From the NCBI GenBank assembly GCA_950097015.1, contig CATNEN010000038.1, positions 14,012,001 through 14,076,000 on the forward strand: DNA of 64,000 nucleotides, given 5' to 3'. The notes below the pieces were generated by a model that made no database searches, had not been told where the DNA came from, and saw only the letters and a list, made by a program, of their open reading frames with translations. Positions 1 to 64,000 of this stretch are shown piece by piece (the stretch's first letter is position 1; each line of letters opens with the position of its first letter). The DNA comes from Macrostomum hystrix (taxonomy: Eukaryota > Animalia > Platyhelminthes). Both the position numbers and the translations under genes were made by a program.

Positions 1-2994
1 GAGCAGTTGCAGTAGATGCCAACGTTGAACAATCAGCCCGTCAGTTGGGCTCGACATCGGTTCGGCTAGATACAATCATTCGGAAGGCTGTCCTATGCGG
101 GATGCGCTACGGAGCATTGTTGAGAACCGGCAATAGTCTGAGCCAAATATAGCTAAAACAGGGAGCGAGGGGTTGACAATGTTGCTACGGACCTAGCTTT
201 TGTCTTCTCTGAGTCGGGCAGATTTTCTACTCTATCTTTCTTACCTTCTATAAAAAAATTGTCGTTCAAGTACTGTCGACTGAGTGCCCGCTGTCTGTAT
301 GGAGGCCCGCCTGGCGCAAATGTGAAGCGAAGTCACGTCCTACATTTACATGTCTAGCGGACCAATAGCGGCACGCTAGTCTCTTCCCTTCGGCCTCGGC
401 TCCCGTGGGTTGATAATAGAAAATAATAATACGATTGGCAGCTTGGCGCAATATTTTCTGGACTTTTTTCTCAGGATCTTAGGCGGGATGACGGAAGCGG
501 GGGCTTTTGTGTGTCGCAGGGAGAGGCGGGTCGTTGGGATTTCAAGGATTTGTGAGATTATGCGCGCTTGAGCAGCCGGCCTGAGGCAGAGCGGGGCTGT
601 TGGGGGGCTGGGGGTTAGACAGGCCGAATACTCTTGTGGATTTGGGGATCTGAGGAAGGAGGGAAGGAGGGGGAGAAGGCTAGATTCACAATTCTGTCTC
701 TCCGGATCCCGCTTCACCGTACTCAAGGAGGGGAAGAGCGGGTGCCGGGTAAGCGCTGTGAAGGGAGAGCAAAACCAGATATGACCAAATCGGGTCTCCT
801 GACTCTCCGCGTCATTCTCAGCTGCAACAGTAGCAGCTGCTGCTGCAGCGGCAGCTCAAGGATGCGGGCCCCGAGGAGGCTGTGCTTCCCTGCCGCCCCT
901 CCTCCCTCCCCTCATACTGCAATGCTTGACGATTGAGTGAAGGTGAAGGAGGCGGTGGTTGATCTCGCGTTAACTATCGTTATTGCTATCCTTCATATAT
1001 TATAATGCCTTATGCTGTATATTCAGGTCTATACCTATATAGTAAGATTTTTAATTACAGGAGCAGCAGAGCAGCTCGCGATAATTGGATTGTGATTTAT
1101 TTTCTCTTCAGAAGAGAGTCACTCGTTCGCCGTAACCCTCATGAGATGTCTTTCGACTGCCTCCGTTCAGTTAACAGCCTCTTTTTTACGTTACTTCCGT
1201 TACCTTTGCTGTCTCGAATAAATCCGTTACTTTTGCTGTCTCTATTATTTACGTTACTTGTACTCGATTCGCTACTTTTGTACTAATGCTGTCTATGCTA
1301 CTTGAAAATGGTGCACTCGCACTGTTATGACCATGCTTCCGTTACGTTAACTGCATCGAATACTTTCGCTAATCTCATTCCGCTTATTCGTTACTTTTAA
1401 TATTTTCGATAATTCGTTACTTTTGCTATCTCTGCTACTAATGCTATTTTTAGTGTATTCCCGCTGTCAAGACTATATCTAAGTTAATTTTGCCGTGTGC
1501 CAGGACTACAGGACGAATACTTCGGTCACTTTGGGGACTTATCTACTTACGTTACGCTAGCAGTCTCCGCTGATTCGTTTAATTCAGCAATATTTTGCTT
1601 TCTTGCCATTTCATGCGCAACTTTTGCTCCGTTAATTTTTGTTCTAAAAATAGTCCTAAGAATGTGTTATGCTATGGTTTACAGTTTCTTATAACAATGC
1701 ACTTCGCCAAAAAACCAATACTAAAAATATTTAGGAGTATTACTTTCCCTTAATCATAGACCTAGGGCATAATTCACTTTTTATTATCATAAAGTATCCG
1801 CTCTTATTATGATTTTCTATCGAATCCATTCTGGCGCTAATTCAAAATATAAAATTCAAACAAATTTAGTGCGCTCAGAAAATGAAATTATAGCTGAAAG
1901 CAAAGGCCGGTAATGTATTAGATGCAGAGCCGAAATGGAAGCTATGAAAATTCGAACTGAAAGCTTTGTCCTTCGGGGTTTGGTATAATTGAATTTGTTC
2001 ACTCAGCCTTCAAGCAGTTTCTGGACGGAAACATAGGAATTACGGAACTGGCTGCGATAATGAATGAAACGCACCCAGCAATTTGTTAAACCAACAAAAA
2101 TGATTTCAACAAATAAGCTTAATGAAAACAAACAAACACAATGTAAGAAAAACAATAAAACCGCGAGGACCAAGACTAGAAATGCGAAGATGCGGCAATT
2201 TTTACGGTATAGCGTAAGTGGAAAAATAACAGGGCAATTATTTAAAGTAACATCTTGAAATAGAGAGTAGACAAAAAATAGGTAAGTTAGTAATAATAAT
2301 AGCTAGTAGGGACACTTATAGACAGATTAAGGAGAATTACAGGTAATTTATATGAACCGTACAAAATAAAGTTAATAAGCAGTATAGAGCCAATGAGACT
2401 ACGAACACAAATGGGCCGAGTCTAAGAATATTATTTGTCTGGCGAGACTTGGACGCGACAGACAAGTTGAAACATTAGCTGAGGCTCGCATTGCTTTACG
2501 GTGTTTACTTATTAAAAGTGCATCTGTTCAGACAGTACAGATTAGGAAATGAAACATTTACATTGAGCCATTCGACAGAGCCTGGCGGATATATCACTTG
2601 TGACAGGCGTTACGCCAGTTTATCGTACAAAAGTCAATAAAAATCGTATCTCTTTATTTTTGTTTTTTTTCTGCACAAAATTTTTTGCCTCCCTGTTGAT
2701 TCCCTCGCTTCAATGCATAAATTTAAATTCGCGCCAAACTATTAAGATGTTATTCATGGTCTGTATTTAAAATGCAAGTCTCCGTAGTCTGCGTGAATTT
2801 TAACCCCTTTTGGCTAAAAGCTAAAACTAAAAGCGAAAATTTAGAATCTTGTATCGCATGGATACTAGAGTTTTCCGGTGTTCAGTTTGTGCTTAATTTG
2901 TTGGCTCATATTCGACATTAAAAAGTCGGCTCTTTAGGATAAAGATTTTAAAAGCGCGCATTTTACATAGAACCGCTCACTGTACAAGGTAGGG

Positions 2995-5941
2995 CTACCA
3001 GCGAATTTCTGCCGTCTCTGCCGGCTTCCTTCGACGCGACTTGCTGCCGAGCATCTCGCGAACCCACTGGCTCCAGGGCACAATGATCTGCTTTGGTGGT
3101 ACCAGAATTCTCTGATAGCGATCCGGGTCCCGCGGGTACCAGATCAGAGACTGCGCTGCGTTGCAATGCGGTGCCTTGGTGGACTCCTCAGGAAGATGGG
3201 CTTCGTCAGGCTCTGACACCTGCATGGGCGATTAACAGGCTTATCAACTGGGAATCTAGAAGTGGGATCTTGGTTCTTGGAAGTGGGATCTTTGTTTACA
3301 GATTAGGGATATTAGTAATTAGAAGTGGAATCATGAGCTGCAGAAGTTGCGTCTTTGTTTGTAGATGTTAGATCTTTGTCTGTTGAGGGGGATATTTATT
3401 TGTAGATTTGGGGTATTTGGTATATAGAGGTGGGATATCTGCCTGTAGAAGTGGGATCTTCGTCGGTAGAAATTCAATCTTTGTTGGATCATGTGGGATC
3501 ATGTTCTGCTGAAGTAGACGTGGGATCTTGGTACTTAGATGTGGGATATTGGTTTGTAGATGTGGGATATTGGTTTGTAGATGTGGGATATTGGTTTGTA
3601 GATGTGGGATATTGGTTTGTAGATGTGGGATATTGGTTTGTAGATGTGGGATATTGGTTTGTAGATGTGGGATATTAGTTTGTAGATGTGGGATCTTGGT
3701 TTGTAGATGTGGGATATTGGTTCGTAGATATGGGATCTTGGTTTTTAGATGTGGGATATTGGTTTGTAGATGTGGGATATTGGTTTGTAGATGTGGGATC
3801 TTGGTTTGTAGATGTGGGATATTGGTACTTAGATGTGGGATCTTGGTTCTTAGATGTGGGATATTGGTTTGTAGATGTGGGATATTGGTTTGTAGATGTG
3901 GGATATTGGTTTGTAGATGTGGGATCTTGGTTCTTAGATGTGGGATATTGGTACTTAGATGTGGGATCTTGGTTCTTAGATTTGGGATATTGGTTTGTAG
4001 ATGTGGGATATTGGTTTGTAGATGTGGGATCTTGGTTCTTAGATGTGGGATATTGGTACTTAGATGTGGGATCTTGGTTCTTAGATTTGGGATATTGGTT
4101 TGCAGATGTGGGATCTTAGTACTTAGAGGTGGGATATTGGTTTGTAGATGTGGGATATCGGTTCGTAGATGTGGGATCTTGGTACTTACGAGTAAATTTG
4201 GGATATTGGTTTGTAGATGTGGGATATTGGTTCGTAGACATGGGATCTTGGTTCTTAGATGTGGGATATTGGTTTGTAGATGTGGGATCTTGGTTTGTAG
4301 ATGTGGGATATTGGTACTTAGATGTGGGATCTTGGTTCTTAGATTTGGGATATTGGTTTGTAGATGTGGGATCTTGGTTTGTAGATGTGGGATATTGGTT
4401 TGTAGATTTGGGATCTTGGTTTGTAGATGTGGGATATTGGTACTTAGATGTGGGATCTTGGTTCTTAGATTTGGGATATTGGTTTGTAGATGTGGGATCT
4501 TGGTTTGCAGATGTGGGATCTTAGTACTTAGAGGTGGGATATTGGTTTGTAGATGTGGGATCTTGGTTCGTAGATGTGGGATCTTGGTACTTACGAGTAG
4601 ATTTGGGATATTGGTTTGTAGATGTGGGATATTGGTTCGTAGACATGGGATCTTGGTTCTTAGATGTGGGATATTGGTTTGTAGATTTGGGATCTTGGTT
4701 TGTAGATGTGGGATATTGGTACTTAGATGTGGGATCTTGGTTCTTAGATTTGGGATATTGGTTTGTAGATGTAGGATCTTGGTTTGTAGATGTGGGATAT
4801 TGGTTTGTAGATTTGGGATCTTGGTTTGTAGATGTGGGATATTGGTACTTAGATGTGGGATCTTGGTTCTTAGATTTGGGATATTGGTTTGTAGATGTGG
4901 GATCTTGGTTTGCAGATGTGGGATCTTAGTACTTAGAGGTGGGATATTGGTTTGTAGATGTGGGATCTTGGTTCGTAGATGTAGGATCTTGGTACTTAGA
5001 TTTGGGATCTTGGTTTGTAGATGTGGGATCTTGATCTTGCCGGCCTGTAGAAGCGAGACCTTTGTCTCAAGTTTAGGAATACGATTGACTGTGGGATATC
5101 AGAAAGGGGACTGTAGGATAAAAGGACTAAGAATGGGTGAAGAGAATCATCTTTTTATGACATTTACTACTGTAGGGAGGCATTAAAATCATAGAGCTCA
5201 TTAGTATTTAAGCACTGCTCCTGTTGATACTCCTGTTGAGTATTTCTAAGAAGCAGCCAGTTCAGGCGAACCCACCTGTGGAGGCTCAGACTGGTACTCG
5301 GTGAACCAGCGCACTCTCTCGCCAACAGGCAGGTGTGAGTCAATCTTCATGCGCAGATTGTAATCCCAGCGAATTTTTTTCAGCACGTGGACGTCGTCGG
5401 CTGGTGACTGGGCCTCTGTAAGTACGCCTCGACGTCTGTGCCGCACGGCCACCAGCCAGATGAGGAACTGCTGCTGCCTGTGGATGTCAGTCAGTCGGAC
5501 CCGGCCCGAGTAAGGCAGCTCCCAGACCACGCTCGGATGAAAATAATCCTTGATCTGCAACTCCTTGTTGGTCTTCCAGTGGTGCCCCGCGCGGAATGTG
5601 TGCACGCTCTGTGTCACGGAGTAGAACGGGTACATCCGTCCGTCCGAGTCGTTCATGAGCTGCCGCCGGCCGCTCTTCAGCGGATGAAACTCCCAGTAGG
5701 AGCTGCCCCGCTGCTCATAGTCATTCTCCAGGTACATGTAGTTGCAGGCCTGAACCAGGCCGATGCTCCAGTCGCGGTCCGCCACGCAGGTCGGAATCTC
5801 GATGCTGACCTTGCAGTAGAATGTCTGCGTTCGATAGTACAGCATGTTCTCCGTCTCCTCTATCAGGGTCTTGGAGTTTTTGTCGTAATAGGCGCGCACG
5901 CATTTCACGTTGATGTTGTCTACTGTGAGTTTGCCTGTCAT
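2995..5941 (-). CDS. FAM78: FAM78-family protein, 2 exons (5941-5276, 3219-2995), ~296 aa
   Basis: Motifs resemble FAM78A/B as I recall them: YRTQTF, WSIGLVQAC, SSYWE, NDSDG..YPFY, DYFHPSVVW, QQFLIWLV, and exon 2 APHCNAAQSLIWYP..LVPPK. Phase-0 intron CAG|GTGGGT (5275) to CAG|GTG (3220). Confidence 0.85.
3520..5030. repeat. 21-bp minisatellite (TGTAGATGTGGGATATTGGTT) in FAM78 intron, with 405-bp higher-order duplication
   Basis: Direct tandem periodicity; variant TACTTACGAGTA recurs at ~4183 and ~4588. Confidence 0.97.
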
Positions 5942-7331
5942 CTATTGGCTAGCGGCTAGCAGCATTAATTGACTAGTTAATTAGTTAATCGACTGATTAA
6001 TAGCTGCACCTAGGGGGTCCCTCTCCACTCGCTCCGAGCAGTGTCCGGAGAGGGGCGACAATCGCGAATTGCCGAGGGGAGTCAGTAAGGAGAAGGACAG
6101 AGAAAGATTTAGGCCTAATGTGCCTGCTAATGAGTGCGACAAGCTCTGAGCGCTTGTTACTACGTCAAATAAACAGCAGCTCGAGCTACCCTGCCTTTGA
6201 CCATAGACATAACGATCATCTGACGGCAGCTATTTGAGGATGGCTTGCCCATGCTGAAGCTTTATCGAATAAAATATTTTGACTGGGCATAAAAAAACTG
6301 CCTACTTAAAGTAGCGGGTCTGATTAACTATCAAATGTAGAAACCTTTTCATAATCTTGAACTATAAAATCTATCTTTAATTACTTTAGCTCGTGGTATA
6401 ATACGACAACACTTAATCTTCTGGGTAAAATGTGAAGGTCATGGTCGCTTATGCAAAATAAAGTCGATAAAACCACAGATACTACAAGTAAATATCCTAG
6501 ATATGTCACTCTTTCATGCTCGCTCAAACTACTTTCTGGGAAGTAGTATAAAAGAATATTAAAATATTTCTTTATTCAATCAAGTAAGATGGACAAAAGA
6601 TACATTTAAACTGTCAAATGAACTTAAATATGTTGAAATATGCAGCAAACGGGCACATAAAGCACGTGTATTTATTAATTTATTGGAGTTCCAGAAGAAT
6701 GCTAAAGTTCTTCCGTACAAATCAAACTGTCATTTTACTTTTTGCGCAATACTTTAGCTTGTCGTCCATTAACAGTTATAACAAAGATTAACAGTCGCTA
6801 ACAGTTAGTCGTAAACAGAGCTGATACTACGCATTTGCAATAATTTGCATAAATTCGCAAGTAATTTATGCATCAACTACTGCCCAGAGAGTAGGCAACA
6901 AGAATTTTACATGGGGGAAGATCGTGAGTGACATATCTATTGTATTTAGTATCTGTGGATAAAACATGCGAAGGTTATGTTTATTTTAACTTGCCATTTT
7001 CCGTTCAAACTCTCAGATTGCGAGCTGCGACAGCAGGAAATCGCATAGTAATTGCAACATGCAAGAATTTAAGCAATTTTGCATTGCAAAGCCACTAGCC
7101 ACTAAGTCTTTCCTGTATGCTTTGCATTTCTGGCACTGTACTTTAAAATGTATTGCGATATATAGCAGTTATATGTATGCAAATGCATTGCTGCACATGC
7201 TTTAGTAAATAATCTTTTAAATTTAAACAGGCAAAAACCTAGTTAGCTAGATATTCTAAGAATCGGGTCATACGGGACCGAGCACTGAGCAGCATTTCAT
7301 TTCCCCTTAATTTCATGTTCATCACATAATT

Positions 7332-8005
7332 CACAACCTCAAACTTCGCAACCTCAAACTCGACAATCCCCCAAACTTCACAACCCCCAAACTCCACAAC
7401 CCCCAACCTTCACAACATCAAACTTCACAACCCCCAAACTCCACAACCCCCCAAACTTCACAACCTCAAACTTCACAACCCCCAAACTCCACAACCCTCA
7501 AACTTCACAACCCCCAACCTTCACAACATCAAACTTCACAACCCCCAAACTCCACAACCCCCAAACTTCACAACCCCCCAAACTTCACAACCCCCAAACT
7601 TCACAACCCCCAAACTCCACAACCCCCAAACTTCACAACCTCAAACTTCACAACCCCCAAACTCCACAACCCCCAAACTTCACAACCTCAAACTCCACAA
7701 CCCCCAAGCTTCACAACCTCAAACTTCACAACCCCCAAACTCCACAACCCCCAAACTTCACAACCTCAAACTCCACAACCCCCAAGCTTCACAACCTCAA
7801 ACTTCACCACCTCAAACTTCACAACCTCAAACTTCACAACCTCAAACTTCACAACCTCAAACTTCACAACCTCAAACTCCACAACCCCCAAACTTCACCA
7901 CCTCAAACTTCACCACCTCAAACTTCACAACCTCAAACTTCACCACCTCAAACTTCACCACCTCAAACTTCACAACCTCAAACTTCACCACCTCAAACTC
8001 CACAG
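7332..8005. repeat. 15-16-bp minisatellite (AAACTTCACAACCTC/CCCC)
   Basis: Tandem periodicity. Confidence 0.95.
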
Positions 8006-8261
8006 CCCCTAACCCACAAAACTCACAAGCTTGACAAGTTTCGAACTGCATATTATGCGATAGGTTAGCTTTTCTGTTATCTCTGTATTTTGTCGCACCA
8101 TTAAATACTTCATAGTACTGAACTTTCGCTTCCCAAATTATGTGCACCATAGTTTCAAAGTTTGCCAGCACTGTGGCAACCTTTTAACTTCATTTCCACT
8201 AACTCTGGCAAGAGCCTTCAAATCTCCTAATTTTCAGTATTTATCTTAAAAAATAATAGTT

Positions 8262-8420
8262 CTTTGCACCTGACTTAGTTAGCCCAGATCTGCTACGCAG
8301 CCGCAGCTGTTTAATTGTGCATCTGAGGGCTGCGTACGGCTGTTCTGTCCATGGATTCTGTTCTGTCACCTCAATTACCCTAGGTGAAGCTGGAACCCAT
8401 TTAACAGCTGGGAGAACTAA
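8262..8420 (-). mobile_element. Degenerate copy of a dispersed SINE-like repeat
   Basis: Shares GCATCTGA(A/G)GGCTGCGTAC.GCTGTTC.GTCCA.GGA and CAATTA.CC..G.TGA.GCTGG with the copy at 35732-35885; also related to 62666-62905. Confidence 0.55.
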
Positions 8421-10272
8421 ATTGCAAAACTAGCTCCAGTAGAGTCGGAATTAAATCAAAACAGAAATCGAGCTATCTCAGTAACTGAAGCATGAACTCT
8501 TAAAAGTACATGAAAGGCTATTGGAAGACAGGTTTAGCATATACGGCGAATTCGTTTAACAATAGGTCCGTCAGTTTATTCAAAGCAGCAACTTGACGAG
8601 AGTCGTGTAGGTAATTTGGAATCAGCCGTTGCAATCAGAATGCTGCACTTGCCAGCCTGGCTTGCGAAAACCAAGTAGATTTTTTATTTTGCATGAAGCT
8701 ACACAAGTTGCACACCTTTGCGCAGCTTTTACAAGTTACATCCCTAATTTTCAGATTTATTGACAGTTATTTAAGCGAGCACTTTCATATTTTCATATTA
8801 TAATTATAGTGGAAACTTGTCATCAGTAATCTACATAATCCAACAATTTTCTAATTCTAGGAATCCGAAAAGCAAGACTCTAAGATTATGCTTGATTCGG
8901 AAAATAATTGCTCGAGTCAAAAGTGAAAAATAGATAGAATAGAAAGAAGTCCAATAGAAAATGCTGGCACAGAATCACAGAATCACAGAATCACAGAATC
9001 ACACCCGGAGTTTGAGTGGACCCGCGACCCGGGCATTTTAAGGCCACGCGCTTAGCTAGAGGTAATTTATTCTAGGGTCGCGAATTCGCAATCGGGGCTT
9101 CCTTGGCCCAGGGCGGCCCGGTTTCGTGGGTAAAGCCAATGTACATATATAAGGAGTGTACATTCAATTGTACACTATTTTTCGACCCCTACAAAGACAA
9201 AGAGACGAGGCACTGTCCTGATAAGGAATCAAAGGACAAGCAGAGGTCAAACAGCATAACTTCACACGCAAGCAATTAAAGCAATCATAAAACCAGCCCG
9301 AGCCTGTTTTGTTTATTTATAGTTTTCTCTAAACTGTACTTACTTGGAGGACAATTAAAGGAACAAATAACCCATTAACTTGACGTTGATAGATTGCAAT
9401 TGTGTATATTTTTAGTTCGTATTCAAAGAGGTGAACTGAAAAATTGTCACTCACTGTCACGTGATATCTCCGTATGTTGGACTGAAATAAGAAGCGGGCC
9501 CGTGAACCCTAACCCGGCGCCCACCCCACTCCGCTCCCGGACCCTGGACAGGGCCTCAGTTTAAAGCTAAGAAAATTATTAGAAAGACCCCGTTCTGCCG
9601 CTTAGGCAGTGCGGCTCGCGTCACAATCGGTGTTGGTGCCGAGCTATGGGCCTGGTATGTGCGATAATAGCATGAAATTCAATTGGCATTAGCAATAGCG
9701 AATCTTTTTAATAAGCTCTGACGTTATCTTATCCAATACCGCAAGCCTGTTGTCTTAGAGATCTGAGACCACTGAGAAAGTCGTCAGCAAAGCAAACGAA
9801 TTGTCGGACGAAACCAGTTTGAAGAACCGGTCGAAACGTGTTTCCTACGTTTGCGAAATCCTTCAAGATTGACCAGTTAGCCAACAGCTTTTATACACCA
9901 GTTTGTCCCTATCGGCATATCGCTAATCTATTTTCTTCTCATTCGGCCGGCCGTTTAGGCGAGGCAAGTGGAATTTTCTCAATTTTGTTTGTTTGAACTT
10001 TTGGACCCTATGCAAGCCGAAGCAGCAAAACCGGAGCAGCTGGGGTGGGTGGGTCCCCTCAGCCGCTTTGCTGCTATAAAAAGTGCCCCATATTTGTCAA
10101 CCTGCCCAAGTCTTTAGCTTGGAAATTTCCACGTAGACAATCGGAAAAATTTTCCCGCAACAAGTAGTCCGTAGTGAAAGGAATTTTTGTTGCAATCTGA
10201 TCAGTTCAGAAGGTGGCTTCGATACGATCAACAGAAACTTTCCACTCTGAAATCACTGTCAGACTGGTAGAC

Positions 10273-13200
10273 ATGCCGAGCAACTCATCGCCTACTGCTG
10301 AGAACAGCCAGCACGAAATTAACGCACTGGTGGCCGTCAAATGGATTAACTATCACCAGATCGAGGATAATCACGATGGTAAGGCCTTTACTAGGCTTTA
10401 CTACACTATCGTAATAGTGTATAAATCTGGGCAAAACTCAACCCTGTACCCTCAGTGGCCTTGTCGAGACCCAAACCAGTACCTTCAGTGGCCAAGGCGG
10501 TGGCCCAGTACCTTCAGTAGCCGAGGCAAGACCCAACCCAGTACCTTCGGTAGAAGAGCCAACCCAGTACCTTCAGTAGAAGAGCCAACCCAGTACCTTC
10601 AGTAGAAGAGCCAACCCAGTACCTTCAGTAGAAGACCCAACCCAGTACCTTCAGTAGAAGAGCCAACCCAGTACCTTCAGTAGAAGAGCCAACCCAGTAC
10701 CTTCAGTAGAAGACCCAACCCAGTACCTTCAGTAGAATACCCAATCCAGTACCTTCAGTAGAAGACCCAACCCAGTACCTTCAGTAGAAGAGCCAACCCA
10801 GTACCTTCAGTAGAAGAGCCAACCCAGTACCTTCGGTAGAAGAGCCAACCCAGTACCTTCAGTAGAAGAGCCAACCCAGTACCTTCAGTAGAAGAGCCAA
10901 CCCAGTACCTTCAGTAGAGGACCCAACCCAGTACCTTCAGTAGAAGACCCAACCCAGTACCTTCAGTAGAAGACCCAACCCAGTACCTTCAGTAGAAGAG
11001 CCAACCCAGTACCTTCAGTAGAAGAGCCAACCCAGTACCTTCAGTAGAAGACCCAACCCAGTACCTTCAGTAGAAGACCCAACCCAGTACCTTCAGTAGA
11101 AGACCCAACCCAGTACATTCAGTAGAAGACCCAACCCAGTACCTTCAGTAGAAGACCCAACCCAGTACCTTCAGTAGAAGACCCAACCTTCAGTAGAAGA
11201 GCCAACCCAGTACCCAGTACCTTCAGTAGAAGAGCCAACCCAGTACCTTCAGTAGAAGAGCCAACCCAGTACCTTCAGTAGAAGACCCAACCCAGTACCT
11301 TCAGTAGAAGACCCAACCCAGTACCTTCAGTAGAAGACCCAACCCAGTACCTTCAGTAGAAGACCCAACCCAGTACCTTCAGTAGAAGAGCCAACCCAGT
11401 ACCTTCAGTAGAAGACCCAACCCAGTACCTTCACTGGCCGTGGCATGCCACAGTTCAGCGAATCCACCGACGAATAAAATGCCTCATTCAACCGACAGAC
11501 AGCAAGATTCTAGTGTGCGGCAGTGGCAGCCAAATTCGCTGCCTCCTAGAGATGCTGGAGTCAATTGGCGAGGCCAGAACTATCAAGCGAGTCATTTGCG
11601 CTGCTAATCGCGAGGTGACTATTGTGATTCTATTTCTTTTTCTTTATGCCCTCTTTATGAGTCCTTCTTAACCCCATCTGGATCCTTCGTAATCCCATCT
11701 GAATCTTTCGTAATCCCATCTGGATCCTTCTTAATCCCATCTGAATCCTTCGTAATCCCATCTGGATCCTTCTTAATCCCATCTGAATCCTTCGTAATCC
11801 CATCTGAATCCTTCTTAATCCCATCTGGATCTTTCATAATCCCATCTCTATCCTTCTTAATCCCATCTGGATCCTTCGTAATCCCATCTGGATCTTTCGT
11901 AATCACATCTCTATCCTTCTTAATCCCATCTGGATCCTTCGTAATCCCATCTGAATCCTTCTTAATCCCATCTGTATCTTTCATAATCCCATCTCTATCC
12001 TTCTTAATCCCATCTGGATCCTTCGTAATCCCATCTGGATCTTTCGTAATCACATCTCTATCCTTCTTAATCCCATCTGGATCCTTCGTAATCCCATCTG
12101 AATCCTTCTTAATCCCATCTGGATCCTTCGTAATCCCATCTGAATCCTTCTTAATCCCATCTGGATCCTTCGTAATCCCATCTGAATCCTTCTTAATCCC
12201 ATCTGGATCCTTCGTAATCCCATCTGAATCCTTCTTAATCCCATCTGAATCCTTCTTAATCCCATCTGAATCCTTCTTAATCCCATCTGGATCCTTCTTA
12301 ATCCCATCTGAATCCTTCTTAATATGTATAACATAAATAAAGGCAACCTGTAGTAAAGATGTAAAATTTTCAGCTCACCACTCTGACTGAGTCAAAGTTC
12401 TGGACCAATTTCGGCTGCAAAATAGTCTCCTGGCGAGAGGAAGGTAAACAAACAGATTCTCGGATATTTCATAAAGCCATCTGAGTAAACTTTGCTCAAA
12501 GAATTTATGCTTTTTTTAAATTGCCAGAAAGATTTAGATAGCTTCTTGTGAGATTAGATTATTACTGCTTCAATAGGATTATCACTGCTTCAATAGAATT
12601 ATCACTGCTTCAATAGGATTATCACTGCTCCAATAGGATTATCACTGCTTCAATAGGATTATCACTGCTTCAATAGGATTATGACTGCTTCAATAGGATT
12701 ATCACTGCTTCAATAGGATTATGACTGCTTCAATAGGATTATGACTGCTTCAATAGGATTATCACTACTTCAATAGGATTATGACTGCTTCAATAGGATT
12801 ATGACTGCTTCAATAGGATTATCACTGCTTCAATAGGATTATGACTGCTTCAATATGATTAAGACTGCTTCAATAGGATTATCACTGCTTCAATAGGATT
12901 ATGATTGCTTCAATAGGATTATGACTGCTTCAATAGGATTATCACTGCTTCAATAGGATTGTGACTGCTTCAATAGGATTATCACTGCTTCAATAGGATT
13001 ATCACTGCTTCAATAGGATTATGATTGCTTCAATAGGATTATGACTGCTTCAATAGGATTATCACTGCTTCAATAGGATTATGACTGCTTCAATAGGATT
13101 ATCACTGCTTCAATAGGATTATCACTGCTTCAATAGGATTATGACTGCTTCAATAGGATTATCACTGCTTCAATAGGATTGTGACTGCTTCAATAGGATT

Positions 13201-14062
13201 ATCACTGCTTCAATAGGATTATCACTGCTTCAATAGGATTGTGACTGCTTCAATAGGATTATCACTGCTTCAATAGGATTATGACTGCTTCAATAGGATT
13301 ATCACTGCTTCAATAGGATTGTGACTGCTTCAATAGGATTATGACTGCTTCAATAGGATTATCACTGCTTCAATAGGATTGTGACTGCTTCAATAGGATT
13401 GTGACTGCTTCAATAGGATTATCACTGCTTCAATAGGATTGTGACTGCTTCAATAGGATTGTGACTGCTTCAATAGGATTATGACTGCTTCAATCTCTAG
13501 ATTTCTACAACCCCTTTCCACTCTGCTATCCTGGCAGAATACGAGGAGGACATTGTTCGCAGAACACGCCTAGCCGCTAAGCAGAAGCCAATCGCTGCCG
13601 TTCTAGATTTCGAACCGACACTGCGACGCTTGCACCGCCAATTTTACCTGGTTGCCGAGGTGAGAAAAAATATGCAATAACTTTCAAGGCTACGTGTAAA
13701 CAGAATATTTCGATTCGAAAACCTGCTTTTCTCCTGCAAAGCAGATTTATTTTCAACTACACTACTACAAGTAGTCATAATGAGCATTGTTAAAAAACCC
13801 GCGATTCAACCTGACCCCTTGGCAGTGCGGCCGGGTTCTGCTCTACCAGAAGCGTCAGGCCCGCTGGGATGAGATCTGCGCTCCGCTGCTACCGGCGCTG
13901 GCCAATCGCGGCGTACAGGTTGAAAATCTGGAAGACGATTGTCGCTACCTGATGCCAGCTGAGCATCAGCGCGACTGCGATGGGTCCGACGCTTCGTCTA
14001 TTGAAGATCTGGCTTATTCGTCATCAGTGTCTTCCAATGGCGGCCTGGACTGTGACAGATAA
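10273..14062 (+). CDS. 5-exon protein (~231 aa) resembling the isolated NAD(P)-binding domain of a medium-chain dehydrogenase (ADH_zinc_N-like), degenerate
   Basis: Exons 10273-10378, 11454-11614, 12374-12443, 13538-13659, 13826-14062 join in frame with GT-AG (phases 1,0,1,0). Protein includes KILVCGSGSQI, KRVICAA, KIVSWREEEYEEDIVRRTR, AAVLDF and GRVLL, in the order of an MDR Rossmann fold. Gene model is well supported; the family call is weaker. Confidence 0.7.
10535..11432. repeat. 26-bp minisatellite (CCAACCCAGTACCTTCAGTAGAAGAS), intron 1
   Basis: Tandem periodicity. Confidence 0.97.
11668..12322. repeat. 21-bp minisatellite (TAATCCCATCTGRATCCTTCK), intron 2
   Basis: Tandem periodicity. 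Confidence 0.97.
12557..13494. repeat. 20-bp minisatellite (ATSACTGCTTCAATAGGATT), intron 3
   Basis: Tandem periodicity. Confidence 0.97.
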
Positions 14063-14445
14063 AGCAGAGAGCATTAGAAGCATTCTGTTCTGAGCAATAA
14101 CAGGCGGTGCTACTGGACTGAAAATACTGGTTTCATTTCACACATGCTAGCATTTTTTCATTAGCTTGGCACATTTGTACTTTTAATTATGAAAGCCTAT
14201 TAGATTTCTTTGATTCGCTTAACAGTGTACAGTTACTTTAGGTCTAGCACCGAAAATGTACAGTTATTTTCCATGATTTGAAATACTAACAACATGATTT
14301 GATAATAAAGTTCTGTCTATAATATGTAGGCATCTACTTAATGTAAAAAATTCTTACTTTGTCATGAGCATAAAATTTTCTTAAAACACATGTTCGTCTT
14401 CTCGAACAACTTTTTTATCTCTTTGACAGCCTTACAGTTATAACT

Positions 14446-15517
14446 CTCTAACAGTTATCAACTGTCTAACAGTTACCAATTGTCTAACAGTTACCAACTG
14501 TCTAACAGTTACCAACTGTCTAACAGTTACCAACTGTCTAACAGTTACCAACTGTCTAACAGTTACCAACTGTCTAACAGTTACCAACTGTCTAACAGTT
14601 ACCAACTGTCTAACAGTTACCAACTGTCTAACAGTTACCAACTGTCTAACAGTTACCAATTGTCTAACAGTTACCAATTGTCTAACAGTTACCAACTGTC
14701 TAACAGTTACCAACTGGCTAACAGTTACCAACTGGCTAACAGTTACCAACTGTCTAACAGTTACTAATTGTCTAACAGTTACCAACTGTCTAACAGTTAC
14801 CAATTGTCTAACAGTTACCAACTGTCTAACAGTTACCAACTGTCTAACAGTTACCAACTGTCTAACAGTTACCAACTGTCTAACAGTTACCAACTGTCTA
14901 ACAGTTACCAACTGTCTAACAGTTACCAACTGTCTAACAGTTACCAACTGTCTAACAGTTACCAACTGTCTAACAGTTACCAACTGTCTAACAGTTACCA
15001 ACTGTCTAACAGTTACCAACTGTCTAACAGTTACCAATTGTCTAACAGTTACCAATTGTCTAACAGTTACCAACTGTCTAACAGTTATCAACTGTCTAAC
15101 AGTTACCAACTGTCTAACAGTTACCAATTGTCTAACAGTTACCAACTGTCTAACAGTTACCAATTGTCTAACAGTTACCAACTGTCTAACAGTTACCAAC
15201 TGTCTAATAGTTACCAATTGTCTAACAGTTATCAACTGTCTAACAGTTACCAACTGTCTAACAGTTATCAACTGTCTAACAGTTACCAACTGTCTAACAG
15301 TTACCAATTGTCTAACAGGTATCAATTGTCTAACAGTTACCAACTGTCTAACAGTTACCAACTGTCTAACAGTTACCAATTGTCTAACAGTTACCAATTG
15401 TCTAACAGTTACCAATTGTCTAACAGTTACCAACTGTCTAACAGTTACCAACTGTCTAACAGTTACCAACTGTCTAACAGTTATCAACTGTCTAACAGTT
15501 ATCAACTGTCGAACAGT
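14446..15517. repeat. 18-bp minisatellite (AACTGTCTAACAGTTACC), intergenic
   Basis: Tandem periodicity; the unit contains the inverted repeat AACTGT-CTA-ACAGTT. Confidence 0.97.
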
Positions 15518-15685
15518 GAACACAACGGCTTAAATAACAAAAGTAACTTTCAAAGGCAAACGGATGTTATTCTCTATATAACCATTGTGAAAAAACTCCT
15601 GCATTGTTTATAACTAAAACAGGAAATTTATTTTATAAAAAACTGCATATCCAAAGGACACTGCAGAATCATCAAATAAAAAGGA

Positions 15686-18042
15686 TGATGTGGAGTGTAC
15701 TTCGGAATCGAGTGGGGTTGTGAGCCAGCCAAATTTTTCCATTTTTAGCAAGTTAATAATCGCGACCCACATAGCAGCTGGCCGCAGAACACCATCATTA
15801 ATCTTAGGGCCAGACTTGGGGCGGAGGTGAATTAAGTAGCCGCCGATTCCCTTTGTCTCGGATCTGTCTAGTCCCCTGTAGGAGTGACTGATCGCGGAAA
15901 TAGCAATACTGTATGGACTAGTTTAGGTTATAATTCCCCTCCAAACCGCGATCAGATTGTCGGGATCACTCATGCGTTTAGAGTGAGCTTTAATTCTTCA
16001 TGTCCCTCTTCTTTACTGTAACCCGAGCCGAAGCTCGATTATGACCTTTCCCCCTTTAGATACATGTAACGACACTATAGGCAGGTCGGCGCCTGCGCTT
16101 CCCATATCCCGGCGGGATCACAATCATTGGCCGACTGCCGGCAGACGCTCCTAGTGGGGCATCTGGCGATTCTCGCCGCCGCTTTAGTGGGCAATTGGGG
16201 TGGCATTATGCCGACCCGATTCCTCGCTGACAGGCCGGCGAGCATGTGGGTTATTTTGATGAATGCGGGGTTGGCGGAGCTGCAGGACTATTTAAGAGAG
16301 CGCGCTGCGCTGCCCCTAGGACAACCTTTTTCTTTACCTTCCTTTTTCCTCTTTCCGGGAGCCTTTCCCGGCGACTTCCCTGCTCACCTTTTTCCCTTGT
16401 CCGGTCCCGGAACTCGGTCCGTGGACTCTCCCCCGTCTAGGCTAGCACCTAGTCCCTGAGCCTAAGGCTCCAGATCGTAGCAGCAGGCAACTACCTGCTA
16501 GTGCCCTTAAGCGCAAGCCACCTCCTTAGGTGCGCTCCAAATTGAGCCTTGAGCTCCCTGCAGTCTGGCCCCTTGCCAACTGTACTTAGCAATTCCCCAC
16601 CTTTCTCCCGTTCATTTGCATTCCCCGCGAGATCGACGGCCTGCAGCCTGTCAACCAGCGTATTCAGATAAGTAACCCGCGCAGCGGACTTTTATCGTTA
16701 TCCCTAAGGGATTTATTACCTAGCTAGTGGGCAATCGGGGCGAGGGCAGAGATTTGTTTTTAGCCTAATAAACTATTATTCATCTTAGTCGCCAATCATT
16801 TAACTATTAGGCAATTTAGTAACAATTTAAATCACTTTCTATCATGCTGTTATTTCCCCTTTATTTTCTCATTAGACAGCCCTCAATCATGAGTGGCTAA
16901 TTCACTAGGGGAATGGGCTCTGGCGAGGCCGAGCTGAAAGCTGCGGCAAGAAGGCTACTGTGAGCGCGCATGAGAGTAATATGGAGCTAGGGATTTGCGA
17001 GCTAAATGCGGGATGTAGCGTGTGCATTTCTGCCTACGAGGTGGGGGATTCCTTGGCCGGCTTTCCTCACTCTCTCGGCGGGTTCCAGTGTATGCGTCAA
17101 GTTCCTTTGCCAATTTGAATTCTCCCTCTTTTCCCCGCCTTTCGCAACCGCGGCCATGGGAGCGAGAGGCGTGATCTAATAATTTCCTGCTTGCATAATC
17201 ACTCAGCCAGTGTTCAGCTTAATCTCTCCTGCCTCTGTTCTCCTCAACTCACACAGAATCGGCTTGCTAGTTATCTAATGAGTAGGCTGCAGTCTAATGT
17301 ACGGAATGTGTCTAATGTCTCATGAGTAGGATCCTGGCTATGGATTTCTCATTCGGGTTCGGAGTACCACCTTTCTAGACCACTGTAGCGCAGTTTCAGG
17401 AATCCCCTTGTGAGGCGTGACTCGATCCATTCTGGGGTTCTCGCCCTAGTCTAAAACGGAAGTTACAGAATGCTCTATTTTTCGGCTTGTCTAAGATCTG
17501 TGTGACAAACTGGGAGCTGCGAGCTCCGGGGACCCAAGTTCCCAAATGTCTGCGGTGGCAACGTAGGCGCATTGGGTGGTGGCGCTACCTTCGATCATTA
17601 TCCGCTTTGCCGATAGCCTTTCCGCATTTCTAAGACAAGAGCCTAGGCCGAGTCGACCACTGCTACCAAAGTTAGGAGTCAGTTACGAACATGCTACTGA
17701 TGACAGTAGGCTATCTAGCCCTGTCCTATTCGCTTGCGGGTAGTCCGACATCTATTTAGACTTTTAGCCGGTTTCGAGCACTGCTTGGGGTGGGCACGGC
17801 AGTCATGCCTGTGGCCTATGGGTTGGGTGGGACTGGCCAGCCTGAGGCCAATAGGACCACTCACTTGCATCCTTTGTACCGCCTCATCTCTCCCTTCATC
17901 TCTCCCTTCATCCCTCCCTTCGTCATCCCTCTCTGCGACAACTCGCGGCAGCAGCGATCGACCTCCGACTCTATCGTCGTTTCCCACACTCCTATCTTTC
18001 ATGAGGGCGGTCATCGGCTAGCAAAAGACCCGCACTATTTCA
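15686..18042 (+). repeat. 5' LTR (2357 bp)
   Basis: Begins TGATGTGGAG, ends CACTATTTCA; TATA-like TATTTAA at 16289-16295 and AATAAA at 16767-16772. Confidence 0.97.
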
Positions 18043-18043
18043 A

Positions 18044-18062
18044 TGGTGGCAGCGGTGGGATT
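18044..18062 (+). promoter_or_regulatory. Primer-binding site complementary to the tRNA-Leu 3' end
   Basis: TGGTGGCAGCGGTGGGATT lies 1 nt after the LTR; it is the reverse complement of ...AATCCCACCGCTGCCA-CCA, the 3' end of animal tRNA-Leu(AAG/TAG) as I recall it. Confidence 0.9.
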
Positions 18063-19364
18063 TAGAAAGGGCGCGAAACGAACCTGAATTTTTCAATTGT
18101 TAGTTTAGCGCCGCAGATTTCTGTGGTAGTTAGCCGTAAGGGCTTCTTCTAGATTTCATCTTCCGTACGCCTAAATCTTATCTCTAGAGACTGGACTTCA
18201 GTTCGAGTAACTGTCAATTAATTTTCTTTGAACAGTTTCAATTTGATTCGGACTTTAATGTAAGGATTTTGTTAGGATTTCCAAAATTTCTGATTAGTGA
18301 CTTTCTACTAAGAGTAGGCTGTGTGAGCGGACTTCATGCTAGAGTGTCTTCGGGTTATGTGGCTGCTGCAGGAGTCAGGGACTGTCTGTGGGGTTTCCCG
18401 CGTGACTGTTCTGGGAGGGGCCAATCTTAACGAAGGACCGGGCCATGCCGGTCAGGCCTCCTAACCGAGCGAAGTGAGCCCCCGGCAATGCAGCCGGGAA
18501 CCGATGACTCGCTGAGCACCGGGGGTTGGTTCTCTTGGGCAGCTTGTAGGCCTGCTTACGTGTACCTGATTCTGAAAGTGTCACATAGCTTTGATCAAGT
18601 CTGACTTTGGTGGGGAACAGTTAGGGAGGTGGGACCTTCTGGGAGGTCTAGCGACCCCCGTGCCCGCCTCTCGAAGCTGCCTACTTTAAGTATGGGCTAG
18701 AATTCGGTCGGCGCGTCTTTCTAAGAAACTCTCTGAGGGATGGTCTAAACGGCGAAACCGGGCTCTAAGCCACGGACCCCTAACCGAGCGAGGTCTCAGA
18801 TGTATAATTCCTGGGATCCCCAGCCTCGTAATCGCGGAGGCGAAGCCCCCGGCCATCCCCACCGGGAAGGGCCCTCTGAGCGAATCGGGGATTAGCCTTC
18901 TTTGAATGACTTTTTGAGTCGCGTACTTTCCAAGGTAGGGAGATAGGCTGCTGCAGGCGCAAGCTTGCAGTAGTACTGGCCCCGCCGTACCTATAGTGTA
19001 ACAGTCTGCTATAGGGTTGCTGAATGAGTGCTAAGTTAAAACCTGGACTTCTATGTCCCAAACTTAAGTGCGCGCAAGCAGTTGTCGGTAGCCAAGGCTG
19101 GAAGCAAAGCTAGCCAGGGCCCTGGGCCCTTTTTCTCTCTCATTGATCTTTGATCTCATTTTTGTTGTAGGATTGTTTGCTAGGAATAAGGAATTTGCTC
19201 GCCATTAATTAGGGCTGGATTTGACAACTCAGGCCATTCTCTTTCCCTCTCGCACGACCCCCGGTCGTGATCTGTGTTCCCCTTTTTCTCCTTCCCCATT
19301 GTTGCATTAGCGACAAACACCCCTTTTTAATTCGCAAAACCCTCATTTTCTCTTTTGGTCGAAA

Positions 19365-22300
19365 ATGTCCGACCAGGAGGATGAGGTCGTCGAGGCAATC
19401 GGCGCCCCCCGTCCAATCAAAAATCGGGCTGTCTCCGCAGAGAGATGCCAGGAGAGGCGCCCCCTTCCTGCAACTGCAGCCTCGGGTACCTCTAGAACGG
19501 ATCCGTGGAAGGTCCATCGGCACCTTCTTGAGATGCTGCAATCAATTAAGTCCGATTTGCAATCGCTTAACGGCCCAGTGCACTCCCCGGTGTCGTGGCA
19601 CTCGGCTGCCACCCAGACGGAAGGTGAGCGTCCACAGGTTGTCAGGCCGGCGTACGGTTTCCGAATCCCGGTGGAGCCATTCGACCAAGGTCGCTCCGAC
19701 ATTGCCTCCTGGATGCTTCGGCTGGAGGCAAAATTCCAATTTGAGGAGGTCGCCGATGATAAGGCCAAGAACGTGACCTGTTACAGCCTGCTGCCGGAGG
19801 AGATGCAGCTAGAGTGTCTCCTGACGGTTGATTTTGATGGCCCCTTTGAGCACTTCCGAGCCAAAGTGTTAGACGGCTGCCTGGATTCCAGGTTGCCGTT
19901 AACTAAGAAGCGCACGGTCGAGCGCCTGCAGCCACGTTCAGGGGAGGCTCCTGAGGTGTTCTTAGTGCGGCTGAGGAAGCTCGTGGAGTGGGCTTATGCC
20001 GAATACCCAGAGGACTGGCGACAGAACGAGCTCAAACGGCTCTATCTGCAGAACGGCCACTTCGGCTACAACTTTGCCTTCGAGGCATTCCAGGCGAAGG
20101 ACTGGACCCCGGAAGGCACGGTGTTTGAGCAGCGGAGGTCCGAGGAGGCTGACCGCGTCGCGCACGAAATCGAAAGCGAGCGACTAAGTTCAGCCTCTGA
20201 GGATGCTTCGGTGTATCAGAGCTGTGCGTCCCCGGTGAGCAGCCCTCCTCGAGCCGCGGTCAGGGCGGTAGAGGCAGCTGACGAAGCTGGCCCCGCAGAA
20301 CTCAGAAATGGAGTGGAGAAGGTGGGAGTCGGCTCCCAACTAACGGCTGAGCAGGAAAGGCAGCTGGGAGACTTGTTGCGGGCCAACGCCGACTTGTTCG
20401 CCGACCAGGAGGAGGACCTGACGGTCACGAGCGTGGTCCAGCATGAGGTCACGCTGACTGACCCCCGGCCCGTGAAGTCGGCGCCGCGGAGGATTCCCCA
20501 GGCCTACCTCGAGGAGGTGCAGCAGATGGCAAGGGAGTGGTTGGAGACCGGGAAGGTCAGCCGCTCGACCAGCTCTTACTGCTCGCCGCTGGTGCTGGTC
20601 AAGAAGAAGGACGGCTCTCTACGGGTCTGCATCGACTATAGGGAGCTCAACGAGCGGAGTGTGTCAGAGGTCACGCCGCTGCCACGCATCGACGAACTGT
20701 TGGCATCGTTGCATGGGTCCTCTTACTTCACCACCCTGGACCTCCGCAGCGGGTACCACCAAGTGCCCATGCACGAAACTTGCAAATCATACACCGCATT
20801 CGCCGTCCCGGGAGTCGGGTTACTGCAGTGGAATGTGATGCCATTCGGGCTGAAGGGTGCACCAAGCACATTCTCCCGCTTGATGAACCTGGTGCTGGCA
20901 GGCGTGCCACAGCATGAGGCCATGGCGTACATCGACGACGTCATCGTGCACTCTGCTACCTTCGAGGAACACCTAGTCCGGCTCCAGAAGACATTCGATC
21001 GTCTTCGGGCGGCTAATTTGAAGATGAAGCCATCAAAGTGCTTCCTCGCGCAGCCCGAGATCTCTTTCCTCGGACATACGGTGTCGGGAACAGGCATCGC
21101 GACTGACCCTCATAAAACATGTGCGTTGACCACGTGGCCACGGCCGCGTACAGCCACTGACGTCCGCTCATTCTTAGGCGCGGTGGGCTACTACCGTGAT
21201 TTCGTGCCCGAGTACAGCCGCCTCTCGGCACCTCTTTGTGAACTCACCAAAAAGGGCCTCGTGGATATAGAACCCCTCTGGGACGACCGGCACGAGGCCG
21301 CGTTCGAGGAGCTGAAGGCGCGGATGGTCGAGGCGCCAGTGCTGGCCCACCCGAGTTTCGAAAAGGGCGCAGGGCGTTTCATCCTCGACTGTGACGCCAG
21401 TCTGGAGTCCTTGGGGGCGGTGTTGAGTCAAGAACAGCCGGACGGGACGGAGAGGGTCTTGGCCTATGGCAGTAAGGCCTTATCCGCATCTCAGCGGAAC
21501 TACTGCGTCACTAAGTTAGAAATGCTGAGCCTCGTGTACTTCACTAGGAAGTACAGGTACTACCTACTGGGCCGCCGGTTCTTGGTCCGAACCGACCACA
21601 GTTCCCTCCAGTGGCTGCGGAGCTTTAAGGAGCCAACTGGCATGTATGCTCGGTGGGTGCAGCACCTGTCGCTATACGACTTCGACCTGGAGTATAGGAA
21701 GGGCAGCCTCCATACCAACGCCGACGCATTGAGTCGCCGGCCTAGACAGAGACACGGAGATTGCCCCGTCTGTCGGCCGTTGGAGCCCGGCAGCGAGGAA
21801 GAAAGTGAGGACGAAGGGATGGTGGTAAACGCCGTCGCGGCAGTCATGGAGCCGCCGCTGCAGCCCGAGGAGCTGCTGGCCCAGCAGGTCGCCGACCCGG
21901 TGATCCATTGGATACTGCAAGCGAAGGTCAACGGTCTGGCCGCCCCAGTTCCGGCCGCGGTCCCGGAGTTGACCGCCAAGCAGAAGGTTGCGTTGAAGAA
22001 GGTGGTGCCCTACTGGGACCTCTTGAGAGTGGAGGAGCAGCTGCTCAAAATTCAGGTGCACGCTCCCCCCCGGCCGCCGCTGTGGGTGCTCCCAGCAAGC
22101 CTCGATGAACAGGCTTTCCACTCGTGTCATAACGGGACCTTGGCCGGGCATTTCGGGCGTCAAAAGACCCTGGGGCGTGTCGGCCAGCGGTTTTGGCGAC
22201 CAGGACTCCGCGCTTCGATGCAGAAGCTGTGTGCGCAGTGCCACGTCTGCCTGTGCAGCAAGAAGGGTCGCAGAGCCCAGGCTCCGCCGCAGCCATGGGA

Positions 22301-23504
22301 GAAGAGCCCGAAGTTCTCACGGATTCACCTGGACTTTGTCGGCCCACTCGGCCGCGGCGGTCAGAGCATCCTCACGATCGTGGATAGCTATTCCGGCTGG
22401 GTCGAGGCGTTCCCTGTGGCCAACCAAACTGCTAAGGCAGTCACGAGGATCCTGTCCACAGAGTTCATCCCACGGTTCGGGGTGCCCGATTGGATCCATA
22501 GTGACCAGGGCGCCCAATTCGAGTCGAGCCATTTCCGCGACTTTTGTCGGCAGCTGGGCATACGGAAGACCAGGACCACGCCCTACCACCCACAAGGCAA
22601 CGGCATGGCGGAGTCCCAGCACCGCACACTGAAGACGCTGTTGACAACAGCCGTGGGTCGCCACCAAGAGAAGTGGAAGTCACACCTGGGCACTTGCCTT
22701 GCCGCCATGAGGTCCGCCGAACACACTTTGACCGGATTCTCACCATTCTTCTTGGTGTATGGGCAAGAAGCCAGGCTGCCCGTAGACGTGGCACTGGCCG
22801 CGCCGGCCGAAGCACCTGCGCCCCATCATTACGCGGAGCAGCTCTTGCAGAACCTGGAAGAGGCACAAGTGCAGCTGCAGGAGCAATTTAGTCAGAAGCT
22901 CCAGGCGCAGGCCCGAATGGGGGACAGGCAACGGAAAACGGAGCTCGAGGTAGGGGCCGTAGTGTACCTGGCCCGCCATCAGATCGAAGGCTGGGAGATC
23001 CCCAAATTTCACCAGGCCTACTCAGGACCGTGGAAGGTGGTCGCGAAGCCGGGCGTGTCGGTTTACGACATCGCGCCGGTGACCCCGCAGCCCGGCCGAC
23101 AACAGACGTACCGGGTACACCGCGACAACTTGCGAGCCGTTCCCAAGGAGGCCGGGGAAGCCCGACCAACCCAGGAGGCGGGCGAGAGACGACCAAGGCA
23201 GGTGCAGCGTGGGCCCGGCCGGCCACCCGTGCGGCCCAGGCCAGCCTCACCCCCGCCGAGGATGTTAAGGGCGGAAAGCGAGCCCGACGACCAGTGGAGC
23301 GACGGCTCCTCTGATTCCGGGGAGTACTGGATTGACCTCGAGGAGCCGCCGCCGCAAAGGATGGACGAAGGCCCGCGAGTGTTGAGGCCCCGGGAAGGCA
23401 TCCGACCCCCCGAGCGCTGGGGCTATGCCCGGAGGATTCTCCTCGGCGAGCCCGAATCTGACCCGGAATCCTGGGCGAGGACCAACGGCCACGACCCAGG
23501 CTAG
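19365..23504 (+). CDS. gag-pol: Gag(capsid)-RT-RNase H-integrase polyprotein, 1379 aa, no recognisable protease
   Basis: Capsid MHR-like QPRSGEAPEVFLVRLRKL; RT SPLVLVKKKDGSLRVCIDYRELN, LDLRSGYHQ, MPFGL, YIDD; RNase H DAS, KLEML, TDH, NADALSR; IN H..H..CxxC, HLDF, HSDQG, NGMAE (DDE) and a GPW module. Confidence 0.97.
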   Translation: MSDQEDEVVEAIGAPRPIKNRAVSAERCQERRPLPATAASGTSRTDPWKVHRHLLEMLQSIKSDLQSLNGPVHSPVSWHSAATQTEGERPQVVRPAYGFRIPVEPFDQGRSDIASWMLRLEAKFQFEEVADDKAKNVTCYSLLPEEMQLECLLTVDFDGPFEHFRAKVLDGCLDSRLPLTKKRTVERLQPRSGEAPEVFLVRLRKLVEWAYAEYPEDWRQNELKRLYLQNGHFGYNFAFEAFQAKDWTPEGTVFEQRRSEEADRVAHEIESERLSSASEDASVYQSCASPVSSPPRAAVRAVEAADEAGPAELRNGVEKVGVGSQLTAEQERQLGDLLRANADLFADQEEDLTVTSVVQHEVTLTDPRPVKSAPRRIPQAYLEEVQQMAREWLETGKVSRSTSSYCSPLVLVKKKDGSLRVCIDYRELNERSVSEVTPLPRIDELLASLHGSSYFTTLDLRSGYHQVPMHETCKSYTAFAVPGVGLLQWNVMPFGLKGAPSTFSRLMNLVLAGVPQHEAMAYIDDVIVHSATFEEHLVRLQKTFDRLRAANLKMKPSKCFLAQPEISFLGHTVSGTGIATDPHKTCALTTWPRPRTATDVRSFLGAVGYYRDFVPEYSRLSAPLCELTKKGLVDIEPLWDDRHEAAFEELKARMVEAPVLAHPSFEKGAGRFILDCDASLESLGAVLSQEQPDGTERVLAYGSKALSASQRNYCVTKLEMLSLVYFTRKYRYYLLGRRFLVRTDHSSLQWLRSFKEPTGMYARWVQHLSLYDFDLEYRKGSLHTNADALSRRPRQRHGDCPVCRPLEPGSEEESEDEGMVVNAVAAVMEPPLQPEELLAQQVADPVIHWILQAKVNGLAAPVPAAVPELTAKQKVALKKVVPYWDLLRVEEQLLKIQVHAPPRPPLWVLPASLDEQAFHSCHNGTLAGHFGRQKTLGRVGQRFWRPGLRASMQKLCAQCHVCLCSKKGRRAQAPPQPWEKSPKFSRIHLDFVGPLGRGGQSILTIVDSYSGWVEAFPVANQTAKAVTRILSTEFIPRFGVPDWIHSDQGAQFESSHFRDFCRQLGIRKTRTTPYHPQGNGMAESQHRTLKTLLTTAVGRHQEKWKSHLGTCLAAMRSAEHTLTGFSPFFLVYGQEARLPVDVALAAPAEAPAPHHYAEQLLQNLEEAQVQLQEQFSQKLQAQARMGDRQRKTELEVGAVVYLARHQIEGWEIPKFHQAYSGPWKVVAKPGVSVYDIAPVTPQPGRQQTYRVHRDNLRAVPKEAGEARPTQEAGERRPRQVQRGPGRPPVRPRPASPPPRMLRAESEPDDQWSDGSSDSGEYWIDLEEPPPQRMDEGPRVLRPREGIRPPERWGYARRILLGEPESDPESWARTNGHDPG

Positions 23505-23710
23505 GGAAAGGTAGCTCCCGCTGCGGGTGCCCCGAAGCACTCACTCGGCCGTGCTAGGCGACCGAGCCCCACTGGAGACCTCGTTGGGGAAGCGATCCCC
23601 CATTCTGTTACCCTTTTTGCTCCTTTCTCCTATTGTGCACGCCTTCCTTTTTCATCAAAGCCGCCTTGGCACAAAAATCTCATAAAAATTCTTATAATTT
23701 AGCCAGAAAC

Positions 23711-24267
23711 CCAAAAACATACCTAGTGGGGTGAAATTCCCCTAGTACTTTTTCGCATGAGATGCCTATCTAATTGTAGCAACCTAGGGCATGCACCTTC
23801 TTTTCTTAAAGAGCATTTTACTTTAATCGCACCACATCATGCATGGCACCTCTGCCTTATCTTGTTCATATTGGTGGGTCTGTGGGAGTTCAATTTAGGA
23901 CAACTTCTAAATTAGGAGGGACACCAACCCGCTAAAGTGAGCGGGGTGGTATGCCATGGGAAATTCTATGTTTCTTTAAGGGTGGGAAGGCGGTTTCAAA
24001 TCAAAAAGGCCATCTCGGCGCCAAATCCTCTTAAAAACTCATATAAACTAGTCAAAATCCAAAAACATATTTAGTGGGGTGAAATTCCCCTTCGTAAGAA
24101 TTTTCGCATGAAACATTTTCGTAATAACTGCCGCAAACTAGGGTTCGCACCTACTTTTCGCAAAACTTGCTTATCTTACATGTTCTCCATGCTTGGTTTC
24201 GGGAATTTAGCTATGCCGGCTCTATTTAGGGGGTATACCAACCCGCTAAAGTGAGCGGGGTGGTATG
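23711..24267 (+). repeat. Diverged tandem duplication (period ~315-350 bp) in the retroelement 3' region, with conserved hairpins
   Basis: CCAAAAACATA..TAGTGGGGTGAAATTCCCCT at 23711 and 24059; identical 31-mer at 23923-23953 and 24237-24267. Confidence 0.85.
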
Positions 24268-24769
24268 TTTCGGGAGTTTTTCTTAATGTTTGTTTAAAGA
24301 GTGGGCGGTTGTAAATCAAGAGGCCGGTAGGGCCGGGTATTCAAATTCTAGGGGAGACAATCTGGCTGTTTCAATGAGCGACAGATTTCAAAATGATAAT
24401 TTTTCTTTTGTTAGGGCTAGAAAAGGCAAAAAGAAACATTATTTGGGGAGCCAGAAGTTAGCGGCTGGGCATTCAAATCTAGGTACCTGGAGGGGTAGAA
24501 TAGTAATAAATCGTACGAATTAAGGTTCCAGACGTTTCGAAAACTCATTAACAGTCTATTAGTTTTTTTCGGTTACTAGGCAATCGTAAAATTTGAGCAG
24601 TAATGTTTCATCTAGGAAGGAAGTCGGACACAGATAGCGGATTCTCTTTTACATTTCAAATAGTGGCGGTTTATTTGCATGATAATGTGGCACAGTTTGG
24701 CGAAGATGCCTACAGTCAAGTGATGATAGTGGTAGCAGATAGCAGTTCAGAGGGTGGTAGTGGTCGCCG

Positions 24770-25406
24770 TTACATCAGTAAAATCAGTACGAAAAGCACG
24801 ATGGCTGCGATCGCCACTCCGGCAGCCAGGGCCATGCCCAGCGGGCCCCGAATAAAACTCGAAACGATGGCCGCCAGGTCGGCCTCGCGGCCTTCGGGCA
24901 CGTTAATGTCTGCAAGAGCAAGGTGGATGAGTAGTTTAGTAAGGCGCAGTGGCGTTCTGCGGGCGGAAGTTTCAAATGGTGACACCCAGGGTGGGGGGGG
25001 AAGTGTAGGTTTATCAATGCCAACTTACTCATCACAAACGACACCGATATGGGGCCACCCGACGCGGTCCGGCGTCGAGGCTCCGGTTCGAAGGCACCGA
25101 GCGGGTAGCTGCTGAAAGCGAAGAGTGGTGTAGTCCGATTAGGAATGGAAGAATAGAGGTGGCAATCGCAGACTAAGTAACTTTCAATTTAATCAATCAT
25201 TAACTCAGGAAGGGTTCCTTTTTCGCAGTTTTGGGGTCGGGGTCAATTTCAGATTCTCGGGATAAATGGCGTGCCGTGGGTAGGGGGAACTCTAGTTATC
25301 CTAATTATTATGACATAACCCTCGCAATTATCCTTAATAACCGGCCTTGGGGGGCCGAGTAGAAGCAAATAACTCACCTTTCGTCTTCAGGTTGCTGCTG
25401 GGCCAT
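24770..25406 (-). CDS. Predicted 3-exon antisense gene inside the retrotransposon, 83-aa protein with C-terminal transmembrane helix
   Basis: Exons 25406-25378, 25111-25029, 24909-24770. Donors AG|GTGAGT and A|GTAAGT; acceptors CTCTTCGCTTTCAG| and TTGCTCTTGCAG|; phases 2 and 1 join in frame. First ATG after the TATA, in ATAATGG context. AATAAA at 24675-24670. Confidence 0.75.
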
Positions 25407-25587
25407 TATGTAGTCAAGACGTACGCGATAGTTGGTATCGATGCTGGTCACAGTGTAGACTTAGATGGCAAATGTGTAGTTTTTCCTTCTTGCCGTTAAT
25501 CACAAGGATGTTAGGTTCAGTATGGCGGAATTAGCAGTTGTTTAGGAGATAAAGAGGCTTTGGGTTAATGGGGCGTCAAGTGTTTGC

Positions 25588-25636
25588 TTTTATAGGGCTA
25601 ATTTAGGGAGACGTGGCGGTCTAACCGCCAGCCAAT
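25588..25636 (-). promoter_or_regulatory. Putative Pol II core promoter of the antisense gene (TATAAAA 25594-25588; CCAAT 25632-25636)
   Basis: Consensus TATA on the minus strand ~180 nt upstream of the ATG, no intervening ATG, CCAAT box ~40 nt further upstream. Confidence 0.65.
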
Positions 25637-26367
25637 GGGAGCAAAGTGGGAATTCCGGGCAGAACCAGTTTAGGGGGCTCATGGTAACAGTTTAGTTGTT
25701 GGGGCCCTGACCTTTTCGGTGAGGAGACACCTCGGCCGGCAACAGCATCACAAGCGGCCTGAGCAGCGGTTTCCCCAGCTGCGACCAGCTGCAGCGCCGA
25801 TTGGGCCGCGCGCAACGGCTAGGCAACCGGCCCGACGAGAATTTTCGGGCCCGGCCAGCTGAAAACACCTGGGCGCGCGGCGAATCAGAGGCTACCACGG
25901 CCCGGCAACGGAATCGGGAAGGCGCGAACGGACCAACCAACCCGGAGCCACCTGGGGAAGAGCACGGCCGGACCCTCGGACTTAAGGAGAAAACGGCCGG
26001 AGCCTCCCGGGATTGCGCAACCGAGACCAAGCCGGGCAGGGAAAGACGGGGACAGCTGCAGCCACCTGGAGGAGAAGGCGAATCGGGACACGGCACCCCG
26101 GGACAGCGAGAACAACTCTAACTCAGCCGGAATGCGCACCCACCTCCCCTCAGGACTCTATCCCTTAGTTGCTAGGGGCGCCGACCTTTACACTCTCGCA
26201 CACAATCTATTTATAGCAGTATTGTTACGTACGATGACCTAGGATTTCTTCTCTAGCGGATTTCTTCTTAAGGTTCTTTACGGTATACAGTAGGGTAATG
26301 TAAGTTTTTGCCCCCTCGATTCGCGGCACACCCCACTACTGACAGTAAGCACGTAAGTGCCTTACGT

Positions 26368-26387
26368 GAAAGTGAGCAAGGGCGGTG
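26368..26387 (+). promoter_or_regulatory. Imperfect polypurine tract
   Basis: GAAAGTGAGCAAGGGCGGTG immediately before the 3' LTR. Confidence 0.55.
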
Positions 26388-28744
26388 TGATGTGGAGTGT
26401 ACTTCGGAATCGAGTGGGGTTGTGAGCCAGCCAAATTTTTCCATTTTTAGCAAGTTAATAATCGCGACCCACATAGCAGCTGGCCGCAGAACACCATCAT
26501 TAATCTTAGGGCCAGACTTGGGGCGGAGGTGAATTAAGTAGCCGCCGATTCCCTTTGTCTCGGATCTGTCTAGTCCCCTGTAGGAGTGACTGATCGCGGA
26601 AATAGCAATACTGTATGGACTAGTTTAGGTTATAATTCCCCTCCAAACCGCGATCAGATTGTCGGGATCACTCATGCGTTTAGAGTGAGCTTTAATTCTT
26701 CATGTCCCTCTTCTTTACTGTAACCCGAGCCGAAGCTCGATTATGACCTTTCCCCCTTTAGATACATGTAACGACACTATAGGCAGGTCGGCGCCTGCGC
26801 TTCCCATATCCCGGCGGGATCACAATCATTGGCCGACTGCCGGCAGACGCTCCTAGTGGGGCATCTGGCGATTCTCGCCGCCGCTTTAGTGGGCAATTGG
26901 GGTGGCATTATGCCGACCCGATTCCTCGCTGACAGGCCGGCGAGCATGTGGGTTATTTTGATGAATGCGGGGTTGGCGGAGCTGCAGGACTATTTAAGAG
27001 AGCGCGCTGCGCTGCCCCTAGGACAACCTTTTTCTTTACCTTCCTTTTTCCTCTTTCCGGGAGCCTTTCCCGGCGACTTCCCTGCTCACCTTTTTCCCTT
27101 GTCCGGTCCCGGAACTCGGTCCGTGGACTCTCCCCCGTCTAGGCTAGCACCTAGTCCCTGAGCCTAAGGCTCCAGATCGTAGCAGCAGGCAACTACCTGC
27201 TAGTGCCCTTAAGCGCAAGCCACCTCCTTAGGTGCGCTCCAAATTGAGCCTTGAGCTCCCTGCAGTCTGGCCCCTTGCCAACTGTACTTAGCAATTCCCC
27301 ACCTTTCTCCCGTTCATTTGCATTCCCCGCGAGATCGACGGCCTGCAGCCTGTCAACCAGCGTATTCAGATAAGTAACCCGCGCAGCGGACTTTTATCGT
27401 TATCCCTAAGGGATTTATTACCTAGCTAGTGGGCAATCGGGGCGAGGGCAGAGATTTGTTTTTAGCCTAATAAACTATTATTCATCTTAGTCGCCAATCA
27501 TTTAACTATTAGGCAATTTAGTAACAATTTAAATCACTTTCTATCATGCTGTTATTTCCCCTTTATTTTCTCATTAGACAGCCCTCAATCATGAGTGGCT
27601 AATTCACTAGGGGAATGGGCTCTGGCGAGGCCGAGCTGAAAGCTGCGGCAAGAAGGCTACTGTGAGCGCGCATGAGAGTAATATGGAGCTAGGGATTTGC
27701 GAGCTAAATGCGGGATGTAGCGTGTGCATTTCTGCCTACGAGGTGGGGGATTCCTTGGCCGGCTTTCCTCACTCTCTCGGCGGGTTCCAGTGTATGCGTC
27801 AAGTTCCTTTGCCAATTTGAATTCTCCCTCTTTTCCCCGCCTTTCGCAACCGCGGCCATGGGAGCGAGAGGCGTGATCTAATAATTTCCTGCTTGCATAA
27901 TCACTCAGCCAGTGTTCAGCTTAATCTCTCCTGCCTCTGTTCTCCTCAACTCACACAGAATCGGCTTGCTAGTTATCTAATGAGTAGGCTGCAGTCTAAT
28001 GTACGGAATGTGTCTAATGTCTCATGAGTAGGATCCTGGCTATGGATTTCTCATTCGGGTTCGGAGTACCACCTTTCTAGACCACTGTAGCGCAGTTTCA
28101 GGAATCCCCTTGTGAGGCGTGACTCGATCCATTCTGGGGTTCTCGCCCTAGTCTAAAACGGAAGTTACAGAATGCTCTATTTTTCGGCTTGTCTAAGATC
28201 TGTGTGACAAACTGGGAGCTGCGAGCTCCGGGGACCCAAGTTCCCAAATGTCTGCGGTGGCAACGTAGGCGCATTGGGTGGTGGCGCTACCTTCGATCAT
28301 TATCCGCTTTGCCGATAGCCTTTCCGCATTTCTAAGACAAGAGCCTAGGCCGAGTCGACCACTGCTACCAAAGTTAGGAGTCAGTTACGAACATGCTACT
28401 GATGACAGTAGGCTATCTAGCCCTGTCCTATTCGCTTGCGGGTAGTCCGACATCTATTTAGACTTTTAGCCGGTTTCGAGCACTGCTTGGGGTGGGCACG
28501 GCAGTCATGCCTGTGGCCTATGGGTTGGGTGGGACTGGCCAGCCTGAGGCCAATAGGACCACTCACTTGCATCCTTTGTACCGCCTCATCTCTCCCTTCA
28601 TCTCTCCCTTCATCCCTCCCTTCGTCATCCCTCTCTGCGACAACTCGCGGCAGCAGCGATCGACCTCCGACTCTATCGTCGTTTCCCACACTCCTATCTT
28701 TCATGAGGGCGGTCATCGGCTAGCAAAAGACCCGCACTATTTCA
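26388..28744 (+). repeat. 3' LTR (2357 bp)
   Basis: Same length as the 5' LTR; the translated LTR ORFs match within the LTR and spot checks showed no mismatch. Confidence 0.97.
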
Positions 28745-29290
28745 AGGATTATTAACATGGGTTAATCAACCAGAGACCTTATTAGGTATGAATTATTATA
28801 GTCTGTGTATTAATATATGTTATTAAAATGTGTTAATATATTAACAAAATAGAGTTAGCTAGCCAAAAAAATCTGGCCTACGGGTTACTTGTCAGGTTTG
28901 TACAATAAAAACACCATACATTTTACTTTTATCGGAAAGTACAAGAAAGTGCATCGATGGCTTGCAAAATTAATCAGTGCAGCATTTTAACCATGGATTT
29001 GTGCATGACGGACCTAGACCAGAAAGCATCTATAGATAAAAACTGGTGTTTAGATTCCTACCCGGTGTTGTTAGGAACTTGTAGATTACAAAATGGAATG
29101 TCTGCTTGAGATTATGAATTCATCCTCTTAGTTAATCAAGCAAAACGATCACTTTATAAAACTGCTTCGAAAATTTACAAGTTATTGAAAATAATTAATC
29201 AAGCAGATGAAACCAATGAGAGTTCATGATACACTACTATAAGTAGAGATCTTCATTCAAAATAGTCAAGACAAGCACACAGCGGCAGAC

Positions 29291-31892
29291 TTAGACTCTG
29301 GTTGTGGAACTGTTGCTTTTCGAGCTTCGGCTTCCGCCACCGCTGCCGCCTCCAGCTCTTCGGCACAGCACTTGCCCGATGGCTGAGAAACAGGCGCCCA
29401 GCGTCCACTGACCGGGCTTGCCAGATGGCGGGGCTGTCGCGGCCGGGCGAGCCAGAATCAGCGGCTCCTCTTGGGCCGACGCTGGCACAGGTGCACGTAG
29501 CACACGCAGTCGGTCGAACACCTCTTCGAAGGCTTCGTCGACTCCTTCGCCGGTGCGAGCGGAGGCCTCCACGCAAGCGTGCAGTCCGTGCCGAGCGGCG
29601 AACGCGGCGGCCTCCTCTGGCGAGACCTGCGGTCGCGAGGAGCTAGCAGGTAACTCATACGGACATCAAGATCCCATTCTGACATCAAGATCCCATTCTG
29701 ACATCAAGATCCCATTCTGACATCAAGATCCCATTCTGACATCAAGATCCCATTCTGACATCAAGATCCCATTCTGACATCAAGATCCCATTCTGACATC
29801 AAGATCCCATTCTGACATCAAGATCCCATTCTGACATCAAGATCCCATTCTGACATCAAGATCCCATTCTGACATCAAGATCCCATTCTGACATCAAGAT
29901 CCCATTCTGACATCAAGATCCCATTCTGACATCAAGATCCCAGTCTGACATCAAGATCCCATTCTAACATCAAGATCCCATTCTGACATCAGGATCCCAT
30001 TCTAACATAAAGATCCCATTCTGACATAAAGATCCCATTCTGACATGAAGATCCCATTCTAACATCAGGGTCCCATTCTGACATCAAGATCCCATTCTAA
30101 CATCAAGATCCCATTCTAACATCAGGATCCCATTCTGACATCAAGATCCCATTGTGTCATACACTCTCACCTGTCTCTCATTGGCGGCACAGTCAGCCTT
30201 GGCACCGACCAGCACAATGATGATGTCAGCAGGCGCATCCTCCCTTAAAGCTGGCAACCAATCAGAACCTGCCGCGGTCAACGAATCCTTATTGGCTACG
30301 TCGTAGATCAATAGGGCGGCTCGGGCGCCGGACAAATAGCCCCGGACAATGTGCCGGAAGCGCTGATGACCGCTCGCGTCCCAGATTGAAGGCTTAAAAT
30401 TGATAGATTTGTTGTTATAGATTTAGTTTGGCAAATTAAACAGTCTGGAATTTCAGCCTTTCTACTTGTCTCACATCTGGCACACCCACCTTTGGCAAGC
30501 GAAAGCTTTTTAAATTAGGTCAATTTAGCCAAATAAGCCGGTGTTGCAGGCACACGCACGATTATAAACCACTGACTAAAAAAACGCAGGCCCAAAAAAC
30601 CAGATTGTACCAGTTAATCATGCAAGGTTAATCAAGCATTCTTTAATCTACAAGTCATTATATGTAGCTAGAGTTGAACACTGACTCAAAGACCTAAGGA
30701 GCCAATTAGGTGTTTTAAATCACTTTCGCTCTGTCGTTTGCTTCGTCTAGCTAAGAAAATTGTTGACGCAATTGTTTCCTATAATAGATTAGGCATCTGA
30801 ATTGGCTATAGGTAGCAGTAGCAGATTTTATAAATTAGCACGATGGCCTGCAGTACATAATAGCCTATATATTAGCCATGGAGCTAGATGATAATAGCCT
30901 GAGGTTAGAATAAATGCGATAACAGTGACTCAAGACTCAAGGGTGCAGGATTATGAGATTGGTGCAATTAGCTAGGTCACCAAAGATATTATCACAGCTA
31001 TAGAACTCAAAGTTCTGTGTGTTTAGGAAATCTAGAAAATTGGAATGAGAGTAAATAAAAGGGGGAGAATAGATGAGAGGGAGAGTAGACGAGAGGGGTA
31101 GATGAGAGCGGAGTGGATAGGTGAGAGGGGGAGAGTAGATAAGAGGGGAGAGTAGATGAGAGGGGAGTATAGACAAGACGGGAGAGTAGATGAGAGGGGA
31201 GAGTAGATGAGAGGGGAGAGTAGATGAGAGGGGAGAGTGATAGGGGAGATTAGTTGAGAGGGGAGTAGATGAGAGGGGAGTAGATGAGAGGGGAGTAGAT
31301 GAGACGGGAGAGTAGATGAGAGGGGAGAGTAGATGAGAGGGGAGAGTAGATGAGAGGGGAGAGTGATAGGGGAGAGTAGTTGAGAGGGGAGTAGATGAGA
31401 GGGGAGTAGATGAGACGGGAGAGTAGATGAGAGGGGAGAGTAGATGAGAGGGGAGAGTAGATGAGAGGGGAGAGTGATAGGGGAGAGTAGTTGAGAGGGG
31501 AGTAGATGAGAGGGGAGTAGATGAGACGGGAGAGTAGATGAGAGGGGAGAGTAGATAAAAGGGGAGAGTAGATGAGAGGGGAGAGTGATAGGGGAGAGTA
31601 GATGAGAGGAGACAGCAGAAGTGTTGGATAATGACTGGTGCATCTTAAATGATGGATATTGCAGGATAATAAAAGGAGCTAGCTGCATTGGCTGGCTGAC
31701 GAATTAGCATGGATCTGTCACCTTCAAGCCGTCCGGCTGCTCAGCTAGGAAAATGACATCGATGCCAACTGTGGCCAGACAGTTGGGCTCAAACACGTGA
31801 TCCACGTAGCGGCTAATTAAGCTAGACTTGCCGCAGCCCTGGGCGCCGGCAACAATCACCGCCGGTCCGCGTTGGTGCGCGTTTAGTGCCAT
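29291..31892 (-). CDS. Atypical Rab-like small GTPase, 3 exons (31892-31722, 30392-30171, 29626-29291), 242 aa
   Basis: G1 GAQGCGKS, G2 ATVGID, G3 WDASGHQRF, YLSGARAALLIYDV, G4 VLVGAKAD, G5 EASARTGEGVDEAF; both introns are phase-0 GT-AG. Confidence 0.88.
29662..30153. repeat. 19-bp minisatellite (GACATCAAGATCCCATTCT), Rab intron 2
   Basis: Tandem periodicity. Confidence 0.97.
31060..31610. repeat. Purine-rich 15-18-bp minisatellite (GAGTAGATGAGAGGGGA), Rab intron 1
   Basis: Tandem periodicity. Confidence 0.93.
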
Positions 31893-33185
31893 TGCTGCTA
31901 ACTTTTTGTATTACACTGAACTCGTATTAGCCGGGAACACAATGAAAAGTAAGCCAAATTGAGCTGCTTGAGCTGCAAATTGCGCAGAAAATAGCTTCTG
32001 AAGTCGAATGTGAAGAAACAAAGAACTGCTTTGTCTGCTTTCCATTTCCTGACTTATTACACACACGTGATTCATACTATATATATAATATATTGAGCTC
32101 TAGCTCCAGGTTTCAGGTTGTTTCCTTATTTCCCTTTCCTGTCTTGCCTCCAATTGGCTGGTTGGGTTTCGACGAGGTGGTCCAATTCTTGATGTGTGAA
32201 TGTACATTCTTCAAATAGGCTTTAGCCTTATGTACATTTAGCACTGTTCAACTGCTAGATAATGTCTAAAAATAGATTTATATGCGAAACAGTCGGCCCA
32301 CTCACAACGCGATAAGGGCAAGGAAGGGTAGAATTTAGACGCCAAATGTCTAAATTAGACAAACCCGCTTCTGTTCGAAGCAGATGGAGCCTAAAGAGAA
32401 TGCCCAGAAAATAACTTTGATGAAGTTTATTTTTAGGCTCTTAAGTATAGTTAAAGAAGCTGACTAACAATTTTAGTTTTACAAGGCTCTTGGAAACCTA
32501 CTTGGAATTAGGATCTGACACATCTTTTATGCTTCTATTTTTTGTTGTTGTTTTCCGTATGACCGTAAGAGGATGACAATGAACAGTTTGCCGTATGACC
32601 AATGCGATGGAGTGATGACTATAGCCTTCTCAACCACTAGATTCAGTGGTTTGGGACATGACCAGAATGACTAAATGAGGAGGCGAATTTAGCGCAAGCT
32701 TGGAGATAAGATTGGATATGACATTATTTTTTATTTCTTAAATCGATTACTTGATTGACTAAGGTGTATTTCCAGGTCTTTAGACCCACCGGCTACGATT
32801 CTAGCCCTTGAAAGGTATGCAATTAAAGAAAGTACAGAGCGTGCATTTTTTGGCAGTCGAACAAATTGTTTTGAAAAGTGCTGCTGCTTTCGCGTGTGTG
32901 GCGCCATTATGAGCAAGTTCATTTTTTGTCGTGTCGTGAGCAACTATAATATCGATATTGATCGATTGATCGCCTACTCAAGCAGCTCAGAGTTGATTCG
33001 GGACACACAACAATGTGAATTCCGGATAGAAAATTTGTGAGTCCCTTATTGATATTATATTTCATGCACACACATTGATTAAATCTCGTAAACTAACCTG
33101 CTCTTTGCTAAGAATTTTATATTACGAGTACATGGGCTATATGGCATTACGAGTAGTACGTATACGTGCTTTATATCGTCTAAAG

Positions 33186-33250
33186 CAGGGGTCGGCAAAC
33201 TCCGGCCCGCGGGCCAGATGCGGCCCTCGAAGCTCCCAAATCCGGCCCGT
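33186..33250 (+). mobile_element. 5' end of a hAT (Charlie/MER58-like) DNA element
   Basis: CAGGGGTCGGCAAACT..GGCCCGCGGGCCAGATGCGGCCC is typical of these termini and is preceded by GTCTAAAG (nnnTAnnn target style). No clean matching 3' TIR found. Confidence 0.6.
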
Positions 33251-33289
33251 TGCCCCTTCTGACATCTATACAGTGTCCTGTTTCATATC

Positions 33290-33710
33290 TCTCGTGTCTA
33301 ATCTCTCCCGTGTCTCATCGCTCTCGTGTCTAATCTCTCCTGTGTCTCATCTCTCCCGTGTCTCATCTCTCCTGTGTCTCATCGCTCTCGTGTCTAATCT
33401 CTCCCATGTCTCATCGCTCTCGTGTCTCATCTCTCCCGTGTCTCATCTCTCCCGTGTCTCATCTCTCCCGTGTCTCATCTCTCCTGTGTCTCATCTCTCC
33501 CGTGTCTCATCTCTCCCGTGTCTCATCTCTCCTGTGTCTCATCTCTCCTGTGTCTCATCTCTCCTGTGTCTCATCGCTCTCGTGTCTAATCTCTCCCATG
33601 TCTCATCGCTCTCGTGTCTCATCTCTCCCGTGTCTCATCTCTCCCGTGTCTCATCTCTCCCGTGTCGATCATCTCTCCCGTGTCTCATCTCACCCGTGTC
33701 TCATCTCTCC
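33290..33710. repeat. 18-bp minisatellite (GTGTCTCATCTCTCCC-type)
   Basis: Tandem periodicity. Confidence 0.93.
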
Positions 33711-35731
33711 CCTATCTTATATTTATACAGTCAATGCGGCCCGCTGTCGTCTTTTAGGTTTTTTGAAAATGAGCTGATGCTAAGTGAAGGTATATTCATA
33801 TTGTGCAACATGTAATTGACTGTCTTAAGTGTAAGTAAGTATATAATACATTTTTTATAGTATAAATTAATTACATTAATCTGGCTGATAATTTATCCTG
33901 CTAATAATTTATAAAATATTCAGCCCTGGCCTAGCTAGAGGCTACCTTTGCTCTCCCCAAGATGACTGTTTAAATGCGATTTCTTTGGATTTTAAGCTTA
34001 GTTGGATTGTTTGATTTTATCGACTGGAACGTTTGACAGTGTGGGCTAGTTTTATTTCCCGGCCGGAAAGGGAATCGGAAGGATATGATTTGCGCTAAAA
34101 ACATGAAAGAGCGCATCGTTTTGCGTTAACCGCCTCTTCTTGTTGACGTAGTCTTAGACAATACCTCGGCTCTTTCTGGGCAACCTTGATATTAACTGTC
34201 AAACCAATATTCCATTCCGCTAAACGTGTACCCTGCGTTGTGTTTCCCAATATTTCCGATATGACTCTCTCTGGTACTCAGTCTTTTTAAAAAGAACGTT
34301 TGGAAAGCGATAACGTTATCCAAGCTAATGGTAGCATATAGCTCGTTCGAATAAGAATATAATAAATTTCTTATTTTAAGCAACTAAGTAATCGCTTTTG
34401 ATTTTTTACTTCATTGGATTGAAAACGTCTAAAACGATGAAAACTACGAAAATTCGGAATGTTAGACGCAAGGTCCTCCTTTCCTAGAAATGTTTCAAAC
34501 AGAAACTTGCTGTAACTGTTTTAACATGAAACTTCAAATTAGTTTCAATATTACAGCTTTCCAAAACAGAATTCAGTTAATTATTATGTTTTTCTATTAT
34601 TTTGTCTTCAGTGAGCATAATGGCATGATCTTTAGAAAGCAAATTTCTTTCAAAACATCCGTCCACATATCTCCGTCCTAGCTCCGACTACAACATCAGT
34701 ATTTCAAATTTCGGGACCTGCCTAGCTTATCTGCATTCCTTACTCGTTTGTCACATGTCATCTCAAAATTTACATCAATACTTTGTTGTAGTGTTATTTT
34801 ATTAACAGCATCTTTTTAGTCGTAGTTTATTAGTTGCTAAGCCTTGTCTAATCTGATGTAAGACTAAGAAAAGAGACTGAAGAGTAAGAGTTATAATATG
34901 TAATTTAAATTAGTAGTGCCTAGGAAAAATTATATGACTGCAAAATTTTGCAGTGCAACCATTTTAATAGTTTGTTGGATAGGATTTATTTTTGGATCAA
35001 GCAAAATTAGAACAATAGATATAAAGAATTTTGTTGCAATCCTAGGATTTATAGGCCTATTTTGTGCTTTTTAGCATTGATTAAAATTGGGCTGGGGTTA
35101 GGCCCCTATAATATGAGATTGAATTGGTTTTGGCCTGGAGACCTAGGCAGCTATACCTTGATCCCTTAATGTCAAAACAAAAAACAGTAGACTTTCAGTT
35201 TGGTCACAAAATGGCCACATCACAAAATGGTGGGTCATAGTTAGAAAAAATAATCTGATCATGAATATTGAAAGCTCAAAAAACTATTTTCCTGATTTAT
35301 AGGCCCATTCAAGGTGACAAGTGGAAGGCCTAGGAAAGGAAAATCTAAATTAAAGAATCACTTGTTCTTACATTAGTGACACTTGGTTTTACTTTGCAAA
35401 GCAAAAGCAGGGCAAAGCAGCATAACATTTAACTTATTTATATATTTTTATTTTTATATTTATATTTTCATATTTTATATTTTACTTTATATTTACTTTA
35501 TTTACTTTATATACTTATTTACTTATATTTACTTTATATTATATGTTATATATTTATTTTCTGTTGCTCAAATGAATTATTTGAAAATATTACCAGTCAG
35601 AGGTGTCACAAAAATAATTTAATGTTAATGCTCATTTCTTTGAGTAGGGCCTAGCTATCAAAGTATACTTTATACTTTGTATTGATATCATATTGTCATA
35701 TTTTAAGGTATTGAATAATAATAATTGAATG

Positions 35732-35885
35732 ATTGATTACACCTGCCCCAATTGGGTCAGATGTGCAGCCGACAGCATAGCCGCAGCTAATGCGTGGCGC
35801 ATCTGAAGGCTGCGTACAGCTGTTCAGTCCACGGACTGGGGAGATGCCACACCCACCTTCAATTATCCCAGCTGATGCTGGTATT
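35732..35885 (-). mobile_element. Truncated SINE-like repeat copy
   Basis: ATTGATTACACCTGCCCCAATTGG.TCAGATGT.CAG...GCATCTGAAGGCTG is shared with 62666-62750. Confidence 0.6.
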
Positions 35886-36245
35886 AAGATATTGAGAAAT
35901 ATAGTTAGCCATAGGACTGACTTGTAGCTTTTTTAGATTTGTATGACCCTAGAAGAAATACAAGTTCTATGATTAAGCAAGGTAAAAATTATGCAAGTAT
36001 TGCAAGATTGTAAGTATTATTGCAAGTATAGAGAAATAAGGTAGCATGGTTTAGTTTTAAAGTGTATATCTTATGTAATGATCAAAATACTATCTGTTTA
36101 TTTGTAACATTGTGTAAGGTTATTTGTACAACTATTACTGATTATTAGGCCTACATAGCTGTACAAACATTTTAATAAATGCAAAACACAAAAATTTTTT
36201 TTACAGTTTTCTCGAGTCTTTTAGGCTAATCTGAATCAGCTGATC

Positions 36246-39200
36246 ATGTCTTCTACTCATCGTCATAGATCTGCTAGGTCTAGTCACAGAGATAGGCACA
36301 GTCGCAGCTGCAGCCATAGTCCAAGGCGTCATCATCATTCTAAAGACTCAAGGGAGAATCGCCGACAGCATTCATCTGGCAAAGCGTCACATAGCAACCG
36401 GCACAGCGGCAGGCATTCGCGAAATAATAGCAATAAGTTATCCAGTCAGGACAAGAGAAAAACAGAAACTGATGGTAAAGATTCTAACACAATTTCTGGT
36501 ATAGATTGCGGAGAAGAAATTCGACGAGTTCTTCTGGTGCAGAAGCAGAAGCAGCCATCAGATGCAACTGACAATGAAGCAAGGCAGCAGCAGCAGCCGC
36601 AGCCTGCTGATCAGCCACCTTCTCAAGAACAAGAAGAGGTTAGTCTGCAAGATCCTGTCATGTAGCGTTTGCGGGGTATTTCAAATACCCACTGCCTATT
36701 TCACAATAGCTCCCAAACCGAATGACCGAATTTCGTGAAAGTCCACCATCTGAATCAAAATTTTCCACCCTATACGATGAACTAACTTTCAAAGCGTCTG
36801 AGCAAGCATCCTCGAGATGTTCAGCGATTCTTATCGAAGACCCTGGTGACAACGACAAATTACATTGCTCTGTATAATATCGATACTATATAGACAACAA
36901 AGATCTCGCATCTCGACGATGCCGATGTTTTATGATTCTGGAAGTTATTATGGATTATGGGTATTTGAAAGATGTGGGTATTTTAAAAACCCACGTGGTC
37001 GTTCTACTATTAAAGCTTCGGAATTATGACCTAGAGGTTCGGAGTTCGAATCTTAGCCTAAGAGAATCGATTTAGGTCTCAGCACAAAATAATCAATTCC
37101 CTTGTGCTTCAGCCTACCCAGCTGTAAAATAAGCAATATCATTAAAATTTAGCAGCAGCAGCAGCGGGTCCAACAAATTACCATGACAACTGCAGCATCG
37201 ACAGCGGCTGTCGAGAGCTGCGGAAAAGTTTCCTTCGCCAGCCAAATTCGAGTCTCCGAAGCAACTAGGCGACTGATTACGGATGGCATGACTCAATGTG
37301 AACCATCTGCTACTATCCAGCAGGGCACTGTACCTACCAATGGTCTGCCATCCTCAACGTCCTCATTTGGTACATTTGGTAGGCCGAAAGCGCATTCGAG
37401 AAAGGTACCCGAAGATTGTTCCAGCGAGAGCCGAAAGTTGCCGTCTTCTGAGATAAGAAAAACTTCACCGCCTGGGAGGTCTGGAAGTAGGAAGCGAAGC
37501 CGCAGTAGGTCTCGGTGAGAATGCTCGAGTGTCTTAGAAACTTTCTCCTGAAACTTGATTTTAAAAGAGTCAGTGGCAAAACATGAGTTTCTTGAAATAA
37601 TATATATGTATATATTTTTAGGAACAGTGTTATTGGTTTTCAACTTCTATTTCAAACTAAGTAACTTCAATTTCGCCCGGCGGCTCTCCGGCTGGCGTTA
37701 GTAACTTATTCGTCCGCGGGGAGGGGGGTGCTCGTGTGTACCCGATTAGTAACTTCAATTTCGTCCGCGAGACCGGCCTGCCCAAGTTAGGGTAAATCAA
37801 TTTCACAAAAAGTAACATCTATTTCGTCTCTTCAGCACAGCGATTTGTGTTTGCATCCGCTCTGTGAAATGCCTTTGATCTTCGCCGACGCCGCCACCGA
37901 CTCCGCCACAGTAAAATTACAATACATTTCTTTCGAGTGTCGAGCCATTTGTGGCCCTGTGAATTTATAACCCTATAGCACAGAACCCTATACAATAAAT
38001 TCAGCTAATTGGATAGCGCCGACACTTTCACATCCAGCCGCTCTTGAAGCTCCAATCTTATTATAATATATTTAATAATATTAATATATATATTGGGAAC
38101 GAGATCTCTCCATCATGTCACACAACTTTGTTTAAGTCACAGAAATGCCTCGCGGAAATTACGGAAAGGTGTCTCAAACAGACCGCCAGCGACTGATCTC
38201 TGCATTTTAAAGAAAATGCTGACTGGCTGCAGCTTGCTGTCCAGTTGGGGTTCAACAAGCAAACGGCTTGATCCATCATTACGCGTTCTGACTTTCTTCT
38301 GACAATGGAGTCCTCCATTGTCTTGCCTGACACGTCAAAAATAGATATTAATATTGAAAGTCTGTTTGAAGCCGGATGAAAAAAATGCAAGACGAAATAG
38401 AAGTTACTTTTTGTGAAATTGATGTATACCCTAACTTTGGCAGGCCGGTCTCGCGGACGAAATTGAAGTTACTAATCGGGTACACACGAGCACCCCCTCC
38501 CCGCGGACGAAATTGAAGTTACTAATCGGGTACACACGAGCACCCCCTCCCCGCGGACGAAATTGAAGTTACTAATCGGGTACACACGAGCACCCCCTCC
38601 CCGCGGACGAAATTGAAGTTACTAATCGGGTACACACGAGCACCCCCTCCCCGCGGGCGAAATTGAAGTTACTAATCGGGTACACACGAGCACCCCCTCC
38701 CCGCGGGCGAAATTGAAGTTACTAATCGGGTACACACGAGCACCCCCTCCCCGCGGACGAAATTGAAGTTACTAATCGGGTACACACGAGCACCCCCTCC
38801 CCGCGGACGAAATTGAAGTTACTAATCGGGTACACACGAGCACCCCCTCCCCGCGGACGAAATTGAAGTTACTAATCGGGTACACACGAGCACCCCCTCC
38901 CCGCGGACGAAATTGAAGTTACTAATCGGGTACACACGAGCACCCCCTCCCCGCGGACGAAATTGAAGTTACCAATCGGGTACACACGAGCACCCCCTCC
39001 CCGCGGACGAAATTGAAGTTACTAATCGGGTACACACGAGCACCCCCTCCCCGCGGACGAAATTGAAGTTACTAATCGGTTACACACGAGCACCCCCTCC
39101 CCGCGGGCGAAATTGAAGTTACTAATCGGGTACACACGAGCACCCCCTCCCCGGGGACGAAATTGAAGTTACTAATCGGGTACACACGAGCACCCCCTCC

Positions 39201-42200
39201 CCGGGGACGAAATTGAAGTTACTAATCGGGTACACACGAGCACCCCCTCCCCGCGGACGAAATTGAAGTTACTAATCGGGTACACACGAGCACCCCCTCC
39301 CCGCGGACGAAATTGAAGTTACTAATCGGGTACACACGAGCACCCCCTCCCCGCGGGCAAAATTAAAGTTACTTAGTTTGAAATAGAAGTTAAAAACCAA
39401 TAATAAATGCAAGAGGGATACAGGCAATGGCACATCATTTTGTGACACTAGACCCGAAGCCAGCGAGGAGGCAATACTGTCCATTTCGCTGACTCCTGAG
39501 CACAGACTCACATTGCGTACATCTGCCGTGAGTTTCTCATCGTCAGGCAGTGTACACTCTCACAGTGCCTTGGAGGTTGGCCCCCAAGGGTCCTCAATCG
39601 CACAACAAGCCCCCAGGCCTTCTCTATGCGGCTGCGTCCCAAACTAAAAGCATAAAGCATAAAACGACATTTAGGGCCGTTAAGTAAAACACGAACTTAA
39701 AAAAGTATTTTTATGCTTCAGGGCAGCTGTTCTTTAATTTAAGATATTTGTTGATATTTCCTACAAATCTCCGTCCTATTTTTCACAGCAGCTCCTCCAG
39801 CGACATTAGCGTCCGCCGGTCCGACAGTAGCCGATTAAAGATTGACAAACAGCGACTGCGCCGAAAAGCAATTGAAAACACGGTGCAACGGCTTGACGAA
39901 AGGTGCCCCCGGCGACTGGCCGAGATGCCCTGCTTCAAGGCTCTGGGAGTGCGGGTGAGATTCTGTCCGCTACCTGTATGTCATCCTGTCTGCCCCTCAT
40001 CTGTCATCCTGTCTACCCATTGTCTGTCCTTCTGTTTACCCCTCATTTTTCATCCTGTCTGCCCCTTATCTGTCATCCTGTCTGCCCCTCATCTGTCATC
40101 CTGTCTGCCCCTCATCTGTCATCCTGTCTGCCCCTCATCTGTCATCCTGTCTACCCATTGTCTGTCCTTCTGTTTACCCCTCATTTTTCATCCTGTCTGC
40201 CCCTTATCTGTCATCCTGTCTGCCCCTCATCTGTCATCCTGTCTGCCCCTCATCTGTCATCCTGTCTGCCCCTCATCTGTTATCCTGTCTACCCCTCATC
40301 TGTCATCCTGTCTACCCCTCATCTGTCATCCTGTCTGCCCCTCATCTGTCATCCTGTCTAACCCTCATCTGTCATCCTGTCTACCCGTCATTTGTCATCC
40401 TGTCCACCCCTCCTTCCTTGCAGGTTAGCGAGTTAGAAAGAATCTGTCGTAAATTGGCTAAAACCTCCAGCAACAAAGACCAGGACGAGAGGAACAAAGA
40501 ATATCGAAAAATTGACGACAGGCTCAACAATGGAGACTCGGATACTATAGGGCCGTCTGTGCGGCATCCGTTCCAGCTGCGACCGGATTCCGACTCAGCC
40601 AGTCGGTCAGGCTTCAACATGCCAAGGCCGGCATCGACTGCCACAGCCGCTAGCCGATTCGGCGAATCCAAAGTCGGCCAGAAACAACAGCTGCTAGCGG
40701 CCTTTCCTGTTAGCAGCGGTGAGAGTGGAGGATTCTGTTAAATCCTGATCCCTGACCACAATCCTGATCCTTACTGACCTCCTCAGTTTATGGTTTCCTC
40801 CCAGATCCCCACAGTTTATGGTTTCCTCCCAGATCCCCACAGTTTATGGTTTCCTCCCAGATCTCCTCAGTTTATGGTTTCCCTCCAGATCTCCTCAGTT
40901 TATGGTTTCCTCCCAGATCTCCTCAGTTTATGGTTTCCTCCCAGATCTCCTCAGTTTATGGTTTCCTCCCAGATCTCCACAGTTTATGGTTTCCTCCCAG
41001 ATCCCCTCAGTTTATGGTTTCCCTCCAGATCTCCTCAGTTTATGGTTTCCTCCCAGATCTCCACAGTTTATGGTTTCCTCCCAGATCTCCACAGTTTATG
41101 GTTTCCTCCCAGATCTCCACAGTTTATGGTTTCCCCCCAGATCTCCACAGTTTATGGTTTCCTCCCAGATCCCCACAGTTTATGGTTTCCCCCCAGATCT
41201 CCACAGTTTATGGTTTCCCCCCAGATCTCCACAGTTTATGGTTTCCCCCAGATCCCCTCAGTTTATGGTTTCCCCCCAGATCTCCACAGTTTATGGTTTC
41301 CCCCCAGATCTCCACAGTTTATGGTTTCCTCCCAGATCTCCACAGTTTATAGTTCCCCCCAGATCTCCTCAGTTTATGGTTTCCCCCCAGATCCCCTCAG
41401 TTTATGGTTTCCCTCCAGATCTCCTCAGTTTATGGTTTCCTCCCAGATCTCCTCAGTTTATGGTTTCCTCCCAGATCCCCTCAGTTTATGGTTTCCCTCC
41501 AGATCTCCTCAGTTTATGGTTTCCCCCCAGATCTCCTCAGTTTATGGTTTCCCCCCAGATCCCCTCAGTTTATGGTTTCCCTCCAGATCTCCTCAGTTTA
41601 TGGTTCCCCCCAGATCTCCTCAGTTTATGGTTTCCCTCCAGATCTCCTCAGTTTATGGTTTCCCCCCAGATCTCCTCAGTTTATGGTTTCCTCCCAGATC
41701 CCCACAGTTTATGGTTTCCCTCCAGATCCCCACAGTTTATGGTTTCCCCCCAGATCTCCTCAGTTTATGGTTTCCTCCCAGATCCCCACAGTTTATGGTT
41801 TCCCTCCAGATCTCCTCAGTTTATGGTTCCCCCCAGATCTCCTCAGTTTATGGTTTCCCCCCAGATCCCCTCAGTTTATGGTTTCCCTCCAGATCTCCTC
41901 AGTTTATGGTTTCCCCCCAGATCTCCTCAGTTTATGGTTTCCCCCAGATCTCCTCAGTTTATGGTTCCCCCCAGATCTCCTCAGTTTATGGTTCCCCCCA
42001 GATCTCCTCAGTTTATGGTTTCCCCCCAGATCCCCTCAGTTTATGGTTCCCCCCAGATCTCCTCAGTTTATGGTTCCCCCCAGATCTCCTCAGTTTATGG
42101 TTCCCCCCAGATCTCCTCAGTTTATGGTTTCCCCCCAGATCCCCTCAGTTTATGGTTCCCCCCAGATCTCCTCAGTTTATGGTTTCCCTCCAGATCTCCA

Positions 42201-45200
42201 CAGTTTATGGTTCCCCCCAGATCTCCTCAGTTTATGGTTTCCTCCCAGATCCCCTCAGTTTATGGTTTCCTCCCAGATCCCCTCAGTTTATGGTTCCCCC
42301 CAGATCTCCTCAGTTTATGGTTTCCCCCCAGATCCCCTCAGTTTATGGTTCCCCCCAGATCTCCTCAGTTTATGGTTTCCTCCCAGATCCCCTCAGTTTA
42401 TGGTTTCCTCCCAGATCTCCTCAGTTTATGGTTTCCTCCCAGATCCCCTCAGTTTATGGTTTCCTCCCAGATCCCCTCAGTTTATGGTTTCCTCCCAGAT
42501 CCCCTCAGTTTATGGTTCCTCCCAGATCTCCACAGTTTATGGTTTCCTCCCAGATCCCCTCAGTTTATGGTTTCCTCCCAGATCCCCTCAGTTTATGGTT
42601 CCCCCCAGATCTCCTCAGTTTATGGTTTCCCCCCAGATCCCCTCAGTTTATGGCTCCCCCCAGATCTCCTCAGTTTATGGTTTCCCCCCAGATCCCCTCA
42701 GTTTATGGTTTCCCTCCAGATCTCCTCAGTTTATGGTTTCCTCCCAGATCTCCTCAGTTTATGGTTTCCCTCCAGATCTCCACAGTTTATGGTTTCCCCC
42801 CAGATCTCCTCAGTTTATGGTTTCCTCCCAGATCCCCTCAGTTTATGGTTCCCCCCAGATCTCCTCAGTTTATGGTTTCCCCCCAGATCCCCTCAGTTTA
42901 TGGTTTCCCTCCAGATCTCCACAGTTTATGGTTTCCTCCCAGATCTCCTCAGTTTATGGTTTCCTCCCAGATCCCCTCAGTTTATGGTTTCCTCCCAGAT
43001 CCCCTCAGTTTATGGTTCCCCCCAGATCTCCTCAGTTTATGGTTTCCTCCCAGATCTCCACAGTTTATGGTTTCCTCCCAGATCCCCTCAGTTTATGGTT
43101 CCCCCCAGATCTCCTCAGTTTATGGTTTCCTCCCAGATCCCCTCAGTTTATGGTTTCCTCCCAGATCCCCTCAGTTTATGGTTCCCCCCAGATCTCCTCA
43201 GTTTATGGTTTCCTCCCAGATCCCCTCAGTTTATGGTTTCCTCCCAGATCCCCTCAGTTTATGGTTTCCTCCCAGATCCCCTCAGTTTATGGTTCCCCCC
43301 AGATCTCCTCAGTTTATGGTTTCCTCCCAGATCCCCTCAGTTTATGGTTTCCTCCCTGATCCCCTCAGTTTATGGTTCCCCCCAGATCTCCTCAGTTTAT
43401 GGTTTCCTCCCAGATCCCCTCAGTTTATGGTTTCCTCCCAGATCCCCTCAGTTTATGGTTCCCCCCAGATCTCCTCAGTTTATGGTTTCCTCCCAGATCC
43501 CCTCAGTTTATGGTTTCCTCCCAGATCCCCTCAGTTTATGGTTCCCCCCAGATCCCTTCAGTTTATGGTTTCCCCCCAGATCCCCTCAGTTTATGGTTTC
43601 CCCCCAGATCCCCTCAGTTTATGGTTTCCCCCCCAGATCTCCTCAGTTTATGTTTCCCCCCAGATCCCTTCAGTTTATGGTTTCCCCCCAGATCCCCTCA
43701 GTTTATGTTTTCAGTGCCGATTTAATTTACACAGGCGAATTTCACCGAACCTCCGACGAGGTGGAAGGCAAGGCCGAGTCTTCGACAGAACCTCAGACTG
43801 GGCCGCAGTCGCTGGTTGCTAGTTCTACCAGTGCCGGCAGTAATGTAGCAGCAGCAACAGCAGCAGTAGCAGCAGCGGCTGCGCCACAGTCAGTCAGCGC
43901 ACACCAGAAGGACTGCCTGCTCTCTTTGGCTGACTGGGCGGCGGCAAAGCCACAGCCTCAGATTTATCAGCAGCTTCAGCAGCAGACCAGATCAAAGAGT
44001 CCGCAGGCCTGGGTTAAAAAGGTTTCCTAAAGTTTTCTAAATCGAAGTCTCTGAAGAATTCAGCTCTTGTACACTACCTCATAACCTCTCATATTTTTCT
44101 ATTGGGTTTATCTCTCCCAGATTCCGTTAATTGGGATCATCTCTCCCAGATTCCGTTAATTGGGATCATCTCTCCCAGATTCCGTTAATTGGATCATCTC
44201 TCCCAGATTCCGTTAATTGGGGCCATCTTTCCCAGATTCCGTTAATTGGGACCATCTCTCCCAGATTCCGTTAATTGGGGCCATCTTTCCCAGATTCCGT
44301 TAATTGGGACCATCTCTCCCAGATTCCGTTAATTGGGACCATCTCTCCCAGATTCTCCCAGATTATCTCCCAGATAATCTCTCCTAGATTCCCTAATTGG
44401 GATAATCTCTCCTAGATTCCCTAATTGGGATAATCTCTCCTAGATTCCCTAATTGGGATAATCTCTCCTAGATTCCCTAATTGGAATAATCTCTCCTAGA
44501 TACCCCTGTCTGGATCGGGATAAGCCTAAGTTAGATTCCCAGATTTAGATCATTTCGCCTAGATTCCCTGATTTAGATCATTTCGCCTAGATTCCCTGAT
44601 TTAGATCATTTCGCCTAGATTCCCTGATTTAGATCATTTCGCCTAGATTCCCTGATTTAGATCATTTCGCCCAGATTCCGTGATTAGGATAAATCGATTT
44701 GAGTAATTTGATCATACTCAGGCGGGATTCCCTGTTGGGATAATTTCTCAAATTCCTTAATTATTGAATTCGTCTCAATTATCCTAACTCTGGTATACAA
44801 ATTATTGGATAATCGGGATTATTACTATTCAAACATTTCCCTGTTACAATCTGAGGTCGAGTTATCCCCTCTGAGAATCCCAGATGAAAGTTGCATGCAC
44901 CCCTCCTTCAATACGCCAGCACCAGCTGTTGAACGCCCAGCCAATCACTGGCGGCATCGGGCACCACCTCATGCAGAAGATGGGCTGGCGCGACGGCCAG
45001 GGTCTCGGCAAGCGGAACGAGGGACCCACTGAGCCGCTGGCCATAGACTACAAGGCCGACAGAAAAGGTGGGTGTTTCTGGGGATGGAAAACACGCAAGT
45101 GTTCTTACCTTCTTTCCAATGCTCAATACTTTCTTAAGCTCATTTCGGACGTTTTTTAATCCACTGTTATAGCTTTTCAGGTGTTTCCTAAACCTAATAG

Positions 45201-46630
45201 TTTCTCGTTTAGTTATAGATACTTATCCCAATCACTATTCTTATTTTATCCTAACCCATGATCCCATTCTTATCCCGATTTCCGATCCCATTCTTATCCC
45301 TATTTCTGATCCCGTTTTTTTTCAATTTCTGATCCCATTCTTGTCCTAAAATGTCGATCCCATTCCTATCCCAATTTCTGATCCCATTCTTATCCCAATG
45401 TCTGATCCCATCATTATCCCATTATCTGATCCCATCCTTATCCCAATTTCTGATCCCACCCTTATCCCAATATCTGATCCCATCCTTGTCCCAATTTCTG
45501 ATCCCATTTTTATCCCAATTTCTGATTCCATTTTTATTTAATTTCTGATCCCATTTTTATCCCAATTTCTGATTCCATTTTTATCCCAATTTCTGATCCC
45601 ATTTTTATCGAACCTTCTATCCTGTTCTTTACGAATTAGTTATCCCACATCCCATAGCAATTCGCCTATCAAGGAACATAGACTCGTGGATCCCAACCAA
45701 CGGTGGTGTTTCAAATCCCATTTCCAGGCCTGGCCTCCCACGAGGATCGCCCGTTCGGGATTTTTAGCGGTGGCGGCGGTGGCGGCAAGAAGAAGAAGCA
45801 TTCAGCACTGACATCCTCAACAGCCGCCGCTGTCATCGCCGCGTCAAAGGCGGCGGCAAAGGCGGCGGCCGCCGTCTCCGGCACCTCGCTGGCTCATCTG
45901 GACGGCAAGCACCCGATCTGCGCCCTGCTGGAGGCCGTCAGGAAGCGCCGCCTACCCGAGCCGGAATTCCGCCTGGTGCACCAGAGCGGCCCGGCACACT
46001 CGCCCTGCTTTGTGTTCTGCGTGAGTTCATACTTAATCCCAGTCGACTATAGTGTCCTCCATTATCTATTGTCATACTCCCTGTTAGTGAATAATTTGTA
46101 AATTAATAATTTTACAATTCCTAGACTATCTGTATTACTATATTCCTATTCAAATTCATTTTTGAGATTCGAACTCCCAACCTCTCGAAAAGATCCGAGT
46201 TTTTATCCACCGAGATAAAACTCCAGCATAAGCCCAATAAGTTGTCATTTTCTCGAATTTAGATTTTTCTATACATATCGGCTGACTCGACCTTATATTC
46301 TCTACCTTGGGGATAATACAAATTAGAAACCCGTTGAATTCTTAGAATCTTACTATCTTTATATTATCTTTCTAAGAAAAAAAGACGTATTTAGGCACTT
46401 TAGGCACTTAGTTATTCAAAAGATACAACTTTTCAATACATATCGGCTATTAAACCCTTTGATCTTTTTATATCCGCAAACTAATTAACTAATTCCTTAT
46501 CTTCGTTAAACAGGTAAAAATCGGCAGCGTCGAGTACCAGCCAACTAGGCCGTGCAAAAACAAGAAGGATGCGAAGGCCTGCGCTGCCACCATTGCTTTG
46601 CAGGAGCTGGGCATTGTGCCAAAACAGTGA
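36246..46630 (+). CDS. SON: SON-like splicing factor (RS-rich, G-patch, dsRBD), 8 exons, ~686 aa
   Basis: Exons 36246-36638, 37153-37514, 39789-39954, 40424-40718, 43735-44021, 44920-45067, 45728-46020, 46514-46630 are phase-compatible. SON-type motifs: KIDK..L, HPF.L, FPVSSG.FHR, QAWVKK, G-patch GHHLMQKMGWRDGQGLGK, dsRBD GKHPICAL..SGPAH..KNKKDAKA.AA..AL. Confidence 0.9.
36662..37007. mobile_element. Possible MITE relic in SON intron 1
   Basis: Imperfect inverted ends: GTAG..GGGTATTTCAAATACCCAC at the left and GTGGGTATTTTAAAAACCCAC..CTAC at the right. Confidence 0.35.
37633..39400 (+). mobile_element. Non-autonomous Tc1/mariner(IS630)-like DNA transposon with long TIRs and a transposase remnant
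   Basis: Left arm 37633-37828 is inverted relative to right arm 38390-39400; TA on both flanks. HTH-like remnant from 38145: MPRGNYGKVSQTDRQRLISAF*ENADWLQLAVQLGFNKQTA*SII. Confidence 0.75.
38461..39360. repeat. 60-bp tandem repeat, 15 copies, within the right TIR
   Basis: Exact 60-nt periodicity: AATTGAAGTTACTAATCGGGTACACACGAGCACCCCCTCCCCGCGGACGA... Confidence 0.98.
39979..40410. repeat. 23-bp minisatellite (TCATCCTGTCTGCCCCTCATCTG), SON intron 3
   Basis: Tandem periodicity. Confidence 0.95.
40778..43712. repeat. 27-28-bp minisatellite (CAGTTTATGGTTTCCTCCCAGATCYCCT), SON intron 4
   Basis: Roughly 105 tandem units. Confidence 0.98.
44110..44690. repeat. Composite ~29-30-bp minisatellites (CCCAGATTCCGTTAATTGGG, CCTAGATTCCCTAATTGGG, CCTAGATTCCCTGATTTAG), SON intron 5
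   Basis: Three successive related tandem blocks. Confidence 0.9.
45260..45610. repeat. 24-bp minisatellite (TCCCAATTTCTGATCCCATTCTTA), SON intron 6
   Basis: Degenerate tandem periodicity. Confidence 0.9.
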
Positions 46631-46779
46631 AAAATTTATCTTATTGGCTTAAGTTCTAATTCTTAACACTGACGGTAGCATATTCGCGTAAAATCAGACC
46701 TAGGTTTCCTTAGCAACGGTAATATAACCAGTCAATTTAATTCTAGGGTTCTCCGAAGGTTCAGAAAAATCCTGCCAAT

Positions 46780-47145
46780 TGATTTTTGGGATTTCCCTTA
46801 GCAACGGTAAAAACCTATTTTTGGGGTTCCCCTTAGAACTAGTAACACAATCAACTACGTTTTTGTCTGGGATTCCCCCTAGCAACCGAACTTTTCTTGG
46901 GATTCCCCTTATTAATGGTAACATGGTAACATAAACAGACAGTATATTCCGAGATTCCCCTTATCAACGGTAACATAATCATACAATTTATTCCGGGATT
47001 TCCCTTATCAACGATAACATAAACAGACAATTTATTCCGGGATTTCCCTTATCAACGGTAACATAAACAGACAATTTATTCCGGGATTTCCCTTATCAAC
47101 GGTAACATAAACAGACAATTTATTCCGGGATTCGCCTTCAGTAAC
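46780..47145. repeat. ~44-bp degenerate minisatellite (GGGATTTCCCTTA.CAACGGTAACAT...)
   Basis: Tandem periodicity; related to the 47-bp array at 51395-52720. Confidence 0.85.
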
Positions 47146-47632
47146 GGCGGCATTTTTCGCTGAATTTAATCCTGTGGTTTCACATGGCCAGTACATCTAG
47201 CGAGTGTAAGTATAAGATTATGTGAAAGTTGTGTCTGATCACAATTAATGAGTGAGTAATTTGATTGCATTTCTTTGTAAGTACTGAATTCCACCAAATT
47301 CAAAGCATAGTTGGGCTTTGAAGCAAACAGAAATGTTTTCGCCGTTAATTGTGACGTTATGCTCCCGTCAGTTTTTGTCACCCGCATTTTTTTTCCTGTA
47401 GTTTTACGGTAGACATTTGCGGCATTTGCTACTAATAGTGGTTTTTTCGAATTGTACATTTTCTTATTAAATATACTGCATGAGTTTATGCACCCTTCAG
47501 GGTCAGTATCAATATGAGCATAAAAGTTTGGAAAATAATTGTACCTAGTAAATTTGTTATGGTAATATTAATAACTTCTTAGAAAAATACATGTATGAGC
47601 ATTAATAGACAAGTTGACAGAATCTGAAGGAC

Positions 47633-50600
47633 AAAAATGATCACACTGATGAACAAGATGATCAGACTGATGGACAAGATGATCAGACTGATGGACAAGA
47701 TGATCAGACTGATGGACAAGATGATCAGACTGATGGACAAGATGATCAGACTGATGGACAAGATGATCAGACTGATGGACAAGATGATCAGACTGATGGA
47801 CAAGATGATCAGACTGATGGACAAGATGATCAGACTGATGGACAAGATGATCAGACTGATGGACAAGATGATCAGACTGATGGACAAGATGATCAGACTG
47901 ATGGACAAGATAATCAGACTGATGGACAAGATAATCAGACTGATGGACAAGATGATCAGACTGATAGACAAGATGATCACACTGATAAACAAGATAATCA
48001 GACTGATAGACAAGATGATCAGACTGATGGACAAGATGATCAGACTGATGGACAAGATAATCAGACTGATGGACAAGATGATCAGACTGATAGACAAGAT
48101 GATCACACTGATGAACAAGATGATCAGACTGATGGACAAGATGATCAGACTGATGGACAAGATGATCAGACTGATGGACAAGATGATCAGACTGATGGAC
48201 AAGATGATCAGACTGATGGACAAGATGATCAGACTGATGGACAAGATGATCAGACTGATGGACAAGATGATCAGACTGATGGACAAGATGATCAGACTGA
48301 TGGACAAGATGATCAGACTGATGGACAAGATAATCAGACTGATGGACAAGATAATCAGACTGATGGACAAGATGATCAGACTGATAGACAAGATGATCAC
48401 ACTGATGAACAAGATAATCAGACTGATAGACAAGATGATCAGACTGATGGACAAGATGATCAGACTGATGGACAAGATAATCAGACTGATGGACAAGATG
48501 ATCAGACTGATAGACAAGATGATCACACTGATGAACAAGATGATCAGACTGATGGACAAGATGATCAGACTGATGGACAAGATGATCAGACTGATGGACA
48601 AGATGATCAGACTGATGGACAAGATAATCAGACTGATGGACAAGATGATCAGACTGATGAACAAGATGATCAGACTGATGGACAAGATGATCAGACTGAT
48701 GGACAAGATGATCAGACTGATGGACAAGATGATCAGACTGATGGACAAGATGATCAGACTGATGGACAAGATAATCAGACTGATGGACAAGATAATCAGA
48801 CTGATGGACAAGATGATCAGACTGATAGACAAGATGATCACACTGATGAACAAGATGATCAGACTGATAGACAAGATGATCAGACTGATGGACAAGATGA
48901 TCAGACTGATGGACAAGATAATCAGACTGATGGACAAGATGATCAGACTGATAGACAAGATGATCACACTGATGAACAAGATGATCAGACTGATAGACAA
49001 GATGATCAGACTGATGGACAAGATGATCAGACTGATGGACAAGATGATCAGACTGATGGACAAGATGATCAGACTGATGGACAAGATGATCAGACTGATG
49101 GACAAGATAATCAGACTGATGGACAAGATAATCAGACTGATGGACAAGATGATCAGACTGATAGACAAGATGATCACACTGATGAACAAGATAATCAGAC
49201 TGATAGACAAGATGATCAGACTGATGGACAAGATGATCAGACTGATGGACAAGATAATCAGACTGATGGACAAGATGATCAGACTGATAGACAAGATGAT
49301 CACACTGATGAACAAGATGATCAGACTGATGGACAAGATGATCAGACTGATGGACAAGATGATCAGACTGATGGACAAGATGATCAGACTGATGGACAAG
49401 ATGATCAGACTGATGGACAAGATGATCAGACTGATGGACAAGATGATCAGACTGATGGACAAGATGATCAGACTGATGGACAAGATGATCAGACTGATGG
49501 ACAAGATGATCAGACTGATGGACAAGATAATCAGACTGATGGACAAGATAATCAGACTGATGGACAAGATGATCAGACTGATAGACAAGATGATCACACT
49601 GATGAACAAGATAATCAGACTGATAGACAAGATGATCAGACTGATGGACAAGATGATCAGACTGATGGACAAGATAATCAGACTGATGGACAAGATGATC
49701 AGACTGATAGACAAGATGATCACACTGATGAACAAGATGATCAGACTGATGGACAAGATGATCAGACTGATGGACAAGATGATCAGACTGATGGACAAGA
49801 TGATCAGACTGATGGACAAGATAATCAGACTGATGGACAAGATGATCAGACTGATGAACAAGATGATCAGACTGATGGACAAGATGATCAGACTGATGGA
49901 CAAGATGATCAGACTGATGGACAAGATGATCAGACTGATGGACAAGATGATCAGACTGATGGACAAGATAATCAGACTGATGGACAAGATAATCAGACTG
50001 ATGGACAAGATGATCAGACTGATAGACAAGATGATCACACTGATGAACAAGATGATCAGACTGATAGACAAGATGATCAGACTGATGGACAAGATGATCA
50101 GACTGATGGACAAGATAATCAGACTGATGGACAAGATGATCAGACTGATAGACAAGATGATCACACTGATGAACAAGATGATCAGACTGATAGACAAGAT
50201 GATCAGACTGATGGACAAGATGATCAGACTGATGGACAAGATGATCAGACTGATGGACAAGATGATCAGACTGATGGACAAGATAATCAGACTGATAGAC
50301 AAGATGATCACACTGATGAACAAGATGATCAGACTGATAGACAAGATGATCAGACTGATGGACAAGATGATCAGACTGATGAACAAGATGATCAGACTGA
50401 TAGACAAGATGATCACACTGATGGACAAGATGATCAGACTGATGGACAAGATGATCAGACTGATGGACAAGATAGTCAGACTGATGGACAAGATAATCAG
50501 ACTGATGGACAAGATGATCAGACTGATAGACAAGATGATCACACTGATGAACAAGATGATCAGACTGATAGACAAGATGATCAGACTGATGGACAAGATG

Positions 50601-50830
50601 ATCAGACTGATGGACAAGATGATCAGACTGATGAACAAGATGATCCGACTGATGGACAAGATGACCAGACTGATGAACAAGATGACCAGACTGATGGACA
50701 AGATGACCAGACTGATGGACAAGATGATCAGACTGATGGACAAGATGATCAGACTGATGGACAAGATGATCCGACTGATGGACAAGATGACCAGACTGAT
50801 CTGATGGACAAGATGATCAGACTGATGGAC
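47633..50830. repeat. 21-bp satellite (GATGATCAGACTGATGGACAA), ~150 units, 1197-bp higher-order repeat
   Basis: Tandem periodicity; ACACTG variants recur at +1197 (48105/49302, 48399/49596). Confidence 0.98.
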
Positions 50831-51150
50831 ACGATGATACAAAAAGACAATCTTGCTGACCTGACAGCCAAATCTTCTAGTTTTGGTACAGTTGAGAAAA
50901 ATAGCTTTAAGTTGATAAAAATGAAGTATAAAAAACGAACATACTAAAATCTATATTATATTTTTAGGCATACAATTCGGTTTTCACGGAAGCGCAAAAA
51001 ACGACGAGTTTATCATGTTGTCTATGGCTTTACTCTACAATATCTAGTTCCACGCTAATGGGAGCCATCAAATGCGATAGATTTGTACAACTGTTTATTG
51101 TAGTCTCTCCAAAACTATAAGACCAAGTCATCTAACCAACAGCTCAGGGC

Positions 51151-54100
51151 ATGTGGAATTCCAGGGACCATTTTAAACCTGCAGTTTTAGCTGACGACAA
51201 TCAGCTAGCTAGCTACGGTGAGTGAAATGCATCGCGTTTGGCTAAGTGTCTATGCGTTTGGCGTATTAAATTTGAACAAATCTCACAAATTAATAACAAC
51301 CAATCCAAACTCAATCGTGTTTAAAACGGCAATGTGCTCATAAGTTTATAGGCTTCCCGTATTCGGAAAAATTTTGTGAAGAAGTTCCCATGAGAAACGG
51401 TAACATATCCAGTAAAATTTGGTTCTGGGATTTCCCTCAAGCCACGGTAACGTATCCAGTAAAATTTGGTTCTGGGATTTCCCTCCAGCCACGGTAACGT
51501 ATCCAGTAAAATTTGGTTCTGGGATTTCCCTCAAGCCACGGTAACGTATGCAGTTAAATTTTATTCTGGGATTCCCCTCTTGACACGGTAACATATCCAG
51601 TAAAATTTGGTTCTGGGATTTCCCTCCAGCCACGGTAACGTATCCAGTAAAATTTGGTTCTGGGATTTCCCTCAAGCCACGGTAACGTATCCAGTAAAAT
51701 TTGGTTCTGGGATTTCCCTCCAGCCACGGTAACGTATCCAGTAAAATTTGGTTCTGGGATTTCCCTCAAGCCACGGTAACGTATCCAGTTAAATTTGCTT
51801 CTGGGATTTCCCTCCAGCCACGGTAACGTATCCAGTAAAATTTGGTTCTGGGATTTCCCTCTAGCCACGGTAACGTATCCAGTTAAATTTGGTTCTGGGA
51901 TTTCCCTCTAGCCACGGTAACGTATCCAGTTAAATTTGCTTCTGGGATTTCCCTCCAGCCACGGTAACGTATCCAGTAAAATTTGGTTCTGGGATTTCCC
52001 TCTAGCCACGGTAACGTATCCAGTTAAATTTGCTTCTGGGATTTCCCTCCAGCCACGGTAACGTATCCAGTAAAATTTGGTTCTGGAATCCTCTAGCATC
52101 GTTAACATATCCAGTTAAATTTGGTTCTGGGATTCCCCTCTTGACACGGTAACATATCCAGTTAAATTTGGTTCTGGGATTTACCTCAAGCCACGGTAAC
52201 GTATCCAGTTAAATTTGGTTCTGGAATCCCTCTAGCATCGTTAACATATCCAGTTAAATTTGGTTCTGGGATTCCCCTCTTGACACGGTAACATATCCAG
52301 TTAAATTTGGTTCTGGGATTTACCTCAAGCCACGGTAACGTATCCAGTTAAATTTGGTTCTGGAATCCCTCTAGCATCGTTAACATATCCAGTTAAATTT
52401 GGTTCTGGGATTCCCCTCTTGACACGGTAACATATCCAGTTAAATTTGGTTCTGGAATCCCTCTAGCATCGTTAATATATCTAGTTAAATTTGGTTTTGG
52501 GATTTCCCTCTAGCCACGGTAACGTATCCAGTTAAATTTGGTTCTGGGATTTCCCTCTAGCCACGGTAACGTATCCAGTTAAATTTGGTTCTGGGATTTC
52601 CCTCTAGCCACGGTAACGTATCCAGTTAAATTTGGTTCTGGGATTTCCCTCTAGCCACGGTAACAAATTCAGCCAAATTTAGCTTTAATTTTGGGATTTC
52701 CCTTCAGCAACGGTAGTATATCCAGCTAAATAATAAAGAAAAATTTTTGAATTTTGGTAAATTTCGATAATCTTCAAAAGTTTTTGGCCTACAAAAACCT
52801 CGCGCTAATTGCATACTATCAGGCCTGTTGCATCAGATTGCAAGATGCCAAATCGCTCAACATGTGAGATCTGTGCACATTTGCGGACAGCGCACACAGG
52901 TGCAGCCAGCTCCAGCCATCACGCGGCAGAGATTTCGAACTGGTCCTGCTTGGAAGAGCGGAGGTCTAGTGCAAGATACTGTCAACTGCAGCGCGACAGC
53001 AGATCGGCAGCCTTCAGCGCAAGTTGCTGATGTCAAGAAGGTAGCTTTTATTCCTAGCTTTTCAATTTATAAGAGACTGCATGAAGTTTTATCGACCAGC
53101 CCGACCCCCACCCCAAAGCCAAATGATTCGTCAGCCAATAAGCAGAGGCACCGGGATCCATTCGCTCACGCCCAGCCAATCACAGCCGGGGTGGGGCTGG
53201 ACCTGATTCGCCGTATGGGTTGGCGCGAGGGCCAGGGACTCGGCCGAAACGGCAAAGGTCGGACGGAACCGGTGTCCGTTGCTATGCGAAACAATCGTGC
53301 TGGTGAGTCCAACTCAGCCCACCCTACTTCAACATCTACTCTGCCCACCCTACTCAACATCTACTCTGCCCACCCTACTCAACATCTACTCAGCCCACTC
53401 TACTCAACATCTACACAGCCCACCCTACTCAACATCTACTCAGCCCACCCTACTCAACATCTACTCAGCCCACCCTACTCAACATCTACTCGGCCCACCC
53501 TACTCAACATCTACTCAGCCAACCCTACTCATCATCTACTCAGCCCACCCTACTCAACATCAACTCAACCGACACTACTCAATATCTGCAAGGCCTGGGT
53601 AGTCATCATGAGAGGCCATGCAAGTCGTCACCACCGCCGCCAATGCCGCCAATGCACCAGCTGACACCGCCATCGCCAAATGATCGTGCTGGTGAGTCCA
53701 ACTCAACCACTCTGCTCACAGTCTTACTCAATATTTACTTTACAATCCCTAGTAAACATCTACTCAACCCACCCTACAAAACTACTCTACTCAATCGACT
53801 ATACGCAACATATACAAGGCCTGGCCAGTCATGATGAGAGGCCATGCATGTCGCCACCGCAGCCGCCGCCTTTGCCGCCAACGCCGCCGCAGACACCACC
53901 GGCGCCTCCAGTCGAAAGCCGACCCCGAGCATCCAAGCGGCAGCAGCGGCAGCAGCAGCGGCGGCAGAAGCGCCAGGAGAAGGCTCAGCAGACGGCAGTG
54001 GGAGGCCAGCAGTCGGGTAGACAGAAGCAGATGCCGAATGCAATGATCCGTCTGGGCAAACTGAGCAAGGCGTACTCAGGCCAGTGGCCCACTTGGAGAC

Positions 54101-56222
54101 TGGTTCACGAGATGAGACAGCCCGGCGGCAGCTTGTACCTATACTCGGTGGGTATTTACTCAACTTTTTTCTCCATAACTACTTCTTCTTCTTCATAAAT
54201 TCTCCATACTCACAGACGCATGTCCATAAACTACTCACAGACACATGTCCATAAACTACTCACAAAACCAGCTGTCCATAAACTACTCACAAAACCAGCT
54301 GTCCATAAACTACTCACAAACGCATGTCCATAAACTACTCACAGACACCTGTCCATAATCTACTCACAAAACTGCTGTCCATAATCTACTCACAAAACAG
54401 CTGTCCATAATCTACTCACAAAACAGCTGTCCATAATCTACTCACAAAACAGCTGTCCATAATCTACTCACAAAACAGCTGTCCATAATCTACTCACAAA
54501 TACAGCTGTCCATAATCTACTCACAAAACAGCTGTCCATAATCTACTCACAAAACAGCTGTCAATAATCTACTCACAAAACAGCTGTCAATAATCTACTC
54601 ACAAAACAGCTGTCCATAATCTACTCACAAAACAGCTGTCCATAATCTACTCACAAAACAGCTGTCCATAATCTACTCACAAAACAGCTGTCCATAATCT
54701 ACTCACAAAACAGCTGTCCATAATCTACTCACAAAACAGCTGTCCATAATCTACTCACAAAACAGCTGTCCATAATCTACTCACAAATACAGCTGTCCAT
54801 AATCTACTCACAAAACAGCTGTCCATAATCTACTCACAAAACAGCTGTCCATAATCTACTCACAAATACAGCTGTCCATAATCTACTCACAAAACAGCTG
54901 TCCATAATCTACTCACAAATACAGCTGTCCATAATCTACTCACAAAACAGCTGTCCATAATCTACTCACAAAACAGCTGTCCATAATCTACTCACAAAAC
55001 AGCTGTCCATAATCTACTCACAAAACAGCTGTCCATAATCTACTCACAAAACAGCTGTCCATAATCTACTCACAAATACAGCTGTCCATAATCTACTCAC
55101 AAAACAGCTGTCCATAATCTACTCACAAAACAGCTGTCAATAATCTACTCACAAAACAGCTGTCCATAATCTACTCACAAATACAGCTGTCCATAATCTA
55201 CTCACAAAACAGCTGTCCATAATCTACTCACAAAACAGCTGTCCATAATCTACTCACAAAACAGCTGTCCATAATCTACTCACAAAACAGCTGTCCATAA
55301 TCTACTCACAAAACAGCTGTCCATAATCTACTCACAAAACAGCTGTCCATAATCTACTCACAAATACAGCTGTCCATAATCTACTCACAAAACAGCTGTC
55401 CATAATCTACTCACAAATACAGCTGTCCATAATCTACTCACAAAACAGCTGTCCATAATCTACTCACAAAACAGCTGTCCATAATCTACTCACAAAACAG
55501 CTGTCCATAATCTACTCACAAAACAGCTGTCCATAATCTACTCACAAAACAGCTGTCCATAATCTACTCACAAAACAGCTGTCCATAATCTACTCACAAA
55601 ACAGCTGTCCATAATCTACTCACAAAACAGCTGTCCATAATCTACTCACAAATACAGCTGTCCATAATCTACTCACAAAACAGCTGTCCATAATCTACTC
55701 ACAAATACAGCTGTCCATAATCTACTCACAAAACAGCTGTCCATAATCTACTCACAAAACAGCTGTCCATAATCTACTCACAAAACAGCTGTCCATAATC
55801 TACTCACAAAACAGCTGTCCATAATCTACTCACAAAACAGCTGTCCATAATCTACTCACAAAACAGCTGTCCATAATCTACTCACAAATACAGCTGTCCA
55901 TAATCTATTCACAAAACAGCTGTCCATAATCTACTCACAAATACAGCTGTCCATAATCTATTCACAAATACAGCTGTCCATAATCTACTCACAAATACAG
56001 CTGTCCATAATCTACTCACAAATACAGCTGTCCATAATCTACTCACAAATACAGCTGTCCATAACTCACTACGACAATCAGGTGACGGTTATGCACTGCA
56101 ACTACACGCCGATTACTTATCAACCAAATCGTAAACTAGCTAAGCTGGCGGCTGCAGAACTGGCCCTACAAAACCTGGATCCAGATGCCGCAGTCGGCCG
56201 TCAGCAATGGGGCTATCCTTGA
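51151..56222 (+). CDS. Truncated SON paralogue (G-patch + divergent dsRBD), 5 exons, ~371 aa
   Basis: Exons 51151-51217, 52823-53302, 53593-53691, 53819-54147, 56082-56222 (phases 1,1,1,0). Motifs AQPITAGVGLDLIRRMGWREGQGLGRNGKGRTEP, GLASHDERP, WPTWRLVHE..YLYS|VTV..NRKLAKLAAAELAL. The 5' exons are less certain. Confidence 0.78.
51395..52720. repeat. 47-bp minisatellite (GCCACGGTAACGTATCCAGTWAAWTTTGGTTCTGGGATTTCCCTCYA-type), paralogue intron 1
   Basis: Tandem periodicity. Confidence 0.96.
53310..53580. repeat. 25-bp minisatellite (CTACTCAGCCCACCCTACTCAACAT), paralogue intron 2
   Basis: Tandem periodicity. Confidence 0.93.
54207..56065. repeat. 26-27-bp minisatellite (ACAGCTGTCCATAATCTACTCACAAA), paralogue last intron
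   Basis: Tandem periodicity. Confidence 0.98.
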
Positions 56223-56835
56223 CAATCTTCTCTAATTTAATCAGTATAAAAGTGCATTCTAATGTGCTAATTAATATATGAAAATAAATAATACAATGCG
56301 AAATAAATCAACTGTCGACGTTTAGAAGTTAGACTAAAAACTTGTTACATTATTAGAACCATTGTATACTTTTAAGGAATAATGACATTATAAAATAAAT
56401 AGCTGAGAAAATAGAACTGGCGCAACCAATGCTTTTATGTACAAGAGTTAACATTGTGCTGTCCAGTTGTTTCGGTTGGTCATTACCCCTTATACAATTG
56501 GGTCAATTTAGCCGATCATTACCCATTCAATTGGGTCATTTCGGTTGGTCATTATCCCTTTAACTGGGTCATATCAGCTTATCATTACCGACTCAATTAA
56601 GTCAAATCCTTAAATCTATCAGGGGAGTTTTTTGTTATTAATTACCATAGTATCATAAAAAATGAAGTAACAATAATTTCAGCTACTCATAATAGACTTA
56701 GATACGGAGCAAATGTTAATAAAAATTAGTGAAAGTCAAACAGGAAATATATAATTTTCTATGGCCAAAACTCCATCATCCAAAACACGCTGTAGAGAAG
56801 GCGTAGATAAAAAATCTACCAAATTGTTAAGCTAG

Positions 56836-59800
56836 TCAGATCTGTCCCATAATTGTGAGTTGCTCAGACACCTGAAACTGCGCTTCTGTGCACTCAACCA
56901 GATCTTGGACTGACACACCCTCAGCTATCTCAGCAAGGATGAGTCCGGTCTCTGAGTTGACTGTGAAGACAGCCTTCTCGGTGATCAGCATGTCAACGCA
57001 GGACTTGCCAGTGAGGGGCAGGCTGCACTTGTCCAAGATCTTCGCCGAGCCATCCTGTGTTGGCAAAATGAACAAGTAAACTGATCATCGTCACATTGCA
57101 GTCCTCCAACTCTGTGATCCTCATAATCCTCATATTCCCCTCAGGTCTACACTGTGATCCTCATATTCCCCTCAGGTCTACACTGTGATCCTCATATTCC
57201 CCTCAGGTCTACACTGTGATCCTCATATTCCCCTCAGGTCTACACTGTGATCCTCATATTCCCCTCAGGTCTACACTTTGATCCTCATATTCCCCTCAGG
57301 TCTACACTGTGATCCTCATATTCCCCTCAGGTCTATACTGTGATCCTCATATTCCCCTCAGGTCTACACTGTGATCCTCATATTCCCCTCAGGTCTACAC
57401 TGCGATCCTCATATTCCCCTCAGGTCTATACTGTGATCCTCATATTCCCCTCAGGTCTACACTGTGATCCTCATATTCCCCTCAGGTCTACACTGTGATC
57501 CTCATATTCCCCTCAGGTCTACACTTTGATCCTCATATTCCCCTCAGGTCTACACTGTGATCCTCATATTCCCCTCAGGTCTATACTGTGATCCTCATAT
57601 TCCCCTCAGGTCTACACTGTGATCCTCATATTCCCCTCAGGTCTACACTGCGATCCTCATATTCCCCTCAGGTCTACACTGTGATCCTCATTTCCCCTCA
57701 GGTCTACACTGTGATCCTCATTTCCCCTCAGGTCTATAATGTGATCCTGATATTCCCTTAATATTCCCCTCCCCTCCGAAATCCCTCAGTGGGATCAATT
57801 ATCTTCCGAGATTGAGATCTCAGCTGACCCCAAAAGCCAGCCAGCGCAAAAGTACAAACCTTAGCGCAGTGCTCCATTGTGACGACCACTTTGGTGCCGG
57901 GAGCGCCGACCAGGTCCATAGCGCCCCCCATGCCCTTGACCAGCTTGCCCGGGATCATCCAGTTGGCCAGGTCGCCAGTCTTTGACACCTGCATGGCGCC
58001 CAGCACAGTCAGATCGATGTGGCCGCCGCGGATCATGGCGAAGCTGGACGCCGAGTCAAAGTAAGCCGCCCCGGGCAGGGCTGTGACAGTCTCCTTGCCG
58101 GCGTTGATCAGGTCAGGGTCCACCTGATGACAGGACACAGGGATTCGGCGCAAGAATTATCCCAAACTGAGGGGATCTGTGAGGATGGAAATCCCAAACT
58201 GAGGGGATCTGTGAGGATGGAAATCCCAAACTGAGGGCATCTGTGAGAATGTAAATCGCAAGCTGAGGGGATCTGTGAGAATGTAAATCCCAAGCTGAGG
58301 GGATCTATGAGAATGGCGATCCCAAACTGAGGTGATCTGTGAGAATGTCAATCAGAAACTGAGGGGATCTGAGAAAATGTAAATCCCAAAGCTGGGGGGT
58401 TCTGTGAGAAGGTCAATCAGAAACTGAGGGGATCTGTGAGGATGGCGATCCCAAACTGAGGGGATCTGTGAGGATGGAAATCCCAAACTGAGGGGATCTG
58501 TGAGGATGGAAATCCCAAACTGAGGGGATCTGTGAGAATGGCTCAACAACGTCTGCTCACCTCTTCCGCAGTGGGATAAGGGCCCAGTCCCAGAACGCCA
58601 TTCTCGGACTGCAGATGCACCCGCATGCCAGCCGGAATGAAATTGGCAGCTAGCATCGGCATGCCGATGCCCAGGTTAACGTACATGCCGTCCTTAAACT
58701 CCAGGGCTAGCCGGCGAATAATACGCTCGCGGGAGGACTCGCCGCCATCTTCGAGTCCGCCAATTGGAGGATGACGTGGGTAGGGTGAAAGCTAGGATAA
58801 AGCATCACGTGACCCGCGCCCCTGGTTGCTAAAAATAGAACACATTTGCTTTCCCCTCGACCAATCGGTCAGCCCGTGCTGACCTTTTTTCTTTCTTTCT
58901 TTACATTCTTTTTTTTATAATTGACTTTGAACTATAAAAATAACACAGGCATAAGCATTTCAGCAAATACCACGTGATATTTGACCTTGAAGTTTAAAAA
59001 CAGTTCTGGCATAATGATTTTAGTAAATATCACGTGACAATTGACCTTGAAGTTTAAAAACAATACAGGCGTAATGATCTCAGTAAATATCACGTGATAT
59101 TTGACCTTGAAGTTTATGGCTACGTGACAATACGAGCGAATTAAAACGTAAGTATTTATTAACTGATAACAGTGGGCCCAGTCTCACCACCTGCTGGCCC
59201 AGCGGCCGCTTTGCGCAGAATTTTACGTTCGATTCGTTTCTCGTAGGCTGCACCTTGAAGCAGACGCTTGACATACACACCGGGAATGTGCACCTGCTCT
59301 GGCGGGATCTCTCCGGATTCTAGGATCTCTTCCACTTCGGCTATTGTTATCTGGGAATGAGAATTAGGAGGTATAAAGGAGGATGACAGACTGAAGATGG
59401 AACTATGACAAATAAAAGTCGATGGGGATTGGAGTTCCGGTAGTATTTTGGCACCAATCTGAGGGGATTCGAGATTTGAGAATTAAAAAAACACAACAGA
59501 GGTTATATAGAAAAGATAAGAAACACATATAACCTATCAGATAATTAGCACCCAAAGTCCTGAGGGATTTGATAGAATTAAAAACAGACCAGGGGGGTCT
59601 AATAGATTAGGATAAGGAACACACCTGATGGGATCTAGGAGAATAAGGAATACACCTGATGGGATCTGGGAGAATAAGGAACACACCTGATGGGATCTGG
59701 GAGAATAAGGAACACACTTGATGGGGGGATCTGGGATAATAAGGAACACACCTGATGGGATCTGGGAGAATAAGGAACACACCTGATGGGATCTGGGAGA

Positions 59801-62107
59801 ATAAGGAACACACCTGATGGGATCTGGGAGAATAAGGAATACACCTGATAGGATCTGGGAGAATAAGGAACACACCTGATGGGATCTGGGAGAATAAGGA
59901 ACACACCTGATGGGATCTGGGAGAATAAGGAATACACCTGATGGGATCTGGGAGAATAAGGAACACACCTGATGGGGGATCTGGGAGAATAAGGAATACA
60001 CCTGATGGGATCTGGGAGAATAAGGAACACACCTGATGGGGGATCTGGTAGGATAAGGAACACACCTGATGGGATCTGGGAGAATAAGGAACACACCTGA
60101 TGGGGGATCTGGGAGAATAAGGAATACACCTGATGGGATCTGGGAGAATAAGGAACACACCTGATGGGGGATCTGGTAGGATAAGGAACACACCTGATGG
60201 GATCTGGTAGGATAAGGAATACACCTGATGGGATCTGGGAGAATAAGGAACACACCTGATGGGATCTGGGAGAATAAGGAACACACCTGATGGGGGATCT
60301 GGTAGGATAAGGAACACACCTGATGAGGGATCTGGTAGGATAAGGAACACACCTGCTGGGGGATCTGGTAGGATAAGGAACACACCTGATGGGATCTGGT
60401 AGGATAAGGAACACACCTGATGGGGGATCTGGTAGGATAAGGAACACACCTGATGGGGGATCTGGTAGGATAAGGAACACACCTGATGGGATCTGGGAGA
60501 ATAAGAAACACACCTGATGGGGGATCTGGTAGGATAAGGAACACACCTGATGGGGGATCTGGTAGGATAAGGAACACACCTGATGGGGGATCTGGTAGGA
60601 TAAGGAACACACCTGATGGGGGATCTGGTAGGATAAGGAACACACCTGATGGGATCTGGTAGGATCAGGAGCACACTTCACCTAGATTCTTCTAGATGGG
60701 ATCTGGGAGAATGAAAGCTCTTCAGCATTTGAGTGATCTAAAAAAACACCGAAGCAGAAAAATCTCCTACTTTTGCAGCGGTGCACATCGGCGCATTGAA
60801 GTTATTGGCGGTGCGCCTGAACACCAGATTTCCGGACTTGTCAGCGCGCCACGCCTTGACCAGGGCGAAGTCGCCGGTAATGGCCCGCTCCATGACATAG
60901 TTGACACCGTCGAATTGTCGATCTTCGCGTTGCTCGCTAGCCAATAGCACAGATTTGCCAGTCTCGCCGTATTTAATTGGCGCGCCGCCCTCGTGAATGA
61001 GGGTGCCGTAGCCGGTCGGAGTGTAGAATGCCGGAATGCCCGCCCCGCCAGCCCGAATCCGCTCTGCCAGGGTGCCCTGAGGAGTCAGCTCGACCTGGCA
61101 GCGGGGGTGCGGCGGTCAGGGCAGCTGCTTGGTGACTCAGTGATCTGAGGCATTGCATGCCAGGTGGAGACATAGCGACATTCAGAACAGACTAAGAGAC
61201 ATTCAAAACAGACTCACAGACATCCAAAACAGACTGACAGACACCCAAAACAGACTGACAGACATTCAAAACATACTGCAGACATCTAGAACAGACTGAC
61301 AGACATCCAAAACAGACTGACAGACATCCAGAACAGTCTGACAGACATCCAGAACAGTCTGACAGACATCCAAAACAGACTGACAGACATCCAGAACAGA
61401 CTGACAGACATCCAAAACAAACTGACAGACATCCAAAACAGACTGACAGACATTCAGAACAGTCTGACAGACATCCAAAACAAACTGAAAGACATCCAGA
61501 ACAGTCTGACAGACATCCAAAACAGACTGACAGACATTCAGAACAGTCTGACAGACATCCAAAACAAACTGAAAGACATCCAGAACAGTCTGACAGACAT
61601 CCAAAACAGACTGACAGACATTCAGAACAGTCTGACAGACATCCAAAACAAACTGACAGACATTCAGAACAGAACACAGTCGTTCTAGAACACACAAGAC
61701 CTCTAGAAGAGATCAGAAATCTGGGAAAACCAGGTCCAACGAACCTCGAGCTCGCCGCTGAGATACTGTCTGGCGAACTCGGCATTCTCGCCCACATAGG
61801 AGGACACCATTCTACGGATCTGTCTAGAACGCAGCAATCGTCCCAGGCCGAAGTCGTCAACTCCGGCATTGTTGCTGACCACAGTCAGATCCTTGGCGCC
61901 GTGTCGATGCAGGCCATCAATGAGATTCTCTGGTATGCCGCAGAGCCCGAAACCGCCAACTAAGATTTTAGAACCGTCTGGAATGTCTTTGACAGCCTCC
62001 AGTGGGTCTGTGTACAACTTGGGCGAGTGGAGAGTCGAGCTGAGGCCGAACCAGCGTCGCGAGATTGCATCCGATGGTTTGCTGATGAGCTGACTGCTGT
62101 TCTGCAT
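56836..62107 (-). CDS. OXCT1: Succinyl-CoA:3-ketoacid CoA transferase (SCOT), 6 exons, ~506 aa
   Basis: Exons 62107-61745, 61094-60771, 59350-59188, 58748-58561, 58123-57860, 57054-56836. Motifs [36 protein letters not shown], catalytic [15 protein letters not shown]; N-terminus looks like a mitochondrial transit peptide. The exon-4 acceptor is the least certain junction. Confidence 0.95.
57113..57757. repeat. 31-bp minisatellite, OXCT1 intron 5
   Basis: TGATCCTCATATTCCCCTCAGGTCTACACTG tandem. Confidence 0.97.
58160..58540. repeat. 32-bp minisatellite, OXCT1 intron 4
   Basis: CCCAAACTGAGGGGATCTGTGAGGATGGAAAT tandem. Confidence 0.95.
59608..60712. repeat. 31-33-bp minisatellite, OXCT1 intron 2
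   Basis: GGAACACACCTGATGGG(GG)ATCTGGGAGAATAA tandem. Confidence 0.97.
61178..61672. repeat. 21-bp minisatellite, OXCT1 intron 1
   Basis: AAAACAGACTGACAGACATCC tandem. Confidence 0.95.
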
Positions 62108-62665
62108 AACCAGGGTACAAAAGCCTTTGCATATAATATGAATACTTTGAGTTGTTTGAGTACTGGTACCATAGCCACAGTCAAACTAGGAGATTTTAAG
62201 TAGATGCCCTTTTTAAGTAGACAATTGTCTCTTACCCACCCTTTCCTAAACCAAATAAAGCTTTTGGAACCTTTAAATACAAGTAAACATGGTTAAACAT
62301 GTTACTTATAGCTAAAGTATAATCTTAACATGTGCTTTATTCTATGTTTTTAATTGATTAAAAGCATAGTAACTTTTTTGTGCCTAGCAGCCAAAAATTG
62401 CACTGAGAGATTTTTACTTCTTATGAAAGTGTCGAAAGCAAGAATGTGAGTAGAATTCAACCTTTAAATATACATATACCCTTTGAAAAAGTATATACTA
62501 TCATGGGTTTTTTATTTCATGAAGATGTAAATTTGGATAGAAATTTTGGCCCTCACCCAATCAAAAACATTTTTGTATAAAGCTTTTAAAGGTACTTTAC
62601 AAAAGCAATTTGCTAGACTACAGAATATTTATCAAGTGTAAAAATTTAATAATAAATCTTTTTTA

Positions 62666-62905
62666 TTGATTACACCTGCCCCAATTGGATCAGATGTCCA
62701 GCTGTCAGCATTGCAATAGCTATTGCCTAGTGCATCTGAAGGCTGTATATGACCCCAAATAATGCTGTGATATATTTAACAGCTTGGAGAAGTTAAAACA
62801 ACAAAGTTAAGCATCTTGCTAAAGGACACAAATTATTTCATATGAATTGGTAATAAAACCCCTGACCTTTAAATTATGAGCATGACACACTAGCCACAGG
62901 GCTAA
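62666..62905 (-). mobile_element. Degenerate tRNA-derived SINE-like element
   Basis: Minus strand reads TAGCCCTGTGGCTAG..AAGGTCAGGGGTT (tRNA-like head), then TGTGTCCTTTAGCAAGATGCTTAAC (resembles a common SINE core); the body is shared with two other copies in the window. Confidence 0.55.
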
Positions 62906-64000
62906 AACATTTGATTGTTATCTAGAAAATCAAGAAAAACAAAAATTATAAAACCTATTATATAGTTAGCATACAAAAACACCAACTAGAATTTAGGTCT
63001 TTGACTAGCAAACAACATTTTATGCATTATTAATAAAAACATTTTATTAGCATTAGCTATAAAACCATATAGGTCTACTTTATTAGTTAAATGACATGAT
63101 ATTTGTATAGCTAGGCCTAGCATATATAATAAAATGCACCAGAGTACAACAAATCCACAACTTTTGAGCTAGAGAATTAGCCAGATTGAAAGATGAGAAA
63201 AGAAAGCACAAACAAAAAATAAAAACAAAGCACAAAATGGGCAGAAAACATTGCATAATACCTGAAACAAGCACTTTTGTGAATTTTTACATGTAATAAA
63301 TGTTAAGAGTAAAATTCGAAAGTATTATTGCTTTCAAAAAAAATAATAGTTTTTTGTTCTAGTTTAAGAGTGAGTTGTTGAAATTAACTGCTTGTGCTAT
63401 CTGAATATAAAAAGTTTTTTATTTCAGACCCTTGTAAAGAACACTTCTAGAGATAGCATATTAGAGACATATTAACATATTACAGATAACAATTTTATGA
63501 TAACATATTTTATTCTCAGGCAAAAAATATTACAGTGCTATAAAATTGTACTCACTATTTTATTCCAAAGAGTTATTGACTTTGAACGAAACATTTTAAT
63601 TACTTAGCTTTACTGATAATTATTGCGCACTATTTAGAGCCTTTACACTTTTATAACAGAAAATAAATATACACGCAAGCAATACGGGAATTAATCGTGA
63701 TGAATTGATTGATCACTTTTAGTCGCTATTTGAGGTTTCGCCTCCTAATAACGAAAAAGATCATCCAGCAGGCCACAGTCAAGTAAATTGAACAAGCAAG
63801 TGTCCATGTCTTAGAAAAAAGTTTTTAAATTTACTAGTATAACAAATTCTGAAAATTTGATTTTAATTAATGATATAAATAACCAATTGCTTGGCTAAAT
63901 ACTGTATATATGTTTTACATAACTACATGCAAAATGATTTTTAGTTATATTATGAAGTTTACTTTAGAGTCATATGATATATTTAAATGTAGCCTTGGCG

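Follow-up and report, generated by a model that had tools for sequence, protein, structure and literature searches.

A predicted spliced antisense gene for a tail-anchored protein in a Gypsy retrotransposon of the flatworm Macrostomum hystrix

A Ty3/Gypsy LTR retrotransposon occupies positions 15686-28744 (13.06 kb) of the window, the whole 64,000-nucleotide stretch of Macrostomum hystrix DNA analysed here. In the interval between pol and the 3' LTR it carries a three-exon gene on the strand antisense to gag-pol, which is the placement that defines aORF-3R genes. The pattern of substitution among diverged copies indicates that this gene is very probably real and protein-coding, with its spliced frame under purifying selection. 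Antisense extra ORFs are a known class; judged by its sequence features, the new aspect here would be the intron-bearing variant with a predicted tail-anchored product. Transposon annotation seeks long ORFs, and a gene in antisense pieces of 29, 83 and 140 nt is therefore overlooked. The selection data of this case support the view that a complete spliced gene can lie concealed in the long “non-coding” interval that separates pol from the 3' LTR.

The host element and the anatomy of the antisense gene

The element has LTRs of the form TG...CA, a target-site duplication, a primer binding site, a purine tract and the domain order gag-RT-RNase H-integrase expected of Gypsy retrotransposons (Table 1). 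Pfam places RT, RNase H and integrase of the single long ORF in Gypsy order, and the N-terminal part of this ORF has an Atlas score of 0.95 to Retrotrans_gag clusters. The LTR pair is 100% identical over 2358 nt, which together with the 4-nt duplication implies a very recent insertion. The primer binding site presumably pairs with tRNA-Leu. It has no match in the primer binding site tables of the PMC13524379 supplements, and Rfam gave no matches within the element at E values up to 1. Downstream of pol, each of the two ~350-nt units contains a hairpin, one around 23915-23960 (−20.3 kcal/mol) and the other around 24230-24275 (−22.3 kcal/mol), both folded without a shuffle control.

An aspartic protease between Gag and RT, which a fully autonomous Gypsy member requires, is missing: no motif was found in any frame of the element, and the protease profile found in 100 of 120 Pol homologues had zero matches in its six frames at E values up to 10. 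Gag is fused straight to RT, with neither a protease nor a CCHC knuckle, despite the intact ORF and the identical LTRs. Either a protease is supplied in trans or this lineage dispenses with cleavage. The Gag lacks a Gly at position 2, and the element has no env. The literature covered, which left subscription papers and Repbase outside its scope, did not report a protease-less layout like this one. The closest Pol proteins are ~50% identical over RT-RNase H (RT-RH), and most of the top-scoring relatives with a name come from arachnids, a bivalve, a tunicate, a sea cucumber and fish. In a Pol tree of 120 rows (one of 120 homologues fell below the length cut and was left out), the element falls within a group of six (support 0.96) that includes a sea-cucumber “Gag3-Pol3”, which is too distant to lend a clade name.

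Table 1. Features of the element and of its predicted antisense gene (positions in the window)
Feature	Position	Strand	Remarks
5' LTR	15686..18042	+	2357 nt, TG...CA; 4-nt target-site duplication 15682-15685 directly upstream
Primer binding site	18044..18061	+	TGG start, just past 5' LTR
Gag-Pol ORF	19365..23504	+	single, intact, 1379 aa; Gag capsid-like region, RT, RNase H, integrase
Two diverged copies of a ~350-nt unit	23657..24319		downstream of pol; 74-77% identity over aligned parts
AATAAA, predicted poly(A) signal	24675-24670	-	within 24651-24771, a stretch absent from a diverged copy
Exon 3	24909-24770	-	codons 38-83 and TAA (24772-24770); predicted amphipathic helix, then C-terminal membrane helix
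Intron 2	25028-24910	-	119 nt, GTAAGT...TACTAAAC...TTGCAG; branch-like site TACTAAAC at 24941-24934
Exon 2	25111-25029	-	83 nt, codons 10-38; acidic stretch, basic RRxT site, alternating hydrophobic strand
Intron 1	25377-25112	-	266 nt, GTGAGT...TTTCAG; tandem acceptor
Exon 1, coding part	25406-25378	-	29 nt, start ATG; four joints of diverged contigs start at 25402-25407
TATA box (TATAAAA), predicted internal antisense promoter	25594-25588	-	from sequence; diverged contigs rejoin at 25538-25627
CCAAT	25632..25636	+	inverted relative to the gene; ATTGG on minus strand
Purine-rich tract	26368..26387	+	adjoins 3' LTR on its upstream side; read from sequence
3' LTR	26388..28744	+	2357 nt; followed by target-site duplication 28745-28748

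A first, sequence-only reading had proposed a three-exon antisense gene at the env position of a Gypsy element. Its location between pol and the 3' LTR is confirmed, and the TATA box, ATG-free leader, Kozak ATG, GT-AG introns, stop and AATAAA are all present where that reading had placed them. Two details need amending. The TATAAAA does read on the minus strand; the CCAAT, which had been assigned to the same strand, reads on the plus strand and appears as ATTGG on the minus. CCAAT boxes work in both orientations. The TTTCAG acceptor of intron 1 likewise stands, as the first half of a tandem CAG/CAG whose second AG (25109), 3 nt further and in frame, allows an 82-aa form. The spliced frame comprises 252 nt (29 + 83 + 140 nt of coding sequence) with a single stop and encodes 83 aa. 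Its start codon (25406) is flanked by A at −3 and G at +4; the leader up to the TATA box is free of ATG, and the next ATG upstream is at 25682. Coding GC3 is 0.71, against 0.74 in pol. Since the genomic RNA is the opposite strand, the antisense introns are kept and an intron-bearing gene survives reverse transcription.

The likelihood of such a model arising by chance was assessed in 1,500 block-wise dinucleotide shuffles of the interval between pol and the 3' LTR, on both strands and with thresholds picked when the model was already known. A three-exon ORF of at least 50 aa with comparable splice signals occurred in nine of the 1,500 shuffles; a membrane-strength stretch was also present in one, and TATA plus AATAAA in none. 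The branch-like 8-mer by itself is within chance (one match in the window, 1.48 expected).

The first 45 nt of intron 1 can form a hairpin (−15.0 kcal/mol, without a shuffle control; no Rfam match), and the 5' end of this intron (25332-25382) is common to diverged copies from both studies described below. This region may be a splicing or packaging signal. A stretch just downstream of the gene (24486-24640) is also shared with diverged copies, and has a plus-strand AATAAA at 24505 and a later T-run.

Substitutions among diverged copies

Copies of the gene were taken from contigs of six public runs belonging to two studies; the kind of library is not known, and contig depth in these tables does not represent copy number. 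Substitutions were compared over 24735-25140 in four runs of one study, which contain a handful of haplotypes, using copies at least 80% alike. This region holds 43 differences in all, 40 of which are listed (27 in exons 2 and 3, 13 in intron 2), and the substitution counts that follow refer to these 40. In the spliced antisense frame, 18 of the 27 listed exon substitutions are synonymous, compared with a mean of 7.9 expected when the same types of change were placed at random, ignoring CpG context, and none of 20,000 such simulations reached 18. When four changes from one low-depth contig are set aside, 16 of the 23 listed substitutions are synonymous. Third positions account for 17 of the 27 listed changes (p = 0.0015), and pN/pS for the listed differences is about 0.19. 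The expectation of the sequence-only reading, that diverged copies would keep the splice sites and the frame with dN/dS below 1, is therefore borne out, and the sequence is conserved as coding sequence across family copies, as in other aORFs.

The signal follows the proposed splicing. Among the listed substitutions, 12 of 17 in exon 2 are synonymous, all 12 at third positions, and six of 10 in exon 3, where third positions (5/10, p = 0.21) are not significant alone. In each of these exons, the predicted frame has the most synonymous listed changes of the six plain frames, and the phase of the best frame switches between them exactly as the 119-nt intron demands. The plus-strand frame that has third positions in common with it in exon 2 makes nine of the 17 listed changes synonymous, yet contains a stop. 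Within codons 27-33, every change listed at depth above 5 is synonymous. Four different insertions of 1-2 nt occur at 24992-24993 in intron 2 among the contigs, and the only indels in exons 2 and 3 are one compensating −1/+1 pair in a single contig of depth 3.8. No listed change touches the donor 2 hexamer, the branch core or the acceptor YAGs, and the four listed changes between the branch site and acceptor 2 all retain or gain a pyrimidine.

The limits of similarity also coincide with parts of the model. Alignments of diverged contigs break off at 24772, where the stop codon begins, and at 24942, 1 nt outside the branch-like site. Of the joints in diverged contigs, four start at the ATG and rejoin the element around the TATA box (Table 1), with further rejoining below 24650. 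In the second study, one contig spans donor 1 and agrees with the window at every letter of 25332-25382 apart from a single gap. The AATAAA falls in 24651-24771, which is not shared by one diverged copy. Long contigs are identical to the window over the flank 25579-26040, and other contigs agree with it around parts of the gene but not inside them (joints 24607-25285, 24650-24772 and 25366-25555). These patterns hint at subfamilies that share flanks and would carry differing alleles of the antisense gene. Among the contigs examined, none joins the diverged gene to pol or an LTR. None of nine joints from contigs of four runs, with introns 1 and 2 in range, equals an intron, and for intron 2 alone no joint is listed in these runs; such contigs lose rare forms and the library type is unknown, which leaves these results silent on splicing. 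The leader (25438-25505) is without contig cover in three of the four runs, and gaps of this kind carry no weight.

The predicted protein, its relatives and known systems

The product had been read as a tail-anchored microprotein, and hydropathy and a helix model of the exon-3 peptide agree with this prediction: a single hydrophobic helix lies at the C-terminus, and there is no N-terminal signal sequence. Residues 1-21 include five acidic and no basic residues, and are followed by an RRxT site at 22-25. In one diverged contig, T25A and A26S together shift the site, by eye, to an RRxS one residue further on. An alternating hydrophobic strand (~31-41, strand moment up to 0.72) and an amphipathic helix (~48-59, helical moment 0.59 at 48-58) precede the predicted membrane helix (~60-83), which is uncharged. 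The last charged residue is 58, leaving the last 25 residues uncharged, and the final 19 have a mean Kyte-Doolittle value of 3.07. The tail contains four small-xxx-small pairs. The 46-aa exon-3 peptide is modelled as one long helix from its residue 8 to 45 (pLDDT 88, a weak prediction from a single sequence). A scan of the 83 aa found no Gly2, Cys, NxS/T, late-domain motif or tyrosine sorting motif. Prediction of a complex between the Gag capsid region and the exon-3 peptide, without alignments, scored 0.00 and makes no call either way.

Searches for relatives used single-exon peptides (exon 3, 46 aa; exon 2, 27 aa), which may miss relatives of the strand that spans the junction. The exon-3 peptide had no homologue among proteins of 25-81 aa or 82-2000 aa, and no match at E up to 0.001 among 1.84 billion representatives. 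Its best Atlas score (0.82) is under the useful level, with a recognition of 1760 that is lower than for known families, and its best PDB match (E 0.36) is unrelated; the exon-2 peptide had no match in the PDB. Neither peptide gave anything above the cut-offs of Pfam and NCBIfam. A BRCA2 BRC repeat was rejected as an identity (11.9 bits against a cut-off of 20.3, E 0.16), as the key Phe of FxxA is absent and residues 25-26 vary in other copies. At the DNA level, motif scans for relatives detected none in metagenome and viral contigs. Scans with RT-RH likewise found none in viral contigs, and recovered two distant loci of 36-39% identity. In one of these, a distant Gypsy relative (locus L002, 5361-7097, plus strand; 36% in RT-RH), a 578-aa sense ORF with a hydrophobic end follows pol and is probably env-like.

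The closest known counterparts by position are the aORF-3R genes, antisense between pol and the 3' LTR, of maize Grande (gene23), rice RIRE2, Retand, bean PvRetro13 and fungal Boty (PMC7264820, PMC11963269); Grande gene23 has its own upstream promoter (PMC7264820). The antisense gene shares their place, orientation and conservation among copies. As described in the available parts of these reports, however, the plant and fungal genes are mostly >600 bp and encode nuclear products or TRP28/SMC domains, in contrast to 83 aa, two introns and a predicted membrane anchor here. Neither introns nor a tail anchor are mentioned there (the word “intron” is absent from the text seen of PMC11963269). A Retand-type aORF was rejected, as the exon-2 and exon-3 peptides have no TRP28/SMC match in Pfam and the protein has a predicted membrane tail in place of a nuclear character. 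A 2020 review, in the portion consulted, calls for a search for antisense and spliced transcripts (PMC7264820). The present case would add an animal element to the plant and fungal ones known to bear antisense accessory genes, and a product predicted to be membrane-anchored to the nuclear ones.

HTLV-1 HBZ is a spliced antisense gene with a nuclear role. Its promoter lies within the 3' LTR (PMC7264820, in the part available). The likeness is that of an antisense gene in a retroelement; here the predicted promoter is internal and the product is predicted to be non-nuclear. Among animal elements, Oikopleura Tor3b/4b also have a downstream membrane-protein gene with a non-LTR promoter, but in the sections available this env follows pol, is unspliced in those groups and encodes a furin-cleaved glycoprotein with conserved cysteines (PMC4402516). 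Bdelloid rotifer ORF3s are likewise varied, family-specific extra genes at the env position of Gypsy-type elements; those with membrane products have 210-230 aa with cysteines, however, and the text available does not describe an antisense intron-bearing gene (PMC5408684). In Cer1, a spliced mRNA serves for an accessory protein (PMC10309623, in part). An Env glycoprotein was rejected as an identity, the protein having a polar N-terminus without signal peptide, 0 Cys, 0 NxS/T, 83 aa and an antisense gene. The parts seen of PMC8220671 and PMC13524379 contain nothing specific to this gene. Across the literature covered, with subscription papers and Repbase outside its scope, we found no report of an animal LTR retrotransposon with an antisense, intron-bearing gene for a membrane protein.

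Possible roles of the product and the neighbourhood of the gene

Purifying selection among the copies implies a product from which the spread of the element benefits. We tentatively favour a role as a tail-anchored membrane adaptor for the particles of the element, a reading chosen because the element lacks Env, a myristoylated Gag and a protease. The antisense gene would be transcribed from its own internal TATA promoter and spliced to give an 83-residue tail-anchored protein. Its C-terminal helix would insert post-translationally into a membrane of the secretory pathway, with the N-terminal 59 residues facing the cytosol. Long and very hydrophobic tails that are not followed by a basic residue direct proteins to the ER, Golgi or plasma membrane and not to mitochondria, so these destinations are favoured here. 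The conserved strand and the amphipathic helix may bind the Gag-Pol particle or a host trafficking factor, and the adaptor would set where particles assemble or travel, replacing the membrane targeting that is missing from an unmyristoylated, Env-less element. The working analogy is alphaherpesvirus Us9, which is tail-anchored, of about the same size, has an acidic cytosolic arm and routes particles; general searches found no sequence link between the two. Against the adaptor, no homologue, family or late-domain motif names a partner, and the role is read entirely from anatomy and analogy.

A lesser possibility, to which the selection data lend themselves equally, is that the product alters the working of a host membrane protein (pump, channel or stress/death regulator) or makes a small pore, to the benefit of element-bearing cells. 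Phospholamban-type regulators have a phosphorylatable cytosolic arm, an amphipathic helix and a C-terminal helix, a layout that the 83-aa protein recalls. The RRxT site, with the RRxS that one diverged contig retains, would fit such an arm, and the small-xxx-small pairs of the tail suit helix packing. Host-like, apoptosis-related domains are also carried by planarian Burro elements (PMC6431247, in the part available). Yet a single haplotype supplies the phospho-site hint, the tail lacks the polar residues that would line a pore, and the exon-3 peptide matched no solved regulator. Under self-limitation, which we think distinctly unlikely, the protein or the antisense transcript would curb the replication of the element itself or exclude related elements: antisense transcription can pair with genomic RNA as double-stranded RNA, regulatory roles have been proposed for plant antisense ORFs (PMC7264820), and allelic variety among copies would suit self-recognition. 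The plant products described in the available text are nuclear or predicted to bind DNA, however, not membrane-anchored, and a role of the RNA only leaves the synonymous bias unexplained.

The selection could instead have acted outside the element, if the gene were a captured host gene carried as a passenger and its diverged copies were host paralogues or independent captures. With its full set of promoter, introns and poly(A) signal the gene does resemble a cellular one, copies differ more in the gene region than in the flanks, where long contigs match exactly, and no contig bridges the diverged gene to pol. Nevertheless, capture appears unlikely, as diverged contigs rejoin element-internal sequence on either side at the joints given above, GC3 is close to that of pol, and exon 3 has no cellular homologue among the representatives searched. 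The sequence-only reading had suggested an env substitute or FAST-like fusogen, comparable to reovirus FAST or to sORF2 of the Drosophila MDG1 group. Both are small single-pass membrane proteins, sORF2 occurs in Env-less LTR retrotransposons, and the 83 aa and one hydrophobic segment fall within the single-helix class of 60-210 aa and within the 63-107 aa of sORF2-like proteins; the env position and an amphipathic helix N-terminal to the membrane helix are further likenesses (bioRxiv 10.1101/2025.03.14.642691, in the part available). The suggestion did not hold up, and we regard it as very unlikely. There is no MGxxxS/T (residue 2 is not Gly) for myristoylation, no Cys for palmitoylation and no N-glycosylation site, and the N-terminal part has 59 aa against about 30 (10-50 allowed). 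Whereas sORF2, as described there, has a central membrane helix, N-out topology, usual myristoylation, a polybasic patch and a cytoplasmic tail, the antisense protein is predicted to show none of these, its helix ending at the C-terminus with no room for a tail amphipathic helix. Finally, exon 3 without homologues and its low Atlas recognition would be compatible with chance signals or a non-coding feature from which no protein is made. This is highly improbable given the absence of the full model from all 1,500 shuffles, the frame-specific synonymous excess and the confinement of frame-breaking indels to the intron.

If the adaptor is extended to the whole lineage, a wider and more doubtful picture would be that of protease-less, Env-less animal Gypsy elements with a self-contained antisense intron-bearing gene that is swapped or diversifies fast between subfamilies, its tail-anchored product giving uncleaved Gag-Pol particles a membrane route for assembly or cell-to-cell passage. 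If true, this would be a third solution beside Env and FAST-like sORF2, invisible to ORF-based transposon annotation. The question raised is how a protease-less, Env-less element inserted so recently, and whether the antisense protein contributes. Other elements could be screened for a shift of codon phase across antisense introns among copies.

Upstream of the antisense gene, 25690-26215 contains a second minus-strand TATA (26215) and GC-rich, ATG-less open frames on both strands (25723-26121, plus; 25692-26117, minus) with no Pfam match, and is a possible further hidden coding exon. By eye, five of the eight differences listed for 26082-26170 share the third-position phase of these frames. 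Outside the element, pieces of an intron-split Ras-family GTPase gene (Pfam Ras) lie on the minus strand at 29294-30422, ~550 nt from the 3' LTR. Long tandem arrays of 18-nt, 50-nt and 21-nt units occupy 14427-15530, 38427-39400 and the sequence from 47487, respectively, and the 18-nt array stops ~150 nt before the element.
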